Source: a virus (taxonomy: Duplodnaviria > Caudoviricetes). Taken from it: 62,859 bases of DNA. Both the position numbers and the translations under genes were made by a program. Shown in pieces: positions 1-62,859 of the stretch. The number at the start of each line of letters is the position of its first letter. The first letter of the stretch is position 1. Below the pieces are notes generated by a model, which was given only the letters and a program-made list of their open reading frames with translations, ran no database searches and was not told the origin of the DNA. Where the stretch lies: positions 1-62,859 of the IMG/VR virus record IMGVR_UViG_3300012665_000949. One strand, written 5' to 3'.

Positions 1-54
1 TGGTCTCTTCTTCAAAGCTACGCTCAGATTTCTCTGTTTCGTAGATTTCTTTGT
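1..54. repeat. Terminal direct repeat (assembly circularisation overlap) identical to 62806-62859
   Basis: 54-nt exact match between the two ends; capsid ORF continues in frame across the join. Confidence 0.95.
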
Positions 55-145
55 GTTGCTCGCCGTAGCGTGCATACTCCAAACCGAACAAAGCGTTCAG
101 ACCGGGGAGCAGCTCTTTGAGCAGTTGTGCGCGTGAAATTGCCAT
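1..145 (-). CDS. Major capsid protein, N-terminal part (continues at 62805 down to 62018; about 310 aa in total)
   Basis: ATG at 145 with AAGGAG RBS; reads MAISRAQLLKELLPGLNALFGLEY...EEET and joins KLSGFGAAPVKNEG at the other end; follows scaffold and decoration genes. Confidence 0.9.
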   Translation of the reverse strand, partial: MAISRAQLLKELLPGLNALFGLEYARYGEQHKEIYETEKSERSFEEET

Positions 146-158
146 GGTGAGTTACTCC

Positions 159-785
159 TTACAGGCCAACGGCGTTGGTGTAGCTGTGATAGCCGGGGTT
201 GATCTTCACAAACACGTCAGTGAATGCGTCGCCAACAACTGAGAAGCCGACCGAATTGGGGAAGCCAATGATGCGGAAAGCGGCAGTAGTTGTCACGGCA
301 GAAGAGCCCGCCACAACGGAAGCAGTGGAGTTACCAGTAGTTGTGCTACCAGTCGCCACAGCGCCAGTTGAGAAGAACACGTTTGCACCGAGAGCGGCCT
401 GTGTCACTTGACCAGCGGACTGGACTTGGAACACGACATCTGGATCATCAATCACCTGCGCAGTCACCACGCCGGTTGTGCCGGTGGGGTAGTACTGAGA
501 GAAGATTTGCTGACCTTGAGCGTTAACGAACGAGCAGCCAACGAACACACCAACGATACCGGTGTTGGCAGTACCAACAGGGAAACCGTTTGTGGTTGCA
601 TCAGCGCCAGTAGCGGTGGCAACGGCCAGATAGCCGTTTGCGTTCACGTACACGGGCGAGCCGTTGTAAATGTTCGCAGCTGTGCCAGCTGGGTCGATCA
701 AGAAAGTGCGAGTGCTTCCAGCGTATGGAAGACCGCCGATCTCGTTTACGGCACGCAGGCCGTAGGGAGAAGCAGTAGATGCCAT
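159..785 (-). CDS. Probable head decoration/minor capsid protein
   Basis: 208-aa beta-rich G/T/A/V protein immediately upstream of the capsid gene; AGGAG RBS. Confidence 0.6.
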   Translation of the reverse strand: MASTASPYGLRAVNEIGGLPYAGSTRTFLIDPAGTAANIYNGSPVYVNANGYLAVATATGADATTNGFPVGTANTGIVGVFVGCSFVNAQGQQIFSQYYPTGTTGVVTAQVIDDPDVVFQVQSAGQVTQAALGANVFFSTGAVATGSTTTGNSTASVVAGSSAVTTTAAFRIIGFPNSVGFSVVGDAFTDVFVKINPGYHSYTNAVGL

Positions 786-801
786 TTAAGGACTCCTAAG
801 T

Positions 802-1260
802 TTATTTAGAACCAGAACCAAAACCACCACCGCGACTGGTCGTTGACTTGCGGTCAGCGAAAAGCGGCATGCGGGGGTCATTGTTTCGCATGAAGCTGTT
901 ATCCACAGATTCCATCTGGGCTTGTGCTTGTTTGGCGTAATACTCGTCCCGGGCCTGTGCGCGTTCACGTGGCATCTTGCAGAGCATGAGGCCGCCGAGT
1001 TCGACGTTTCCAGTCTTCGCATTACCCTCAAGCATCAGCTCGGGATGGTCTACTGCCTTTACCGGCTCCCAACCTTCACGCATCTTGGTAGACACGTTTG
1101 TGTTTTGGGCTTCACCAAGAACGTGTGTCGCAATCCAGCGATAAACCATTCCGGGTTCAGGTGTCGGGTCGGGCAGTGCACTCGCAGGTGTATACACATA
1201 ACGAGTCGTTTTATCGCGTGCCTCAAGTGCACGGGGGTTCCGGTTAATTGTTTCAGCCAT
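802..1260 (-). CDS. Head-module hypothetical protein
   Basis: 152-aa ORF with GGAG RBS between scaffold and decoration genes. Confidence 0.7.
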   Translation of the reverse strand: MAETINRNPRALEARDKTTRYVYTPASALPDPTPEPGMVYRWIATHVLGEAQNTNVSTKMREGWEPVKAVDHPELMLEGNAKTGNVELGGLMLCKMPRERAQARDEYYAKQAQAQMESVDNSFMRNNDPRMPLFADRKSTTSRGGGFGSGSK

Positions 1261-2194
1261 TTGATTTCTCCAGTTTTGCTACTTCAACAGCGTATTGCTG
1301 CGGGGTCAGTCCGTACTTTTTTGCCAACGCAACTTGCGTCGGGGTTAGCTGAACTTTTCGGGCTCCGGTCGAACGTGTCGCCGGGGCCACGACAGAAGCA
1401 GGTCGTCGGGAGCCATCGCCGGATTTCGGCCGGTCTTCATTTCCGAACACGTCCGGGAATGTTGACTTCATGCGAGAGTCGATTCTCTCGAAGTACTCAT
1501 CAGAGCGGGGGTCGAGCCCCGAATTTACTAGTTTTTGGTGCAGCCCTAGTGCAAAGCTGGTGTGTTCCTCAAAACCTGACGCCCCAAACCACTGGTTTTT
1601 TGCCTGCCAGCGCAGCGTTTTTTCATCGACTTGGGGCGCAGGGTCTTGCTGTTGACGCATTTGTACAACAGGTTCGTCTACTTGTAAAGGGGTGTGACGG
1701 AAATTTTTTGCAGCTTCCGCCCTCATTTTGGCATCCATCAGCGCTTCTTGGGCGGTGATGATGGCCTCAGTGTCAAAAGACTCGTTGGCTTCTTTCAAAG
1801 CCCGCTTGGCCTTATCCACTTCGGAGTCTGCAATGTGTTTGACAGAAGCAGCATAGTGCTCAGAGCCGTTATTCACGTAGTGCTTGAGCTTGTTGTTCTC
1901 TGCCATCATGTGCTGTGCAAGACGCTCCAGCTCTTGTTTCTCACGCAGCAGCGACTCTTTGGCCCGGCGCTCGTCGTGACGGGCGTGGGTCAAGTCCTTG
2001 ATGCGCTTTTTGACGTTGTCGGAGTAACTCTCGATCTCCTCGTCAGTGGGATCGGCCACGTCACGGTCCAGCGGCTTGCGGCCACGGTCGCGTTCGGGGG
2101 TGTCGTCAACGATCTCGATTTCAACATCGTTGTCTGTGACTACCTCGATATTGGTCTCTTCGACCTCATCGGGAAACTTGTAGGGTTCAGCCAT
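1253..2194 (-). CDS. Probable capsid scaffolding protein
   Basis: Acidic N-terminus, long coiled coil, C-terminal LTPTQVALAKKYGLTPQQYA helix; start MAEPYKF at 2194 after AAGGAG. Confidence 0.7.
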   Translation of the reverse strand: MAEPYKFPDEVEETNIEVVTDNDVEIEIVDDTPERDRGRKPLDRDVADPTDEEIESYSDNVKKRIKDLTHARHDERRAKESLLREKQELERLAQHMMAENNKLKHYVNNGSEHYAASVKHIADSEVDKAKRALKEANESFDTEAIITAQEALMDAKMRAEAAKNFRHTPLQVDEPVVQMRQQQDPAPQVDEKTLRWQAKNQWFGASGFEEHTSFALGLHQKLVNSGLDPRSDEYFERIDSRMKSTFPDVFGNEDRPKSGDGSRRPASVVAPATRSTGARKVQLTPTQVALAKKYGLTPQQYAVEVAKLEKSNG

Positions 2195-2204
2195 TTTTAC
2201 TCCT

Positions 2205-2639
2205 TCATGCGCGGGTATAACCGCGAGGGTCTTGCACAACACACTCAATTTGGTCATCGTTCAGAATCCTGAACTCCTTACCAAACACCTTGAATCGCGT
2301 ACCTGTGTAGGTGCGCACGAGCACAAAGTCGCCTTCTTTGCACCACGCTCCCGATGGGAACTTGGCAGGGTCTTTGTACGCGTCTGGGCCCATCCGCATC
2401 ACGAACAGCACAGTTGTGGCGTGTTCTTCCGCTCGCAGGGTTGCAGCATCTCGAACGAGGTCGAGGCTCGTACCGGCAATCTTTTCATCGACGTTGGGCA
2501 CAACACACAGCAGCTTGTAGCCCGTGGGGACCGGTAGCGCTGTTGCTTTGGTTTCGCTATCCGCCGTCTCGTCCGGGGACTCGATGGGTTGGATATGTTT
2601 TGGCAGGCTAATGCCCGGTGGCAGAATGATTTCACTCAT
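2205..2639 (-). CDS. groES: Phage GroES-like co-chaperonin
   Basis: LPVPTGYKLL...MGPDAY...CKEGDFVLVRTYTGTRFKVFGKEFRILNDDQIECVV matches the Cpn10 pattern. Confidence 0.8.
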   Translation of the reverse strand: MSEIILPPGISLPKHIQPIESPDETADSETKATALPVPTGYKLLCVVPNVDEKIAGTSLDLVRDAATLRAEEHATTVLFVMRMGPDAYKDPAKFPSGAWCKEGDFVLVRTYTGTRFKVFGKEFRILNDDQIECVVQDPRGYTRA

Positions 2640-2826
2640 CTGATTGCTCTACTTTCTTCGCAAGGTCTAGGAGATGACGCTCTGCGGTCGCAAGACCCTG
2701 AATGATTCCGCAGAGTTTTTGGTAATCGTCAAAAGTGCGGCATGCCCCACCCGCCAAGTCATCGGCGTAGTTGTTCATGTCGGTGCGTATTTTTTCGCGC
2801 AATACGCGTGCGAAGTCTTGGATCAT
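2632..2826 (-). CDS. Small hypothetical protein
   Basis: 64-aa ORF overlapping the portal stop and the GroES start. Confidence 0.7.
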   Translation of the reverse strand: MIQDFARVLREKIRTDMNNYADDLAGGACRTFDDYQKLCGIIQGLATAERHLLDLAKKVEQSDE

Positions 2827-5387
2827 TGGTCAGATTTTCCGGTTGGTTTTTGGGACTGGGCCAACAACTGCGCAGCACGCAACTGTTGGTCCGCTTTGCT
2901 CTTGGCAACATCAATGCCAATCTTCAGGCCCGCTTGACGATCGGCGGCGTCCATCTTGGACTTGCTTTCCTGAATCTGTGCTCCTACACGCAGGGCCTCC
3001 AGCTCCAACTGACCGCTGACCTTTTCCTGCTCCAGCTCTTGCTTGTCGGAGAGCGCGGCTGCGTCAATGGCCATCTTCTGCTGCTTCATCTGCATGTCTT
3101 GCTGGGCCATCTGGATTTTGGCCTGCTCGATCTGCATCTTCATCTGAGCTTCCTGCTGCTTGATCTGCACCTCCTGCTGCTTGATCTGCAGCTCTTGCAT
3201 CTGCATTTGCAGCACGGGGTCTTGCATCTGCTGCTGGGCCTGCATCTGGGCAGCTTGCGCTTGGCTTTGCTGCACCACCTGCTGAGCGGCCTGAGCCATC
3301 ATGGCCGACAGCGCGATCTCGATCTGTGGTGGCAGCTTCTCGTCTTCGGGCGGCAGGGGCATGCCCAACTGCGCCTCGATCTGCTGGCGCATCTTGAACC
3401 CCAAGTGCTCAGAGATGTGGGCCTGCGTCTCAGCCATGATTTTCTGCGCCTGTGGGTTTTGGCCAATCGTCTGCGCAATCATCGGGTCCTGCATCATCAT
3501 GTTGTGCACGGCCATGTGTGCGTCGTGGTTCTGGTGCAGGAACGCTTTGACCGGGCTGCCACGCAGGATGTTCTGGTTCTCAGACACGGGGTCCACCGGC
3601 TTCATGTCGTCCTCAAGCGGGATCAGCTTGTCGGCGTTTTTGATCCCCAGCACGTCGAGCATGCCGCGATGCAACTCGGGCAGGTCGTAAATGTCCGGGG
3701 CCATCTGCGCCATCTGGATCACGGCTTGGTACTGCACCACGCGCTGGCTGAGTGTGGCCGCGTTCGGATCGCTGACAGGCAGGATGTCCACGTGGCGGTA
3801 GTCTGCTGCCTTGGCGCGGGGGCCCTCTTCGCCGTCCGGCTCGTACGAATACTCGTCGTCCGTGTAGTCGCGGATGATCGCGGCCAGCAGTTGCAGCTCT
3901 TCCTTCAGGGCGTAGTGCACACGCGCCTGCACGGCGGTCATGACTTTCAACTGGCGCTCAAGCAGTGCCAGCGTGGAGCCCACAGGAGCGTTGGCCCCCA
4001 TGTCCGACACTTTCATGTCGGCCGTAGCCGCAAAGCGGCGACCTTCTTCCACCACGTTGCCCAGCAGTGTCATCAGAACCTGTGACGGCTCCTTGTACGG
4101 CAGGGGCAGGATGTTGTCGCGGATAGTGCCCGAGCCCACGTCCACATCGCGGAACTCGCCCGGAGCGATCGGCGTGTCGTCGCCCTTGATCCGAAGACCA
4201 CGGGACTTCAAACCACCGGGCAGGTTGGACAACGTACCCGCATCGATCAACTGACGCATCAAGCTGGTGGCCGACTTGGCAAACCCACCGATCAGGTGGA
4301 ACAGACCGAAGCCATACGCACCGAAGCCGGGGATGTACTGGTAGTGCACGAAGTGCTGGCGCTTTAAGTGCAGGTCATCATCTTCCCGCCAGTTGCGGCG
4401 CACAGACAGCACCGTGTTTGTACCCCGGATCATGGTGACCACGTACGGCAGAGCAATCTCTGCGTCGTCTTCGCACAGCGGGTCGGCCTTGAGGTACAGG
4501 TCAACGTGCGACTCGTACAGCGTAAAGCGGTCGTCGTTCAGGTCACTGAAACCTGTCTCTTTGTCCTTGGCCTTGTTGATTTCGCTGGTCGCTTTGTCGG
4601 GCTCCCCGATGTCCACATCAAGATAGAACCCCGCCTGCTGCAGCTTGACGATCTCGTTCTTGGTCTTGCGCATCTGGTGCGTGACGCGGTAGCAAGCCTG
4701 AATATCGGACGTGCCGTAGGGCAGCAAAATGTCTTCGGCCGGGATGAAGATCGACACTTGGCGGGCAAGATTGGGGTCAAAGTAGACCTTCTTGAACGCA
4801 GAGCCTGTGGCTGGCAGTGACCACAGCATGCGCTCGTGCTCGGCGCGGAACTCTTTCATCACCTCCGTGAGCTGGAAGTTCATGTCGTCGGCCACGCGCT
4901 GGGCAGCTTCCTTCTTCTCAAGCGTCTCTTTGCCCACGATCTTTGTGCGAACCGGGCCGACGGCAGGGAACGTCTCGGTGATGGTTTCTGACTGGAACCT
5001 TACAACTGCCTCTGTGATCATGGGGTGGAACACGCCACTGGCACCGTTCCACGGCTCCGTGCGCTCCTCCATGTTCAGGCCCAAGAGTTTCAAGCCCTCG
5101 GTGTAGGTTTTTTCCCAGTCCTTGCGGCTGTTGCGGTCGTTGTCGATGTCGCTGGCCAAGTCGCCTGCAAGCGACTGCAAAGCGCTGTCCGAGATGTATT
5201 CAGCCAAGTTGGCATCGAAGTCCTCAATGCTGGGCTCCCCCGGCTCGATGTCGATCTCCATGTCCCCAATCTTGATGCTGACCTCTTCGGGGTCAACAAT
5301 CTCAATCTCGATGGGGTCCATCTCTTCGGCTGCTGCCGCAATGCCCGTGGGCTGCTGGAACAGCGCCTTGTCGATATTCGTGGCCAT
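2823..5387 (-). CDS. Portal protein with long Gln-rich C-terminal coiled coil
   Basis: 854 aa directly after TerL; GSAFKKVYFD and GFGAYGFGLFHLIGG portal-like segments; P22-like barrel tail. Confidence 0.85.
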   Translation of the reverse strand: MATNIDKALFQQPTGIAAAAEEMDPIEIEIVDPEEVSIKIGDMEIDIEPGEPSIEDFDANLAEYISDSALQSLAGDLASDIDNDRNSRKDWEKTYTEGLKLLGLNMEERTEPWNGASGVFHPMITEAVVRFQSETITETFPAVGPVRTKIVGKETLEKKEAAQRVADDMNFQLTEVMKEFRAEHERMLWSLPATGSAFKKVYFDPNLARQVSIFIPAEDILLPYGTSDIQACYRVTHQMRKTKNEIVKLQQAGFYLDVDIGEPDKATSEINKAKDKETGFSDLNDDRFTLYESHVDLYLKADPLCEDDAEIALPYVVTMIRGTNTVLSVRRNWREDDDLHLKRQHFVHYQYIPGFGAYGFGLFHLIGGFAKSATSLMRQLIDAGTLSNLPGGLKSRGLRIKGDDTPIAPGEFRDVDVGSGTIRDNILPLPYKEPSQVLMTLLGNVVEEGRRFAATADMKVSDMGANAPVGSTLALLERQLKVMTAVQARVHYALKEELQLLAAIIRDYTDDEYSYEPDGEEGPRAKAADYRHVDILPVSDPNAATLSQRVVQYQAVIQMAQMAPDIYDLPELHRGMLDVLGIKNADKLIPLEDDMKPVDPVSENQNILRGSPVKAFLHQNHDAHMAVHNMMMQDPMIAQTIGQNPQAQKIMAETQAHISEHLGFKMRQQIEAQLGMPLPPEDEKLPPQIEIALSAMMAQAAQQVVQQSQAQAAQMQAQQQMQDPVLQMQMQELQIKQQEVQIKQQEAQMKMQIEQAKIQMAQQDMQMKQQKMAIDAAALSDKQELEQEKVSGQLELEALRVGAQIQESKSKMDAADRQAGLKIGIDVAKSKADQQLRAAQLLAQSQKPTGKSDQ

Positions 5388-5401
5388 GGTGTAACTCTTT
5401 C

Positions 5402-6934
5402 TTAATAGTACGCAGCCCGGCGGGCTTGGTAGAAGCGCTCTTCTTGCTCGTCCGTGTCAAGCGGGATGAACCCGCCCCGGCGAAAGCGTAACAGCGCTTG
5501 AGATGTGGTGTCAACGAAGTCGTCGTTCTCCCCGTTGGGAAAGGACGCAACCTCCTCGATCACCTCGCGTGCCCACCGCTTGTCAGGTGCCCAGACCGAG
5601 CCCGAGGCAAAAAGGTCCGACACGGCGTTGAGCCGCACAATTTTATCGTTACCCCGGCTGGGGCTGAACTCTTCTACCGGTATGCCCACAGCCCGCAGCT
5701 CTTGGATCAGTGGGGCCCCGGCCGCTTTCTTTTCCACAATGAACGCGTCAGGCTCCCACTCTTTGTAGTGCTTGAGCGCGATCACCTTCAGCTCGGGGAA
5801 CGCCATCCGGTCCTTGAACGCGTCCAGCAGGATGACCTGCGCCTTGTCGTTCTCTTCCTCGTTGTAGAACACGCCCCACGTTGTGCACGCGGAGTAGTCG
5901 GCCGTGTTTGATGTCTCAAACGCCGTGTCCCAGCTCTGGATGATGTAGTCGCACCGGGGCGGGTCGTCTTTCTCCCACACACGCCAAGACTTGCGCGAGA
6001 TGATGGCCGCGTTGTTGCTGGTGGGCTGCTGCATGTACTGGGCGTTCCAGTACTGGGGGTCAATGCTGGCCTTGGTCGCCTTGAGGGTGGCCAGCGGCCA
6101 CTGCTCGGGCCAGAGCGACTTCTCGTTCTCCGTGTCCTCGTGCAAGATGGCCGGAAGCTCCACGATCTCCCACGGCTCGGCGTCGGGATTCTTGGCTTGG
6201 TAGTCGATCAGGCGGCCGGTCAGGTCCAACTTGCCCCAGCGCGTCATCACGATGATGACCGCCCCGCCCGGCATCAGTCGCTGGAGCGGCCCGGTCTGGA
6301 ACCAAGACCATGCAGTGTCGAAAGCCAGCCGTGAGTTGGCCTTAACGTCCTGCTCCGAGTGAGGATCGTCAATAACGAACAGGTCAGCACCACGACCAGC
6401 AAGAGCGCCGCCGACACCAGCAGCATAGTACTGACCACCAGCGCTTGTAGACCATTTACCGGCAGCTTTTTGATCGTCGGCCACCAGCGTTTGGGGGAAA
6501 AGTCCATGGTAGTCCTCGTCAGCAAGCAAATTTCGCACCCGACGGCCGAAGTCTTCCGACAAACCGGCGGTGTGCGTGCCCATGATGATCTTTTTCTCGG
6601 GGAAGTTGCCCAAAAAGAAGGCAGGGAACAGGTAGGAGCTGAACTCAGACTTACCCATACGGGGCGCGATGTTGATGATCACGCGTTTTTTGGTCCCGGC
6701 GATCACTTCGGTGAAGATTTTGGCCAGTTTCCTGTGGTGCGGCCCGACTTTAAAGCCCGGATACACCGACTTGGCGAACTCAATCATGTCCGAGCGGGCC
6801 AAATTCTTTTGTTTGTGCTCTTGCGCCTTGTCCAGCAGCTCCAACGCCTCCAACTTCTCGGCCGCTGTCAGCTTGCCAAGGTTTTTGAACAGCGCTGCGG
6901 CTTGCTCAGGCGTCAACGGCGGGTTGATTATCAT
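5402..6934 (-). CDS. terL: Terminase large subunit
   Basis: Walker A IAPRMGKS, Walker B LFVIDDP, coupling motif MTRW, nuclease QSWDTA and DDFVD. Confidence 0.95.
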   Translation of the reverse strand: MIINPPLTPEQAAALFKNLGKLTAAEKLEALELLDKAQEHKQKNLARSDMIEFAKSVYPGFKVGPHHRKLAKIFTEVIAGTKKRVIINIAPRMGKSEFSSYLFPAFFLGNFPEKKIIMGTHTAGLSEDFGRRVRNLLADEDYHGLFPQTLVADDQKAAGKWSTSAGGQYYAAGVGGALAGRGADLFVIDDPHSEQDVKANSRLAFDTAWSWFQTGPLQRLMPGGAVIIVMTRWGKLDLTGRLIDYQAKNPDAEPWEIVELPAILHEDTENEKSLWPEQWPLATLKATKASIDPQYWNAQYMQQPTSNNAAIISRKSWRVWEKDDPPRCDYIIQSWDTAFETSNTADYSACTTWGVFYNEEENDKAQVILLDAFKDRMAFPELKVIALKHYKEWEPDAFIVEKKAAGAPLIQELRAVGIPVEEFSPSRGNDKIVRLNAVSDLFASGSVWAPDKRWAREVIEEVASFPNGENDDFVDTTSQALLRFRRGGFIPLDTDEQEERFYQARRAAYY

Positions 6935-7517
6935 TGGTGGGGGTAGTGGTCGTGATTTCTGTGATGTCCGTCACGTCGGCGTCTGACACATCCATGAACT
7001 TGGCCAGCTTTTCCTTGAGGCGCTGGTCGATCTCGGCTTCCGTCATGTCGGTTTTCTTGACCTCGATCTTGTCGGTGAACAGCCCGATCTCTGTGACCTT
7101 GCCCAGCAGGCCCAGCGCTTTCAAGCGGATGTTGGCGTTGGGGCTTTCGCACTCCTCGACCAGTTTTGCCACCGCATACCCGCGCAGCTCCTTGGCTTGG
7201 TGCACAAACTCCCAGTCGTAGGCCGTCAGCATGCCCACCAGATGGCGCACGGCCGCTGGGGTCTCTATCTTGGAGACCATCTCGTGCTGTGTGGTGATGG
7301 GGGAGGCGGTTGTCAGCGCCGAGAAAGTTTCCCGGGCCTGCTGTTTCTCCAACTCGGAGACGGCTGTCTCGGCGTCAGGGACGCCCATTCCTTTAAGCCA
7401 GTCGTTGGTACTGATCTTGCCGTTCAGCAACTCAACGGGCGCAGTCTTCTCCGCCGGGGCGGGCGCTTGTGACTTAGGTAAAACTTCGGGGTCGAAGTCG
7501 AGAAGGTGGTCTAACAT
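6906..7517 (-). CDS. Probable terminase small subunit
   Basis: Directly upstream of and overlapping terL; helical C-terminus RLKALGLLGKV...LFTDKIEV; start at 7517 preferred over 7655. Confidence 0.6.
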   Translation of the reverse strand: MLDHLLDFDPEVLPKSQAPAPAEKTAPVELLNGKISTNDWLKGMGVPDAETAVSELEKQQARETFSALTTASPITTQHEMVSKIETPAAVRHLVGMLTAYDWEFVHQAKELRGYAVAKLVEECESPNANIRLKALGLLGKVTEIGLFTDKIEVKKTDMTEAEIDQRLKEKLAKFMDVSDADVTDITEITTTTPTNDNQPAVDA

Positions 7518-7574
7518 TTGTCCTGACGGGGTCTCAGCAACATTCTGTTGCCTGACCCTCCAAAGAGTTGCGGG

Positions 7575-7623
7575 TTGCTGTCCCGATGTGCAGAGTATAT
7601 ACTCACATCCGGCACTGGCGCAA
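7575..7623. promoter_or_regulatory. Overlapping divergent sigma70-like promoters sharing the palindrome GAGTATATACTC
   Basis: Plus: TTGCTG(7575-80)-N17-TATACT(7598-7603). Minus: TTGCGC(7623-18)-N18-TATACT(7599-94), pointing at terS. Confidence 0.6.
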
Positions 7624-7703
7624 CTTGTTGTTCCTCTGCTTTCTCCTTGGGTCAAGAGACCCTTTCAGCCCCGGCCAAAAGCCGGGGCTTTTTTTTTTTT
7701 TTT
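7610..7703 (+). ncRNA. Candidate anti-Shine-Dalgarno small RNA
   Basis: Promoter, pyrimidine tract CTGCTTTCTCCTTGG, hairpin GGGTC-AAGA-GACCC and intrinsic terminator; no credible ORF; tract complements many plus-strand RBSs. Confidence 0.6.
7667..7703 (+). terminator. Rho-independent terminator
   Basis: AGCCCCGGC-CAAAA-GCCGGGGCT 9-bp stem followed by a long T run. Confidence 0.9.
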
Positions 7704-7786
7704 GTGCCCGTGTTTTTTAAAATTTTTTAGAAATTTTTTGGTGGGGCTGTGTTTTTATACAGGGGGTGGGTTGCTGGATTTGGGAT

Positions 7787-7802
7787 TGTCCAATGTTTTA
7801 CA
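7787..7802. promoter_or_regulatory. Operator-like site family B (TGTC-N8-GACA), degenerate copy
   Basis: TGTCCAATGTTTTACA, similar to the sites at 14580 and 22661. Confidence 0.4.
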
Positions 7803-7990
7803 AACTGCTGGGAGCGGGAGGGGAATAGTGTTCTAGTGGGCCGGTCCTATCGCCCAACACAAGGCTTGGTGGGGGTACGGTGGGGTTTGGCTATGGGGCT
7901 TTGACCTTCTCCCAGACCCCCGAATGCTTTACTGTAGTTGTCAAGGGAACGGTTCCCAAGACATTCCTTCAACGCTCACAGGAGAAACTC

Positions 7991-8413
7991 ATGAGCATCC
8001 GCACTACTGCCAAGTCCATTGGCAACAAAGACGCCAGCACCGCTGAGCTGGCCATCGCAATCCGCAAAGCCTACGCCAAGGCCAAGCCGGAGCTGGCGCA
8101 GGAGATACGCGCCGACTTCCACATCGGCTACATCTCCGGGCGAGATAGACTTTCTATCTCTGATGCCGAAGCTATCTGGCTGGCAGGCAAGGGCGAGGGC
8201 GCAATCAACGCTCCGGCGATTGCGAGGGCAGTGGCCGCATGGAAATACTACGTGACTGACCACTTGCCCAAGGCCGATGCCGCACCCGCAAAGCATATGC
8301 GCATCAGCAAGGAGGCCCGAGCAATGGCGATGGACTTCCTTGGCAACTTCGAGGGCAAGAATCGCACAGAGCAGATCAAGCAAGCGATAGCTTTGCTCAA
8401 TGCACTCAAGTAA
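7991..8413 (+). CDS. Early hypothetical protein (first plus-strand gene)
   Basis: AGGAG RBS, start MSIRTTAK, Ala/Lys-rich helical sequence. Confidence 0.8.
   Translation: MSIRTTAKSIGNKDASTAELAIAIRKAYAKAKPELAQEIRADFHIGYISGRDRLSISDAEAIWLAGKGEGAINAPAIARAVAAWKYYVTDHLPKADAAPAKHMRISKEARAMAMDFLGNFEGKNRTEQIKQAIALLNALK
8143..8159. promoter_or_regulatory. Palindrome family A (AGATAGA-N3-TCTATCT)
   Basis: AGATAGA CTT TCTATCT, intragenic. Confidence 0.55.
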
Positions 8414-8415
8414 TC

Positions 8416-8432
8416 CGATAGGTTTTCTATCT
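8416..8432. promoter_or_regulatory. Palindrome family A
   Basis: CGATAGG TTT TCTATCT just after a stop codon. Confidence 0.55.
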
Positions 8433-8513
8433 CAAACACAACGGGCGTGGCTGGCCCGTTGTTCCTCCCCGTGTCTAACGCACTGGCCATGCGTATCTTT
8501 TGGAGAAACTTCC

Positions 8514-8627
8514 ATGACTAAACCTTCCCGCCTTCTGCTTGCGCTTTTGCGTGAGCACCGCCACACACCCAACTTGATGTGGCTTCGTCGCGCCGACAAC
8601 TGGCGTATCTACTACTCGCTGCTCTAA
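8514..8627 (+). CDS. Small early protein
   Basis: GGAGA RBS, MTKPSRLLL..., 37 aa. Confidence 0.55.
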   Translation: MTKPSRLLLALLREHRHTPNLMWLRRADNWRIYYSLL

Positions 8628-8639
8628 GGAGAAACTTCC

Positions 8640-8825
8640 ATGCACGACAACATCAACGCCCGCGATGCCAAGCGCATCCTTCACGGCCTGCACAACATCT
8701 TGCGTTGCGTCAGGCCGCACGACCTACGCACAGTGGCCAAGCACCTTGCTATGCACCACCACATCCCGCAGAAGGTCATGCTCACCGCAGTGGCCCGCTA
8801 CGCCCGCATCCACCACACCTACTAA
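8640..8825 (+). CDS. Small His-rich early protein
   Basis: AAGGAG RBS, 61 aa. Confidence 0.7.
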   Translation: MHDNINARDAKRILHGLHNILRCVRPHDLRTVAKHLAMHHHIPQKVMLTAVARYARIHHTY

Positions 8826-8835
8826 GGAGACAGCA

Positions 8836-9060
8836 ATGAGAAACCTCAAGCAACCCACCACAGAGACCGTCACCCAATGGCGTGACCAAGCAGGCGCACT
8901 CTGGTGCGCCCAGATACACTACCCACGGGGTAAGCATGACCCCTACTGGGTCGCAAGCGTTGCGATGGTAGGCACAACCATCTCGATACCCTGCGCCTCT
9001 ATGTCACAGCTCTGGCATGAGATCGGCATCCGCCAAAACAAGCCCCTGCCCGGCGCTTGA
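8836..9060 (+). CDS. Small early protein
   Basis: AAGGAG RBS, MRNLKQ..., 74 aa. Confidence 0.7.
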   Translation: MRNLKQPTTETVTQWRDQAGALWCAQIHYPRGKHDPYWVASVAMVGTTISIPCASMSQLWHEIGIRQNKPLPGA

Positions 9061-9076
9061 GATAGACAGTCTATCT
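9060..9076. promoter_or_regulatory. Palindrome family A
   Basis: AGATAGA CAG TCTATCT at a stop codon. Confidence 0.6.
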
Positions 9077-9095
9077 GGGGTACTTAAAATAATCA

Positions 9096-9413
9096 CTGTC
9101 CGGACTGTCCACTTACTTTCACGCCTGAAAGCAAAGCGTGGACGGCCGCAAACCCGCATGGTTGCGTGGTTCCAAGAAAACTGTCCTCTTCTTCTATATA
9201 TATTTATATAGATATAGAGAAGGAGAATTTGTTTTATATGTTGGCAGGTATGCACACACATATACACATGTATAAAATTAAAGGTGAAGTGTGTTGTCTT
9301 TTTATTTTGGCAAGAATAAGTGGACAGTAGCCTGAGAAACCTAGTAACCATGCGGGTTGCGGGCTGTCCGACATTTGCGTTAAGGCGTGAAAGAATTAGG
9401 ACAGTCCGGACAG
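9096..9413. repeat. ~90-bp imperfect inverted repeat flanking an AT-rich core (candidate replication origin)
   Basis: Arms about 9096-9190 and 9318-9413 share CTGTCCGGACTGTCC, CTTTCACGCCT and AACCCGCATGGTT blocks in inverted orientation; the core is very AT-rich. Confidence 0.75.
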
Positions 9414-9448
9414 ACCCTGTACAATGCGTAATTTTAAGGAGTAAAAGT

Positions 9449-10216
9449 ATGGAAGAAAACCTTCAACCCGCTTGGTTGGCCATGAACACGGCCCGTTTGG
9501 AGCGCCACTTGCGTGAGCACAAGTACCCTGTACCTGTGATGCGCGACATAATGCAGGCGGTTGCCTTGGCCAAGGCACGACAACGCAGGCAGAGAATCAA
9601 AGCCACTGTGTCGCACCAGTTGTGGGATGACATACTGCACGCCGCACGGGATGAGGTGGGCGTGGTGCGCACCATGAAGTCCCAATCCAAACGACACGCC
9701 GGGCCACCGGCCAGCAGTGCAGGGACAGTGGCCAAGTACAAGGCACTGTGTGCGTATGAGGACGTGCTCGTTGAGGTGGTCGCAAAGCTGGTCAAGCTAC
9801 AAAAGGCAGGCGAGTTTGCACCGGGGCAGTTCGTGGCCTTTATCAAGGAAGAGACGGGGCGCATCATCCCCAACAACGGTGAGCACTGGTCAGACTACGT
9901 CAGCGCCAAAGACAGACGCCACGTGTGTGCACTGTTCGATGACGTGCCCGATCCGATCAGGGGCAAGCGCAAGACCCCATTTGAGCGCCGCGTATCTCGT
10001 GAGGAGCACATCATCAAGCGTGCGTCCCTTGTGGGCCAGATGAAGAAAGCGCAGGACGACCTAGACATGGAGCGCAAGGTCACAACCATCCCCGAACTGG
10101 TAGCCGCACTGGACGCCCGAGAGATGGACTTGCAACGTGCCTACATTGCGCTCGATACCCTGAAACCAAACAAACCCGTGCCTGCACGGTGGCAGAGTTT
10201 GTGCAATCTCTTTTAA
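9449..10216 (+). CDS. Early hypothetical protein (helical, basic)
   Basis: AAGGAG RBS, start MEENLQP, 255 aa. Confidence 0.8.
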   Translation: MEENLQPAWLAMNTARLERHLREHKYPVPVMRDIMQAVALAKARQRRQRIKATVSHQLWDDILHAARDEVGVVRTMKSQSKRHAGPPASSAGTVAKYKALCAYEDVLVEVVAKLVKLQKAGEFAPGQFVAFIKEETGRIIPNNGEHWSDYVSAKDRRHVCALFDDVPDPIRGKRKTPFERRVSREEHIIKRASLVGQMKKAQDDLDMERKVTTIPELVAALDAREMDLQRAYIALDTLKPNKPVPARWQSLCNLF

Positions 10217-10219
10217 CCC

Positions 10220-10236
10220 AGATAGATTTTCTATCT
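10220..10236. promoter_or_regulatory. Palindrome family A
   Basis: AGATAGA TTT TCTATCT just after a stop codon. Confidence 0.65.
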
Positions 10237-10306
10237 GACCACTCAACCATGCAACGCCGCCCGCATGGTCGAGCCTACCTTCAAAGGGCGGCGAGGAGAA
10301 ACATCC

Positions 10307-10513
10307 ATGACTGTACTGACCGGATCACAGATCGAGGCGGCTCGCCTCTTAACCCTGCGTCAGATGCTCAAGCTGGAGATGAAAGGCATGAGCAAATCCC
10401 GTGGGCCAACGGCCTACTCAACGCTCAAGATGATGGGCTTCAAGGGCACTCGTGCCAGCGTGCTTGCCCAGCTTGACGCATGGCGTGACAACTTACTAGG
10501 AGAAAGCAAATGA
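10307..10513 (+). CDS. Small early protein
   Basis: GAGGAG RBS, MTVLTGSQ... Confidence 0.75.
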   Translation: MTVLTGSQIEAARLLTLRQMLKLEMKGMSKSRGPTAYSTLKMMGFKGTRASVLAQLDAWRDNLLGESK

Positions 10514-10719
10514 AAGCAATGGACTTAGACCACGACATGCTGCTCGATGCGGCACGACTGATGGAGAGCCAAGGCGGTAGCTTCGCAGGGCACATCGCCC
10601 GAGCGTTCTACTGCGCCGACAGCACCAACAGGGAGCGCCTACTCATAGCGTTCGATGACTTGTTCTGCAAGTACTACCGACAGCACCGCCTGTATGAACT
10701 CAACCAAGGAGAAATGTAA
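10510..10719 (+). CDS. Small early protein
   Basis: AGGAG RBS; GGSF...A...AD..N..RL..AF pattern common in phage early proteins. Confidence 0.75.
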   Translation: MKAMDLDHDMLLDAARLMESQGGSFAGHIARAFYCADSTNRERLLIAFDDLFCKYYRQHRLYELNQGEM

Positions 10720-11093
10720 TGAAGACAAGTGAACTGACAGGAGCCGCCCTTGATTGGGCGGTGGCGCAAGCCGAAGGGCTACTGGCCTTTGGATGGGAGG
10801 ATGACATGGGTCTGCTCAAGATCACGCTTTCCACTGGCGAGACCGAGTACTTCATACCGACCATGAAATGGGAGCAAGGCGGGCCGATCATTGAGCGTGA
10901 GTGCATCTGTATTCACCAGCGCATGGGCGAGACAGCATGGTGGGCAGACTACGCTAATCCGCAGGTTAAGCCCGACGGTACAGGCCATCGTTTTTTGTTT
11001 AAGCAAGCCCCCACGCCACTTGTCGCCGCCATGCGGTGCTACGTTGCATCCAAGATGGGTGCTGAGATTGACTTACCAAAGGAGCTGACATGA
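10719..11093 (+). CDS. DUF2591/NinX-like phage protein
   Basis: ELTGAALDWAVAQAEG, W.QGGPIIERE.I and TPLVAAMRCYVASK motifs. Confidence 0.7.
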   Translation: MKTSELTGAALDWAVAQAEGLLAFGWEDDMGLLKITLSTGETEYFIPTMKWEQGGPIIERECICIHQRMGETAWWADYANPQVKPDGTGHRFLFKQAPTPLVAAMRCYVASKMGAEIDLPKELT

Positions 11094-11323
11094 AAGACCA
11101 ACACTTCTTCGCCGCAAGCGCAATGCAGTGGGCAACGACCGACGAGACGCGAGACTTGCCCGCACTGCTCGACCTGATGAACAAGGACGGGTACACATAC
11201 AACCTGTTCAGTGTGCCCGTACCGCACACCACAGACTACAACATCAACATGTACCAGCCCCAAGTCGAGGGCACTGAGTGGCTTGGCACATTCACAGTGC
11301 CCAAGAAGAAAGCACGCAAGTAA
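11090..11323 (+). CDS. Small early protein
   Basis: AAGGAG RBS, ATGA overlap. Confidence 0.7.
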   Translation: MKDQHFFAASAMQWATTDETRDLPALLDLMNKDGYTYNLFSVPVPHTTDYNINMYQPQVEGTEWLGTFTVPKKKARK

Positions 11324-11326
11324 TCA

Positions 11327-11343
11327 AGATAGATTTTCTATCT
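11327..11343. promoter_or_regulatory. Palindrome family A
   Basis: AGATAGA TTT TCTATCT just after a stop codon. Confidence 0.65.
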
Positions 11344-11413
11344 GACGCCTTGATGGGTGGCGACCATACCGGTATACCCATCATTCCAAACTTGAAACTA
11401 AGGAGAAAGCAAA

Positions 11414-12832
11414 ATGCCTACATGGAAAAATCAAAACGCTGCCTACGAGTGGATGGACAATGTGTTCCTTGCCGCTGGGCGCATCGTCGCTGACGGCTTG
11501 CATGAGCGAATCAGCATGGGTAACTGGGTCGTTGTCCGTGCTGGTCGGCCGTGGTTCCGTCAGCAACGCGACCGCCACCAACTGCACCCTGCTGTGTACG
11601 ACATCATTGTCAAGCACCTGTACCGCCCCGAGGACTGGCAACAACTGCTGCTTGAGTGGCCACACAAGTCTCTGACTGACCCCAACCGCCTAGCCTACAC
11701 ACGCAACGAGCAAGCGGCTATGCACAACGGCGACAGCGATGCCAAGGCGGTCGTGACCACCATCGGTAAGTATCTGACGCGTCACTTCCCTGACGTATCG
11801 AGCAACCTTATCCGTGACATCACCGCGCAGTACACATACGGCGGCTCGACCATCATCGTCAAGGACATGGACAAGATGGTGCACGCAGTCATCCACGGGC
11901 CTCGCTCGTGCATGAGTAGCAGCTTCGACATCCTGTGCCACGACCGCGTGGAGCGTCATCCCTACGCTGTGTACGACCCAGCGCTTGGCTGGGGCATGGC
12001 TGTGCGGACTGACAGTGACGGCATGGTGCTGGGCCGTTGCCTTGTGCATGAGAGCGATGACGGCAAGGGGTTTGTGCGCTCATACAAACGTGAGCGTGAG
12101 TACAGCTCCCACTCAGGCACTGACGAGGCTATCGAGGCTTACTTGACGGGCTTGGGTTATGCCAAGTGGCGCGGCTGGCCTGACCACATACGGGTCATGC
12201 GCTACCCGCTACGCAATGAGGGGTACTTGATGCCCTACATCGACGGCGGCAACCAGCACGTTGAGGAAGACAGCGATGGTCAGTTCCGCATCTCAGACTA
12301 CAGCGGGTGGGAGGCGAGCAACACCAGCGGCATCATCAACGGCTACACCTGTACCTGCGATGACTGCGGCCAAGGCATGGACGAGGACGACAGCTACTCG
12401 ATCGGCTATCACGGTGACAGTCGTGTCGGCGAGTGCTGTATCGACAACTACACGAGGGTCACGGGTCGTAGGCGTGATGAGTACTATGTGGACAACGACC
12501 GCGCAGTGCGTGCGGACGATGAGTACTACGACAGCGAGTACCTTGACGACAACAACATCGTTGAGCTGCATGACGGTGAGTACACGCACAGTGACAACGC
12601 TGTGTACATCGAGTCGTGTGATGCGTACTACCATGTCGATGACGACGACATCGTTCACACCGAGGACTCAAACCAGTACGAGTTGCGCGAAGACTGCTGG
12701 TGCTGTGCTGAGTCAGGCAACTGGTACACCGACGACGAGGACAGCGTAGAGATTGACGGCAAGCTGTACCACCCCGACCATGCGCCTGAGCCTGAAGAAA
12801 CAACCAACGAAACTGATGGAGAAACAGCATGA
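11414..12832 (+). CDS. Hypothetical protein with acidic Tyr/Cys-rich repeat C-terminus
   Basis: 472 aa; SCM, GRCLV and PYID motifs; C-terminal D/E/Y repeats with CxxC. Confidence 0.8.
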   Translation: MPTWKNQNAAYEWMDNVFLAAGRIVADGLHERISMGNWVVVRAGRPWFRQQRDRHQLHPAVYDIIVKHLYRPEDWQQLLLEWPHKSLTDPNRLAYTRNEQAAMHNGDSDAKAVVTTIGKYLTRHFPDVSSNLIRDITAQYTYGGSTIIVKDMDKMVHAVIHGPRSCMSSSFDILCHDRVERHPYAVYDPALGWGMAVRTDSDGMVLGRCLVHESDDGKGFVRSYKREREYSSHSGTDEAIEAYLTGLGYAKWRGWPDHIRVMRYPLRNEGYLMPYIDGGNQHVEEDSDGQFRISDYSGWEASNTSGIINGYTCTCDDCGQGMDEDDSYSIGYHGDSRVGECCIDNYTRVTGRRRDEYYVDNDRAVRADDEYYDSEYLDDNNIVELHDGEYTHSDNAVYIESCDAYYHVDDDDIVHTEDSNQYELREDCWCCAESGNWYTDDEDSVEIDGKLYHPDHAPEPEETTNETDGETA

Positions 12833-13959
12833 ACAAACACACTATCCTGTACAAGACACTGGCCCGTGCCCTGTCGATGATGCGCCCACACAACAGCGAG
12901 GGTACACGCCGCTTGACTGACTGGCTTGAAGAACGTGCACACAAGCTACCCAACGCCATGATCTGGCGTGACGAGGCGGGCAACCTGCACGTTGACACAC
13001 GCTTGAGCGCATCCAACCGGACGCTGTTCGTGGCGCACGTTGACACTGTGCACCGCAAGGAAGGCCCCAACAAGATCAAGCAGACGCCAACCTACTGGTA
13101 CGCTGACGGTGCAGCTTTGGGAGCCGATGATGGGGCGGGCGTGGCGATGCTCATGCACCTGATGCACGCTGGTGTGCCTGCCTACTACATCTTCACGCAA
13201 GGTGAGGAGTGCGGCGGTATCGGTGCTACGCATCTGGCCAAGCACGACAGCAAGCTCCTGTCTGAGTTCGACCGGGCCATTGCCTTTGACCGCAGGGGTA
13301 TCGACAGCGTCATCACGCACCAAGGTCGTGGGCGTTGCTGCTCTGATGCGTTTGCCGATGCGCTCAGTGATGCGCTCAACGCTGACCTGACGCTCATGTA
13401 CCTGCCCGACAGCACTGGCGTGTACACCGACACGGCCGAATTCATCGAGGTCATACCCGAGTGCACCAACATCAGCGTGGGCTACTACTCTGAGCACAGC
13501 GACAAGGAGTCGCTCGACATCATCCACTTCCAAGCACTGGCTGACAGGGTTGCGCTCATCGACTGGGACAGCTTGCCTACTGACCGTGACCCGACTGTGG
13601 TTGAGTACCTAGACTGGGGGTGGGGGGCCCATGCGGGGACATCTCTGACGGGTGTCAGTGCTGTGGGCACGGGCGAGTGGGCCAACTGGCATCACCTGCG
13701 CGATGATGACGAGTGGGACTATGACTCCTACACCATCGAGCTTCAGGAGGCTTTGTACGATGCTCAGGCTGGCTCCAAGCAGTGGCTGATCGAGCTGATG
13801 TGTGAGTCCGTGTGGCCCGAAGACCCGGAGATGGCCGAGCGCCTGATCGACCGCAACAAGATAGACGAGCAGGTGCTTGCCACTGCGCTCAAGCACAGCG
13901 CAACGTATGACCCCACCGCTGTGCTGGCCGAGATATTCGACCAGTCCTACGCCAATTAA
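12829..13959 (+). CDS. Zn-dependent exopeptidase (M20/M28-like)
   Basis: AHVDTVH, LGADDGAG, GEECGGIG, AFDRRG and NISVGYYSEH metal-ligand motifs. Confidence 0.8.
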   Translation: MNKHTILYKTLARALSMMRPHNSEGTRRLTDWLEERAHKLPNAMIWRDEAGNLHVDTRLSASNRTLFVAHVDTVHRKEGPNKIKQTPTYWYADGAALGADDGAGVAMLMHLMHAGVPAYYIFTQGEECGGIGATHLAKHDSKLLSEFDRAIAFDRRGIDSVITHQGRGRCCSDAFADALSDALNADLTLMYLPDSTGVYTDTAEFIEVIPECTNISVGYYSEHSDKESLDIIHFQALADRVALIDWDSLPTDRDPTVVEYLDWGWGAHAGTSLTGVSAVGTGEWANWHHLRDDDEWDYDSYTIELQEALYDAQAGSKQWLIELMCESVWPEDPEMAERLIDRNKIDEQVLATALKHSATYDPTAVLAEIFDQSYAN

Positions 13960-13974
13960 CCAAGGAGATAGAAG

Positions 13975-14253
13975 ATGAAGAAAGTAAGCGATTCGGCCAA
14001 GGCCGCTGCGGTGATGCACTTTGTGTCTGACAGCGGAGACACGGCCCTCACGCCAGAGATGGCGGTGGAGTTGTTCAACGAGTTGGGCCAGACCTTCGGC
14101 CCGATCAATGGCGTGCTAGACAAGTACGAAATGACGCGCTGGAGTAGGTACGACAATGTGGACGACGCCGAGTGGTGGGAGCAGCTTGAGTTGCTGGCAC
14201 ATGTTATCGACGCCATGTTCGACTACTTTGAGTTTCCACCACAGGAGTTTTGA
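13975..14253 (+). CDS. Acidic hypothetical protein
   Basis: AAGGAG RBS, 92 aa. Confidence 0.7.
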   Translation: MKKVSDSAKAAAVMHFVSDSGDTALTPEMAVELFNELGQTFGPINGVLDKYEMTRWSRYDNVDDAEWWEQLELLAHVIDAMFDYFEFPPQEF

Positions 14254-14255
14254 CC

Positions 14256-14381
14256 ATGCCCAAATACAACGGGCCAGCCAAGCCCATACCCACGTACCGC
14301 GAACCCATCACCGACAGGGGTGAGCGTGTGATTTTTCTTTTGTTGGCCATCTTCATGGCCGTGTTTCTTTACTTGGAGTGA
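14256..14381 (+). CDS. Small membrane peptide (41 aa)
   Basis: AGGAG RBS; MPKYNG...VIFLLLAIFMAVFLYLE; below the ORF-track cutoff. Confidence 0.6.
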   Translation: MPKYNGPAKPIPTYREPITDRGERVIFLLLAIFMAVFLYLE

Positions 14382-14384
14382 ACT

Positions 14385-14600
14385 ATGAAAACACTTGACC
14401 AACTACAAGCCGAGCTTGAGCAGGCCATCAAGGACTGCGACCGCTACGACAGGCCCGCGCACGCTGTGCGTAACTGCCCGTCTGACCTGCAAAACTACGA
14501 CCAAGCGTGGCGGCGTAGGCGCAGTCTTGACTACCAAATCGCGGAATTGCAAAAAGAATTGCAAATTACCATTGACAAATGTCTAACGCTCGACAAATAA
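14385..14600 (+). CDS. Small coiled-coil protein
   Basis: GGAG RBS, 71 aa. Confidence 0.65.
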   Translation: MKTLDQLQAELEQAIKDCDRYDRPAHAVRNCPSDLQNYDQAWRRRRSLDYQIAELQKELQITIDKCLTLDK

Positions 14601-14601
14601 T
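14572..14601 (+). promoter_or_regulatory. Putative promoter with operator family B in its spacer
   Basis: TTGACA(14572-77)-N18-AATAAT; TGTCTAACGCTCGACA at 14580-14595. Confidence 0.5.
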
Positions 14602-14622
14602 CCCATTTCCAAGGAGAAAACT

Positions 14623-14826
14623 ATGAAAGAAAAAGCAACCCGCAAGCCGGTCTATCCATCTGTGCCTGTTCAAGACTTCAAGTGGACATCAGGCGCTGAT
14701 GTGCAAGCCACATGGCGCAAGTGGGGCTGGACGCCCCCATCTGAAGCGCTACCCCCACCACCCCCTGAGAAACCTATGCCCATTGCTGCTACCACAGCCG
14801 TGCCCCGCATCCATCGCTTTAAATAA
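14623..14826 (+). CDS. Small Pro-rich protein
   Basis: AAGGAG RBS; DVQATWRKWGWTPPS. Confidence 0.7.
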   Translation: MKEKATRKPVYPSVPVQDFKWTSGADVQATWRKWGWTPPSEALPPPPPEKPMPIAATTAVPRIHRFK

Positions 14827-14841
14827 CCTAAGGAGAATTTC

Positions 14842-15480
14842 ATGCCCGATATCAAAACTGCGCTTGAGAAGGCGCTTGCACAAACAGCAAACGCATGGGC
14901 CGCAGATGATGAAGCCCATCAACAAAGTCCACAACAGGAGAAACCCATGACTACCCTCGCCCCTATCACCACTCCAAAAGCCAAAACTTATGAGCGCAAC
15001 AACGTGTCGCGCACTACGTTCGAATACATCCGGAAAAATCCGGGCCTGACCGTTAACCAAATCATAGCCGCGCTTGTGGAGCAAGGGTTCAAAGAGACCT
15101 CGGTGTCATCTCTGTGCTATCAGATGATGCGGGTACGGTTGGTTGTGGCTGATTCCAACGGCAAGATGACCGCTGTGGTGCAGGAGTACGTGCCCATTCA
15201 ATCAAACAAACGCAGACGCAAGGCCAAGCCCAAAGCCAACGCCAAACCTGTGGCGGATGTGGCACCAGCGCCTATCAGAATCCAAAGAGACCTTACTGGC
15301 TTGCCATCACTGCGCAAGCATGTGGAGATAACCAACATTCGCACCGGAGAGGTCATCAATCCAAAGCCAGCACCCGCCCCTGCGGAGAAAGATTGGCAGC
15401 CTAGCGATGTGATCGACCAGTTATCCGTACGCCAAGCACTCGCGCTGTTCAAAGAGTTGCGCAACATTTTGGTGGGGTGA
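14842..15480 (+). CDS. Probable winged-helix DNA-binding protein
   Basis: TFEYIRKNPGLTVNQIIAAL...SVSSLCYQM wHTH-like segment followed by a basic tail. Confidence 0.55.
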   Translation: MPDIKTALEKALAQTANAWAADDEAHQQSPQQEKPMTTLAPITTPKAKTYERNNVSRTTFEYIRKNPGLTVNQIIAALVEQGFKETSVSSLCYQMMRVRLVVADSNGKMTAVVQEYVPIQSNKRRRKAKPKANAKPVADVAPAPIRIQRDLTGLPSLRKHVEITNIRTGEVINPKPAPAPAEKDWQPSDVIDQLSVRQALALFKELRNILVG

Positions 15481-15483
15481 AGC

Positions 15484-15576
15484 ATGAATACATGCAAACA
15501 CAGGTGGGAGCCCATCGAAGGGCCGGGTATGTACAAGTGCGCCCGATGCGGCGCATTCAGGAGGATTATCAAATGA
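15484..15576 (+). CDS. Mini zinc-finger peptide (30 aa)
   Basis: MNTCKHRW...YKCARCG; ATGA overlap with the next gene. Confidence 0.5.
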   Translation: MNTCKHRWEPIEGPGMYKCARCGAFRRIIK

Positions 15577-15809
15577 GCGACTCTTACGATGACTACTGCA
15601 TTCAGATGGCCCTTGTTGAGAAGGTAGTGGAAGAACAAGAAGCCCGGCGCAACTTCAGGACAGAGGTGTGGATAACAAAGGACGGGCGAAAGATTGCCAT
15701 CAAAGACATGGATGACAGCCACCTGTACAACGCATACAAACACAGCCAAAACAGTTTGATGTTCCGCGAGATGGTGCTGCGACTTTTTGAAGAAAGGATG
15801 AAGAAATGA
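15573..15809 (+). CDS. Hypothetical protein
   Basis: AGGAGG RBS; WITKDGRKIAIKDMDDSHLYN. Confidence 0.7.
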   Translation: MSDSYDDYCIQMALVEKVVEEQEARRNFRTEVWITKDGRKIAIKDMDDSHLYNAYKHSQNSLMFREMVLRLFEERMKK

Positions 15810-16084
15810 ACAACACAAACACAGGTGGGCCAGCGTTTCCAACGTCAGATTGGGACGAGAACGACAAAGCGTACAAGATGCACGGCATCACAGCCAGAGA
15901 TTACTTTGCGGCACACGCCACAGAGGAGGACATTTGCACGGCCATGAGTTTGGTAAAAAAAGTTGAGGTGGTGCGCGATCTGGGCAACGGACACAAAGTA
16001 ATCGAGAGGTGTTACCCGGAAAACACTCGACAAATTGCCAGATACATTCACGCAGACGCCATGCTGAAAGCGAGGGAAGCATGA
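15806..16084 (+). CDS. Conserved small phage protein
   Basis: GGPAFP...GITARDYFAA...ADAMLKARE pattern. Confidence 0.75.
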   Translation: MNNTNTGGPAFPTSDWDENDKAYKMHGITARDYFAAHATEEDICTAMSLVKKVEVVRDLGNGHKVIERCYPENTRQIARYIHADAMLKAREA

Positions 16085-16191
16085 TCGAAGACGAAGACAA
16101 GCCCACCCCAGCGGACGGGCAACTGGTGTGGGTGGTGGTGGCATTCATTGTGCTGATGCTGGGTTTGTTGACATTGAGGAGTTGTTTATGA
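16081..16191 (+). CDS. Small membrane peptide
   Basis: MIEDEDK...VWVVVAFIVLMLGLLTL. Confidence 0.55.
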   Translation: MIEDEDKPTPADGQLVWVVVAFIVLMLGLLTLRSCL

Positions 16192-16379
16192 CCCCCGAAG
16201 AACGTGAGAAGGCCATCAAGCGCAAGCCGTGGAAGTTCTGCCGCAAGTGCAAGTGCGACATCAAGTCGCCCACTCAATACTGCTATGACTGCTACAAGGG
16301 TCATAACTTTACCGCCAGCCCATATGGGCTGATCAACGCAAACAAGGCGTTTAAATTTGTACCTTCGGAGAACAGATGA
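16188..16379 (+). CDS. Small zinc-finger protein
   Basis: GAGGAG RBS; CRKC...CYDC. Confidence 0.6.
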   Translation: MTPEEREKAIKRKPWKFCRKCKCDIKSPTQYCYDCYKGHNFTASPYGLINANKAFKFVPSENR

Positions 16380-16579
16380 AAACTGTATTTGAACTGATAG
16401 AAGCCAACGGGCTGACCTTGCATGGTGACATTGAACACTTTGCAGAGCTTGTCCGTGCCGAAGCACAGCGCACATTCGTGCCGGATGCCATGACCCACGA
16501 TGAAGGCGAGACCGTACAGTACGTGGCTGGCTGGAACGATTGCCGTGAATTAATGTTGAGAACAAGGAACCCTAAATGA
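16376..16579 (+). CDS. Hypothetical protein
   Basis: ATGA overlaps; YVAGWNDCR motif. Confidence 0.65.
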   Translation: MKTVFELIEANGLTLHGDIEHFAELVRAEAQRTFVPDAMTHDEGETVQYVAGWNDCRELMLRTRNPK

Positions 16580-16761
16580 AATGTAAATGCCGCACCGACT
16601 CGCCCTTTCACTGGGCGCACAACCCACAGCCGAGCATCTTTGTGAAGGATGTTTACTTCCGAGCCAAGAATGTAGTTGCGACAACTGACTACCGGGCTTT
16701 CGGTATATACAGTAGGGCCACGCCGCACATCAAACCGCAGCTCAACAAGCACGAACTATGA
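16576..16761 (+). CDS. Hypothetical protein
   Basis: ATGA overlaps on both sides. Confidence 0.55.
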   Translation: MKCKCRTDSPFHWAHNPQPSIFVKDVYFRAKNVVATTDYRAFGIYSRATPHIKPQLNKHEL

Positions 16762-17006
16762 GAACCAACACCACGCGGTCATTGCGTACACTACTCAGAA
16801 CCCATCCTGATGGGCTGGATGTGGGCACGATTGCCAACACCCTTGAGCGTGAGCCAAGCAACATCCGCAAGCTACTTGCTGGGATGCCTGACGCTTACAT
16901 CGACAGGTGGATGCGGCACCCCCGCAACCCACCGACAGCCATCTGGTGTGTCGTAACACCCCCAGACAATTGCCCCAAACCCGACAACCAAAGGAGAGTG
17001 AAATGA
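16758..17006 (+). CDS. Small HTH-like protein
   Basis: LLRTHPDGLDVGTIANTLEREPSNIRKLL. Confidence 0.55.
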   Translation: MRTNTTRSLRTLLRTHPDGLDVGTIANTLEREPSNIRKLLAGMPDAYIDRWMRHPRNPPTAIWCVVTPPDNCPKPDNQRRVK

Positions 17007-17284
17007 AACAAATGGAATTATTCCCTGCTGACGCAGGCCGCCTCAACGCGGGCACCAACGGCACCACGGCCGATGACATGCAGGTCAGCGGCAACCACTA
17101 CAAGGACATGCCGATCCAGCCTTGGCACATCATGGAAGCCGTGCTGACATACGAGGAGTTTGTCGGGTTCCTCAAAGGCAACATCATCAAGTACAGCCTG
17201 CGTGCTGGGCGCAAGGACGGCAGCGATGACGCTGGCAAGGCCAAGCACTACATGCAAAAGCTCAAGGAGATGCAGCGTGGCTGA
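17003..17284 (+). CDS. DUF3310/SaV-like protein
   Basis: QVSGNHYK..IQPW...GFLKGNIIKY..RAGRK...D.GKAKHY. Confidence 0.8.
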   Translation: MKQMELFPADAGRLNAGTNGTTADDMQVSGNHYKDMPIQPWHIMEAVLTYEEFVGFLKGNIIKYSLRAGRKDGSDDAGKAKHYMQKLKEMQRG

Positions 17285-17573
17285 TACCCCAGAGAAGAAG
17301 GTCAAGAACGCTGTGCGCAAGATGCTGGACCGCTTGGGCATCTACCACTTCATGCCTCCGGGCATGGGGCTGGGGCGCTCGGGCATTCCCGACATCATCG
17401 GCTGCTACAAGGGGCGCTTCGTCGCCATCGAGTGCAAGGCTGGCAAGGGCAAGACCACAGCGCTGCAAGAGCGTGAGTTGATCGCTATCTGTAACGCTGG
17501 TGGGTTCACGTTCGTGGCCCGTGAAGACACTATGGAAGAACTGGAAGGAAGGCTACTGCTATGGATAAGCTAA
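17277..17573 (+). CDS. VRR-NUC nuclease
   Basis: PEKKVK...GIPDIIGCYKGRFVAIECKAG...TALQ. Confidence 0.85.
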   Translation: MADTPEKKVKNAVRKMLDRLGIYHFMPPGMGLGRSGIPDIIGCYKGRFVAIECKAGKGKTTALQERELIAICNAGGFTFVAREDTMEELEGRLLLWIS

Positions 17574-17845
17574 CACAAGACTCGTGGGATAGCGCGATAG
17601 AGGACTTACGCAACAGTGATGAGGGGTTGCGCGATCACTTCGGGCGCTTGATCCTGATGCTGGCCAAGTGCTACAACGAGAACTCGCCCCACAAAGCCGT
17701 CATCATTGTCGATACTGGAGAGGCGATGCTGACGTTCTGCGCCGGTGCTGACGAGATGGAGTGGGCCGAGATGGTCGGCCACGCAAATGATATGGCGCAG
17801 GCAATGCTGCTGCGCGATGCCCCACCCAAGGAGATGTTTAATTGA
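17561..17845 (+). CDS. Hypothetical protein
   Basis: 94-aa ORF coupled between VRR-NUC and the polymerase. Confidence 0.65.
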   Translation: MDKLTQDSWDSAIEDLRNSDEGLRDHFGRLILMLAKCYNENSPHKAVIIVDTGEAMLTFCAGADEMEWAEMVGHANDMAQAMLLRDAPPKEMFN

Positions 17846-19827
17846 GCACACCATACGACAACATCATCGTGCTGGACTTCGAGACTTCGTGGGGACGCGG
17901 CGTTAAGCTGGGCTTCTCGTGTCAGACCAACGAGGAGTACGTACGCGACCCACGCTTCAAAGCATGGGGGCTATCTTGGAAGCCGCTGGGCAGCGCTGAA
18001 CCCGCAGTATGGGTGACGCGCAAAGACCTGCCCAAGTTCTTCGCGTCGATCGACTGGAGCCGCACTGCGGTGGTTGCACAGAACGCACTGTTCGATGTGT
18101 CCATCATGTGCTGGCGCTACAACGCCAAGCCTGCGTTCATCTTCGACACGCTGTCCATGGGCCGTGCGCTGCGCGGTGTGGAGGTGGGCAACAGCCTGAA
18201 GAAACTTGCGGAGATGTTTAACCTACCGCCCAAGGGCGATGGCCTGTCGCCGTCCGAGAACATTCTGGACGAGCTGCCTGCCGATGTGGAGGCCACCCTT
18301 GCGGACTACTGCTGCCACGACACGTGGCTGTGTGAGCAGATATTCTTGCGCTTGATCGAGGGGTATCCGGCCAAAGAACTGCGCCTGATCGACATGACCC
18401 TGCGCATGTACACAAACGCTTGCCTTGAGCTGGACCGCGAGATGCTGGTCAAGGCGCTATCAGAAGAAGGAGAAAAACGTGAAGGTCTTTTACAAAAGCT
18501 CGGCGTGGAAGAGACTGCGCTCGCGTCGAACCCAAAGTTTGCTGAGGTACTCGAACTCATGGGCGTCAATCCCCCTACGAAAGTCAGTAAGACCACTGGG
18601 AAGGAGGCGTTTGCTTTTGCAAAAAATGACGCGCTATTTCAAGCGCTGCTCAACGGTGAACGTGAAGACGTTGCCCTTCTTTGCGAAGCGCGTCTACGGG
18701 TTAAGTCTACGACCGAGCGAACTCGTGCGCAGCGGTTCCTTGACATCTCGGGCAGGGGGCCGCTCCCGGTTCCGCTTAGCTATTACGGCGCGGCTACGGG
18801 TCGTTGGACTGCTGCCAAGGGCAGCGCCATCAACATGCAAAACCTCAAGCGAGGTTCGTTCCTACGCAAAGCAATCATGGCACCGGTGGGGCACCAGCTT
18901 GTCGTTGGGGACCTTTCACAAATTGAACCGAGAGTACTGGCGTGGTTTTCGGATTACGAAGATATGCTCGACATCTTCCGTTCTGGCAGTGACGCTTATG
19001 CCGCTTTCGGCGCTCAGATGTTCGGTATACCCGGCCTTTCAAAAGACAGTCACCCAGACCTTAGACAGTCTGCAAAGTCGGCGCTCCTTGGCGCGGGGTA
19101 CGGCCTTGGGTGGGCTTCTTTCGCTGCCCAGCTTCTCGTTGGATTCCTTGGCGCTCCGCCCGTACGCTACGATAAATCGTTTGCAAAGAAGCTCGGTGTG
19201 GACGCCGCCTACATCGACCGTTTCGTTGGGTGGGACGAGAATGTTATGAAGCTCCGGGAGATTCCCCACACCTGCACGGAGCGTGAGTTGCTGATCCACT
19301 GCGTTGCGGCCAAGAAGATCATCGACATCTACCGCAGCACTGCGCACCCCGTTGTGAGCTTCTGGGATATGTGCAGCAAGCTGATGGAGAAGTCGCTTTA
19401 CGGCGGCGAGGAGGTGGTGTATAAATGCGTCACGTTCAGAAAAGAAGAGATCGTCTTGCCCTCGGGCATGACCCTCAAGTATCCGAACTTACGTAACGAA
19501 GTCGATAAAGAAACAAAGCAACGCAATTGGGTGTACGGGGAAGCTGGCGTCAAGCCAACCAAGCTGTACGCTGGGAAGATAACGAACAACATCGTGCAGG
19601 GAACTGCGCGTGTGGTGATGACGGACGGCATGCTACGGGTGGACAAGAAGTACCCCGTGGTAGGCACAGTGCATGATGAATTGCTCTGTGTCGTGCCTGA
19701 CGCTGAGGTCGAGGATGCCAAGGGGTGGGTGCTGGAGCAGATGATTGCTCAGCCCAAGTACATGCCCGGCATACCGCTGAACTCAGAGGTCGGTGCACAC
19801 CGCCGTTATGGTTTGGCAAAAGGTTAA
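17842..19827 (+). CDS. polA: Family A DNA polymerase with 3'-5' exonuclease
   Basis: Exo DFET, NALFD, YC..D; motif A DLSQIEPR; motif B RQSAKSALLGAGYG; motif C VHDE. Confidence 0.93.
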   Translation: MSTPYDNIIVLDFETSWGRGVKLGFSCQTNEEYVRDPRFKAWGLSWKPLGSAEPAVWVTRKDLPKFFASIDWSRTAVVAQNALFDVSIMCWRYNAKPAFIFDTLSMGRALRGVEVGNSLKKLAEMFNLPPKGDGLSPSENILDELPADVEATLADYCCHDTWLCEQIFLRLIEGYPAKELRLIDMTLRMYTNACLELDREMLVKALSEEGEKREGLLQKLGVEETALASNPKFAEVLELMGVNPPTKVSKTTGKEAFAFAKNDALFQALLNGEREDVALLCEARLRVKSTTERTRAQRFLDISGRGPLPVPLSYYGAATGRWTAAKGSAINMQNLKRGSFLRKAIMAPVGHQLVVGDLSQIEPRVLAWFSDYEDMLDIFRSGSDAYAAFGAQMFGIPGLSKDSHPDLRQSAKSALLGAGYGLGWASFAAQLLVGFLGAPPVRYDKSFAKKLGVDAAYIDRFVGWDENVMKLREIPHTCTERELLIHCVAAKKIIDIYRSTAHPVVSFWDMCSKLMEKSLYGGEEVVYKCVTFRKEEIVLPSGMTLKYPNLRNEVDKETKQRNWVYGEAGVKPTKLYAGKITNNIVQGTARVVMTDGMLRVDKKYPVVGTVHDELLCVVPDAEVEDAKGWVLEQMIAQPKYMPGIPLNSEVGAHRRYGLAKG

Positions 19828-19842
19828 CCAAGGAGAAAGCAA

Positions 19843-20151
19843 ATGAAGCAACTGACACTACCCAAGAAAGTCAAAGTGGGCAACAACTGGTACAGCGTTG
19901 ACATCGCAGACACGATGCGTGAGCGGCTGTACATGGGCGAGGTGCACTACGCAAAGCGCACCATCACACTGGCGCGTAAGTCGTACCACGGCGTACCGCT
20001 CAAGCTGTCGGCTCTACAAGAGACGTTCTGGCACGAGCTGACGCACGCCATCCTTGAGAGCATGGACCGCACTGACCTGAACAACGACGAGCACTTCGTC
20101 GAGGAGTTCAGCAGCCGTCTAGCCAAAGCAATTCAATCAGCGAGGTTTTAA
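19843..20151 (+). CDS. Small HExxH metallopeptidase-like protein
   Basis: TFWHELTHAIL...E..VE. Confidence 0.65.
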   Translation: MKQLTLPKKVKVGNNWYSVDIADTMRERLYMGEVHYAKRTITLARKSYHGVPLKLSALQETFWHELTHAILESMDRTDLNNDEHFVEEFSSRLAKAIQSARF

Positions 20152-20816
20152 TGACAGTTAAATGGTCACACTCGGCCCTCAAAGATTATGAGGGCTGTCC
20201 CCGGCGCTACCACGAAGTGAAGGTGCTCAAGAACTTCCCCTTCACGGACACGCAGGCAACGCTGTACGGCAAGGAGCTGCACTCAGCAGCGGAGCACTAC
20301 ATCAAGGACGACACGCCGCTGCCACCACAGTTCGAGTTCGTCAAGGACATGCTCGATGCGCTCAAGGCCAAGCCCGGTCGCAAGCTGTGTGAGCACGAGA
20401 TGGGCGTCACGTCCGATCTGCGCCCTTGCGGATTCATGGACAAAGATGTATGGGTGCGCGGCATTGCCGACTTGCTCATCATCGACGACGAGAACTTGAC
20501 AGCTCGCGTGGTGGACTATAAAACGGGCAACAACAAGTACCCAGATCGGGAGCAGCTTCGGCTGATGGCGTTGATGGTGTTCGTGCACTTCCCGCACATC
20601 CGCAAAGTCAGCGGCGGTCTGCTGTTCGTGGTCAAGAACGATCTGGTCAAGGCCAGCTTCTTGCGCGGCGAAGCCGAGGAGTACTGGTGGGATTACCGGA
20701 CACGCGTCGCCCGCATTGAAAAGGCGCATGAGACCGGGGTATGGAACCCCAAGCCCACACCGCTGTGCGGTTGGTGCGTTGTTAAAACCTGTGAGCACAA
20801 CAGAAAGAGAGATTGA
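20151..20816 (+). CDS. PD-(D/E)XK exonuclease (Cas4/RecB-like)
   Basis: SHSAL..Y..CP, G..LH, GIADL, VDYKTG, QL, C-terminal C.WC...C. Confidence 0.85.
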   Translation: MTVKWSHSALKDYEGCPRRYHEVKVLKNFPFTDTQATLYGKELHSAAEHYIKDDTPLPPQFEFVKDMLDALKAKPGRKLCEHEMGVTSDLRPCGFMDKDVWVRGIADLLIIDDENLTARVVDYKTGNNKYPDREQLRLMALMVFVHFPHIRKVSGGLLFVVKNDLVKASFLRGEAEEYWWDYRTRVARIEKAHETGVWNPKPTPLCGWCVVKTCEHNRKRD

Positions 20817-20817
20817 T

Positions 20818-21051
20818 ATGGCAACCCGAGACTACAAGAAGGAATACAAACGCGATCTGGAAACCGGCAAGTCCGGCCCTGAATCAGACCAGCATGAGCG
20901 CCAACGTGCGCGGCGTGCATACGACAAGAAAGGTGTTGACCGTGCAGGCAAAGACATTGACCACATCAAGCCGCTGCGTGCAGGCGGCAAGTCCACACCG
21001 GGCAACCTGAGACTGCGTGCCAAGAAAGCCAATCAAGGCGACAACAAATAA
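20818..21051 (+). CDS. HNH endonuclease
   Basis: DIDHIKPLRAGG....NLRL....N. Confidence 0.8.
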   Translation: MATRDYKKEYKRDLETGKSGPESDQHERQRARRAYDKKGVDRAGKDIDHIKPLRAGGKSTPGNLRLRAKKANQGDNK

Positions 21052-21066
21052 CTACCGGAGAAAGCA

Positions 21067-22626
21067 GTGGACATCATCGACAACAAAGCCGTTGTTTTCA
21101 GAACGCGCAACCCCGACAAGTACCGCATCATCCCCAAGCACCAAGTCATTGAACGTGATGACGGCAGCTTCGATGTTGCTGTGTACTGGGGCTTAGACGA
21201 GGCGCGTGTCCTGAAGAATCTAGGCGTGAAAGATATTCAGTCGCCCATCACAAGGCGATACGACTGGCCCGGCCGTTACAAGCCGATGGCACACCAAGTG
21301 GACACCGCATCGTTTCTCACCATGCACAAGCGTGCGTTTTGTTTCAACGATCCCGGCACGGGCAAGACGCTTGCATCACTGTGGGCTGCTGACTACTTGA
21401 TGAAGCTGGGGTTTGTGCGGCGTGTGTTGATTCTGTGCCCACTGTCGATCATGCACTCAGCGTGGCTCAGTGACCTGAACAACAGCATCATCCACCGCTC
21501 AGCTATCGTGGCGCATCACAGCAAGGCATCTCGCCGCATCGAGATGATTCAGCAGGACTACGAGTTCGTGATCTGCAACTACGACGGCTTGAACCTGATT
21601 GCTAATGAGATCGTCAATGATGGGCGCTTTGATCTGGTAATTGTCGATGAGGCCAACGCTTACAAGACGGTGACCACCAAGCGGTGGAAGACGCTCAAGT
21701 CCATCATCACGCCGAAGACGCACTTGTGGATGATGACGGGCACACCTGCATCGCAGTCACCTGCTGATGCGTACGGGCTGGCCAAATTGGTCAACCCAGA
21801 CAACGTGCCGATGTTCTTCACAGGATGGCGTGACTCGGTGATGAACAAGATCACGCTGTACAAGTGGGCCCCCAAGCCCGATGCACGCGACCGTGTGTTC
21901 AACGCACTGCAGCCAGCGATCCGCTACTCCAAAGACCAGTGCCTTGACCTGCCGCCAGTGATGACGCTGACCCGTGAGGTTCCGCTGACGCCGCAGCAGG
22001 CCAAGTACTACAACCTGCTCAAAGACCAGATGCTGGTGCAGGCGGCTGGAGAGGTCATCACTGCGGTCAATGCCGCTGCTATGCTGAGCAAGCTGCTGCA
22101 AGTCAGTTGCGGCGCTGCGCTCACGGACACCAAGGAGGTGGTGGAGTTCGACGCTGGCCCCCGGCTCGGCGTGCTGGAGGAGGTGCTCGAAGAGACGCAG
22201 CGCAAGGTCATCATCTTCGCGTTGTTCCGCGCCAGCATCGAGACCATCCAGAAGCACCTGACAGCCAAGGGCATCACCAACGAGTGCATCCACGGCGGCG
22301 TGTCAGCAAACAAGCGCGGTGACATCATCCACCGCTTCCAGACCGACCCCGAACCAAGGGTGCTGGTCATGCAGCCACAGGCCACAGCGCACGGCATCAC
22401 GCTGACTGCTGCGGACACGGTGGTGTTCTACGGCCCGTTGATGAGCGTGGAGCAGTACATCCAGTGCATTGCCCGTGCCGACCGCAAGGGGCAGAACTCC
22501 GACAAGGTGACAGTCATCCACATCCAGAGCTCCCCGGTGGAGGCCAAGATGTTCAAAGCCCTCGGAGCGAAAGTGAGCGATAGCTCACTTCTGACTGAGA
22601 TGTTCACACTCGAAATAAATTCTTGA
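21067..22626 (+). CDS. SNF2-like superfamily 2 helicase
   Basis: DPGTGKT, VDEA, MTGTP, GITLT and QCIARADRKGQ motifs. Confidence 0.88.
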   Translation: MDIIDNKAVVFRTRNPDKYRIIPKHQVIERDDGSFDVAVYWGLDEARVLKNLGVKDIQSPITRRYDWPGRYKPMAHQVDTASFLTMHKRAFCFNDPGTGKTLASLWAADYLMKLGFVRRVLILCPLSIMHSAWLSDLNNSIIHRSAIVAHHSKASRRIEMIQQDYEFVICNYDGLNLIANEIVNDGRFDLVIVDEANAYKTVTTKRWKTLKSIITPKTHLWMMTGTPASQSPADAYGLAKLVNPDNVPMFFTGWRDSVMNKITLYKWAPKPDARDRVFNALQPAIRYSKDQCLDLPPVMTLTREVPLTPQQAKYYNLLKDQMLVQAAGEVITAVNAAAMLSKLLQVSCGAALTDTKEVVEFDAGPRLGVLEEVLEETQRKVIIFALFRASIETIQKHLTAKGITNECIHGGVSANKRGDIIHRFQTDPEPRVLVMQPQATAHGITLTAADTVVFYGPLMSVEQYIQCIARADRKGQNSDKVTVIHIQSSPVEAKMFKALGAKVSDSSLLTEMFTLEINS

Positions 22627-22633
22627 AAGGGGG

Positions 22634-22676
22634 TTGCGCTGCCAAAAAAGCCATGTAAACTGTCCAACGCTTGACA
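22634..22676 (+). promoter_or_regulatory. Putative promoter followed by operator family B
   Basis: TTGCGC-N16-TAAACT(22656-61); TGTCCAACGCTTGACA at 22661-22676. Confidence 0.5.
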
Positions 22677-22694
22677 AAAATATAGGAGAAAGCA

Positions 22695-23111
22695 ATGACC
22701 GAAGACATCGAAGAAGCACCGGAAGTCGAAGCAATTCCGCTCGACAAGCTGGTCGCTATCCACACCAAGATCAAGGCCAAGATGGAAGGTCTTGATCGCC
22801 AGCTCGCTGAGCTGGACGAGCAGCGCACGCAAGTGCGCCTCGCCATTAAAGACCAGATGAAGGCCCTCGGCCTGACATCGGTCCAGACCTCCACGGGAAC
22901 CGTGTCGTTGATGAAGAAGACGCGCTACAACACACAGGACTGGGACTCGTTCAAAGCATTCGTGCTTGAGCATCAAGTCGTAGACCTGTTGGAAAAGCGC
23001 ATCGCCCAAACCAACATGGCACAGTTTCTGGAAGAGAACCCCGGTGTTCTGCCGCCGGGGCTGAACTCAGTCACTGAGTTCGACATTCGTGTAACCAAAG
23101 CAAGAAAGTAA
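22695..23111 (+). CDS. Replication-module hypothetical protein (N-terminal coiled coil)
   Basis: AGGAG RBS, 138 aa; DWDSF..F...LLEKRI...PPG. Confidence 0.75.
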   Translation: MTEDIEEAPEVEAIPLDKLVAIHTKIKAKMEGLDRQLAELDEQRTQVRLAIKDQMKALGLTSVQTSTGTVSLMKKTRYNTQDWDSFKAFVLEHQVVDLLEKRIAQTNMAQFLEENPGVLPPGLNSVTEFDIRVTKARK

Positions 23112-23118
23112 CGCAATC

Positions 23119-24099
23119 ATGAGCAACATTACGCTTTTCAGTTCGTCCAACGTCCCCGCATTTGCTCGTAACAACGAGTTGTCTGACACAGCCAAGGCCC
23201 TGACGGGCGGCGGTGCTGGTGTATCCACCAAGCGCATCTCCATCAAAGGCGGCGTGTTCCGTCTGGTGGCAGGTGGCAAGGAAGTCGCCGCCATCGAAGA
23301 CCGTCACCTTGATGTCATCATCGTCCGTGCTGCCCCCAAGGTTAGCCGCATCTTCTACGCAGGCGCATACAACGCCGAAGCGATTGTGCGCCCTGACTGC
23401 TGGAGCAATGACGGCGAGAAGCCTGACGCAAGCATCACTGCTCCCCAGAGCAAGACTTGCATGGGTTGCCCACAGAACGAAGCCGGTTCCGGCAACGGCA
23501 ACAGCCGTGCCTGCCGCTTCCAACAGCGCCTTGCTGTTGTGCTGGCCAACAACCCTGAAGGTGATGTGCTGCAACTGACACTCCCAGCTACCAGCATCTT
23601 TGGTAAGGAAGATGGCGACAAGCGTCCCCTGCAAGCCTACGCCCGCTTCTTGGCAGCGCAGACACCTCCGGTTAACCCCGAGCAGATCGTCACGCGCATG
23701 AAGTTCGACACCAAGGCCGAGTCTCCCAAGCTGTTCTTCGCGCCTACGCGCTGGCTGACAGACGACGAGTACCCGATCGCTGTGACGCAAGGCGACTCCG
23801 ACGATGCCAAGAAGGCTGTGACCCTGACCGTGGCGCAAGCTGACGGTGTGAAGGCTGCGCCCATGAACATCGGCGGCGCTGCCCCCAAGCCTGTAACTAG
23901 GCCCATGGGTGAGCTGATGGACGAGGAAGAAGCCGCTGCCGTAGCGCAAGTCAAAGCCGCCAAGCCCAAGGCCAAAGCTGCGCCCGTTGCCGAAGCGGAC
24001 GACGAACCTGAAGTGCGCAAGGAGACCGCCAAGGGCGGTGCCGTGCCTGCCAAGAAGTCCAAGCTGGCTGACATCGTGTCCGATTGGGACGACGAGTAA
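23119..24099 (+). CDS. Probable ssDNA-binding protein
   Basis: RISIKGGVF N-terminus, Cys cluster, Ala/Lys linker, acidic-aromatic C-terminus SDWDDE; lies in the replication module. Confidence 0.6.
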   Translation: MSNITLFSSSNVPAFARNNELSDTAKALTGGGAGVSTKRISIKGGVFRLVAGGKEVAAIEDRHLDVIIVRAAPKVSRIFYAGAYNAEAIVRPDCWSNDGEKPDASITAPQSKTCMGCPQNEAGSGNGNSRACRFQQRLAVVLANNPEGDVLQLTLPATSIFGKEDGDKRPLQAYARFLAAQTPPVNPEQIVTRMKFDTKAESPKLFFAPTRWLTDDEYPIAVTQGDSDDAKKAVTLTVAQADGVKAAPMNIGGAAPKPVTRPMGELMDEEEAAAVAQVKAAKPKAKAAPVAEADDEPEVRKETAKGGAVPAKKSKLADIVSDWDDE

Positions 24100-24106
24100 T
24101 TGAATC

Positions 24107-24179
24107 GGGGCGGCACTGGGAAGCAGCTAGACGCTGTGGGACGCGTTCCCACTTTAAGTGCCCTTTAAGTCGCCCCACC
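24107..24179 (+). other. tRNA-sized multi-stem intergenic structure
   Basis: GGGGCGG/TCGCCCC closing stem followed by ACC; internal GTGGGA/TCCCAC hairpin; no TTC loop. Confidence 0.35.
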
Positions 24180-24202
24180 TTTTTAAACACAGGAGAAATC
24201 AA

Positions 24203-24433
24203 ATGAGCGAAACAAGCAGAGCCACAACATACGAGCAAGCCACCTACCGGAAAGACGGAGTAACTTTTGTTCCGCACTTCCGCAACAACAGTGTTTTTGT
24301 TGGCCCCGGCTACCCACGGCACAACCAGAAACGCTACACAGAGGCGGAGTTGGTGGAAGCAGGCGCAGTAAAGCAGCCGCGCTTCTTGTGGTCACGAGGC
24401 ACCGCAGGCGTTGTCAACAACGCAAACCCATAA
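24203..24433 (+). CDS. Hypothetical protein
   Basis: AGGAG RBS, MSETSRA... Confidence 0.7.
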   Translation: MSETSRATTYEQATYRKDGVTFVPHFRNNSVFVGPGYPRHNQKRYTEAELVEAGAVKQPRFLWSRGTAGVVNNANP

Positions 24434-24441
24434 CAACAACC

Positions 24442-24720
24442 ATGGCCTACTCACAAAAAATTATTGATGATGTGATGAAGACGCCCAAGTCTCTGGGAAA
24501 CCAGCTTGGGCGTTGGGCCATCCATTTGGATTTCCCCGTCACCAAAATCGCCTACGCTCTTGGCGTCACACGACAGACCGTCTACAACTGGTTCAACGGA
24601 TCAGAGGTCTTTGTTGCGTACCGCCACCGCGTGGAAACCCTCTTAACAATTATGCAGTCCTCGCAGCACGCTGACGAGGCTTGGAGAAGAATATGTCACG
24701 AGTACAACCTCAAGCCCTGA
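24442..24720 (+). CDS. Cro/CI-like HTH regulator
   Basis: VTKIAYALGVTRQTVYNWFNG. Confidence 0.8.
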   Translation: MAYSQKIIDDVMKTPKSLGNQLGRWAIHLDFPVTKIAYALGVTRQTVYNWFNGSEVFVAYRHRVETLLTIMQSSQHADEAWRRICHEYNLKP

Positions 24721-24842
24721 GCAACGAAGAGCTGTTGCGCCACATCTACATGGCCAACTACAACGTGTCCGTTGACTTCGTGAAGGAGCTGTACGAGCGC
24801 TACGCTGCGCTGCTGGACACCGCGTCAGACGACCTCAAGTAA
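24693..24842 (+). CDS. Small hypothetical protein (49 aa)
   Basis: GGAG RBS; MSRVQPQALSNEELLR... Confidence 0.55.
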   Translation: MSRVQPQALSNEELLRHIYMANYNVSVDFVKELYERYAALLDTASDDLK

Positions 24843-24861
24843 CCCATTCCCAAGGACCTCC

Positions 24862-27837
24862 ATGACTCCGCTCGATTTGATGGCGGCGGTTTTGCCGTCT
24901 CCGGGTAACGGCTATTACTGCGCGGTAGAGCTTACAAACAAAAAACAACACGTCTACGGACAAACACTTGAGGAACTCATGCCCACCGTTGAGAAGTGGG
25001 CGAAAGCGGGGCTGGACACATACTTTGCACTGGGCACGTTCGGCACGGACAAGGACCGTACCAAGGAGAACATGCACGCCAGCCAAGTGTTGGCCGTGGA
25101 CCTTGACTGCAACCACCCCAAGGACATCCCGGTCCCAGATAAGAACGGCGAGCTGGTCATCAAGCCCAAGGCATACCCGAGCGCCAAAGCTGCGGCGCAG
25201 GCATTGCAGAAGTTCTGTGAGGACACGGGCCTTGCGAGGCTGGGCGACCCGTGGCTGGTGCATTCTGGTGGCGGCATCCACGCCTACTGGCCGCTTGACG
25301 AGATGCTGTTCAAAGAAGACTGGTATCCGCTGGCCAAGCGCTTCAAAGAGATGTGCATCAAGCACGGGCTGGCCATCGACACCGCTGTCACAGGCGATGC
25401 TTCCCGAGTCTTGCGGGTGCCTGACTCCACGAACACGGGCGTGAAGAACGGTAAAGCTGTGCGCGAAGCCACACGGGTACGCAGCATTGCTGACGGCGGC
25501 AGGTTTGAGGTGGCCGACATCGAGGCCATCCTGACGGCCGAGGGGTTCGGTCCAGACTTCGTGAAGAAGCCAGCCAGCTCCACGCTGGCGCTGCCCGGGC
25601 AAAGGCCAACGGGTGTCAGTGCACCGTCCACGTTGACAGCAATTGCGCAGAACAGCGTGACGTTTTTCAAAAAAATTCTAGTTAAAACCAAAAATGGCTC
25701 AGGCTGCGCACAGCTTGCAAACTACGTGGAGAACGCATCGGACGATGGCATGGAGCCAATCTGGCGCGGGATGCTCAGTTGGGCCAAGGTCTGCGCGGAC
25801 GGCGAGAAGGCAGCTACATGGCTCAGTGACCTGCACCCCTACCCCCACGAGCGCATGCACCAGAAGCTGGCTGAGATCAAAGGCCCGTACTCATGCGCTG
25901 CCATGGACGACATGAACCCCGGCGTGTGCCGCAATTGCAAGCACTGGGGCAAGATCACCAACCCCCTGATCTGGGGCAGAGAAATGTCAGTGGTCACTGA
26001 CGAGACCACGATCGAGGTGCAAAGCAGTGCAGCGGACAATGCCGCTACTGTGGAGATCGCCCAGCCTGAGCCGCCAAGGGGGTATGCGTATGGGGAGCGT
26101 GGTGGTGTTTTCTTGGAGCGGGAAGAGGAAGACGGTGACGGGCACGTTGTGAAGAAGCGTGTGTTGCTTTGTTCCAACACTATTTTTCCTGTGGACATCC
26201 TGAACAACAACGGCAGCCACGAGGTGCACTTCTGCGTCATCAAGAACAAACAGCTACATGAGGTGCTGGTGCCGCAAAAGTGCATGGCCAGCAAGGACGA
26301 GACGATCAAGCACTTGGCCAACCAGAACGTCATGGCGGCGTTTGGTTCAGGCAACGACCAGAACTTTTTCTCGTACATCCGCGCCAGCGTGGAGAAGATC
26401 AGCTTCGAGAAGAACCCCATCAAGATGCCGCCCAGCTACGGCTGGCAGGACGATGACACCTTTGTGTTTGCAAGCCGCGTGTACAGCCCAAATCGCCCAC
26501 CCGTGATGGTGCCGATGACAGAGTTGCAAAACATTGTGAGCAGCACCAAACCCACTGGCTCTCTGGATGCGTGGAGAAACGTCATCAACATGATGGTGCG
26601 GCGCAAGATGTGGGATCAGTTGGCCGTGGTGCTGGCGGGGGCCGCCGCTCCCCTGATGCGCTTCACGGGTCTGCTGGGTATGACGGTGCACGTAGCCTCC
26701 ACCGAGTCCGGCACAGGCAAGTCGCTGTCGCTCGACGCAGCAGCATCCATCTGGGGCCATCCGATCCACTACCGCACAGGCTCGGGCACATCACCTGTTG
26801 CTATGCAGCAACGCCTTGGTCATCTGCGCAGCCTGCCGCTCATCACGGACGAGATCACGACCAACAACCGCAAGGACTTTGAGTGGTTCCCTGCCTTCTT
26901 GTTCAGTATGAGCGAAGGGCGCGGCAAAGAGCGCATGGAGTCGGGCACCAACAAGGAGCGCCTGAACCTGTCTACATGGGCCACACTGGCGCTGATGTCC
27001 TCCAACCGCCCTGCCGTTGACTACATGACAGGTGAGCGCAAACACTCGTCCGAGGGTGAGCTGCGCCGCATGATCGAGTTCAACATGGACGTGAAGCTGG
27101 AGTGGTCGCAAGAGGAGATCGAGATCATCAAAACGCTGCCGTTTAACTTTGGCGTAGCGGGCGAAATCTTGGTGCAGTACTTGGTGGACAACATTGGGCT
27201 GCTGCGAGAGCTGGTGCCCGAGTGCGTACGCCGCATGTACGACGAGTACAAGGCCCCCAACGATGAGCGGTACTGGATGGCGGGTGTGGGCACGATCGTT
27301 GCAGCAGGCTTACTTCTGAGCGACAAGTACACGGGCATCGTCAACATCCCCTTGCAGGAGATCATTGAGTCGTACCGCCGCCAGATCGAACACCAGCGTC
27401 AGGCCATCAAGGGCGGCAAGCGCACGGCCGAGGATGTGCTCAACTCGTACACGCAGGAGTTCCAAGGCAAGTTTGTCATCGTCAAGTACGGCGAGAAGGC
27501 CAGCCCTGCTGCCATGTTTGGTGACGGTACAACGGTGGGTAGGACTACAACGCGCCAAGAGATCATGGGCCGTGTCGAGCATGGCGTTAATCCGGGCTAC
27601 GTGGACTACTACATCGAGGAGCGCTTGCTGCGTGCGTACTGCTCCAACATGAGCTTCAGTTACGCCACGTTCAAGAAAGACATCGCGCAGTCGTTCATCG
27701 TGCAGCAGGTGGCCAAGAAAGACATGACTGCCAAGACGGACGGGCCTCCGATGCGCGTAGCAACACTGCGCCTGAGCGCGAACATGAGCACACTCGATGA
27801 CACGGTACTCCAGAGTATTCCCATGGTTACGGGTTAA
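24862..27837 (+). CDS. Primase-helicase (AEP/RepB-like primase, DUF927-like region, P-loop)
   Basis: AVDLD, SGGGIHAYW, D.SRVLRVP.S.N, C..C.H, ESGTGKS, ITDE, GRGKER. Confidence 0.85.
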   Translation: MTPLDLMAAVLPSPGNGYYCAVELTNKKQHVYGQTLEELMPTVEKWAKAGLDTYFALGTFGTDKDRTKENMHASQVLAVDLDCNHPKDIPVPDKNGELVIKPKAYPSAKAAAQALQKFCEDTGLARLGDPWLVHSGGGIHAYWPLDEMLFKEDWYPLAKRFKEMCIKHGLAIDTAVTGDASRVLRVPDSTNTGVKNGKAVREATRVRSIADGGRFEVADIEAILTAEGFGPDFVKKPASSTLALPGQRPTGVSAPSTLTAIAQNSVTFFKKILVKTKNGSGCAQLANYVENASDDGMEPIWRGMLSWAKVCADGEKAATWLSDLHPYPHERMHQKLAEIKGPYSCAAMDDMNPGVCRNCKHWGKITNPLIWGREMSVVTDETTIEVQSSAADNAATVEIAQPEPPRGYAYGERGGVFLEREEEDGDGHVVKKRVLLCSNTIFPVDILNNNGSHEVHFCVIKNKQLHEVLVPQKCMASKDETIKHLANQNVMAAFGSGNDQNFFSYIRASVEKISFEKNPIKMPPSYGWQDDDTFVFASRVYSPNRPPVMVPMTELQNIVSSTKPTGSLDAWRNVINMMVRRKMWDQLAVVLAGAAAPLMRFTGLLGMTVHVASTESGTGKSLSLDAAASIWGHPIHYRTGSGTSPVAMQQRLGHLRSLPLITDEITTNNRKDFEWFPAFLFSMSEGRGKERMESGTNKERLNLSTWATLALMSSNRPAVDYMTGERKHSSEGELRRMIEFNMDVKLEWSQEEIEIIKTLPFNFGVAGEILVQYLVDNIGLLRELVPECVRRMYDEYKAPNDERYWMAGVGTIVAAGLLLSDKYTGIVNIPLQEIIESYRRQIEHQRQAIKGGKRTAEDVLNSYTQEFQGKFVIVKYGEKASPAAMFGDGTTVGRTTTRQEIMGRVEHGVNPGYVDYYIEERLLRAYCSNMSFSYATFKKDIAQSFIVQQVAKKDMTAKTDGPPMRVATLRLSANMSTLDDTVLQSIPMVTG

Positions 27838-27985
27838 GAGGGGGCAGGGGTTTTTCGTCCCCTGCCTCGACACCGAGAAGGTGCGCAGCACCGGTCTCAA
27901 TGAAGCGCTGCGCTGCCGTATCTTCGACGCTAAAGCATACCCCGCCGTCCACAAGGGACTTAGCGGGGTGTGGTTCTTTCGGTAG
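27797..27985 (+). CDS. Small hypothetical protein
   Basis: FPW...G.GFFVPC...GVWF.R; last plus-strand ORF, overlaps the 3' end of the giant gene. Confidence 0.5.
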   Translation: MTRYSRVFPWLRVKRGQGFFVPCLDTEKVRSTGLNEALRCRIFDAKAYPAVHKGLSGVWFFR

Positions 27986-30900
27986 CAGCGTAGAACTGCA
28001 ACGCCATCCGGTTTTGCATATCTTTGAGCTGCTGCACCTTTGCTTCTTTTTCCGCTCCGGACAGTTTTGGATTGGCAATGATCTTGCGCTCCATATCAAA
28101 CAACTCGCCCATGCGCTGCCTGAACGACCCGGCCATTGGCGCACCGACAATCAGCGCCGCATTTTCTTTGGCATATGCAACAGCCCGATCTTTCTGGCCT
28201 CGGTTGATGTAGTCTTTGTACGTCTGCTGCGCTTGGATTACGTCGCCCATGCGATCGTACGCACGCTCGACAATGAACCGGCCCTCAGAAGGCTGGAACA
28301 ACCCGCCAATAAACGGCTGACGCGATGCGCCAACAGGCATCTTCTCGCCCTCTGCTGCATCGCGCAGCAGCGGGTTCAGCGTGGACATGAGCGCCACACC
28401 CAGACCGCCGGTATAACCGCGAACAAAATGCTCGACCAGCAAAGGCGAGATGCCAACAGTGCCTGTCACGCTGCCCAAAGTTTTGGCCAGTTCTGTTGTG
28501 CCCGGACGGAAGCGTTGGCCTGCTTCCAGCAGTTTTTCACGCGCCGATTCAATTGGTCCAAAGGCCGTCTCGCCGTAGAAGGCTTCAATGATTGGCTTGG
28601 GGGCCGCAGGAACAACGCCCGGTGCCGAGTTCAGCAACAGTTTACCGATGGCTTTGGAGGCTTCGCTGCCCGTAGCACTGCCCATGGCAACATCCACAAG
28701 CGCTTGCGGAAGGCCCATGAACAACAAGCCCACTTCAAACGGGAATGGGATTTTGAGCGGGTCTTTGACGCCGGGGATGTTGACAAAAAAGTTGCTGTAC
28801 CGTTCTTCCGGCTTGGCCTTCTTGTAGTCTTCGTCGTCTTGCATCATGAAGGCGTACGCCAACGAGCCCGCAAACAGCATGGCACCACGCGCTGCAATCT
28901 TGCGCTGAATCTCAAGCTGCTCGTTGAATGGCATGTCGCCCTTGAACGACCGGTACAGCACGTCCAGACCTTGAATCTGTGCGTTGAAGAACGGGACCAA
29001 CGTGCTCATCATTTGCATGCTAGGCGACAAACCACGGCGACCAAAGTTGGCCGACTCCATGGTGCGGAACTGCGCCTTGGCTTCAGAGAACCCTTTTTTA
29101 ATCGAGTCGTTGTATATTGTTGCCCGGGTAGCGGCATCAACTTGCAGCGCCATGGTGTCCAGCTTGCCCAAGAATTTATCCCAACCGCCGCGCCCGGCAG
29201 CTACGTCGGTTAAAAACTTCTGCATGTCGGCTTCGCCGCCAGTGTAGATGTTAGAGCTGACCACAAGCCCGCGCATAAGCGCCTGCTCAGCGGGGCTACG
29301 CCCCATTTGCATCTTGGCCAGTTCCCGCAAAGCGTTGGCAATCGGAACACCGTCCACACCCGAGACAATGAACGCGTTAGTCGGTTCACGAACCAACTGA
29401 CGCACAATGTACGCCGGGCTGCGCGTAATGAACTTGCGCAGGATGTCAGCAGGAATGCCCATCATCTTAACGACATCAGGGATGGTTGTTTTGATACCTT
29501 CCATGCCGCGCACAATTAGCTCTGCCGGGATACCAAAAGTATCGGCATCAATTACCCCAAAGTAGTCTTCGCCGTCAACCTTGTAGTGAACAGTACTGGG
29601 GTTGGCCAGCCCTGCGCCTTTGCCCATCTTGGAAACAAAACCCGCCTTGTACAACGCGCTTGTCGTTTCCATCATCGCTTTGTTGTGCATGGCCATGCGA
29701 GTAAGCATGAACGTGTTTTGCACGGCGCTGGTCAAAATTGGTTGAATCTTCTTCTCGTCGCCCAAGAACTGCTTGAGGTCTGGGTTGTCTTTGATGTTGC
29801 CAATCGTGATTGGGCGCTCCCCCAACACAAACAGTTTGACGTTGCCGTCTTCAACTCGGTAGAAAGGCACGTAGGGCTGCTTGTTTAAGCGCCGAACTTC
29901 GTCCTTGCTCAAGTACCCCGACTGTGCGGCAAAGTTCAACAGACCTTCGTTGTACGTTTTGTACTCGCGCATTGCCTCTTCCATGGCGTCTTTAACCTTG
30001 GGGTTGGCGTTCATCTTGTTGACGTAGGCGTTGTACTCGGCTTTGGCCCCTGCGGGGTCTTTGGCCTGCAAACGCTCCCAACCGTTGGCTACAGCGTTGG
30101 CACGCTGTCCGGCAATCAGTACCGTCAGCATTGTTTCAGCTTCTTGAGGATTCATGCCGCCCGCCTTGGCTGCACGCTCAACCGCACTGCTGACGTTTAC
30201 AAGGGTTGCACCGGGCGTGGACTCGTAGCGGTACTCAGTGGTAGTACCAACCTTGTCAGCAACAATGCGAACCGGGCCGGACGTAATGAACTGACCGGCA
30301 GCCTGTGTCACTTTGTCGCCCATACGCATGAAGTACTGGGCATTAAACGCTTCAGCAGACGACAGCTTACCCGCGCCTTCGGCCTTTATAAGCGCTGCAT
30401 CCGCAGCACCGAGGCTGTCAAAATACTGAACACGCCCGGCCAAACCAAACAAGTTGCCTTTGAGGGTGGCCAGCTTGCCGGGTTCGTTTCCCACGATGGC
30501 CGATGCTGGCGGTGCTTCCCGGCGGAAGATAGAAGGCACAGCCTGCTTGCCCACATTCAACGTGCTCGATGGCGAGTAAATCTGCTTGATGAGGGCGCTG
30601 GTCTGGTCGCTAATCTTTGCAATCGGCTTGTTGCTCCACAAGCGAGTCAGTGCGTGCCAGAACCGTTTGTACCATGGCTGCTTGTCCACAGCAGCGCGGA
30701 ACTCGCGGTTGGACTGCATCTCCGACACAAACTCTTCTACGTCGCTGATACCGTACTCGGTCTTCAAGTCCCGGCGCTTCTCAAGCTGTTTAAAGATGGC
30801 AATGATCTCCCGCTTGGCGTTGCGCTGTTGCGGCGTCAGAGCGTCATCAGGAGTGCGCAAAACTTTTAGCGTCACCGCGTGCACAGCTTCGTGGATGATG

Positions 30901-33900
30901 TCCTCATCGTTGATTGCTTCAGGGCGCATCCGCACAGTGTTGTTCTGCGGTGTGTACAGCGCAGGCACAGGCTGACCATCGTGCATCAGATCAGGGTCAA
31001 TCACGACTTTAGTGCGCGTCAGCAACCGGCGAATGTCTTCTGCGGTTTCTCGTACCAGCGGGTTGCTACTGTCCACGGCCAGTCGCTCAACAGCTTCAAC
31101 AAAACGCCCGTCCATGATAGCGTCTTTGACCGCAAGGTTTGACTCGGTCCGAGCAGCATCTGGGTTGTATTGGACGGCTACGTCAAAACTGCCTTCATCA
31201 CTGATACCGCGACGGCCGCGTTGTTCGGCTTGCTCAAGCTCTACGCCTGCTTCTTCTTGGCCGGGTTTGGCAGAGACGTTCCGAGACTCTTCAATCGCGT
31301 CTTCTGCTTGTTCCTTGGCCGATTTGTTAGATTTAAGCCCTGCCGCCACGTTAGCTTCGGCGTCTTTCAACATTTGAAATGCGCGGTCTCTCGCCTGCTC
31401 CGCTTCTTCTACAGCATCTTTGGCCAGCTCTTTGGCCGCAGGTGTCTTAGCTGCTTGGTAGTCAGCCTCTGCTTTTTCAAAAACAATTTTTGCCGCGTTA
31501 AAACGTTCACGCGCAGCAACAACGGTAGCAGCTCCGGGAACCCGGATGATGTCGTTACCTTCTTTAATTTTTTCCTTGACCTGCGCATCAGTCATGCCGT
31601 CAGTAGCGGCATCAAAAGCTGCTTTGAGTTCGGCCTTGCGCTCTCCGGTAGCGGCATCCAGTTTTTGTTTCAGTACCGCCAAACTTACTGAGTTGGCATC
31701 GGCGCGGTTCATATCCGAAGCTGTCAGACGCACTGCGCCTGCTTGCATGGGTCTGTTGCCCTTGGCAATAGCTTCCCTTGACTCCGCCGTACCAGACAGC
31801 ATCTGGCTTGGCGGCTGCGTGCCCACACGCGTAACAGGGCCAACACGTTGGCGACCCAAACGAGTGCCGGGTTCAGCCAACGGCTCCACACGTTCAACAG
31901 TGCGATCTTCCGCACCTTCGCCCACCGGCGTAACAACGCGCTCGCCCAACTGGGTGACGCTTTCGTAGTCCCGTTCCAGTTGTTTGACGATAGGCGTCAG
32001 GCGCTGAACTTCTGCTACGTTGTCTTGAGCCTGCGCTTTTTCCAGCTCGGCTTGGCGAAGGTTCAGTGTGTCGCGTACCACCTTACGTGTCTTAACCACC
32101 AACGACGAAGTCGTATCGCTTTCGTAACGAGTTCCGGGCAAACCCAGACCTTCGCGGATGCGGGCCAGAGCAGCGCGTTCGTCGGTGGTGTACCTGAACG
32201 CCGCCAGTTGATCTGGGGTTTGTTTGGCTGCTTCTTTGCGCTCAGCAACTCTGGCCCCAGCAAGTGCTTGATTGGCTTTCTTCAACTGTGCCGCCGTCTC
32301 GGCATTTTCTTTTGCGGCGGCTTCCAACTGCGGAGTCAACTTTTGAATCTTGTCAACTTCAGTGTCAATCACACCCCTGATGTCGTTGCCGTAAGCGCGT
32401 GTCAGCCCCAACTGTTCCAGTCGTGCTTTCTTATACGCAAACTGGTACTGCGCAAGTTCCGCTGCTGCATTGTTGTAGGCGTCAAGCAGAGTGTTATACC
32501 CACCAAAACCAGAACGCCGCAGCCAGTCCGCCAACTTCATTGCGGTTATGTCGCTGACTTCGCCGGGTGCAATAGGCAGTAACGCCGACTGACGCTCAAG
32601 CGCAGTGTTTAGCTCGGCCAGCGTAGCTGTTTTGCTTGCCGAATCTGGCAGTTTTTCTGCTGCGGTAATTTGCTTCAACGTGTTTTCGCGCAGCTCGTTA
32701 AGTTTGCGTTTGAACGAATCCAGCTCTTGTTGCGCAAAATCAAGTTCTTGGGATGCCAGAAGCGATGCGGCGTTTTTCTCTTTGATCAATCCGTTAAATG
32801 CCAAAGTCCACGCATCGCCTTTGCGTTGGGCTTCTGCAAGCAACGCGCCAATTGTCTGTGTAATATCCTTCAGGTTACCTTCATAGGCTTCCTGCGTTTT
32901 TTTGTGCGCTGCTTTAATGCCGCGAATGTCGTCTTCTACTTCGTTTCGATACATCTCCACAGCGCCGCGCTTGGTGCCAAAACGTCCCAGACGAGAAGCA
33001 ATTTGCTCCTTCATTTCCGTCAGACGAGCAATCGCGTCTCCAACGGTGTTGCCCGCAGTGGTTGTTTTGAGCGCGGCATAAGTCTGCTGCATGTTCTCAA
33101 CCTGCTGCAGTTGCGCAGGTTCCAAACCGCTTGCCAAGAGCTTTTCAATTTCGGCTTCAACGTCTGTGGCTACGCTGTCAGGGTACACCTGAACAAGCGC
33201 GTTGTTCATGTTCTCAATGTTTTTGGTAGAGCGGGCAATCTGTTTTTCCAACGACTCCTTTTCTGCGGCCTTACCTGTTGCTTGTTTTTCAACGTCCTGT
33301 TGATACGCACGCAGCATGCGAGACGACAGCGCTACTTTTGCTTCAGGCACAGGCGCAGATGTTTTCTTTTCCACCTTGGTAATGCCCCAGCTCGACAGCT
33401 TCTTGGGCAGTGTACGAACTTGCCCAGATGAAGTGCGGTAGCCTTCGCCTGCAATCAACCGTTCTGCTTCTGCTGTGCCGGGCGCAGCGCCGGTACGCAC
33501 AGCTTCTTGCTGTTCGTAAGCGCGTTGACGGCGTTCAAGATCGGCCATCTCGGCACGGACTTTTTCTTGCTGCTGCAGGTTGTCTTGCAGTGCGTTTTCC
33601 GCCAGCTTGCGGTTGCTACCTTTAACAAGGTTGTTGAAATAGTTGATCTCTTTGCGCTGCTCCTCGGCGCGTTCAAGGTCGCGGGGGGTTGCAACAATGC
33701 GCTTGGGGTAGCGCTTGCTCAGTACGGCCGCTTTTTGCGGTGGCCATGTTTTTACGATCGGGTCATTTGACTGCACCAAGAACGCTTCGTACTGCTCTGT
33801 TTTCATAGCAGCTACTTGGCGCAAGTAGCGGGTAGGGTCCGAGTCCCCTGACGCACGCGCTTTGCGCAGCTCTTCTTCCACGTTTTTCAAAGCTACCAGA

Positions 33901-36900
33901 CGCTGCTTGGCGTCCTGCAGTTTGGCAGGGTCCACAGCCTTAAGGCCAGCGCGGCGTTCAAAACCGGGCAAAGTGCTGGTGCGTTCGCGTGGTGCAGTTT
34001 CCCCGCGCTCTTCCAGTTTGGCAATTTCAAATTCAAGATTGCTAATGGCTTTTTCAACCGCAGCAACGCTTTTTTCTTCGCCCACAGTTTTAAAGTAGTC
34101 AAGTTTTGATTTGGCGTCCTCTAGCGCCCTAGTAAGGCTGGCCATTGTTGACTCACCTTGCTCACCGCGCTCACGCTCCCGGGCTTGTGCAAACTCATCA
34201 AAGCGTTCGCTTCTGCGGCCAGACGCTGCTTGCAACCGAGCTTCAGTTTCTTCAATCTGATCTTCGACTTGGCGCAGGCGTGGCGTTTCTTTGCTGTACT
34301 GTTCGGCCAGCGCTTGCAGTTGGGGCGTAGCGCCAACTTGACCACGGCGCTCCATACCTGCGCGAATGTCATCGCGCTCTTTGTACAGAGCGTCCAGCTC
34401 ACGCTGAATGCGGTTCTCTTTGCCACGCGCTTTTTCCAAACCGCCAAATAAATCAGCAGTTCCGGGAGCCGTTTCTTCCGCTTCAAACAAAGGCGTTTGA
34501 CGTTCGGTCAAATCGGCGTATGTCTTTTGTACGTTGTCCAATTCGGTCAACGTGCTGTCACGCAAATCTTTGAGGTCGTTGAGGCGTGCCAGTTTTTCTG
34601 GATCAGATGGGCGTCCAGCTTTTTGAATGGTGACGTTGTACTCTGCAAGGCGTGTGCGCAGCTCTTTGGCGCGGTCCATCAAGTCTGCGGCTTGCTCAAT
34701 CGGAGCAACGCTGGCTTTCTGGGCAGCGGGCTTAGCCGGTGCTGGGGTTGTTTTAGCTGCTGCGGATGCCTTGCGTGGGGCAAGCAATTTAAGTTCACCT
34801 GTGTCGGGCAACACGCGGGTAATTGCTTCTGTAGCAGGCATGCCTTGCTCAGTTAAGCGTTTGATACCAAGGCCTGAACCAACGGCTTTACCTTCTAGCT
34901 CAAGATAGGCTTCGGTTTCGCCGGTAATGTTGTCACGCTCAACAATGATGTTTTGTGGTTCGCCATCTACCGTGGTCTCATAGCGATACCGGGTAAGGTC
35001 TTGGTTTACTTCGTTGTTCTTGTATATGCGCGTGCGTGTGCCGCCGTCACGGGTAACGGAACGCTCCAACTTAACGCCCGGACGAAGTTCTTTAGACTCG
35101 ATAATGCTGTCGCTGCCTTCCCCAGCAGGGACATCTGCGGCAAGCTCTTTCTGTGCACCAACGTCAAACAACGAAGCCTGACCAAGCGTTTGCCGTTTTT
35201 GTTGCGCTTGCTTGGCTTGGGCTTCATCCGCAGTCAAGGCTTTTTCGCCGGTAATGTACGGCAGCATGCGGTCAATGAGCTCCGCAACACGAGCATCACT
35301 GGCTTGTGTGATTTGGGAAGCAGCATCGGGCTCACGAACGGCTTTGTCCCGTCCAATTTTTAATTTGCGCTCGACTTGTGCAAGTGTGTTTTCAAGAGTG
35401 GCTGTTTCGGTGCGCACCAACTCCAGCGCTTTTGACGGGCCGTACTTTGAAAAAGTGTTGTACTCGGCCTCAAGGTCTCTGAGCTTGGCCTTGATCTGGT
35501 CGCGCAACTTCTCGCGGTCTGCACTACGAAATGCGTTTTCCTTGGCTTCTTTGTCGAACGACGCCCAATCTTGCTCGTTTTCACGCACCAACATGCTGGC
35601 GCGTGTTGCCAAGTTAAGTTTGCCGCCGGGTTGCACACGGTATGGCTGCGCACGTTTTACGCGTTCACTGGCGGGTTTGCTGGCTTGGCGCATGATCTCA
35701 CGCGCTTCATCCAACCGAGCTTTACGCAATCCCACTTCAAAGTCGGTAAGCCCCTTTTCCCCCATGCGGAACAAGGCGTCTGTCTCTTTAGCCACGGTTT
35801 CGCTACGACGTTTGGCTTCTTCCCGAGCGGTTGCAATTTCATCAGCCAGCGCTCTGTCAGACGCATCCCCCGTATCAAACGCCAACTCGCCTTGTTTCTC
35901 TTCTTGGGCAAGCTGTGGGGTCAAGCGGCGAATAGCTTCAAAGTCACCGGTGGCTTTAGCCGCGTCCATCTTATCGCGCAAGTCGCTCACGGACGGCATC
36001 TGCGTCACGGTCTGCACAAACGGCTTAAACTGCTGCAGGTTTTTAAGTGCAGTTTCCAACCGTTCCATGTCGGTAATGATCTTCTGCTCTTGTGCGGTGG
36101 TGGTTGCGTCAACCAGTTTTTGCTGAGTCTGCTCTAGCGCAGTTTGCAGTTGCTTTTGCGCCGTGTTGTACGTGTCCGCATCGGGCACCAGTTTTTCCAA
36201 CGTGCCTTCTAGCGCATTGATCTGGTTTTGGAGCGGCTGCTGTTGGGCAGGTGGCAATCCTGCCTGTTTCTTTTTCAGATCGTCAATACGTGCTTTGATC
36301 TGTGTGGCTTGCGCAATGTCGGACGTGTCCTCGGCTTGGTACGTTGGTTCTTTACCAAAGACAGCTTCGGTGGCTTTCTTCTCTGCGTCCATTTTGCGCA
36401 TGAGGGGCGTAGCTTCAACGCGTTCCCGAACAAGGGACTCGTATTCAGGCGTTGCCCTAAAGTCTTTGAGCTCCTGAACTGCCAGCTTCTTTTGCTCGGC
36501 GGCAAATTGCTTAGATGCGGGGTCAGTGCCTTCCGGCTTTATTTTGGTTTTTTCTTCAAGCTCTTTCTCTTGCTTAACCAACGCGTCGTATCGCGTCTGC
36601 AGGTTCGTCAGGTACTCTGGCTTGGCGCGTTCTGCGGCCAGTTGCTGTTTTGCTTCTTCGGCGCGTTGAGCTTCCACCTTGGCGGCGGCTTCGGTCTCAA
36701 GACGAACGGCTTCTCTTGCTTGGGATTTTGCACCGCCGCGCTCGAACGCACGGCCGACTGGGGCAATAGCGCCACCCAAAACGGCTCCGCCGATAAAACT
36801 CTCGATGTACTCCTTGCGGGCTTCTGGGTCGGTCAGGCTTGTGCCTGCTTGCAATCGCTCCAGCACTTGTTGCACGGTTTCGGTGAAACCTTCACGGCCC

Positions 36901-37610
36901 ATGGCCATGCCTGTCTTAGCGGTGTAGTCCATGGCCGCTTTGCCCAGCGTCTGGCTGGCAATCGCCTTGGCTTGCTCGGTTGTCAGCTTGGAGCCCACGG
37001 AGCCGAACAGCTTGCCCACACCGGGCACCAACGCCATGGCGGCGGTGTCAATCAGTGCTTGAGGGATAGCTGCGCCAAAGGCTGCAGCTCCGCTGGTCTC
37101 TGCCAGCGTCTTGCCGGTATCCATCTGCGCGGCAAGGTTGGAGCCCGTGAACTGGCCAGTGGAGACAGCGCCTGCGCCAAGCAAGCCTAAGCCAGCAGCA
37201 ACCGGGGCGGACACAGGAGCGGCCAAAGCCGCAAGACCTGCGGCGGCTGGAGCCGCCATGTAGGGCAGCGAACCACCAAGTGTTTCTCTAAACTTTAGAA
37301 ACGGAGCTTCCGTCCAGCCTTTTTCGGTGGGGGTGAAGCGAGCGGCGGCTTCAGCTTCTTTTTCTTTTTGGTATTTTTCGGCCTCAGCAACGTCCATGAA
37401 ACCGAGCTTGGCTGCTGTCAGCGCAGTCTGTCCCTTGAGACGCGAAGCTCCGGCAGAAGCAGCGGCAGTTAAGCCGGTGGTGTCTTGCTTGGGCTTTTCT
37501 GAAAAAATTTCTGGAAATTTTGTCTGGGCCAGAGACATGGCCTCCTCGTAAGACATGCTGTCGGGGACTTTAAGCGAGTCGCCGTTGGGAAGCTGGAGGT
37601 ATTTGGCCAT
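27960..37610 (-). CDS. Giant internal virion/ejection protein (polyvalent type; HExxH domain, LPD38-like C-terminus)
   Basis: 3216 aa; N-terminal hydrophobic G/A segments, long coiled coils, IIHEAVHAVT...EEFVSE, C-terminal PFFNAQIQG...IPFPFEVG. Confidence 0.8.
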   Translation of the reverse strand: MAKYLQLPNGDSLKVPDSMSYEEAMSLAQTKFPEIFSEKPKQDTTGLTAAASAGASRLKGQTALTAAKLGFMDVAEAEKYQKEKEAEAAARFTPTEKGWTEAPFLKFRETLGGSLPYMAAPAAAGLAALAAPVSAPVAAGLGLLGAGAVSTGQFTGSNLAAQMDTGKTLAETSGAAAFGAAIPQALIDTAAMALVPGVGKLFGSVGSKLTTEQAKAIASQTLGKAAMDYTAKTGMAMGREGFTETVQQVLERLQAGTSLTDPEARKEYIESFIGGAVLGGAIAPVGRAFERGGAKSQAREAVRLETEAAAKVEAQRAEEAKQQLAAERAKPEYLTNLQTRYDALVKQEKELEEKTKIKPEGTDPASKQFAAEQKKLAVQELKDFRATPEYESLVRERVEATPLMRKMDAEKKATEAVFGKEPTYQAEDTSDIAQATQIKARIDDLKKKQAGLPPAQQQPLQNQINALEGTLEKLVPDADTYNTAQKQLQTALEQTQQKLVDATTTAQEQKIITDMERLETALKNLQQFKPFVQTVTQMPSVSDLRDKMDAAKATGDFEAIRRLTPQLAQEEKQGELAFDTGDASDRALADEIATAREEAKRRSETVAKETDALFRMGEKGLTDFEVGLRKARLDEAREIMRQASKPASERVKRAQPYRVQPGGKLNLATRASMLVRENEQDWASFDKEAKENAFRSADREKLRDQIKAKLRDLEAEYNTFSKYGPSKALELVRTETATLENTLAQVERKLKIGRDKAVREPDAASQITQASDARVAELIDRMLPYITGEKALTADEAQAKQAQQKRQTLGQASLFDVGAQKELAADVPAGEGSDSIIESKELRPGVKLERSVTRDGGTRTRIYKNNEVNQDLTRYRYETTVDGEPQNIIVERDNITGETEAYLELEGKAVGSGLGIKRLTEQGMPATEAITRVLPDTGELKLLAPRKASAAAKTTPAPAKPAAQKASVAPIEQAADLMDRAKELRTRLAEYNVTIQKAGRPSDPEKLARLNDLKDLRDSTLTELDNVQKTYADLTERQTPLFEAEETAPGTADLFGGLEKARGKENRIQRELDALYKERDDIRAGMERRGQVGATPQLQALAEQYSKETPRLRQVEDQIEETEARLQAASGRRSERFDEFAQARERERGEQGESTMASLTRALEDAKSKLDYFKTVGEEKSVAAVEKAISNLEFEIAKLEERGETAPRERTSTLPGFERRAGLKAVDPAKLQDAKQRLVALKNVEEELRKARASGDSDPTRYLRQVAAMKTEQYEAFLVQSNDPIVKTWPPQKAAVLSKRYPKRIVATPRDLERAEEQRKEINYFNNLVKGSNRKLAENALQDNLQQQEKVRAEMADLERRQRAYEQQEAVRTGAAPGTAEAERLIAGEGYRTSSGQVRTLPKKLSSWGITKVEKKTSAPVPEAKVALSSRMLRAYQQDVEKQATGKAAEKESLEKQIARSTKNIENMNNALVQVYPDSVATDVEAEIEKLLASGLEPAQLQQVENMQQTYAALKTTTAGNTVGDAIARLTEMKEQIASRLGRFGTKRGAVEMYRNEVEDDIRGIKAAHKKTQEAYEGNLKDITQTIGALLAEAQRKGDAWTLAFNGLIKEKNAASLLASQELDFAQQELDSFKRKLNELRENTLKQITAAEKLPDSASKTATLAELNTALERQSALLPIAPGEVSDITAMKLADWLRRSGFGGYNTLLDAYNNAAAELAQYQFAYKKARLEQLGLTRAYGNDIRGVIDTEVDKIQKLTPQLEAAAKENAETAAQLKKANQALAGARVAERKEAAKQTPDQLAAFRYTTDERAALARIREGLGLPGTRYESDTTSSLVVKTRKVVRDTLNLRQAELEKAQAQDNVAEVQRLTPIVKQLERDYESVTQLGERVVTPVGEGAEDRTVERVEPLAEPGTRLGRQRVGPVTRVGTQPPSQMLSGTAESREAIAKGNRPMQAGAVRLTASDMNRADANSVSLAVLKQKLDAATGERKAELKAAFDAATDGMTDAQVKEKIKEGNDIIRVPGAATVVAARERFNAAKIVFEKAEADYQAAKTPAAKELAKDAVEEAEQARDRAFQMLKDAEANVAAGLKSNKSAKEQAEDAIEESRNVSAKPGQEEAGVELEQAEQRGRRGISDEGSFDVAVQYNPDAARTESNLAVKDAIMDGRFVEAVERLAVDSSNPLVRETAEDIRRLLTRTKVVIDPDLMHDGQPVPALYTPQNNTVRMRPEAINDEDIIHEAVHAVTLKVLRTPDDALTPQQRNAKREIIAIFKQLEKRRDLKTEYGISDVEEFVSEMQSNREFRAAVDKQPWYKRFWHALTRLWSNKPIAKISDQTSALIKQIYSPSSTLNVGKQAVPSIFRREAPPASAIVGNEPGKLATLKGNLFGLAGRVQYFDSLGAADAALIKAEGAGKLSSAEAFNAQYFMRMGDKVTQAAGQFITSGPVRIVADKVGTTTEYRYESTPGATLVNVSSAVERAAKAGGMNPQEAETMLTVLIAGQRANAVANGWERLQAKDPAGAKAEYNAYVNKMNANPKVKDAMEEAMREYKTYNEGLLNFAAQSGYLSKDEVRRLNKQPYVPFYRVEDGNVKLFVLGERPITIGNIKDNPDLKQFLGDEKKIQPILTSAVQNTFMLTRMAMHNKAMMETTSALYKAGFVSKMGKGAGLANPSTVHYKVDGEDYFGVIDADTFGIPAELIVRGMEGIKTTIPDVVKMMGIPADILRKFITRSPAYIVRQLVREPTNAFIVSGVDGVPIANALRELAKMQMGRSPAEQALMRGLVVSSNIYTGGEADMQKFLTDVAAGRGGWDKFLGKLDTMALQVDAATRATIYNDSIKKGFSEAKAQFRTMESANFGRRGLSPSMQMMSTLVPFFNAQIQGLDVLYRSFKGDMPFNEQLEIQRKIAARGAMLFAGSLAYAFMMQDDEDYKKAKPEERYSNFFVNIPGVKDPLKIPFPFEVGLLFMGLPQALVDVAMGSATGSEASKAIGKLLLNSAPGVVPAAPKPIIEAFYGETAFGPIESAREKLLEAGQRFRPGTTELAKTLGSVTGTVGISPLLVEHFVRGYTGGLGVALMSTLNPLLRDAAEGEKMPVGASRQPFIGGLFQPSEGRFIVERAYDRMGDVIQAQQTYKDYINRGQKDRAVAYAKENAALIVGAPMAGSFRQRMGELFDMERKIIANPKLSGAEKEAKVQQLKDMQNRMALQFYAATERTTPR

Positions 37611-37640
37611 AGCGTTTTAACAGTGTAAACCCTTGAAGTG

Positions 37641-37669
37641 AAAACGCCGCAGCGGGTTGGACTGCGGCG
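37641..37669 (-). terminator. Hairpin plus short U tract upstream of the giant gene
   Basis: Minus strand CGCCGCAG-loop-CTGCGGCG followed by TTTT. Confidence 0.55.
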
Positions 37670-37690
37670 CTTGTGCTATTTTGACAGAAC

Positions 37691-39403
37691 TCAGTCTTCC
37701 GTCAAGTCGTAGACCTTCCCTCCGGTGGGTGTGGAAGAGAAGCCAATCCCTGAAGCATACGAAGCCAAGAACGGGTTGTTCATCAGCGCTTGGCGCAACG
37801 CGGCGGTCTGCATAAGCTGTTTCTTTGCAGGCTCGGCCATCATGTAATCCTGATCTTTGCTCAAAACATCCATGACCTTTGCTTGCATTTTGCCGTACTC
37901 GGCTCGAACTTTGGCTTCGTTTCCTTGGGCTGCGGCCAGTATTTTGTTGCGCTCGTACCCCGGACCTGCCGCGATAGCGGCGGCTTCTTTCCGCCCTTTA
38001 ATTTCTTTTTCAAGGTTGCGCGATTGTTCCGCTGCATTGAACACCGCTTTGGTATCTTCACGCTTAAATCCGTACATGTCCTTCGCAGCGTCCACGGCCA
38101 TCTTCTCGATGTCTGTTTCTGTGCGATTGATCTGGCTCTTGAACTGGCGGCGCTCTTTAGCCGTCATGTTGGCCTCGTTGCGGCGGAACTCCTCGATCTG
38201 ATCGCGGGCGTCGTCCATTTTTTCCTGCGCAGCACGCAGCTTTTCCAGACCAGCGCCGTAGGTTTTGAGACCTACCTGAGCGCCTTTGCCAACAGCTTCG
38301 GCCAGTTTGCCCGGTGTGGACATAATGGCCAAACCGGCTTCCAACAACGCCAAGCCTGTGTTCTCGTCTTTACGCTTGCCCAGATCAGCTTCGCGTTTGG
38401 ACAGGCGTTCCTCGCGGCCTTTAAAGGCTTCTCCCCGGGCAGCAACGTCTTTCTCAAAGTCTTCAAACTCACCCTTAGATTGCGCACGCATTCTTTCAGC
38501 CAACTGGCTACGTTGCCAAGCCAGATCGGCATTTGCCTCTGGCCCCATACCCATGGCTTTTTGCATGGCAAGAAAACGCTCAATCTCGGATTGCTCAGGC
38601 GCAGCGGCAGCGGGTCCAGCTCCAGCACCGGGACGTGGCGCGTTACCGCGCTTTTTATCGTCTGCGAGGGGCGGCTGTTCCGTCTGCAAAGGCTGCGTCA
38701 GGGGCACGTTCAAGCGCGGGTCACCTTTCATGCCAGCACGTGTGTACCCCGGCCCCGGCATTGAGCCCGTAGGTTTGGTAAGTTCAGCAAGCTCCGCTTG
38801 ACCTTCGGCTTCGCGCTCAGGCGAACCAAACAGGTAATTGGCAAAGCTAGTTTTCTGGCGAGCGTCCAGCATTTCTTGCCGACGTTGCGCCATAGCCTGT
38901 TCTTTTGCGGCTTTTTCCGCATCTTCTTCGCGGTTGCGCTGCCACCACTTTTTATATGCCGCAGGGATGCTCGCCAAGTCTTGCACAAACTGCGACTGCG
39001 AACCGTTAAAACGCGCAACGCCACCTTCAGCCATCATCATGACGGGGTCTTGGCCGTAGGTCATGCCGCCTTCGTCGTAGCCTTCGTATCCGGCAATACC
39101 GCCATCGGCCATGCCCTGCATGTTTTGTGCAGGCAGCGCCGCAAGACCGCCCTCGGCCATCATCATGACGGGCTCTTGGGGCGACATCTGGGCTATTGCA
39201 GCATCTACGACTTTGGGCTGCTCCTGCATACCTTGCGCAGCTTGGGCTGCCGAACGCAGTTCTTTGCGACGGTTGGCCTCGGATGCAGCAAGCGACACAA
39301 TGTAGGGGTCGTTCTTGTTAGCCAACGCGTAATTCTGCAGCGCCGAGTCCGGCTGCAGCTTGGCCAGCATGGACGTGAGGTGATTGACGTTAATTCCTGC
39401 CAT
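37691..39403 (-). CDS. Probable internal virion/ejection protein
   Basis: 570 aa helical; repeated MAEGG/MADGG motifs; position. Confidence 0.65.
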   Translation of the reverse strand: MAGINVNHLTSMLAKLQPDSALQNYALANKNDPYIVSLAASEANRRKELRSAAQAAQGMQEQPKVVDAAIAQMSPQEPVMMMAEGGLAALPAQNMQGMADGGIAGYEGYDEGGMTYGQDPVMMMAEGGVARFNGSQSQFVQDLASIPAAYKKWWQRNREEDAEKAAKEQAMAQRRQEMLDARQKTSFANYLFGSPEREAEGQAELAELTKPTGSMPGPGYTRAGMKGDPRLNVPLTQPLQTEQPPLADDKKRGNAPRPGAGAGPAAAAPEQSEIERFLAMQKAMGMGPEANADLAWQRSQLAERMRAQSKGEFEDFEKDVAARGEAFKGREERLSKREADLGKRKDENTGLALLEAGLAIMSTPGKLAEAVGKGAQVGLKTYGAGLEKLRAAQEKMDDARDQIEEFRRNEANMTAKERRQFKSQINRTETDIEKMAVDAAKDMYGFKREDTKAVFNAAEQSRNLEKEIKGRKEAAAIAAGPGYERNKILAAAQGNEAKVRAEYGKMQAKVMDVLSKDQDYMMAEPAKKQLMQTAALRQALMNNPFLASYASGIGFSSTPTGGKVYDLTED

Positions 39404-39412
39404 GATGTTTCC

Positions 39413-40429
39413 TTATGCCATGTTGGCAATTGCCAAATCGGCCAGACCAGAACCTACGCGACCACCACCAGCAAACGCGCCCAGCCTGCTCAGACCCAGC
39501 GCGGCAGTACCCAGACCAACTGCTTGTGATGTGGTGGAGGGTGGGGGTGTGAACATGGACTGCGACTGCTGTGTCAGAGGCAAACCACGGATCATGTCGG
39601 ACATGAACGCCATCTGCTGGTATGGGCGCTGCTGCGCGTTCAAGAAGTCCTGATACTGTGCATTAAGAATGTTCTGGGCCTGCTGTTGCTGCTGACCGCC
39701 ATACTGGTTCTGCAACCTGTTGATGTCCAGCATCTGACCAGCGTACTGACTACCGAGCGTGCCCAGTTGACCCGCTGCACCCAACGCCAATTGCCCGCCT
39801 TGCATGCCCAGACCTGCGCCGTACTGCGAAGACTGCTCTCGCAGTTGAGCGGCTTGCTGCGCAGCTTGCTGCTCCGCGTTGAACTGGTTCATGGCTTGGC
39901 TATAGGCATCCTGCGTGCCTTTGTTCTGGATGTCGCCCATCTGCATAGCCAAGTTGCGCTGGGCTTCGGCGTTCTCAATGGCTTGACGTGCACCACCAAA
40001 CGCACCGGCTCCTGCAGCTTTGGCACCGCGTTGGGTGCCTGCAATATCCGCTTGGCGCTGGGCTTCGCGCTTGTTGATGTCCACCACCTGCTGCATGTAC
40101 GGCGACATGTACTTGTCCGCAGCGCCGGGCTGCGTGAAGCTCTGCGACTGATACTGCGAGGGGCCGTACTGAGCGTTCAGGCCACGCTGCGCGGCCAAAT
40201 TGGCAAGCCCCGAAGCTGCTTCAATCTGCCCTGCGGGCTGCATGGAGCCAATGTTTGCGTACGACTGCTGCTGCAGGGGGCTAAACTGTGCGTAACGCTC
40301 GCCTTGGTACTGCAGATACGGGTTGTTTGCTACGTCAGTGAGACCCGCTGCTTGCCCCAGCAGCGACTCTGCATAGGGTTTCAGTACGTCAGAAAAGCCA
40401 TACTGCGTTTCGGTGGTTTGGGTTGCCAT
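39413..40429 (-). CDS. Probable DNA pilot/ejection protein
   Basis: Gln/Ala/Gly-rich; AGAFGGARQA motif. Confidence 0.65.
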   Translation of the reverse strand: MATQTTETQYGFSDVLKPYAESLLGQAAGLTDVANNPYLQYQGERYAQFSPLQQQSYANIGSMQPAGQIEAASGLANLAAQRGLNAQYGPSQYQSQSFTQPGAADKYMSPYMQQVVDINKREAQRQADIAGTQRGAKAAGAGAFGGARQAIENAEAQRNLAMQMGDIQNKGTQDAYSQAMNQFNAEQQAAQQAAQLREQSSQYGAGLGMQGGQLALGAAGQLGTLGSQYAGQMLDINRLQNQYGGQQQQQAQNILNAQYQDFLNAQQRPYQQMAFMSDMIRGLPLTQQSQSMFTPPPSTTSQAVGLGTAALGLSRLGAFAGGGRVGSGLADLAIANMA

Positions 40430-40440
40430 GTCTTGGCTCC

Positions 40441-42924
40441 TTATGCGGGAAGGTATTTCTCAGAGCGGCTGTTAACAGCTACACGTTTCTTTCCGGTGGT
40501 CTTACCCCGGGCTCTTTGCACGCGGTCCATCATGGCGTACAGCTTGCGTGCGCCTGCTTCGGTAGAGCCGTTGCCCAGCTCAGACACGATACGCGCTGGC
40601 ACCACAAACTCGCCATCAGCCAAGCGTGCAGGTTGCTTATTGCCGATTGTTGCAGGGATGTCGTCAGACACGCCGTCACCGGGGCCGCGCAGCAAGCGAC
40701 CGCCATCAGAGTAGCCGCCGAGGTTGTACCCGGCCTGACCGCCACCAGCCAGAGCACCAAGTCCGCCAAGAGCCATGCGGCGTGGCATCAAGCCGCCGGT
40801 AGCGCCGCTAGTGGGCTCATTATCAGTGGTGGTGGGTGGGGGTGTGGTTGTACTCGCCCCGATTTTTTGAGAGACCCATTTCTTTTGGTCTTCTTTCCAC
40901 ACCCATTCGTTACCCGTGCCGGGGTTCCCAGTAGGTTTAATGTCCTTGTTGGACGAGTACATGCTGGCCGATGGTTTTGGCTTGAGCATTTCGTACCCGG
41001 GGGTCTCGTAGATCGGCTTCGCAATTGGCGTGTTTGGAGGCAGATACGGGTTGACCGGGTATGCGCCTTGGCCAAACAGATACTCGTAAGCCGCACGTGA
41101 ACCACCCGTTGTGACATCCTTGATGGCCGGGGTGACTGGCACTTTTGGGTCCGGGTTGTACGGGTCCGTGGGTTTTTTTGGTTCGGTTGGCGTAGTGGGC
41201 GTAGTGGGGGTTGTGGGCGTAGTAGGCGTAGTAGGCGTAGTTGGTGCCGTAGACGCGCCTGCACGCATCTGGCTACGGCGTGCTTCACGTTCGTTCTCTT
41301 CCCGAGCCTGTGTCAGCACGCGAGGGTCGGTATAGGGGTCGATCCCTTGCTTCTTGTACACGTCCGCCAGCGTGCCTTGCCCATAAGGGTTGGGTTGCTT
41401 CAGCATGTTGTCGATGTACGCCTTGTCGTTGGCCGTCGATTTGTAGTCCGACATACCGCCAAACGAGGGGTCTGCGCCAGCTTGCAAGAAGATGTTTTGG
41501 TAGCCTTTTGGTGAGCCGCCCACGGCCGTGGCAATGTCGTTGACGTTCACGCCGTACTGAGTCATCAGCCCCATCAGTTTTTGTGGGTCATTGCGATATT
41601 GGTCAAACGTACCACGGATAGTTCGCAGTTGTTCGGGGGTGTAGTTTTGCGAGTAGCCCTGCTCTACAGTGCCGCCCAGTGACGGATCGTTTGGGTCCCA
41701 ACGGGAATCGAAACCGCCGCCACCAACAACAGGGCCGGTAGGTGCATTGGGGACATTGGAACCCGGAGCAGAGCCCGCAGCGCCGTATTCACGGGCACGG
41801 GCAAGCTCGGCATCGCTCACACCATACTGCGCTTGCGCAGCGGCAAGTGCTTCAGGGGATGGGTTTGTCTGCAGGAAAGCATTGACGCTGGCCAATTGCT
41901 CTTCGGACAGTCCGCCTTCGGCAAAGGCAATGGCTCCGCCGTTGGCAAGGGCCATCAAGCCACCAGCCTTAGCGCCGATCGGTGTGCGTGCGTTGGGGTC
42001 ACCGGCGTATGTGTACTCGGACATGTTGCGCGTACCCCACTCATCGGACCTGACTGGATCGAAGTACTCGTACTTGCCAGTGCGCCAGTCGTAACGGGCA
42101 GGGCGGATATACCCGGGATCACGCTTGGTTTCAGGCATCTTCTCTTCGTCGTCTTTTGCCAGCAAGGACGAAGCGCCTATAGAGTACAGAGCGTTCTTGT
42201 TGGCCCCTGCAAACTTTCCAATCGTGCCTTGGTCGTAGATGCTCTGTGCGCCTTTGCTCAGCGCGTCCAGCCCTGTGGGTGGGGCATACGCCGCAGTGCT
42301 CAGTGAGCCCGGATCAGTGCTCGGGAGAGGCGTGTATGGTTCAATAGGGGTGAGTTGTGCTTGAGCGGATGGGTTAAAATAAGGATTACTCCCAGCGCTA
42401 CCGGCAGGTTGCCCAGCCGAAGCGGCGGCATCATTTGCAACGGCCATTCCCGATTGATTGGCCGCGTTTTGTGTGGCGACAGCGGCGGCCTCGTCCGCAA
42501 CGGCGGTTCCAGATTGCTTAAATGCTTCCTGTGCAGCAGCTTCGCCCACACCTGCAGCGGCAAGACTACCCGCCAACCCAGCGCCGCCGAACGCTCCAAG
42601 ACCGGCCAGCAAACCTTCCTTTAAGCTGCCTTTGGCCAAACCAAAACCCGCACCAACCAGCGCGGCGGTCTGCCATGCGCTAGTAATCCCCAAGGATGCC
42701 CCACCCGTAGCCGGGGCCAGTGCAATACCCAGAATGGCGGGTAACAGCTTCTTGAGGCTGAACGCTTCAGGCAAGCCCGTTTCTGGGTTGATGGTCAGCT
42801 TTTCACCGTGCGCTCGTGCAAGGGCGTGCAGGCCAGCAACTTCATTGGGTGACATGTGCACCAGCATTGAGTCGCCGTAACGTCCTTTGGAGGACATGTC
42901 TTGGGCAAGGGCATGTAAGCTCAT
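40441..42924 (-). CDS. Probable internal virion protein
   Basis: INPETGLPEAF N-terminus, hydrophobic G/A region, PTT repeat, C-terminal GPGDGVSDDIPA...LADGEFVVPA. Confidence 0.65.
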   Translation of the reverse strand: MSLHALAQDMSSKGRYGDSMLVHMSPNEVAGLHALARAHGEKLTINPETGLPEAFSLKKLLPAILGIALAPATGGASLGITSAWQTAALVGAGFGLAKGSLKEGLLAGLGAFGGAGLAGSLAAAGVGEAAAQEAFKQSGTAVADEAAAVATQNAANQSGMAVANDAAASAGQPAGSAGSNPYFNPSAQAQLTPIEPYTPLPSTDPGSLSTAAYAPPTGLDALSKGAQSIYDQGTIGKFAGANKNALYSIGASSLLAKDDEEKMPETKRDPGYIRPARYDWRTGKYEYFDPVRSDEWGTRNMSEYTYAGDPNARTPIGAKAGGLMALANGGAIAFAEGGLSEEQLASVNAFLQTNPSPEALAAAQAQYGVSDAELARAREYGAAGSAPGSNVPNAPTGPVVGGGGFDSRWDPNDPSLGGTVEQGYSQNYTPEQLRTIRGTFDQYRNDPQKLMGLMTQYGVNVNDIATAVGGSPKGYQNIFLQAGADPSFGGMSDYKSTANDKAYIDNMLKQPNPYGQGTLADVYKKQGIDPYTDPRVLTQAREENEREARRSQMRAGASTAPTTPTTPTTPTTPTTPTTPTEPKKPTDPYNPDPKVPVTPAIKDVTTGGSRAAYEYLFGQGAYPVNPYLPPNTPIAKPIYETPGYEMLKPKPSASMYSSNKDIKPTGNPGTGNEWVWKEDQKKWVSQKIGASTTTPPPTTTDNEPTSGATGGLMPRRMALGGLGALAGGGQAGYNLGGYSDGGRLLRGPGDGVSDDIPATIGNKQPARLADGEFVVPARIVSELGNGSTEAGARKLYAMMDRVQRARGKTTGKKRVAVNSRSEKYLPA

Positions 42925-42925
42925 G

Positions 42926-43234
42926 TCAGACCTTTATTTTCAGTACTTTTGTGGCGCTGTCGTAGTAGACAGAACCCACACGTAGGTTAGCAAAATCCGC
43001 GTCGGTAGGCAAGCTGGCAACAAACGCTCCGGGAGTCGTCGGATCGGGCTGCGAAAAGCTCAGTCCCGAGATGATTTCCGTACCGTTGCGCTGCGTAGAC
43101 CCGGCCATTGGACCCGGAGAAACAAGCTGGTTAAAAAACAAGCGCATCACGTTGGTGAGCCTGTCCATGTACTGCCGATTGTATTCCTCTGGGGGCAGGG
43201 GTAGGTTGGGCGCAGTTGTATTAGATTGAGCCAT
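42926..43234 (-). CDS. Virion-module hypothetical protein
   Basis: GGAGG RBS, 102 aa. Confidence 0.7.
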   Translation of the reverse strand: MAQSNTTAPNLPLPPEEYNRQYMDRLTNVMRLFFNQLVSPGPMAGSTQRNGTEIISGLSFSQPDPTTPGAFVASLPTDADFANLRVGSVYYDSATKVLKIKV

Positions 43235-43237
43235 AGC

Positions 43238-45097
43238 TTACCTCCGCCCGTCAGGTCTGATGTCGAAGCGAGGCGCTCCAAGCTGCCACGTGGTGCCCAC
43301 TTGGGTGGAGTCAATCTTGAAGATCATCTGCCGACCGCGCACGCGGGTGTAAATCTGCCCGGTGAATTCTTCGGTAATCACGTAGTTGCTGCCCTTGACC
43401 ACGCTCTGGCCTACGGAAGCTGTGACCCCGGAGCCTGAGTTTGTAAGCCCTTGCAGCGTCATTGTGACCTGCGGGGCAGGGGAGGTTGCCGACCCCTCAA
43501 ACGTCAAATCCGGTAGCACCCGCCAGACAAAACCAAAGTTGTGGCCATCACCAATGTCAAATTCTGAAGACGAAATGTTCGCCACAATAGGGGCAGGCGT
43601 TGCTGTGGAGTTGTCGTCCACACCGTCTTCGTGGTTGACAATGTTGTTGATGTATGTCGCAGCAATTGGGTAAGGCTGCAGTCCAGTGTCCAGCCAAGCG
43701 GTGCGCCCTAGCGTGCCGTAATACCAGATTTTTTCGAGGTAGTTGTAGATGACGTACTTGTCCACCACGGTGGAACCTGCCGAGCAATAGAACCACCAGA
43801 CCTCGTTAAAACCCTCGTTGGTGCCCGCGAACACCTGCACGGCCTGATCTTGGTTGAAATCGCTGAACACGTATCGGCGCAGGTCGCAGTTGAGCGTCTG
43901 CACACGGCCGTCATACACGTAGAACTTGTCCACGCCCATCCAGTAAATCACCCCCGAAGCCAGCGCCACAGCGTTGGGGCCTGCGATAGAGATGTTGTCC
44001 CCAAGCAACTGCGTGCCCCAAACATAGGGTGGCCCAAGGTACTGCAGCGAGTACAGCGCCTGATCGGTGAACGTGACAATTTCCTGTCGGGTTTGGATGG
44101 CCGTGACAATTTCAGAGCCGTGCGACAAGCGGATACTGCCTGCTTGGTTGGTGATGGCCGGAGCCCACGTAAACGGGTCTTCCTGATCCGACCAGCGGAT
44201 TAGCATGGGGTCAATCGTTGACGCGCCGTAATCGTTCGTGCCAAACACCAGCGTGAAGCGGGACGCATCGGAAACAATCAGCTTGTTTTGGAACAGCGGC
44301 GTGTCTGCGTCACCTGACACGGTCAAATTGACCCCCCGGGTAGTAACCCCCGATGAAGCAGTCCAGTAGTAAACACCCCCGCCACGCGGCCCAAAAATTA
44401 AATTTTCGCCAAAATTAAACTGGTTCCACAACTGCAAAGGGATCGGGTCTGCAGTTCCTGTGCCCCACGGGCCAGCACCCCAACCGCCTGCGCCCCACCC
44501 GGTCAACGGGGTTTGAATATCGGGGCCAGTGTTGAGTTGGTACGCAGCAACGACCGAAGCACCGCCGCCGGGGGAACCTGACACGTCCGTAGCGTTTGCC
44601 ACTGCAGAAACAGTGATGGTGTAGCTGTTCACACTCAAAACAGTGACTTGGTACTCTGCGTTCAGCACGCCCGCCGTAATATTGCCGCCAAGGCCAACGG
44701 CTCCGCTGAAAGTCACAAAGTCTCCGGTGCCGCAACCGTGCGCCGTGTCTGTGACGGTGATAACGCTGGAGCCCAGCGTGGCCACGAATGGGTTATTGTT
44801 GATGGTGCTGGATGCGCGGATTGGGGTGATATCGTAGTACTGCCCGCCCAGATTGATGTAAAACTTCAGGTTTGTGCCAACGCCCAGCAGGTTGGCCCCG
44901 CCAAGGGTAATCCAGTTCCACAACGACCGGCAGACACCTAAAAACGTGAAGGCACTAAACCGTGTCCAGCCGCCAATCTTCTCGGGGTTGCCCTGACGGA
45001 ACCGGACTTTGTCGCAGTCGTACCAGCCGCCTTCGGTGGTATATCGCGTGTTTTCCCGGTTGACCCCCGGCTTGAAAAGTAGTTTGGAAAGTGGCAT
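43238..45097 (-). CDS. Tail nozzle/DNA stabilisation protein (P22 gp10-like)
   Basis: 619-aa beta-propeller-like; IRWSDQED, C-terminal RVRGRQ...WQLG.PRFDIRPDGRR; precedes the ejection genes. Confidence 0.65.
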   Translation of the reverse strand: MPLSKLLFKPGVNRENTRYTTEGGWYDCDKVRFRQGNPEKIGGWTRFSAFTFLGVCRSLWNWITLGGANLLGVGTNLKFYINLGGQYYDITPIRASSTINNNPFVATLGSSVITVTDTAHGCGTGDFVTFSGAVGLGGNITAGVLNAEYQVTVLSVNSYTITVSAVANATDVSGSPGGGASVVAAYQLNTGPDIQTPLTGWGAGGWGAGPWGTGTADPIPLQLWNQFNFGENLIFGPRGGGVYYWTASSGVTTRGVNLTVSGDADTPLFQNKLIVSDASRFTLVFGTNDYGASTIDPMLIRWSDQEDPFTWAPAITNQAGSIRLSHGSEIVTAIQTRQEIVTFTDQALYSLQYLGPPYVWGTQLLGDNISIAGPNAVALASGVIYWMGVDKFYVYDGRVQTLNCDLRRYVFSDFNQDQAVQVFAGTNEGFNEVWWFYCSAGSTVVDKYVIYNYLEKIWYYGTLGRTAWLDTGLQPYPIAATYINNIVNHEDGVDDNSTATPAPIVANISSSEFDIGDGHNFGFVWRVLPDLTFEGSATSPAPQVTMTLQGLTNSGSGVTASVGQSVVKGSNYVITEEFTGQIYTRVRGRQMIFKIDSTQVGTTWQLGAPRFDIRPDGRR

Positions 45098-45112
45098 GGG
45101 GGTATTCTCCTA

Positions 45113-45628
45113 TTAACTCAGGAACAACGCAATCTCTGCTTCCCGACGCTTGACCAGCCCGGGGAGAACCTTGCCACCACCCTTGGTCCAAGCCCTAAAA
45201 GCCTCGGCTGCACCGTCCCAGTCGCTTCGGTTGGCCCTCATGCGGATGGTGCTGCGTTGGAGGTTGCCCAGTCCGAAGTTGAAACTTATAGAGACCAGAG
45301 CGTCAAAGCTGCCTTGACGCCCAACCACACCGGGCACAAGACGAAGAACACCCCGTTCAAAAGTTCCGACATCAACTCGGAATAGTTCGTCGATTTCCGT
45401 TTTGGTCCAGACACGGTTGTCCTCCGGCTTCAGTGGATATTCTTTGCGGATCATGGGAATGTCAGCCTGCGTCTTGCCTTCGGGGCGCATCACAGGTAGC
45501 CTGATCTGGTCTTGGTACAGGACATGGCCGTAGCCAATCGTCCAGATGTGCGCAGGGCAGAGGTAGGGCCGGGAGCGAAAGCCCTCGTACCGGTGCATCA
45601 GGTCTTCGCCTGCCTTGCTCAGTTTCAC
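45113..45628 (-). CDS. Endolysin, GH24 lysozyme
   Basis: YEG...PY.CPA..WTIGYGH, FDALVS..FN.G.GN, LPGLVKRREAE. Confidence 0.9.
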   Translation of the reverse strand: MKLSKAGEDLMHRYEGFRSRPYLCPAHIWTIGYGHVLYQDQIRLPVMRPEGKTQADIPMIRKEYPLKPEDNRVWTKTEIDELFRVDVGTFERGVLRLVPGVVGRQGSFDALVSISFNFGLGNLQRSTIRMRANRSDWDGAAEAFRAWTKGGGKVLPGLVKRREAEIALFLS

Positions 45629-46131
45629 TTCTTGCTCCACTGACGAGAACCGAACCAAAACCCAATGATGCCGCCCAGCATCGCCATCTCGTCAGCGCTG
45701 AAGATTAGGTCCGAATAGCGGATGATGTCGTCAATGCCGGTAATCAAACCCGGTTGCTGGTACAGGTACCAAGCCATAAAGGCGTTGATCGCTACCAGCT
45801 CCAACACGAAGATATAAGTCACCGTTGGGCGCACAGTGCCCACATAGCTGGCAACCCACTTGCTGGCTTTCTCAAGCACCTTGGCGTCATGCTCAAGAGC
45901 CGCCTCGGTCATCCGGGCATCGGTCTCCATTGCCACTTGGTCAGTGCGGACCTCTTCGATCTTCAGTTGGGCAGCAAAGCCCTGCGCGGCCATGGCAAGC
46001 TCACGCTCGTTTTGGAGCGCAGCCAGCCGGAGTTCATGGGCCTGATCCGCTTTGTTTTGGAAGTAGTCCAACAGTTTGGGAAGGCCGGAGATCAGCAGAC
46101 CCCCGAGAGTTGAGAACAGTGAAAGCATCAA
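45625..46131 (-). CDS. Holin-like membrane protein (3TM type)
   Basis: Hydrophobic N-terminus, VRPTVTY transmembrane segment, IIGFWFGSR; overlaps the lysozyme start. Confidence 0.65.
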   Translation of the reverse strand: MMLSLFSTLGGLLISGLPKLLDYFQNKADQAHELRLAALQNERELAMAAQGFAAQLKIEEVRTDQVAMETDARMTEAALEHDAKVLEKASKWVASYVGTVRPTVTYIFVLELVAINAFMAWYLYQQPGLITGIDDIIRYSDLIFSADEMAMLGGIIGFWFGSRQWSKK

Positions 46132-46736
46132 TTACCCCTTTTAGTCAACATTGCGCTGGCGATTTCCAGCATGAATTTTACTTGCTGAATGTCTTGCGGT
46201 GGCTCTGCCCAACCCACCGTAATTTGACCCACAAACCTATGGCTGTCTGGCGGAACACTCACCCGGCAAGTGTAGGTTACACCTTTGTCCAGATACCACA
46301 ACCCCACCTCGGACTGCGCGTAGCGATACTCTGAGCATGGAATCTCGTTGGTCATTAGCTTGATCACGTCGGCGTTGTTGGCCGAGTTCTGGCTGAAAAG
46401 CCCAACGTCAATGTCCTCAATGCTCTTGTCACGCCCGTCCTTGGTGTACGCCTTGTACAGCACCCTGCTGCCAAAGAGTGGGTTGACCTTGAAGATCGCC
46501 ACCACGTTGGCCCCGGTCTTCTTGAACAGCATGGCACTTGCATCATCTGCCCGGGAGGTGTTGATCTCCGGTAGTTTCTTGGATTCTTTGTAAGCGTCAA
46601 ACATGAACTCTTGGTTCTGCCACAGGAAGTACCCCGAGAACGCCACAACGCCCATGACTAGGATGGCGAACAGCTTGAACGGCGAGTCCACATACCCAAG
46701 CACTTTGTCAACAATGGTTTCGGATTTCTCGCTCAT
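46128..46736 (-). CDS. T4 holin T-like membrane protein with GAF-like soluble domain
   Basis: One N-terminal TM segment followed by TGANVVAIFKVNP...YTCRVSVPP...FVGQITVGW; lies in the lysis cassette. Confidence 0.5.
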   Translation of the reverse strand: MSEKSETIVDKVLGYVDSPFKLFAILVMGVVAFSGYFLWQNQEFMFDAYKESKKLPEINTSRADDASAMLFKKTGANVVAIFKVNPLFGSRVLYKAYTKDGRDKSIEDIDVGLFSQNSANNADVIKLMTNEIPCSEYRYAQSEVGLWYLDKGVTYTCRVSVPPDSHRFVGQITVGWAEPPQDIQQVKFMLEIASAMLTKRGN

Positions 46737-47176
46737 CTCAAGTGCAGCATGTACAAAATGATGCCGTAAACAATTAACACAAAGAGGATCAGTGTGGCTA
46801 CGCCAACCACCAGCATTTCTACAAGCTGCTCCATCTTGGCTTTGCGTAACTTCTCAGCCTTAGCAGCGGCTTCCTTTGCCTCCCTACGCCTACGAGCGGA
46901 AATAGCTTGGAACTTCTGCCAGTCTTGCCACATCCCCGGACGGCCAGCGTAGATCATCCTCTCGCGCAGTTCGACCTCTTGGGCGTTGAGCTTCTCCAGC
47001 GCCATAAACACCTGCATGTCGGAGCCACCCGTTTTGTTGGCTTCCTCTTGAATTGCGGCCTTGTTATCAAAATAATCGAAGACCCGAGAACCAAGGTCAG
47101 ACAGCTCCTTGCCGTTTGCCAGCGCACCCTTCAAAACTGCAAAGGCCGCATTGGCGGCAGCGATCTCGGCAAGCAT
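46733..47176 (-). CDS. Coiled-coil protein with C-terminal TM segment
   Basis: 147 aa; hydrophobic C-terminus. Confidence 0.7.
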   Translation of the reverse strand: MLAEIAAANAAFAVLKGALANGKELSDLGSRVFDYFDNKAAIQEEANKTGGSDMQVFMALEKLNAQEVELRERMIYAGRPGMWQDWQKFQAISARRRREAKEAAAKAEKLRKAKMEQLVEMLVVGVATLILFVLIVYGIILYMLHLR

Positions 47177-47275
47177 TTACAGCCCCCATACAAATGGCAC
47201 AATTATGCTTGTAGACCAAACAACAAACCCAAACAGAAGGGCCGCTGCAATGAATGCGACGGCCCAGTCTTTCAT
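47177..47275 (-). CDS. Single-TM peptide (32 aa)
   Basis: MKDWAVAFIAAALLFGFVVWSTSIIVPFVWGL; fills the gap, ATGA overlap. Confidence 0.6.
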   Translation of the reverse strand: MKDWAVAFIAAALLFGFVVWSTSIIVPFVWGL

Positions 47276-47859
47276 GGCCCGGTGGTCGTTGTGGTTGTGG
47301 TATTCGTATTCGTCACCACGGTTGGAACAGCAGTATTGTCAGTGATACTGCCACCAGCAAGGCGACCACTGTTGCCAGAGTTGCTTCCACTGTTTGCTCC
47401 TATGCTGTAAGACCCAGAGCCGATCACACCGTTACCTCCAATCGTGGTGACGTTAGCTGCTGGCGCTTGAATCTTGCCAGCGATCCCAACGAAGGCATTG
47501 TTGGTGCTGACGGCCACCGCCGTAGCGTTGTCAGATTGACGCATACCCAAAGTTGTTTGTTTGTTGATCGTGTAAATCTGACCAACAGTAGGCAATAGCA
47601 AGCCTGTCCACTGCATCGCGTAATCAGCCCAATTCTTTGGCGCATTGATCTGCGTGTTCTGCTGGCCGCCGCCCATCTGCAGGGACATCACCGCAGCGAC
47701 TTTTGCTGTGGTGTCACCTTGCTTGGCAATCTCAGCAAGTGCTTGATACCGTGCTGTCTGGGCCGCAGCTTGGGCTTTGTGTGCGTCAGCGTAGGCTTGG
47801 TACTCAGCGGTGGCGCAGCCTGTCAAGGACAGGGCGCAGAGGATGGCAATCAAACGCAT
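47272..47859 (-). CDS. Lipoprotein
   Basis: Signal peptide with lipobox LTGC. Confidence 0.75.
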   Translation of the reverse strand: MRLIAILCALSLTGCATAEYQAYADAHKAQAAAQTARYQALAEIAKQGDTTAKVAAVMSLQMGGGQQNTQINAPKNWADYAMQWTGLLLPTVGQIYTINKQTTLGMRQSDNATAVAVSTNNAFVGIAGKIQAPAANVTTIGGNGVIGSGSYSIGANSGSNSGNSGRLAGGSITDNTAVPTVVTNTNTTTTTTTGP

Positions 47860-47868
47860 GATGACTCC

Positions 47869-48333
47869 TTACGGGGTTTCGTTGGGGGCTGCGGGCGTGG
47901 TCAGGAGGGTGCTGGCCTCGGCTGTCGTCAGACGGAAAACTTCAGGAAACAGGGCGTTGGTCGTCATGTTCACGTAGTTGATTGTCTCTTGCGCCTGAAG
48001 GTTTACATCGGACACCACACCCAGACGGTTATTACCTGTGATGATGATTGAGCGCAGATCGTAAATCGCGGAGCCAGTCACCCCTAGCGACTCAGCGTAG
48101 GCCGTGTCGGTCAGGAATAGCGTCATCAGGTCGTACTTTGTAGACACGCCGTTGGCCGTCATAGGGAAACGATTCTGAAATGCGTTGCGCGTGATGACCC
48201 ATGTTTCCACAGGAACAGGCACTGGCTCCGGCACTTCTCGGTAGTTGCCAGCAGGGTACTGAGCCTGCATGAATTCAGGGTCAGCCACAATAGTGTTGAT
48301 GACGGTTTCGCCGTTGAGAATTTCGTAGATCAT
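47869..48333 (-). CDS. Tail fibre-associated protein (possible chaperone)
   Basis: Follows the Gly-rich fibre; VINTIVAD N-terminus. Confidence 0.55.
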   Translation of the reverse strand: MIYEILNGETVINTIVADPEFMQAQYPAGNYREVPEPVPVPVETWVITRNAFQNRFPMTANGVSTKYDLMTLFLTDTAYAESLGVTGSAIYDLRSIIITGNNRLGVVSDVNLQAQETINYVNMTTNALFPEVFRLTTAEASTLLTTPAAPNETP

Positions 48334-48344
48334 GTTTTGCCCCT

Positions 48345-49241
48345 TTAGGCGAGGAAGTATTCAATGATGACGCCGCCTACACCGCCAGCGGTACCAGAAG
48401 AAGCGTCGCCACCACCGCCGCCCCCGCCAAAAGCGCCACCGGCTCCACCACCAAAGGAAGTCCCGCCGCCACCACCTGCAAAAAACCCGCCGCTACCACC
48501 TCCGGCAGCGGCGCCCTGCCCGCCACCGCCACCGCCTGCTCCGCCTAACGCAACTCCGGAAGCGCCACCCTCAAACCCGCCTTGTCCAACAGGGCAAAGC
48601 AGCCGTCCAGAAAAAGCCGACATGTTTGCTATAGTAGAAACACTCCCGTCACTAGCTACAGGTGCTACCAAGCCAACGCCCGGCAAAGTTGCAGAAGCGG
48701 GACCAAGGGCACCACCACCACGGGTACCATTGGACGCGCCACCAACACCAGCGCCGCCAGTTGCTGCGGATGAGTACCCGACACCATAAACACCGACAGC
48801 TCCACCACCCGAGTAATTTGAGTTATTGGCACTGCCGCCTGTGACGTTTAGCAAGGTTCCGCCAGATGCAGTGCCGCCTGCCGAAGCCCCTGTTGTCGTC
48901 CCGCCCGCACCGCCGTTGGCCGTGAGTGTTGTCAAACCAGACCCAGTAACCGTTGTCGTCCCTCCTGCGTTTCCGTTTGCATTACTACCAACAGCCGTTG
49001 CACCAGCCCCTACGGTAAGCGTTAACACCGTTCCCGCAGGTAACGTCACCAAAGACTGCGCAAGCCCGCCAGCACCACCGCCTCTGCGGAGGCTACTAGT
49101 ACCACCACCCCCACCGCCGCCAATCGCGGTGATCAGGTAGTTGCCTGCAACTGGTGTGGTAAACGTGCCCGAGGCTGTTCGGACTTGCTGCGTGTAAACA
49201 CCACCACCACCACTGCTAAAAAACTGAGTTAAATTGCTCAT
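48345..49241 (-). CDS. Glycine-rich tail fibre/adhesin
   Basis: SGTFT.P...IGGGGGGG...GGAGG...GGVIIEY Gly-rich domain. Confidence 0.7.
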   Translation of the reverse strand: MSNLTQFFSSGGGGVYTQQVRTASGTFTTPVAGNYLITAIGGGGGGGTSSLRRGGGAGGLAQSLVTLPAGTVLTLTVGAGATAVGSNANGNAGGTTTVTGSGLTTLTANGGAGGTTTGASAGGTASGGTLLNVTGGSANNSNYSGGGAVGVYGVGYSSAATGGAGVGGASNGTRGGGALGPASATLPGVGLVAPVASDGSVSTIANMSAFSGRLLCPVGQGGFEGGASGVALGGAGGGGGGQGAAAGGGSGGFFAGGGGGTSFGGGAGGAFGGGGGGGDASSGTAGGVGGVIIEYFLA

Positions 49242-49257
49242 TGAAAGTTCTCCTTAT

Positions 49258-50376
49258 TCAACCAAAAACCCAGCCGCGAGTTGCGTCTGCGTAAACCAAC
49301 GTCACCGACACGAAGTTGGCGTCCAACGTCATGTTCTCAGCCAAAGACATAATGTTACTGCTGTTGCGGCCAATTACGGCTGTCAATGTGCCTGAGCTGT
49401 TTTGCACCGTAACCCAGTTGCCCGCTGCTGGGGATGCAGGCAAGTCCAAGGTTAGTGAAGCCGTGAGCACGTATGTGCGCGAGGCCACCGCCGTGGTGTT
49501 GGTGCCGATCACCTGCACATTCTGTGTGATGATCGGTTGAGGCAGTGGCAGTCCTGTCAGCGTGGTTTGTCCTGTGCCGCCGTTGGCCGCAGCTAACGTG
49601 CCCGCAAAAGTGATGGTGCCCGACGATGTGATAGGGCCCCCGGAAGTGGTCAGGCCCGTAGTGCCGCCAGACACCGCAACCGAAGTCACCGTACCCGTCC
49701 CGGGCGAAGCAGGGGACGCCCATGTTGGTACCCCGCCCGCCACTGTAACTACTTGCCCAGCCGAACCAATACCTAACTTTGAGAGTGTTGTAGTGGTGTT
49801 GGCATACAGCAGGTCCCCGACTGTAAAGGATGTTGCGCCTGTGCCTCCGTTAACGGCGGGGAGTGTGCCCGTGACGTTGGTTGCCAGATTGACAAAGGTG
49901 GTGGAGGACGATCCTGTACCGCCCGAAGCAATTGGCAAGGGGGTCAACAAAGTCAACGAGGACAGGTAGCTGATCTGCTCACCCACATCCGTGCCGTTGT
50001 TGTACACCACGGTGCGCTTGCCCGGGGGAACGGCCACACCGGTCAAGCCAGAGACTTTCACCGTCACCGCGAAGCTGGCGTTGTTGATGACAATGTAAGG
50101 TTTTTGAATGGCTGGGACGTTAATCGTGCCAGCAGCAGACACAGCACCAGCGGCGATGTTCAAGCACAGCGCCCGGGCATCCTGAGCAGCGTTGGTGTTG
50201 GTCAAAGTCAGCGTGGCCACGTTGGCCGTAAAGTCCCCGGAGTCCAGCGTTGCCATACCCACAATGGCTTGCTCGATGGCCGTGCCAATGTTGGCGTTGG
50301 TTGTTGTGCCCCAAGTACCCGACTGTTCACCGTTGCCGATGATTTCAAACTTAAGGCTGGAATAGGTGCTTGACAT
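49258..50376 (-). CDS. Tail fibre protein with C-terminal adaptor domain
   Basis: GEQSGTWGTTTN N-terminus, L...GGTG fibre repeats, LPASP..G adaptor. Confidence 0.75.
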   Translation of the reverse strand: MSSTYSSLKFEIIGNGEQSGTWGTTTNANIGTAIEQAIVGMATLDSGDFTANVATLTLTNTNAAQDARALCLNIAAGAVSAAGTINVPAIQKPYIVINNASFAVTVKVSGLTGVAVPPGKRTVVYNNGTDVGEQISYLSSLTLLTPLPIASGGTGSSSTTFVNLATNVTGTLPAVNGGTGATSFTVGDLLYANTTTTLSKLGIGSAGQVVTVAGGVPTWASPASPGTGTVTSVAVSGGTTGLTTSGGPITSSGTITFAGTLAAANGGTGQTTLTGLPLPQPIITQNVQVIGTNTTAVASRTYVLTASLTLDLPASPAAGNWVTVQNSSGTLTAVIGRNSSNIMSLAENMTLDANFVSVTLVYADATRGWVFG

Positions 50377-50395
50377 ATTTTTCCTTTATGTGGCT

Positions 50396-50764
50396 TTACG
50401 GAGCAAGCACCCAACCACGAGTTGCGTCTGCAAAAGTTAATGAAAAACCCGCATTCAAACTGTCAACAGTCATGTTTTCAGCAAGACCCATGATGTTTTG
50501 TCCGTTACGGCCAATCACAGGTGTCAAGGTGCCACTGCGGTTGCTAAAGGCCACCGAGTCACCCGCCGTTGGAGATGCTGGCAAGTCCAAGGTCAACGAG
50601 GCTGTAAGCACATAGGTGCGCGAACGCACTGCCGTGGTGTTGGTGCCGATCACCTGCACGTTCTGCGTGATGACAGGGCTGGTCAGTGTTTTATTTGTGA
50701 CCGTGTTTGTGCTTGTCGCAGTCAGGACGTTGGTTGGGGTAATGATGTTGGATAGCGTTGCCAT
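50396..50764 (-). CDS. Short fibre adaptor protein (paralog of the 49258 C-terminus)
   Basis: MATLSNII start after GGAG; shares ITQNVQVIGTNTTAV...ADATRGWV. Confidence 0.7.
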   Translation of the reverse strand: MATLSNIITPTNVLTATSTNTVTNKTLTSPVITQNVQVIGTNTTAVRSRTYVLTASLTLDLPASPTAGDSVAFSNRSGTLTPVIGRNGQNIMGLAENMTVDSLNAGFSLTFADATRGWVLAP

Positions 50765-50786
50765 GCTTGCTCCAGTTGTGGATGTA

Positions 50787-51251
50787 TTATGCCATTTGCA
50801 CAGTTGGAGGGGTAGGCCACGCAACCGAGTTGGGGAACTCAGTTTGGTTTGGAACATCCCGCAGGGCTTGGCGGTAAGCAGCCCATGCAGCCTTATCTAC
50901 AGGGGCGTCAGCCACTTGCGTCCAGTCGGATTCAGAAAGCTTGGCGTTGCGCTCGTCACGAACCTGCGCAGCTTGAGCATCATTGCGGCTTGCCACCTCC
51001 TCAGAAGTCATGTCGCGCACAGACCACGCCTGAGTCCAGCGGCCATCAACGAGAACTGGTGTGTTTTCTTCCAACACTTGCGTGCTGGTGATTGCAGGCG
51101 TTGTTGAGGAGAATACACGCTGCACCCCATAAGAGGCCAGCAGATCATCGTTGGCTTGGGCCGGGAAACTGGTCAATGGGTTGGCAGCCTTGAGTTGCCA
51201 AAAGCCATAAGGGTACTGCTCAACAGCCCCGTTTTTGATGAGTGCGTGCAT
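50787..51251 (-). CDS. Tail fibre assembly chaperone
   Basis: VRDERNAKLSESDWTQVADAP...WAAYRQALRDVP.Q..FP..V.WP..P. Confidence 0.85.
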   Translation of the reverse strand: MHALIKNGAVEQYPYGFWQLKAANPLTSFPAQANDDLLASYGVQRVFSSTTPAITSTQVLEENTPVLVDGRWTQAWSVRDMTSEEVASRNDAQAAQVRDERNAKLSESDWTQVADAPVDKAAWAAYRQALRDVPNQTEFPNSVAWPTPPTVQMA

Positions 51252-51254
51252 GGT

Positions 51255-51494
51255 TTATCCCAATTGGCGTTTGATGACGGACAACATGATCTGAGACTTT
51301 TTCTGCTCCAGCCTTTCAGAAACCAACAGCGCCCGGAGTTGCTCAGCAAAAGACAGCAGATCAGCACGTTCTTCTGGCGGCAAGTTGTCAATTTCTTCCA
51401 GAGCAAGGACGTAGTTGTCAATGTTAATTTGGTAGTGCATGACCTCTTGGATTCGTGCATCCAAAGACGTTGCCAAGATTTCTTCTTTGTTCAT
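51255..51494 (-). CDS. Small helical protein
   Basis: 79-aa ORF between the propeller and chaperone genes. Confidence 0.65.
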   Translation of the reverse strand: MNKEEILATSLDARIQEVMHYQINIDNYVLALEEIDNLPPEERADLLSFAEQLRALLVSERLEQKKSQIMLSVIKRQLG

Positions 51495-51497
51495 GAT

Positions 51498-52526
51498 TTA
51501 ATCAAAAGTTACACCAAAACCAGCGCTGGCTGGAAGGCTGGCTGGATTGGTATATTTAGTACCAAACCCTGAACCCGACCAAGGATAAGCGGTAACAAAA
51601 GGGCTGTTACTGTGCGCCACTGCAATATTTGCTCCGTCAGAAGTAAATGCCACGCCTCGGCCCGTGCTTGCTGGAAGAGTGGCTGGGTTGGCGTACTTTG
51701 TGCCAAAGCCCGAACCAGACCAAGGGTATGCAGTGACAAAAGGGCTTGACTGGTGGGCTGTTGCAAGACTTGTCCCGCTAGGACTAAAAGCCAAACCAAG
51801 AACGCCGGCGGTTGGCAAGGTGGCGGGGTCAGCGTACTTTGACCCAAACCCCGAGCCCGACCAAGCGTAGGCTGTGATAAACGGGCTTGTTGCATTAAGA
51901 CCTACGGCAATACTTGCTCCATCAGGGTTAAAAGCCACAGATTCGCAACCACCCGCCGGAAGCGAGGCCGGATTGGCATACTTTGTTCCAAACCCTGAAC
52001 CAGACCACGGGTAGACAGTAACAAAAGGACTTGCAGTGTGAGTTACCGCAATGCTTGCTCCATCGGGACTAAACCCCACGCCAAAACCGTTTCCGACTGG
52101 AAGCGTTGCGGGGTTGGCATACTTTGTTCCGAAGCCAGAACCCGACCAAGGGTAAGCCGAAATGAATGGGGTTGTATTGTGGCCCACAACAATATTTGCG
52201 CCATCTGGACTAAACGCCACTCCTCGTCCGGTGCCGGTTGGCAAAGTGGCTGGATTAGAGTATTTCGTGCCAAAACCAGATATTGACCAAGGGTAAGCGG
52301 TAATAAATGGAGTTGTACCATGGGTCACTGCAATACTTGTTGCGTCAGGATTAAACGCCACAGTAAAACCAGCGCCGGTTGGCAAGGTCGCAGGGTTGCT
52401 GAATGCTGTTCCAAAACCAGAGGCACTCCACGCATATGCCGCAACATATGGCGTACCTGATTGCGCCAAAGCCAGTACGGTGGATTGGGAGCCTGTAACG
52501 CTGGAGGTATTTGAACTAAACATCAA
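51498..52526 (-). CDS. Highly repetitive beta-propeller protein (candidate receptor-binding protein)
   Basis: About 7 near-identical ~44-aa repeats AYPWSGSGFGTKYANPATLP...VAFSPDG. Confidence 0.75.
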   Translation of the reverse strand: MMFSSNTSSVTGSQSTVLALAQSGTPYVAAYAWSASGFGTAFSNPATLPTGAGFTVAFNPDATSIAVTHGTTPFITAYPWSISGFGTKYSNPATLPTGTGRGVAFSPDGANIVVGHNTTPFISAYPWSGSGFGTKYANPATLPVGNGFGVGFSPDGASIAVTHTASPFVTVYPWSGSGFGTKYANPASLPAGGCESVAFNPDGASIAVGLNATSPFITAYAWSGSGFGSKYADPATLPTAGVLGLAFSPSGTSLATAHQSSPFVTAYPWSGSGFGTKYANPATLPASTGRGVAFTSDGANIAVAHSNSPFVTAYPWSGSGFGTKYTNPASLPASAGFGVTFD

Positions 52527-52532
52527 TACCCC

Positions 52533-54737
52533 TTAGACGGTGTAGTTCTGACCAGCTACGCTTCCAAGCCAGTTCGACCCGTCAATTGCCGTGAAGACAA
52601 ACTTATCAGCTTTGGATGCCGTGGCCGTCAATGTGGGCGCTGTTGCCCCCGGCCAGTCAACACTTGCGGGCCATGTCACTGTGCGTGAGCCTGTTGCATC
52701 TTGCTTCTGAATCAACATAAAGCTCTTGCCAGCCACTGGAGTTGGGAAGGTGTAAACGCAGTTGCCTGTCAGGGTCAGGTATTGCACAGAGCCGTTAGCA
52801 AGATCAATTGTGTAGGCCGTGCTGGTGTTGGCAACTACAGTTTCTTCTGTGTAACCGTTGGTAAACGTGCCAGCTTCAATGGTTTTGTTTGTCAGTGTCT
52901 GCGCTGCAGTGGTTCCAACAACGCCAGTTAGCGTGTTGTCGGCGTAGGCAATCGTCTTGTTGGTCAGGGTCTGTATGCCCGCCAGATTTACCGCAGTGCC
53001 TCCGTTGCCACCAATCTGCGTGTAAATTTCCCATGTGGTTCCGTCATACACAAACTGAACGCTTGCGCCTGAAATGTCGCATATGAGGTTTTCAGCTAAG
53101 CCGCTGATGGTTGAGCCGTTGCGCCCCACGGTAAGGTTGTTTGTACCCCAAGCACCGCCAGCATCAGCCACAACAACTTGAGCGCCTGTGGATGGCGAGG
53201 GTGGAAGCGTGACCGTAAAAGAACCAGCGGATGTGTCAGCAAGTACGCCCTCCCGGCTGGCGGCTGTGTAGTTGGTTGTGACTGCAACATAAGAGATGCC
53301 CGCCGTACTTGCGGCCCAAGCAATAGCCGAGCCATTCCATGTAACGGTCTGACCAGATGCTGTTGGCGCTGCTACAAACCCTGTAGCCCCTGCTCCTGTC
53401 TGGAAAAGAATCTGGTTGGCCGCACCACCCGCAAGGTTGGTTGCTGTGGTTGCGCTTGTGGCTGCACCTGACAAGGTGGCTGTAATAGTTCCTGCACTGA
53501 AATTACCAGAAGCATCGCGTGCCACGACTTTGCTTGCTGTGTTGGCCGATGTAGCGTCAACTGCAAACGTGCGTGCTGCCGAGCCATCAAACGTGCCCCC
53601 AGAGGTCAGGAATGTGCCCGCTGTCAGGGCGTTGGCTACTGAGCCAGCCGAGCCTGAGATGTTGCCTGATACCGCTGCGCCCGAGATGGCGATGGCCGTG
53701 GGGGTGACGCCTGTAACTTGGCCCTGTGCATTCGTGGTGATCACCGGAACGGAGGATGCCGAACCGTATGTGCCCGCAGTGCCAATGTTTGCGATGTTAA
53801 AAGTGTAGGTTGGCGATTCGCTCAGACCCGTGCCCGCCGTGTAGGTGATCGGTGCAGAGAACTGCTGGAAAACAAGCGCTGTCGTGCCAATCGTGATTGG
53901 GGGAGGAGTCTGCTGCACCCAAGCGGTGTTGATGTTGGCCGTGCCACCTGTCACCAAGAAAAAGTCACCCTCGTCAATTTCATTGACACCTGTACCCACA
54001 GAGTCAAAGTCTGTTGCCCGAGTCAAGATGTAGGGTGTTCCGGCAGAGCCAACCTGCGTAACGGTGTACACGCCGTTACGTGAACCGTTTGCTTCGTTCT
54101 TGATCAGAACCCGTTCTGTAACCGTAGTAAGGGTCGAGTCTATGGATAGAGCGCCATTAGCGTTTCCTGTAAGCGTTGCCCCAACCCCCGATGTGCCGTT
54201 GTTGTAGGTGTTTGCTGGCAGGGCCGCCGTGGTGGCTAGGTTAACTGCCTCGTGGAAGTGGATACCCGATGCAATGGCATCAGCGTACTGCTTGTTGACG
54301 ATGTCGGTGTTGTTGACGGGGGCAGTGGCTACTGTGCCCGCCGTGATGTTGGCTGTGCTGATGTTGGCCGTGCTGACGCCAAGAGTCCCAATGTCCAGTG
54401 TGGTGACGGCGGAGCCCGCAGCGTCTAGATACACCGCACGCGAAGACGGGTAGGTGACAAACACATCCTTTGTGCCAGCGCCAAAGTTTACCAACGATCC
54501 TGCGTTGCTGGACGACACCACGGTGGTTCGGGACAGGGTTGTTCCAGAGGCCGTGTATGTGCCGACACCAACTTCCCAAGCGCCAGATGTTGAATCCACA
54601 ATAGCGTAGAAGGTCTGGTTGCCGTTACCAACAACAACAAAAGACTGGAACCCTGCGGCTGCGCCAGCCAACGTGACTGTGCCAGTGCCCGTTGTTGTGG
54701 TCGTTTCTTTGACGCGATCTTTGAGTACCAATGCCAT
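52533..54737 (-). CDS. Long tail fibre protein
   Basis: MALVLKDRVKETTTTTGTG N-terminus, RVLIKNE...NGVY module, QTLTNKT repeats, adaptor domain, QDATGSRTVTWP C-terminus. Confidence 0.8.
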   Translation of the reverse strand: MALVLKDRVKETTTTTGTGTVTLAGAAAGFQSFVVVGNGNQTFYAIVDSTSGAWEVGVGTYTASGTTLSRTTVVSSSNAGSLVNFGAGTKDVFVTYPSSRAVYLDAAGSAVTTLDIGTLGVSTANISTANITAGTVATAPVNNTDIVNKQYADAIASGIHFHEAVNLATTAALPANTYNNGTSGVGATLTGNANGALSIDSTLTTVTERVLIKNEANGSRNGVYTVTQVGSAGTPYILTRATDFDSVGTGVNEIDEGDFFLVTGGTANINTAWVQQTPPPITIGTTALVFQQFSAPITYTAGTGLSESPTYTFNIANIGTAGTYGSASSVPVITTNAQGQVTGVTPTAIAISGAAVSGNISGSAGSVANALTAGTFLTSGGTFDGSAARTFAVDATSANTASKVVARDASGNFSAGTITATLSGAATSATTATNLAGGAANQILFQTGAGATGFVAAPTASGQTVTWNGSAIAWAASTAGISYVAVTTNYTAASREGVLADTSAGSFTVTLPPSPSTGAQVVVADAGGAWGTNNLTVGRNGSTISGLAENLICDISGASVQFVYDGTTWEIYTQIGGNGGTAVNLAGIQTLTNKTIAYADNTLTGVVGTTAAQTLTNKTIEAGTFTNGYTEETVVANTSTAYTIDLANGSVQYLTLTGNCVYTFPTPVAGKSFMLIQKQDATGSRTVTWPASVDWPGATAPTLTATASKADKFVFTAIDGSNWLGSVAGQNYTV

Positions 54738-54746
54738 TTTGAATCC

Positions 54747-55223
54747 TTACGACGGTAGCTGAGTCCAGCCGGGGGACTGCACATCGTTGATAACAGTCCA
54801 ACCGCTACCTTGAGCGTTGACTATATTTTGCCAGTTTGGGTTCTGGCTGTCGTCAATTACCGCCCAGACCAACACCCCGCCAATGTTAATGTAGAGCTGC
54901 ACGCCCGTAGGCCGCACATTGGTTGTCTTAATTATTCCCAGAGTACTGAGAGCACTGACAACTTCTGAGATTGACGCATTTGCACTGACTTGAGTTACTT
55001 GGGTTGCTGTGCCAGTAGCGCTCTCTGCAAGGGCTACGGAAATTAACAGGCCACGATTAGAGGAATCTGATCCTGTTGCCGTCTCGTCCAGCAGCCCACC
55101 ACGGGTAACACTCGGAGTATTAAGTAGCGCCACCGCTGTGGCGGATTCCGAAACGGAGGCGGAAAACGTATTCTCGCCTAAAGAGGCGAAGGGTGCTTGG
55201 GCAAAAGTAACATCACCAAACAC
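54747..55223 (-). CDS. Tail-associated protein
   Basis: S/T/A-rich; W..I.. repeats at the C-terminus. Confidence 0.6.
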   Translation of the reverse strand: MFGDVTFAQAPFASLGENTFSASVSESATAVALLNTPSVTRGGLLDETATGSDSSNRGLLISVALAESATGTATQVTQVSANASISEVVSALSTLGIIKTTNVRPTGVQLYINIGGVLVWAVIDDSQNPNWQNIVNAQGSGWTVINDVQSPGWTQLPS

Positions 55224-55234
55224 CGCACATCCTA

Positions 55235-55813
55235 TTAGGCTGCGTCAAGCGAGAAGCTGTAAGTGACGTTCAGCGTGTCGCCGTTGTCCACAGTTTTGTC
55301 GCCGCCAGTAAAATCACCCGCCGAGAACAAGATGCCGGACGTGCCCGTAGCCACGCTGGCCAACAATGCGCCAGCAACCACAGTACCGTTCACCAGCATG
55401 GCAAACGAAGAAGGTGCTGCAGAGTTGGAGATCACCGATGGGTCAGCCGTGGTGGCTGTACCAAATGTCACCGCCTTGCGGTTGCCGGTGTAAGCCGTAC
55501 CGGGCACCAGCTCCGTCCAGCCTGCATGCGAGGCCAGAGTATCACCAGCGGCAAATGTTGTGCCGGAGCCGGGACCCTGAACCAAACCCAAGAACCAAGC
55601 AGACGTGTAGCCAGAAGCAGCAAAGTACTTGCTGTTCATGTCCTGCAAGCCTTGATTGACCACGAGGTTGTGAAAAGTGTCAGACCACTTCTCTTGGCCG
55701 TCTGCGCCCACGCAAGTAACGGTAAACACGCCGCCAGCGCCAATACGTTCAGTTCCTGCGCGTTGAGTGATCAAGCCCGCTGTAACGCTGTCTGCGGCTT
55801 TGCTGTGTTCCAT
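55235..55813 (-). CDS. Virion structural protein
   Basis: Beta-rich; NLVVNQG...GDTLNVTYS. Confidence 0.65.
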   Translation of the reverse strand: MEHSKAADSVTAGLITQRAGTERIGAGGVFTVTCVGADGQEKWSDTFHNLVVNQGLQDMNSKYFAASGYTSAWFLGLVQGPGSGTTFAAGDTLASHAGWTELVPGTAYTGNRKAVTFGTATTADPSVISNSAAPSSFAMLVNGTVVAGALLASVATGTSGILFSAGDFTGGDKTVDNGDTLNVTYSFSLDAA

Positions 55814-55822
55814 GATGCGTCC

Positions 55823-56269
55823 TTACGAGATGCGCACGATAGCGCTATTGGCATCGGCAGTTGGGAAAATGACTTGGAAGGTGTCGTTGTTCACGGTTTT
55901 GTCTGTGCCAAAATCCAACACAGCTACGGACTTGTTGCCCTCGGTGCTGTTGTAGATCAATGCTGCGCGAGCCGTGAATGTGGCGCTTGTCCAAGATGTG
56001 TTGGCAAAGCTGAAGAAAGCCGTAGGCGTACCCGCAAAGTTGTTGGCTGCTACGGGAGTGACCGTGATAACCAGTGTGTTGCCGCCAGCCGTGTAGCCAG
56101 AACCCACAACTTCGCCCGTAGCCGTATAGGCAGCAGTGGCGTAGCCAAGGTCGGCAGCCGCCGTGTACAGCGCGATCTTGAACGTATCGGGCGATGTGGG
56201 GCCAAAGTTGTGGATGCCTTGCGGCAGCTCCACCTTGAACGATGTGGTTGCGGTTTGTAAAATTGCCAT
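55823..56269 (-). CDS. Virion structural protein
   Basis: TSFKVEL...FKIALYT...GYTAGG...AVLDFG. Confidence 0.65.
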   Translation of the reverse strand: MAILQTATTSFKVELPQGIHNFGPTSPDTFKIALYTAAADLGYATAAYTATGEVVGSGYTAGGNTLVITVTPVAANNFAGTPTAFFSFANTSWTSATFTARAALIYNSTEGNKSVAVLDFGTDKTVNNDTFQVIFPTADANSAIVRIS

Positions 56270-56270
56270 G

Positions 56271-56930
56271 TCAGGTTACCTGTATTCTTACCTGCCCGGA
56301 GCGATATGCGTCCTGACGTTCCAAACCATCCCCCAGACGCTTGGCCAAAGCCATGGCTTCTTTGAACTTGCCGTCGTAAACTTGCATCAAGTCCTGCTCA
56401 CCCTTCATGTAGGTGTACGCCTCGACCAGCGAACCGTAAAGCAGCACGCTGTCAAAGTTGTCGCCCAGCCACGAAGTACCCGCGTCAACAATCGACGGTG
56501 GGTAAAAGAAGTAGTGCAGCTCAACCACATACGTGGCGTTCGGTGTGGGGCCCAAGATGAAAGTCAGCTCGTTGATGTCGTTGGACTGCGGGCCGAACAA
56601 CGCGTAGTACTTGGGGAAACCAACGCTGGAGGGGACGGGGTATGCCTGCCGGATGAAGTTCACATCCTTGTTGAGCAGGTACTCGTACGCCCCCGTGGCG
56701 TTGTCCACCACCGCCATTGAATACACCGACAGGAAGTCAGACGGGCAGGCCAAGTACTTGTTGGCGCTGGTAGTCGAACCCGTCACGTTTTTGCGGAGCG
56801 AAGGGAACTGCACCATGTTGAAGATGCGCTGCTCAGCCTGCTTCACAAACACCGGAATCTCCACCTCAAAGGCAGTGTCTTGGTTGTCTGTGTAGGCGAT
56901 GATCGCCGCCTTCAACTCGGTGTAGTTCAT
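56271..56930 (-). CDS. Probable head-tail adaptor/neck protein
   Basis: MNYTELKAAI...AEQRI...GPTP...LLYGSLVEA. Confidence 0.65.
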   Translation of the reverse strand: MNYTELKAAIIAYTDNQDTAFEVEIPVFVKQAEQRIFNMVQFPSLRKNVTGSTTSANKYLACPSDFLSVYSMAVVDNATGAYEYLLNKDVNFIRQAYPVPSSVGFPKYYALFGPQSNDINELTFILGPTPNATYVVELHYFFYPPSIVDAGTSWLGDNFDSVLLYGSLVEAYTYMKGEQDLMQVYDGKFKEAMALAKRLGDGLERQDAYRSGQVRIQVT

Positions 56931-56937
56931 TCAGACC

Positions 56938-57141
56938 TCACGCCATCGGGCCACGAGCCATCACGCCCTTAGTGGCGCAGCCAGTGCCACGGATTTTGAT
57001 GCCCGAGGTTTTGGTTGGCTTGTAGTCGTTGCTGTGATTGGTGCCAACAGAGACGTTCATGTCACGCATGTACTTCTTGTTGTCAGTGTCAGGCAAAACG
57101 GCCTGCGTAGCAGCAGGCTTGGGGGAGCGGTACGTTGCCAT
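56938..57141 (-). CDS. Small basic protein
   Basis: C-terminal RGTGCATKGVMARGPMA. Confidence 0.65.
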   Translation of the reverse strand: MATYRSPKPAATQAVLPDTDNKKYMRDMNVSVGTNHSNDYKPTKTSGIKIRGTGCATKGVMARGPMA

Positions 57142-57142
57142 A

Positions 57143-57337
57143 TCAAGCCCCTTTGCGGCCGGGGGACTTCTGGTTGGCCACTTTGGCCAAACCACGACCC
57201 ATCTTCAGCATGTCGCTGTTGGTTTTGCCGCCAGCGCGAAGTTTGGTCATCGGCTTGCCGGGGTGCAAGGCTTTCTCGTGCTTGTGCACTGCGCCAGCGA
57301 CCATCTTCTTGTCCTGCTTCAAATCTTGCTTGTCCAT
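57143..57337 (-). CDS. Small basic protein
   Basis: AGGAG RBS; LRAGG motif. Confidence 0.65.
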   Translation of the reverse strand: MDKQDLKQDKKMVAGAVHKHEKALHPGKPMTKLRAGGKTNSDMLKMGRGLAKVANQKSPGRKGA

Positions 57338-57338
57338 G

Positions 57339-57731
57339 TCAGACTCCTATCTGTACCGTTACTGTACCAACTTCCACGCTCAACGCCAAGTAATTTGGCG
57401 TCAATGCGTCATCAAAGAACCGGGACCCGCCAACCGGGTTCCAGCCCCACTGAATATCTCTCGACCCGCCGGTCAGGTTGCCCGCTGCGTTTGGCCCGGC
57501 CGTCACGTACGTCGTGTCATTGCGTGGGTTGCGCACCGCTTGTGGGTCATCCACAGGATACATACCCAACTGCAACTGCGGCTGATCGGGGTCCCAGCAC
57601 GAATCGCAGACCAAGAGATTGTACGTCTTGGTCTTGATCACCTCTTTGCGCAAGGAGGTCAGCTTAAAGCGAAACCCACAACGATCGCACTGGGCGATCG
57701 AATTCTTGCCGGACGCAAAGCGATTGCCCAT
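57339..57731 (-). CDS. CxxC-containing virion-module protein
   Basis: CDRCG...VCDSCWD..QPQL. Confidence 0.7.
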   Translation of the reverse strand: MGNRFASGKNSIAQCDRCGFRFKLTSLRKEVIKTKTYNLLVCDSCWDPDQPQLQLGMYPVDDPQAVRNPRNDTTYVTAGPNAAGNLTGGSRDIQWGWNPVGGSRFFDDALTPNYLALSVEVGTVTVQIGV

Positions 57732-58430
57732 TTACGTGCCGCTTCCAATGAACATTTGCCGGGGCACAAATCGTACCGCCGCCTTTTCGCGGTCCTCTTC
57801 GGAGGCAAGCGCCCACGCTTCATCGTACTGCTGCTTCAGGATAGGCAGGCGCTCAGCACCGCTGGGCACCTTCAGGGCCAAATAATAGGACAAACCTGCC
57901 ACCATGCAGGGCAGGAAACGGAACGGCATATCCATCGTGTTGACGCCGTTGCCCGCGTCTTGGATGCGGCGCAGCCGCCAATACACAAACACGTAGGGCT
58001 GCGAGTTGTCTGGGGTTGGCCAAACCGTGAATCTTGGGGTGTTCAGGCGCTCAATCCAGACTTGAATTGGCCGGGCTTGCTGCAGTTTGTTGGGAATCGT
58101 AGCGTAGGTAGAAACACTGATACGCGTGATGGTCAGGTCTGCCTGTGTTGACGCACTGCCCGCACCCGTGCGGATCACATGTTCCAGCAAGTCCACGGTG
58201 TCTTCGGGCAAGTTGTATGTGGCTTGGCCGGGCACCAGATTGATGGAGCCCTGCTCGAACGTCCACATGTTGATGCCCCGGTTGGCCCAGTCGGCAAACA
58301 TCAGGTTCAAAGACCGGCGGGCGGTCTTCAGGTCGTAGCCCGTGCGCAACTCCGAACCCACGCGCTCGAACGCCTCCTCAACGATTTCTGTTAAATCGAG
58401 GTTGAACGATGATGTGCCGGAAGTTGCCAT
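57732..58430 (-). CDS. Probable head-tail connector protein
   Basis: EEAFER.G...ARRSLNLMFADWANRGIN.W...WPTPD. Confidence 0.65.
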   Translation of the reverse strand: MATSGTSSFNLDLTEIVEEAFERVGSELRTGYDLKTARRSLNLMFADWANRGINMWTFEQGSINLVPGQATYNLPEDTVDLLEHVIRTGAGSASTQADLTITRISVSTYATIPNKLQQARPIQVWIERLNTPRFTVWPTPDNSQPYVFVYWRLRRIQDAGNGVNTMDMPFRFLPCMVAGLSYYLALKVPSGAERLPILKQQYDEAWALASEEDREKAAVRFVPRQMFIGSGT

Positions 58431-59435
<1,005 letters not shown>

Positions 59436-59452
59436 TTCAACACCTCACTTGG

Positions 59453-59685
59453 TTATCTGTACTTTGCAGTTTTTTCTGCAATAGCTTTGGGTTGTTTTAC
59501 AAACTGCTTACCCCCGGCTTTACCCGCACGCTTGGCTTTTGTGGTAGCCGCATACTCTGCAGGGCTGAGTGATTTTATCGCCTTCTCTGGCAAATAGCGC
59601 TCCCCCGTTTTGGAAGACGGTTTTCCACTCTTGGTGCGCCACTTCTGGTCGCCCCAGTCTTTGAGGGATTGCTGGGGCGCTTTCA

Positions 59686-59686
<1 letters not shown>
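59453..59686 (-). CDS. Small basic protein
   Basis: QQSLKDWGDQKWRTKSG...GERYLP. Confidence 0.7.
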
Positions 59687-60039
<353 letters not shown>

Positions 60040-60052
60040 AACAGTTCTCCGT

Positions 60053-60328
60053 TCAATCTCGGTAACCGCCGCCAGCGGCCTTGTACTTCTTGGCCACAAG
60101 CTGGGCCTTGCGGGCTGACCACTGGCCTGCCCCGGTGCCCTGCGTTGCCGCAGCTTTGACTTGGCTCACGATACGCTTGCGCAGACTGGGCTTGGTGTAA
60201 TTGCCAGCCGCATTGACTTTGCCGCCTTCAGCGTACTGCGTGAAGTCGGTGTCATCCCGGCGAGCGGTGCGCTTACCTTTGGGCATTTTGGAGGGGGAGA
60301 TGTCCCCCATCCCGCGACTGGCCATCAT
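60053..60328 (-). CDS. Small basic protein
   Basis: YAEGG...NYTKPSLR...GQWSARKAQ...YKAAGGGY. Confidence 0.7.
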   Translation of the reverse strand: MMASRGMGDISPSKMPKGKRTARRDDTDFTQYAEGGKVNAAGNYTKPSLRKRIVSQVKAAATQGTGAGQWSARKAQLVAKKYKAAGGGYRD

Positions 60329-60329
60329 G

Positions 60330-60677
60330 TCAGCAGGTCCTGCCGCCAGACTTCATGGTGACCATCTTGCCTTTGGTCTTGCCCTTGACGGCAATACCGT
60401 CTTTGCTTGGAGCTGCTGTCTTGACAGAGCCCATTTTGGTCATGCCGCCCATAGCCATTTTCTTGGCGGGAGCGTCTTTTTTCTTGGCCATCATTGCCAT
60501 GAAGCCTGCATTCATTTTGGAAGCCATAGTGTCACCACCTTCTTTAAATTTGCGGTTCTTGTCCGCGTTGGAGAACTCTTTGCCCACGGATTGTGGGACG
60601 CCTGCCTTCTTGGCAAAGGCTGGGTTATTAGCCACAGCCGCCATAAAGTTGTGCTGCTTTTTACTCGTGCTGGGCAT
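60330..60677 (-). CDS. Small basic protein
   Basis: MPSTSKKQHNFMAA...FKEGG...DGIAVKGKTKG. Confidence 0.7.
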   Translation of the reverse strand: MPSTSKKQHNFMAAVANNPAFAKKAGVPQSVGKEFSNADKNRKFKEGGDTMASKMNAGFMAMMAKKKDAPAKKMAMGGMTKMGSVKTAAPSKDGIAVKGKTKGKMVTMKSGGRTC

Positions 60678-60906
60678 TGCTGCCTCGCAGGTTGTCGATC
60701 TTACGCTCAAGCCGGTCAAACCGGTCCATCAACTGCTGCATGTCGGCCCGGAACTCCGAGCGCGTGATGTGATCCCTTGCCACCTCTTCACGGGTGCGGT
60801 TGAGCAGAATGCCAAGACGGTTGATCTCGGCAAACTTCTCTTTCAGGATGAACCCCATCATGGCCACAATTGCGGTGAGCACGAGGTTCCAGACCATCAT
60901 TTCCAT
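60661..60906 (-). CDS. Membrane-anchored coiled-coil protein
   Basis: N-terminal TM segment, LLNRTREE...RLERKID. Confidence 0.7.
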   Translation of the reverse strand: MEMMVWNLVLTAIVAMMGFILKEKFAEINRLGILLNRTREEVARDHITRSEFRADMQQLMDRFDRLERKIDNLRGSNAQHE

Positions 60907-60907
60907 G

Positions 60908-61162
60908 TCAGCACTTCCACGCCCGCAGGCTCTTGTTGATCCGCGAGTCGGGGTCTTTGGCCGTCTTCTCGCTGGTCAGCTTTTTCTTCATGCCCTCCAT
61001 TCGGGCGCAGAAAGAGTCGCGGCGTTTGCCGCCCTCGGGCTGGGGAGCCTTCAGGCCGGGCTTGCCGGGGTTCGCCTTGTTGTAAGACGCCCGCCCCTTG
61101 GCATTCAAGCCACCCTTGTCGGACTTCCCCTCTTTGCGTGTCCATGCTGGTGACTTAGCCAT
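60908..61162 (-). CDS. Small basic protein
   Basis: MAKSPAWTRKEGK..GGLN.KGR...SFCARM...W.C. Confidence 0.75.
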   Translation of the reverse strand: MAKSPAWTRKEGKSDKGGLNAKGRASYNKANPGKPGLKAPQPEGGKRRDSFCARMEGMKKKLTSEKTAKDPDSRINKSLRAWKC

Positions 61163-61436
61163 AGAAAATCGTGACTTTTGCAGTTGCGGGCAGCGTGACG
61201 TGTATGTCTGTTGTAAACAGAATACCTTGGCCGGGAATAGGCAAGCCGATCGGCTGTGTTCCCGTTCCGATGTTGAAGCGCAAGCGGATAGTACCGCTGG
61301 CACCGCCGTCACGGAAAATAATATCCCCGGCTGTTCCGCCAGAAATGCACTGGTAGCCTCGAAGACGTGTTCGCGCAGAAACTAGTGTGCCCGTAGCTTC
61401 GGTGTGTGCCGATAGGACGTCGGTTTGCATCGTCAT
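61155..61436 (-). CDS. Small beta-rich virion-module protein
   Basis: AAGGAG RBS; IPGQGILF...VTIFYG. Confidence 0.7.
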   Translation of the reverse strand: MTMQTDVLSAHTEATGTLVSARTRLRGYQCISGGTAGDIIFRDGGASGTIRLRFNIGTGTQPIGLPIPGQGILFTTDIHVTLPATAKVTIFYG

Positions 61437-61450
61437 AATCAAACTCCTTT

Positions 61451-61473
61451 AAAAACCGGGGCCGAAGCCCCAG
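61451..61473 (-). terminator. Intrinsic terminator with UUCG loop
   Basis: Minus strand GGGGC-TTCG-GCCCC followed by GGTTTTT. Confidence 0.75.
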
Positions 61474-61480
61474 AGGTTGA

Positions 61481-61882
61481 TTACGCTGCAACAGCACCGT
61501 TCAAAGCAACGATGGCCCAGCCAGCAGCGGTGTACACCAACATGGCCGACTCGCCAACGCCAGTGAAAGTGATGGTCGTAAAACCAATCTTTGTGGTGGG
61601 TGTCAAAACAGCGGAGCCGCCATCAACCACATGGGTGATGATCTTGACTTCGCCTACCGAACCGTTGGCCAATGTCAGGGCTTGTGTAGCGCCGGTGGTG
61701 GTCAAGGCAGTGAATGCGTTGGTGATGTCAACTGCGCCTGCGCCCGACAGAGACTGGGTCGCCAGCACAACGTCAGAGCCAAACGAGGAGTTTACGGTAA
61801 CAGCGCCGGTGGTGGCGTTGACGGTGATAGATTGAAAGCCGTTCTGCGAACGAACTGGGCCGTTGAAGGTCGTATTAGCCAT
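61481..61882 (-). CDS. Probable capsid-associated/head fibre protein
   Basis: MANTTFNGPVRS.NGF start, beta-rich, directly after the capsid gene. Confidence 0.6.
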   Translation of the reverse strand: MANTTFNGPVRSQNGFQSITVNATTGAVTVNSSFGSDVVLATQSLSGAGAVDITNAFTALTTTGATQALTLANGSVGEVKIITHVVDGGSAVLTPTTKIGFTTITFTGVGESAMLVYTAAGWAIVALNGAVAA

Positions 61883-61978
61883 GATGATTCCTCATGCGGT
61901 TGAGGCGTATCTGTCTGCATGACGTCGGCCCGGAGCCGTCAGATACACCGGAAAGTCCGGGGTTGGGGCAATATACAC

Positions 61979-62010
61979 CAAAAGAAAAAGGGGCACAAGG
62001 CCCCTTTTTC
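61979..62010 (-). terminator. Intrinsic terminator after the major capsid gene
   Basis: Minus strand AAAAAGGGGC-CTTGT-GCCCCTTTTTCTTTT. Confidence 0.85.
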
Positions 62011-62017
62011 GCTTCTA

Positions 62018-62859
62018 TCAGGACGAACCCGAAGAACCCCACATACCCAATGGGTCAGACCAGCCGAACGAATAACGCTCGCGGGCCTTGTAACGGACGT
62101 TGCCGGTATCGAAATCACCGTCCATGGAAGTGGACAGAGCGGTACGCTCGAAGTGCTTCAGGCCGTTTGGAACGTCTGTGGTCAGGAACCAAGCGTTGTT
62201 GTCGGTCAAGAAGTTGTTGACGGTGTAGCCACCAGAGATCGTGCCCATTTGCTTCAACGCGTTGATGTCGTTGTCAGCAGTGCCAACACGCAGTTCGGTG
62301 TCCAGCAAACGCTTGGCAACGAACATCAGTGATGGAGGGATGATCAGCTTGACTGGTTTGGCAGCGATCAACAGACCACGTTCATCAGTCCAAGCAGCGA
62401 TCTGGATGGTAGCGTTTTCCAACGATGTCTCGTTCAAGTCAACGCCAGTGGTTGGGCTGTTGTAGTTCACACCACCGCCAACCAAAGGATGACCAACGCG
62501 AGTGCCGCTGGAGTTGTTACCGAACAAAGACACGCCGTCGCCGCCGAGAGCGGTGCCAGCAAAGCCAGTGTTCAACACCGAAGCAGCTTTGACCTGCTTG
62601 GTGTAGGCCATACCGCGAGCCAGAGCCTTGGTGTAGCGGGCAGACAGACTGTCGTACAGGTTGTCTTCCACAGCTTCTTCCGTGATGGAGAAGCCCAAAG
62701 CAATGGTTTCGTGGGTGTAGCGAGCAGTGAAGGCTTCCTGCGCGTTGTCGTAAGCGATGGCGGAGCCTTCGTTCTTGACAGGAGCAGCGCCAAAACCGGA
62801 CAGCTTGGTCTCTTCTTCAAAGCTACGCTCAGATTTCTCTGTTTCGTAGATTTCTTTGT
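62018..62859 (-). CDS. Major capsid protein, C-terminal part (Mu gpT-like HK97 fold; start at 145)
   Basis: GFSITEEAVEDNLY...DERGLLIA..P.KLIIPP...DFDTGNVRYKARERYSFGWSDP. Confidence 0.9.
   Translation of the reverse strand, partial: KEIYETEKSERSFEEETKLSGFGAAPVKNEGSAIAYDNAQEAFTARYTHETIALGFSITEEAVEDNLYDSLSARYTKALARGMAYTKQVKAASVLNTGFAGTALGGDGVSLFGNNSSGTRVGHPLVGGGVNYNSPTTGVDLNETSLENATIQIAAWTDERGLLIAAKPVKLIIPPSLMFVAKRLLDTELRVGTADNDINALKQMGTISGGYTVNNFLTDNNAWFLTTDVPNGLKHFERTALSTSMDGDFDTGNVRYKARERYSFGWSDPLGMWGSSGSS

Follow-up and report, generated by a model that had tools for sequence, protein, structure and literature searches.

What is the function of a small plus-strand unit that faces away from the packaging genes of a phage and whose predicted RNA carries the complement of the phage's own early ribosome-binding sites? 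The question is raised by positions 7575-7703 of IMG/VR record IMGVR_UViG_3300012665_000949, a member of the Caudoviricetes (Duplodnaviria), where a promoter-like site, an RNA of about 90 nt predicted to form three hairpins and a strong intrinsic terminator follow one another. The window referred to below is this whole stretch of 62,859 nt. A first-pass annotation had proposed that the RNA silences the early and replication genes at translation. All of its statements about the sequence were checked and all hold, with small corrections only.

The unit is divergent from the gene in the terS position, and terL lies just downstream of that gene. The terS-position protein has no match in a PHROG search and none in a tblastn search against isolated phages; the relatives match residues 1-203, and the start codon is kept as CAT in all of the relatives' fragments compared. 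The DNA of 7000-8400 has no similarity to isolated phages, and the nearest isolates have terL identities of at most 52.8%. The window has no tRNA genes, and no Rfam family reaches its gathering score in it. An N4-like transcription scheme, prompted by a 3216-aa protein, was considered and rejected: the protein matches only phrog_18222, a family of unknown function, and no RNA polymerase was found among the proteins scanned. The earlier statement that the unit lacks a credible ORF has to be qualified. Three mechanically called plus-strand frames (7231-7836, 201 aa; 7548-7730; 7568-7720) do cross it, although none is conserved as coding, because relatives show 1-nt and other non-triplet indels there.

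The features of the unit and its predicted targets are collected in Table 1. The predicted RNA, about 88-94 nt in length, folds at -36.5 kcal/mol (z=-3.7). Both the GGGTC-AAGA-GACCC hairpin and the strong terminator described previously are present, the latter with eight G-C pairs among the nine of its stem (7667-7689) and a run of 15 T at 7689-7703. The 16-nt core at 7636-7651 had been described as unpaired. This is true only of 7641-7648 in the predicted fold; UGCU at 7637-7640, the partner of the "AGCA" extension at the target sites, closes hairpin 1, and GGG at 7649-7651 opens hairpin 2. Only 8 nt are therefore predicted to be free, which limits the reading proposed below.

Table 1. Sequence features of the candidate sRNA locus and its predicted target sites in the window
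Feature	Position	Strand	Remarks
-35-like TTGCTG, sRNA promoter	7575..7580	+	17-nt gap, then TATACT 7598-7603
Perfect palindrome AGTATATACT	7594..7603	both	Includes the -10 hexamer of each divergent promoter (+, TATACT 7598-7603; -, TATACT as complement of 7594-7599)
-35-like TTGCGC, putative terS (late operon) promoter	7618..7623	-	18 nt from minus-strand -10; inferred
Predicted sRNA	7610..7703	+	Start inferred 7 nt past -10; end inside U-run
Hairpin 1	7611..7640	+	Outer stem GGCA/UGCU takes in 5' end of 16-nt core
Seed UUCUCCUU, anti-Shine-Dalgarno stretch	7641..7648	+	Unpaired in minimum-energy fold
Hairpin 2, GGGUC-AAGA-GACCC	7649..7662	+	Followed by U-rich linker 7663-7666
Intrinsic terminator	7667..7703	+	9-pair stem, 5-nt loop, U-run
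terS-position gene, 203 aa	6906..7517	-	ATG at 7517; first gene of minus-strand structural block
Best predicted target, CCAAGGAGAAAGCA	19828..19841	+	14-nt exact complement, before ATG 19843
Predicted target	11400..11411	+	12-nt exact complement, before ATG 11414 (472-aa gene)
Predicted target	10498..10508	+	11-nt exact complement, before ATG 10510
Predicted target	10704..10714	+	11-nt exact complement, before ATG 10719
Predicted target	14609..14619	+	11-nt exact complement, before ATG 14623
Predicted target, helicase (phrog_62)	21057..21067	+	11-nt exact complement, at GTG 21067
Predicted target	22684..22694	+	11-nt exact complement, before ATG 22695
Predicted target, DNA polymerase (phrog_17)	17825..17834	+	10-nt exact complement, before TTG 17842
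Predicted target, possible true start in 991-aa primase/helicase frame	25061..25070	+	10-nt complement, before ATG 25072

The promoter-like sequence TTGCTG-N17-TATACT reads as first annotated, with a score of 8/12, short of the cut-off of the consensus scan (no promoters in 6500-9000). Its spacing is well preserved among relatives: of 50 distinct promoter regions, 48 have the plus-strand TTG 17 nt and two have it 18 nt from the -10, which is TATACT (33/50) or TACACT (17/50). The palindrome AGTATATACT occurs once in the window. On the minus strand, a TAnnnT hexamer is present in all 50 regions, with a TTG at a spacer of 18 nt in 35, 17 nt in five and 19 nt in five, and the implied terS 5' UTR has a median length of 33 nt (range 27-70). 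In sequence, this is the arrangement of a symmetrical bidirectional promoter, with coincident -10 elements and properly spaced -35 elements on both sides. Read on the plus strand, the minus-strand -35-like hexamer is the conserved GCAA of hairpin 1. Cis-antisense RNAs of the sar/OOP type overlap a transcript from the opposite strand; the putative minus-strand promoter would place the start of the terS mRNA some 20 nt left of that of the sRNA, and the two would not overlap, although one unstranded RNA-library contig does bridge the region.

As the first-pass annotation had suggested should be checked, the same unit was sought upstream of terS in related genomes, and it is found there, divergent from terS, in all 75 of the relatives' fragments, which were chosen by position only and contain 75 distinct unit sequences. 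A MAFFT alignment of the 75 units analyzed with RNAalifold gave only three pairs and misaligned the hairpins, and was replaced by a covariance model (R1). This model scores 103 bits at the window locus and has exactly one match in each of the 75 sources (586,648 bases); the isolates DSL-LC04 and HTVC027P contain no credible match to it (E 0.02-0.9). R1 was built from 16 close sequences and a manually written structure, so the pair-count alignment is fitted to that structure, and with this qualification 88.5% of the cells are paired, against 72.0% in shuffled alignments (none of 500 reaches the observed value) and 47-61% when the partners are slid.

Changes on both sides are seen in 16 of the 23 pairs (255 cells), and they are spread over the whole structure. 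Helix 1 is paired in 92% of its cells, with G-U as the first pair in 47 of 74 rows; insertions in hairpin 1 occur only after GCAA. Helix 2 has compensatory changes in three of its five pairs, all five pairs of helices 3 and 4 (hairpin 2) are changed on both sides in relatives, and eight of the nine terminator pairs covary. A T-run follows the terminator hairpin in 75/75 fragments, and the U-run is at least 6 nt in 75 units. Because the dominant G-U pair would read as an A-C mismatch on the minus strand, and because a U-run follows the GC hairpin, the unit is assigned to the plus strand. The seed, GCUU(U)CUCC, is present in 75/75 of the position-chosen fragments. The conserved promoter spacing, the covarying stems and the single model match per relative bear out the earlier description of a self-contained plus-strand RNA gene.

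The predicted targets lie in the window itself. The stretch 7636-7651 is the reverse complement of CCCAAGGAGAAAGCAG, and exact matches of at least 10 nt to the complement of the seed number nine on the plus strand, all just before starts and between 10.5 and 25.1 kb; on the minus strand, the only such match in the whole window is the locus itself. Eight of the nine had been listed previously, each at the correct position, and the 10-nt match at 25061 is added here. In the comparison with randomized sequence that the annotation had suggested, 200 first-order Markov controls give a mean of 0.6 and a maximum of three exact matches on both strands. When up to three mismatches are allowed over all 16 nt, there are nine matches against 0.84 expected, and none of 100 shuffles reaches nine.

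Late ribosome-binding sites do differ from early ones, as had been claimed: among GGAG-type start sites, GGAGAAA occurs in 14/35 early but only 1/25 late (Fisher p=0.0012). An initial energy test with a 23-nt probe and heuristic start picking gave no early/late difference (p=0.17); many starts had been mis-picked and G/C-rich flanks gave spurious duplexes, and the test was repeated with the conserved 12-nt core, at GGAG-type sites. Duplexes with this core have a median energy of -10.6 kcal/mol at early sites and -8.1 kcal/mol at late sites (p=0.0018), and sites at or below -12 kcal/mol make up 10/35 of the early class and 1/25 of the late class. The pairing of the putative host 16S tail, GGAUCACCUCCUUUCU, is equal for the two classes (p=0.70), and only five of 400 random 6-nt extensions do as well as the real one. 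These comparisons support the view that the predicted complementarity of early sites exceeds what the Shine-Dalgarno core gives.

The same preference extends to the relatives. The 5-mer that follows GGAG at early starts is most commonly AAAGC (98/544, against 2/102 at late starts), with AAACT next (61/544); this second frequent class, GGAGAAACT(TCC), matches the RNA over no more than 9 nt. Five relatives with a completeness of 96% or more contain 72 AGGAGAA-N3-8-ATG sites on the early strand and three on the opposite one; of these three, two come from the sRNA locus, read as its complement. The suggested covariation between the seed and the ribosome-binding-site extension is seen in part. Clusters with a three-U seed have 52 GGAGAAAGC and three GGAGAAGC targets, and those with a two-U seed have 26 and 14, a modest association (cluster-level Mann-Whitney p=0.015) in which phylogeny is not fully corrected for and in which the raw counts for two-U-seed relatives still mostly favor GGAGAAAGC (43 vs 20). 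Covariation 5' of GC is weak, with 58 three-nt matches against 35.4 when permuted (60 of 2000 permutations reach the observed value), and there is none at the base after CUCCU (U, C or G), where early sites stay AAGGAG with AA shares of 0.42, 0.46 and 0.52.

One lineage (L083, L084 and L086) has neither the sRNA nor the start-site signature, an observation confounded by linkage because the whole adjoining early module has been swapped. Distant sRNA-like units with the same seed (L191/L194, L207 and L200) score 27-31 bits with R1 and are found in phage fragments. AGGAGAA-N3-8-ATG sites number zero across 33.7 kb and 22.3 kb of these fragments, and such units without start sites in their own genes limit the early-regulon reading.

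Data from RNA libraries come from a single metatranscriptome run of fresh water (share of words 0.08), in which the relatives are represented by low-depth contigs that give no strand or ends. These contigs cover terS and early genes, and the bins 7607-7808 are without cover. One 197-nt contig from a relative covers the start of terS and the -10, together with 35 nt of hairpin 1; it is unstranded, at a depth of 3.5, and DNA carry-over is possible. The metatranscriptome contigs neither support nor refute expression of the sRNA.

Given the sequence evidence as a whole, the reading that we favor, with a probability of about one half, is that the locus encodes a trans-acting anti-Shine-Dalgarno sRNA that would repress the early regulon, and that it would do so from a bidirectional promoter common to the late terS operon. 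Host RNA polymerase would transcribe the unit as a small RNA gene, and the hairpin with its U-run would not be a terminator left without a gene. On opening of the foot of hairpin 1, UUCUCCUU would be extended into UGCUUU and could pair with AAGGAGAAA(GCA), a motif that covers the Shine-Dalgarno site and spacer before at least a dozen early and replication genes. The duplex would keep the 30S subunit from binding and might also leave the early mRNAs open to decay. Late genes would escape, their Shine-Dalgarno sites being of equal strength but without the A-rich/GC extension. The palindromic -10 common to the sRNA and terS promoters may couple synthesis of the RNA to transcription of the late operon, the two being either co-fired or in competition. 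Somewhat more tentatively, a clade of lytic freshwater phages may encode an RNA ligand of its own start-associated sequences, an sRNA fired with the late packaging operon that silences the early class. Since the seed and the motif are common to the clade, a related phage that superinfects the cell would have its early genes silenced by the sRNA as well. The roles in dormancy, in immunity and on host mRNAs that have been proposed for the RNA are speculation.

Several other explanations have to be set against this one. The RNA might be aimed at the host, as a general or gene-specific anti-Shine-Dalgarno sRNA, in the manner of the Burkholderia "toxic" double-hairpin RNAs, that damps translation during takeover, with the match to the phage's own sites being secondary. 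We consider this unlikely, although the locus has sub-threshold matches to RF02278, RF02837 and RF00519, one RF02278 member is reported to attenuate growth on overexpression (PMC5688073), and units with the same seed occur in the phage fragments without AGGAGAA start sites of their own. The putative host assignment is uncertain, being based on three short contigs that fall in MAG bins, one with the label Phycisphaerales, and this weakens any test against host genomes in both directions. AAGGAGAAA-N2-6-ATG sites do exist in putative host-genus genomes (nine, six and three in genomes of 2.9, 3.7 and 1.9 Mb), but there are five in the 62.9-kb phage, and the phage exceeds those genomes about 25-fold in the density of 9-mer start sites. 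The extended target AAGGAGAA(N)GCAA is at chance in 41 putative host-genus genomes, with nine matches (in seven genomes) against nine control matches; if the host assignment is right, this answers the first-pass annotation's own caveat that the motif might be a host-typical Shine-Dalgarno sequence. The seed-length variant, moreover, tracks the target variant of the phage itself. A search with R1 for host copies of the sRNA gave only 22-28 bits in 17 of the 41 genomes and 26 bits in a Burkholderiaceae MAG. Less likely than a host target is the possibility that it is the DNA that matters: rightward transcription from a symmetrical bidirectional promoter would compete with or insulate the terS and early promoters, and the RNA would be a short by-product that the terminator ends straight away. 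The -10 within a perfect palindrome and the conservation of both promoters at fixed spacers (48/50 at N17 on the plus strand, 45/50 at N17-19 on the minus strand) are in keeping with this, and bidirectional promoters with mutually exclusive polymerase binding have been described (PMC12825309; bioRxiv 10.1101/2020.01.31.928960). In a by-product, however, an 8-9-nt single strand would not stay invariant in 75/75 relatives, nor would two non-terminator hairpins (helices 2-4) be maintained by compensatory changes, and promoter competition leaves the early-specific complementarity unexplained. Such competition is also compatible with the sRNA reading, and is an alternative to it only if the RNA itself is functionless.

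It is very unlikely, in our estimate, that a protein reads the early start motif, be it RegA-like, RegB-like or a host factor, with the RNA as a shielding competitor or unrelated to it. T4 RegB and RegA act at start regions (PMC3014915), the ligand of the Cluster K start-associated sequences (SAS) is given as "RNA or protein" in the source consulted (PMC3203893), and the GGAGAAACT(TCC) class of early sites is poorly matched by the RNA. Against this, the 18 proteins scanned, a set that most early proteins lie outside, include no RegA-like or RegB-like match, and the more economical choice of ligand is an RNA with the exact complement that is encoded beside the early module. The least probable of these explanations is that the motif acts on the minus strand, as the ribosome-binding site of a mini-ORF or leader in a late transcript from further upstream, so that the complementarity to early sites would only mean that a further member of this start-site family is being read on the opposite strand. 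After a 5-7-nt spacer, GGAGAA(A)GCA does precede ATG in 34/75 relatives, GTG in 3/75 and TTG in 6/75, and the 197-nt contig mentioned above is compatible with such a transcript, subject to the reservations given there. But 32/75, the window included, have no start codon at that place, the peptides vary in frame, length and sequence, and the conserved minus-strand promoter would start the terS mRNA downstream of the motif; the orientation of the U-run and of the G-U pair also argues for the plus strand. The ATG at start-codon spacing in 34/75 nevertheless means that the locus could be derived from an inverted start site, or serve as one as well, and the extension that it shares with the early sites may for that reason be due to common descent.

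The proposed sRNA can be compared with several known systems. Bacteria are known to have base-pairing sRNAs with anti-Shine-Dalgarno seeds, and masking of one ribosome-binding site has been described for a few phage RNAs. Chaperone (Hfq)-type sRNAs have their own promoter, an accessible seed, and an intrinsic terminator with a long U-tail and a U-rich linker before it. The predicted unit has each of these features, and its order of hairpin 1, 8-nt single strand, hairpin 2, U-rich linker and U-tailed terminator would be that of the usual chaperone-dependent trans-acting type. The c4 RNA of P1 and P7 (RF01695) belongs to a temperate-phage immunity region, is processed from the operon that it controls and has essentially one target. 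It resembles the RNA proposed here as a small phage RNA that pairs at the ribosome-binding site of a phage gene and would block translation in trans, but the gene in the window is free-standing, with a promoter and a terminator to itself, and its target is found at a dozen or more unlinked start sites. RF01695 is not among the matches in an Rfam scan of the window.

Several Rfam families do match below their gathering scores: the Betaproteobacteria toxic sRNA RF02278 (31.1 bits, E 2e-4 over 501 nt, gathering score 50), anti-hemB RF02837 (28.4 against 49.5), mmgR RF00519 (26.2 against 41) and ncS54 RF02871 (22.8 against 43). RF02278, RF02837 and RF00519, which match on the plus strand, are sRNAs with CU-rich seeds. 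The window aligns with RF02278 at UCUCC, at the UUCA linker and at the terminator, and UUCUCCUU is an unpaired CU-stretch of the kind found in the Burkholderia double-hairpin RNAs, which are described as complementary to ribosome-binding sites (PMC5688073). RF02278 has two hairpins, about 57-92 nt and one or two CU stretches, whereas the RNA in the window has three hairpins, about 90 nt and one CU stretch. It also differs from the Burkholderia RNAs, and from the Neisseria NmsRs to which those have been likened, in being phage-encoded, with its best predicted targets among the phage's own genes. An sRNA of lambda that functions in lytic growth is likewise phage-encoded and base-pairing, and is reported to act on the host replication machinery (bioRxiv 10.1101/2024.10.31.621285), whereas the strongest predicted partners here are phage genes.

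The SAS of Cluster K mycobacteriophages are motifs that extend beyond the Shine-Dalgarno core before starts, that are rare in the host and that include some conserved positions unable to pair with 16S rRNA (PMC3203893). Similarly, GGAGAAAGCAAATG-type sites recur here right before early starts and in gene orientation, with a motif that goes beyond the Shine-Dalgarno core; the extension has no pairing with the 16S tail and the motif is rare in the putative host, subject to the uncertainty of that assignment. The two differ in sequence, phage group and host phylum, and a complementary RNA gene in the same genome is found only here, as far as the account of the Cluster K phages in that source goes. 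If the sRNA reading is correct, it would provide a testable ligand for start-associated sequences, whose reader is left open in the mycobacteriophage source, and its promoter arrangement would tie synthesis of a regulator to the firing of the late operon. A search of open-access papers and bioRxiv preprints found no phage sRNA matched to the shared start-site motif of a whole temporal class. The system is a compact one, with one RNA and short targets, and is abundant in viromes from fresh water, with at least 120 pattern matches; even if the regulatory model fails, the unit represents a new family of structured RNAs in uncultured phages, and one with good support.

A functional parallel may be the inactivation of early mRNAs in T4, where the endoribonuclease RegB cuts GGAG, the translational repressor RegA binds about 30 start regions and late mRNAs are spared (PMC3014915). 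The likeness would lie in a global early shut-off at translation start regions. RegA and RegB are proteins, whereas the effector proposed here is an RNA that would take its specificity from pairing with an extension of the Shine-Dalgarno sequence. If this RNA counterpart of RegA and RegB operates as predicted, a single RNA would carry out the early-gene shut-off that T4 achieves with two proteins.

The window is a complete phage genome of 62,859 bp arranged in three blocks, in which neither tRNA genes nor Rfam families at gathering score were found; none of the proteins scanned was recognised as an RNA polymerase. The sRNA unit sits in a 470-bp divergent control region, with terS on one side and the first early gene on the other. 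The nearest isolated phages are distant, with terL identities of at most 52.8% (DSL-LC04, Pelagibacter phages). The sole match of the 3216-aa protein (27960-37610, minus strand) is phrog_18222, of unknown function, over its last 650 residues. In the 991-aa primase/helicase frame (region 24862-25072, plus strand), CCAAGGAGAA lies just before an internal ATG at 25072, which may be the true start.

Features of the phage genome and of sRNA-like units in distant records
Feature	Coordinates	Strand	Remark
Structural block, first stretch	7517 down to 1	-	contains terS-position gene, terL, portal
terS-position gene	6906-7517	-	
terL	5402-6934	-	
Portal	2823-5387	-	
Structural block, continuation	62859 down to 27960	-	includes 3216-aa protein
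Early/replication block	7991 to 27837	+	DNA polymerase, helicase, primase/helicase
DNA polymerase	start 17842	+	
Helicase	start 21067	+	
Primase/helicase	start 24862 or 25072	+	991-aa frame
-35-like TTGCTG	7575-7580	+	then 17-nt spacer
-10 TATACT	7598-7603	+	
Unpaired UUCUCCUU (seed)	7641-7648	+	predicted fold
Hairpin 2, GGGTC-AAGA-GACCC	7649-7662	+	
Terminator, 9-pair stem	7667-7689	+	T-run next
sRNA-like unit, L194	5948-6038		same seed
sRNA-like unit, L207	2824-2915		same seed
sRNA-like unit, L200	2216-2287		same seed
sRNA-like unit, L191	4344-4434		same seed

The promoter, hairpin and terminator coordinates of the first-pass annotation all proved correct on re-reading. An RNA starting at 7611 has a predicted fold of -36.5 kcal/mol (z=-3.7), in the order hairpin 1, unpaired seed, hairpin 2, UUUC linker and terminator. 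The 16-mer at 7636-7651, previously proposed as an unpaired core, is unpaired only in its middle, with both ends (UGCU and GGG) paired in the predicted fold. The statement that the unit lacks a credible ORF also needs qualification, as mechanical plus-strand ORFs do cross it; in relatives, they are broken by 1-nt and other non-triplet indels.

A search of IMG/VR with the terS and terL proteins returned 152 loci, from which every terS locus reaching 250 nt or more upstream was taken (74 of 80); with the window, these make a set of 75. The unit is conserved upstream of terS: it occupies the same position in 75/75, each with GCUU(U)CUCC, and no two of the 75 unit sequences are identical. Hairpins and linkers drift, but the seed does not vary. 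With a covariance model derived from 16 close sequences, each of the 75 sources gives a single match (103 down to 30 bits; 586,648 bases searched). In its alignment, 88.5% of cells are paired, compared with 72.0% after shuffling and 47-61% after sliding the partners, and 16 of 23 pairs change on both sides, figures that lean towards the assumed, author-written structure because the alignment was fitted to it. Hairpin 2 shows compensation at every pair. Even so, the hairpins are convincing in view of the control with slid partners and the variety of pair types. Hairpin 1 opens with a G-U pair in 47/74 rows, where the opposite strand would give A-C, and a U-run follows the GC hairpin on the plus strand only; the unit is therefore assigned to the plus strand. 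Overall, we put the probability of a genuine plus-strand sRNA gene, conserved, structured and with an anti-Shine-Dalgarno seed, at roughly 0.9.

The plus-strand TTG keeps a spacer of 17 nt in 48 of 50 distinct promoter regions and of 18 nt in the other two, with a -10 of TATACT or TACACT that lies within a perfect 10-nt palindrome (AGTATATACT in the window). On the minus strand, all 50 have a TAnnnT hexamer, and 45 also have TTG 17-19 nt upstream; in the window, this predicted mirror-image promoter (TTGCGC-N18-TATACT, 7594-7623) aims at terS. The minus-strand TTG corresponds, on the other strand, to hairpin 1's near-invariant GCAA, and since GCAA is predicted to fall in the stem in some relatives and in the loop in others, its conservation is better explained at the DNA level. 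The retention of both arms in relatives suggests a bidirectional promoter common to the sRNA and the late operon, whose left arm would start the terS mRNA with a predicted leader of 27-70 nt. Bacteria are described to have symmetrical promoters of this kind, where polymerase bound in one direction shuts out binding in the other (PMC12825309; bioRxiv 10.1101/2020.01.31.928960).

The terS leader carries a 45-nt hairpin-forming insertion (7520-7564) in the window and in the related loci L010, L017, L018 and L021, which is absent or replaced in other relatives. The one RNA run yielded contigs of relatives only, at low depth and without strand or ends; one RNA-library contig, from a relative, omits exactly 7519-7565. 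A 10-codon minus-strand frame (ATG at about 7546; 7517-7560) has a TAG overlapping the terS ATG (AAATGTTAG), and in distant relatives a 4-codon frame ends likewise on the terS ATG (ATGCGCCAATGCTAG); this overlap may reflect translational coupling or chance. Right after the terminator, many relatives keep the phased T/A tracts of the window (TTTTTT-AAAA-TTTTTT-AGAAA-TTTTTT, 7704-7745). Others have in the same place a 16-nt palindrome of type TGTCTAACGTTAGACA, which looks like an operator and overlaps a near-consensus early-gene promoter, TAGACA-N18-TATAAA.

The proposed matches between the complement of 7636-7651 and early start sites are borne out: nine exact matches of 10-14 nt lie on the plus strand, each directly ahead of a start in the 10.5-25.1 kb region, and the whole window holds no further match except the locus itself. 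The 200 Markov controls averaged 0.6 such matches and never exceeded 3. The early bias holds as well, with GGAGAAA at 14/35 early and 1/25 late start sites (p=0.0012). With the 12-nt conserved core as probe, median energies are -10.6 kcal/mol for early and -8.1 kcal/mol for late sites (p=0.0018), and 10/35 early versus 1/25 late sites reach -12 kcal/mol or lower; when the probe is the putative host genus's 16S tail (GGAUCACCUCCUUUCU), the classes are alike (p=0.70). Of 400 random 6-nt extensions of CUCCUU, just 5 equal the real one. A cruder energy test, in which the probe was 23 nt long and starts were picked heuristically, gave no early/late difference (p=0.17) and was judged flawed, as many starts were mis-picked and G/C-rich flanks gave spurious duplexes.

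The 5-mer that most often follows GGAG at start sites in relatives (71 distinct early regions) is AAAGC, with 98/544, mostly running on as AAATG; next comes a second class, AAACT (61/544). Five relatives, each at least 96% complete, have 72 AGGAGAA-N3-8-ATG sites on the early strand and three on the other, two of which are the sRNA locus in reverse. These counts identify the motif as a start-associated sequence of the early module, of which the RNA holds the complement. Other recurrent start-site classes are AGGAGAAACATCCATG and AGGAGAAACTTCCATG. In G051, a related genome (39.4-42.7 kb), and others, AGGAGAAGAACACATG and AGGAGAACACATG alternate repeatedly about 500-600 nt apart, which suggests that small paralogous early genes are arrayed there in tandem.

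Repression of the phage's own early and replication genes by the sRNA is the best single explanation of these patterns, at what we consider even odds. On the caveat that the shorter motif alone might be a host-typical Shine-Dalgarno site, the extended motif occurs at chance level in 41 putative host-genus genomes. The expected covariation between seed and target is seen in part. Seed length (two or three U) tracks the target, while the base 3' of CUCCU varies with the targets unmoved. Over 38 early-region clusters in all, those with 3-U seeds have 52 GGAGAAAGC and 3 GGAGAAGC, versus 26 and 14 for 2-U seeds (p=0.015, phylogeny being only partly corrected for), and 3-A targets remain in most 2-U relatives. 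Three loci with 95-98% terL identity (L083 at 4130-4720, L084 and L086) are without the sRNA, and their early regions have no GGAGAAAGC, with start sites mostly TGGAGC/T. They also have a different terS N-terminus and a non-homologous early module. This is an exchange of modules, one of its breakpoints falling within terS; as the entire adjoining early module is exchanged, the joint loss may be mere linkage. The locus may alternatively descend from an inverted start site, given that the opposite strand has an ATG at start-codon spacing in 34/75 units; 32/75 have no start whatever there, and the opposite-strand peptides show no conservation.

A pattern scan of IMG/VR gave at least 120 matches. 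Among those listed are 76 new loci; in 61 of them the unit diverges from a terS homologue, and the other 15 have no such neighbour, nine of these 15 matching the model at E<=0.01. The units in L191/L194, L207 and L200 lie at a convergent junction of the replication block with a giant gene, between the ends of a ~950-aa plus-strand gene and the giant minus-strand gene, and have a similar promoter (GCGGGTTGC...TACACT in L207). They were chosen by seed and score just 27-31 bits. The sRNA gene seems to move between junctions. In the two larger of these records, of 33.7 kb (53% complete) and 22.3 kb (36% complete), AGGAGAA-N3-8-ATG sites are absent, and if the junction units are genuine members of the sRNA family, targeting of the phage's own genes is not a general trait of it.

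Short contigs of relatives have been assigned to MAGs with the labels Burkholderiaceae, Limnohabitans and Phycisphaerales, which is weak evidence of host. Sub-threshold Rfam matches of the unit are betaproteobacterial sRNAs, and the putative host-genus genomes contain no homologue of the phage RNA (22-28 bits). A Burkholderiaceae MAG contig (L161, 1500-1575) has a candidate host sRNA with an unpaired CCCUCCUCCUUUGCUUCU and a terminator, which the phage model scores weakly (26 bits).

No phage sRNA matched to a common early start-site motif was found in open-access papers and bioRxiv. Among phage RNAs, the P1 c4 RNA is closest. The phage RNA is similar in design to the CU-rich Burkholderia sRNAs complementary to ribosome-binding sites (RF02278; PMC5688073). 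However, it scores 31.1 bits against a threshold of 50 and differs in architecture, and is thus not a member of that family. The start-associated sequences of Cluster K mycobacteriophages resemble the sRNA targets, and PMC3203893 leaves open whether their ligand is RNA or protein. If repression is true, the phage RNA would parallel T4 RegA/RegB in role, as described in PMC3014915.
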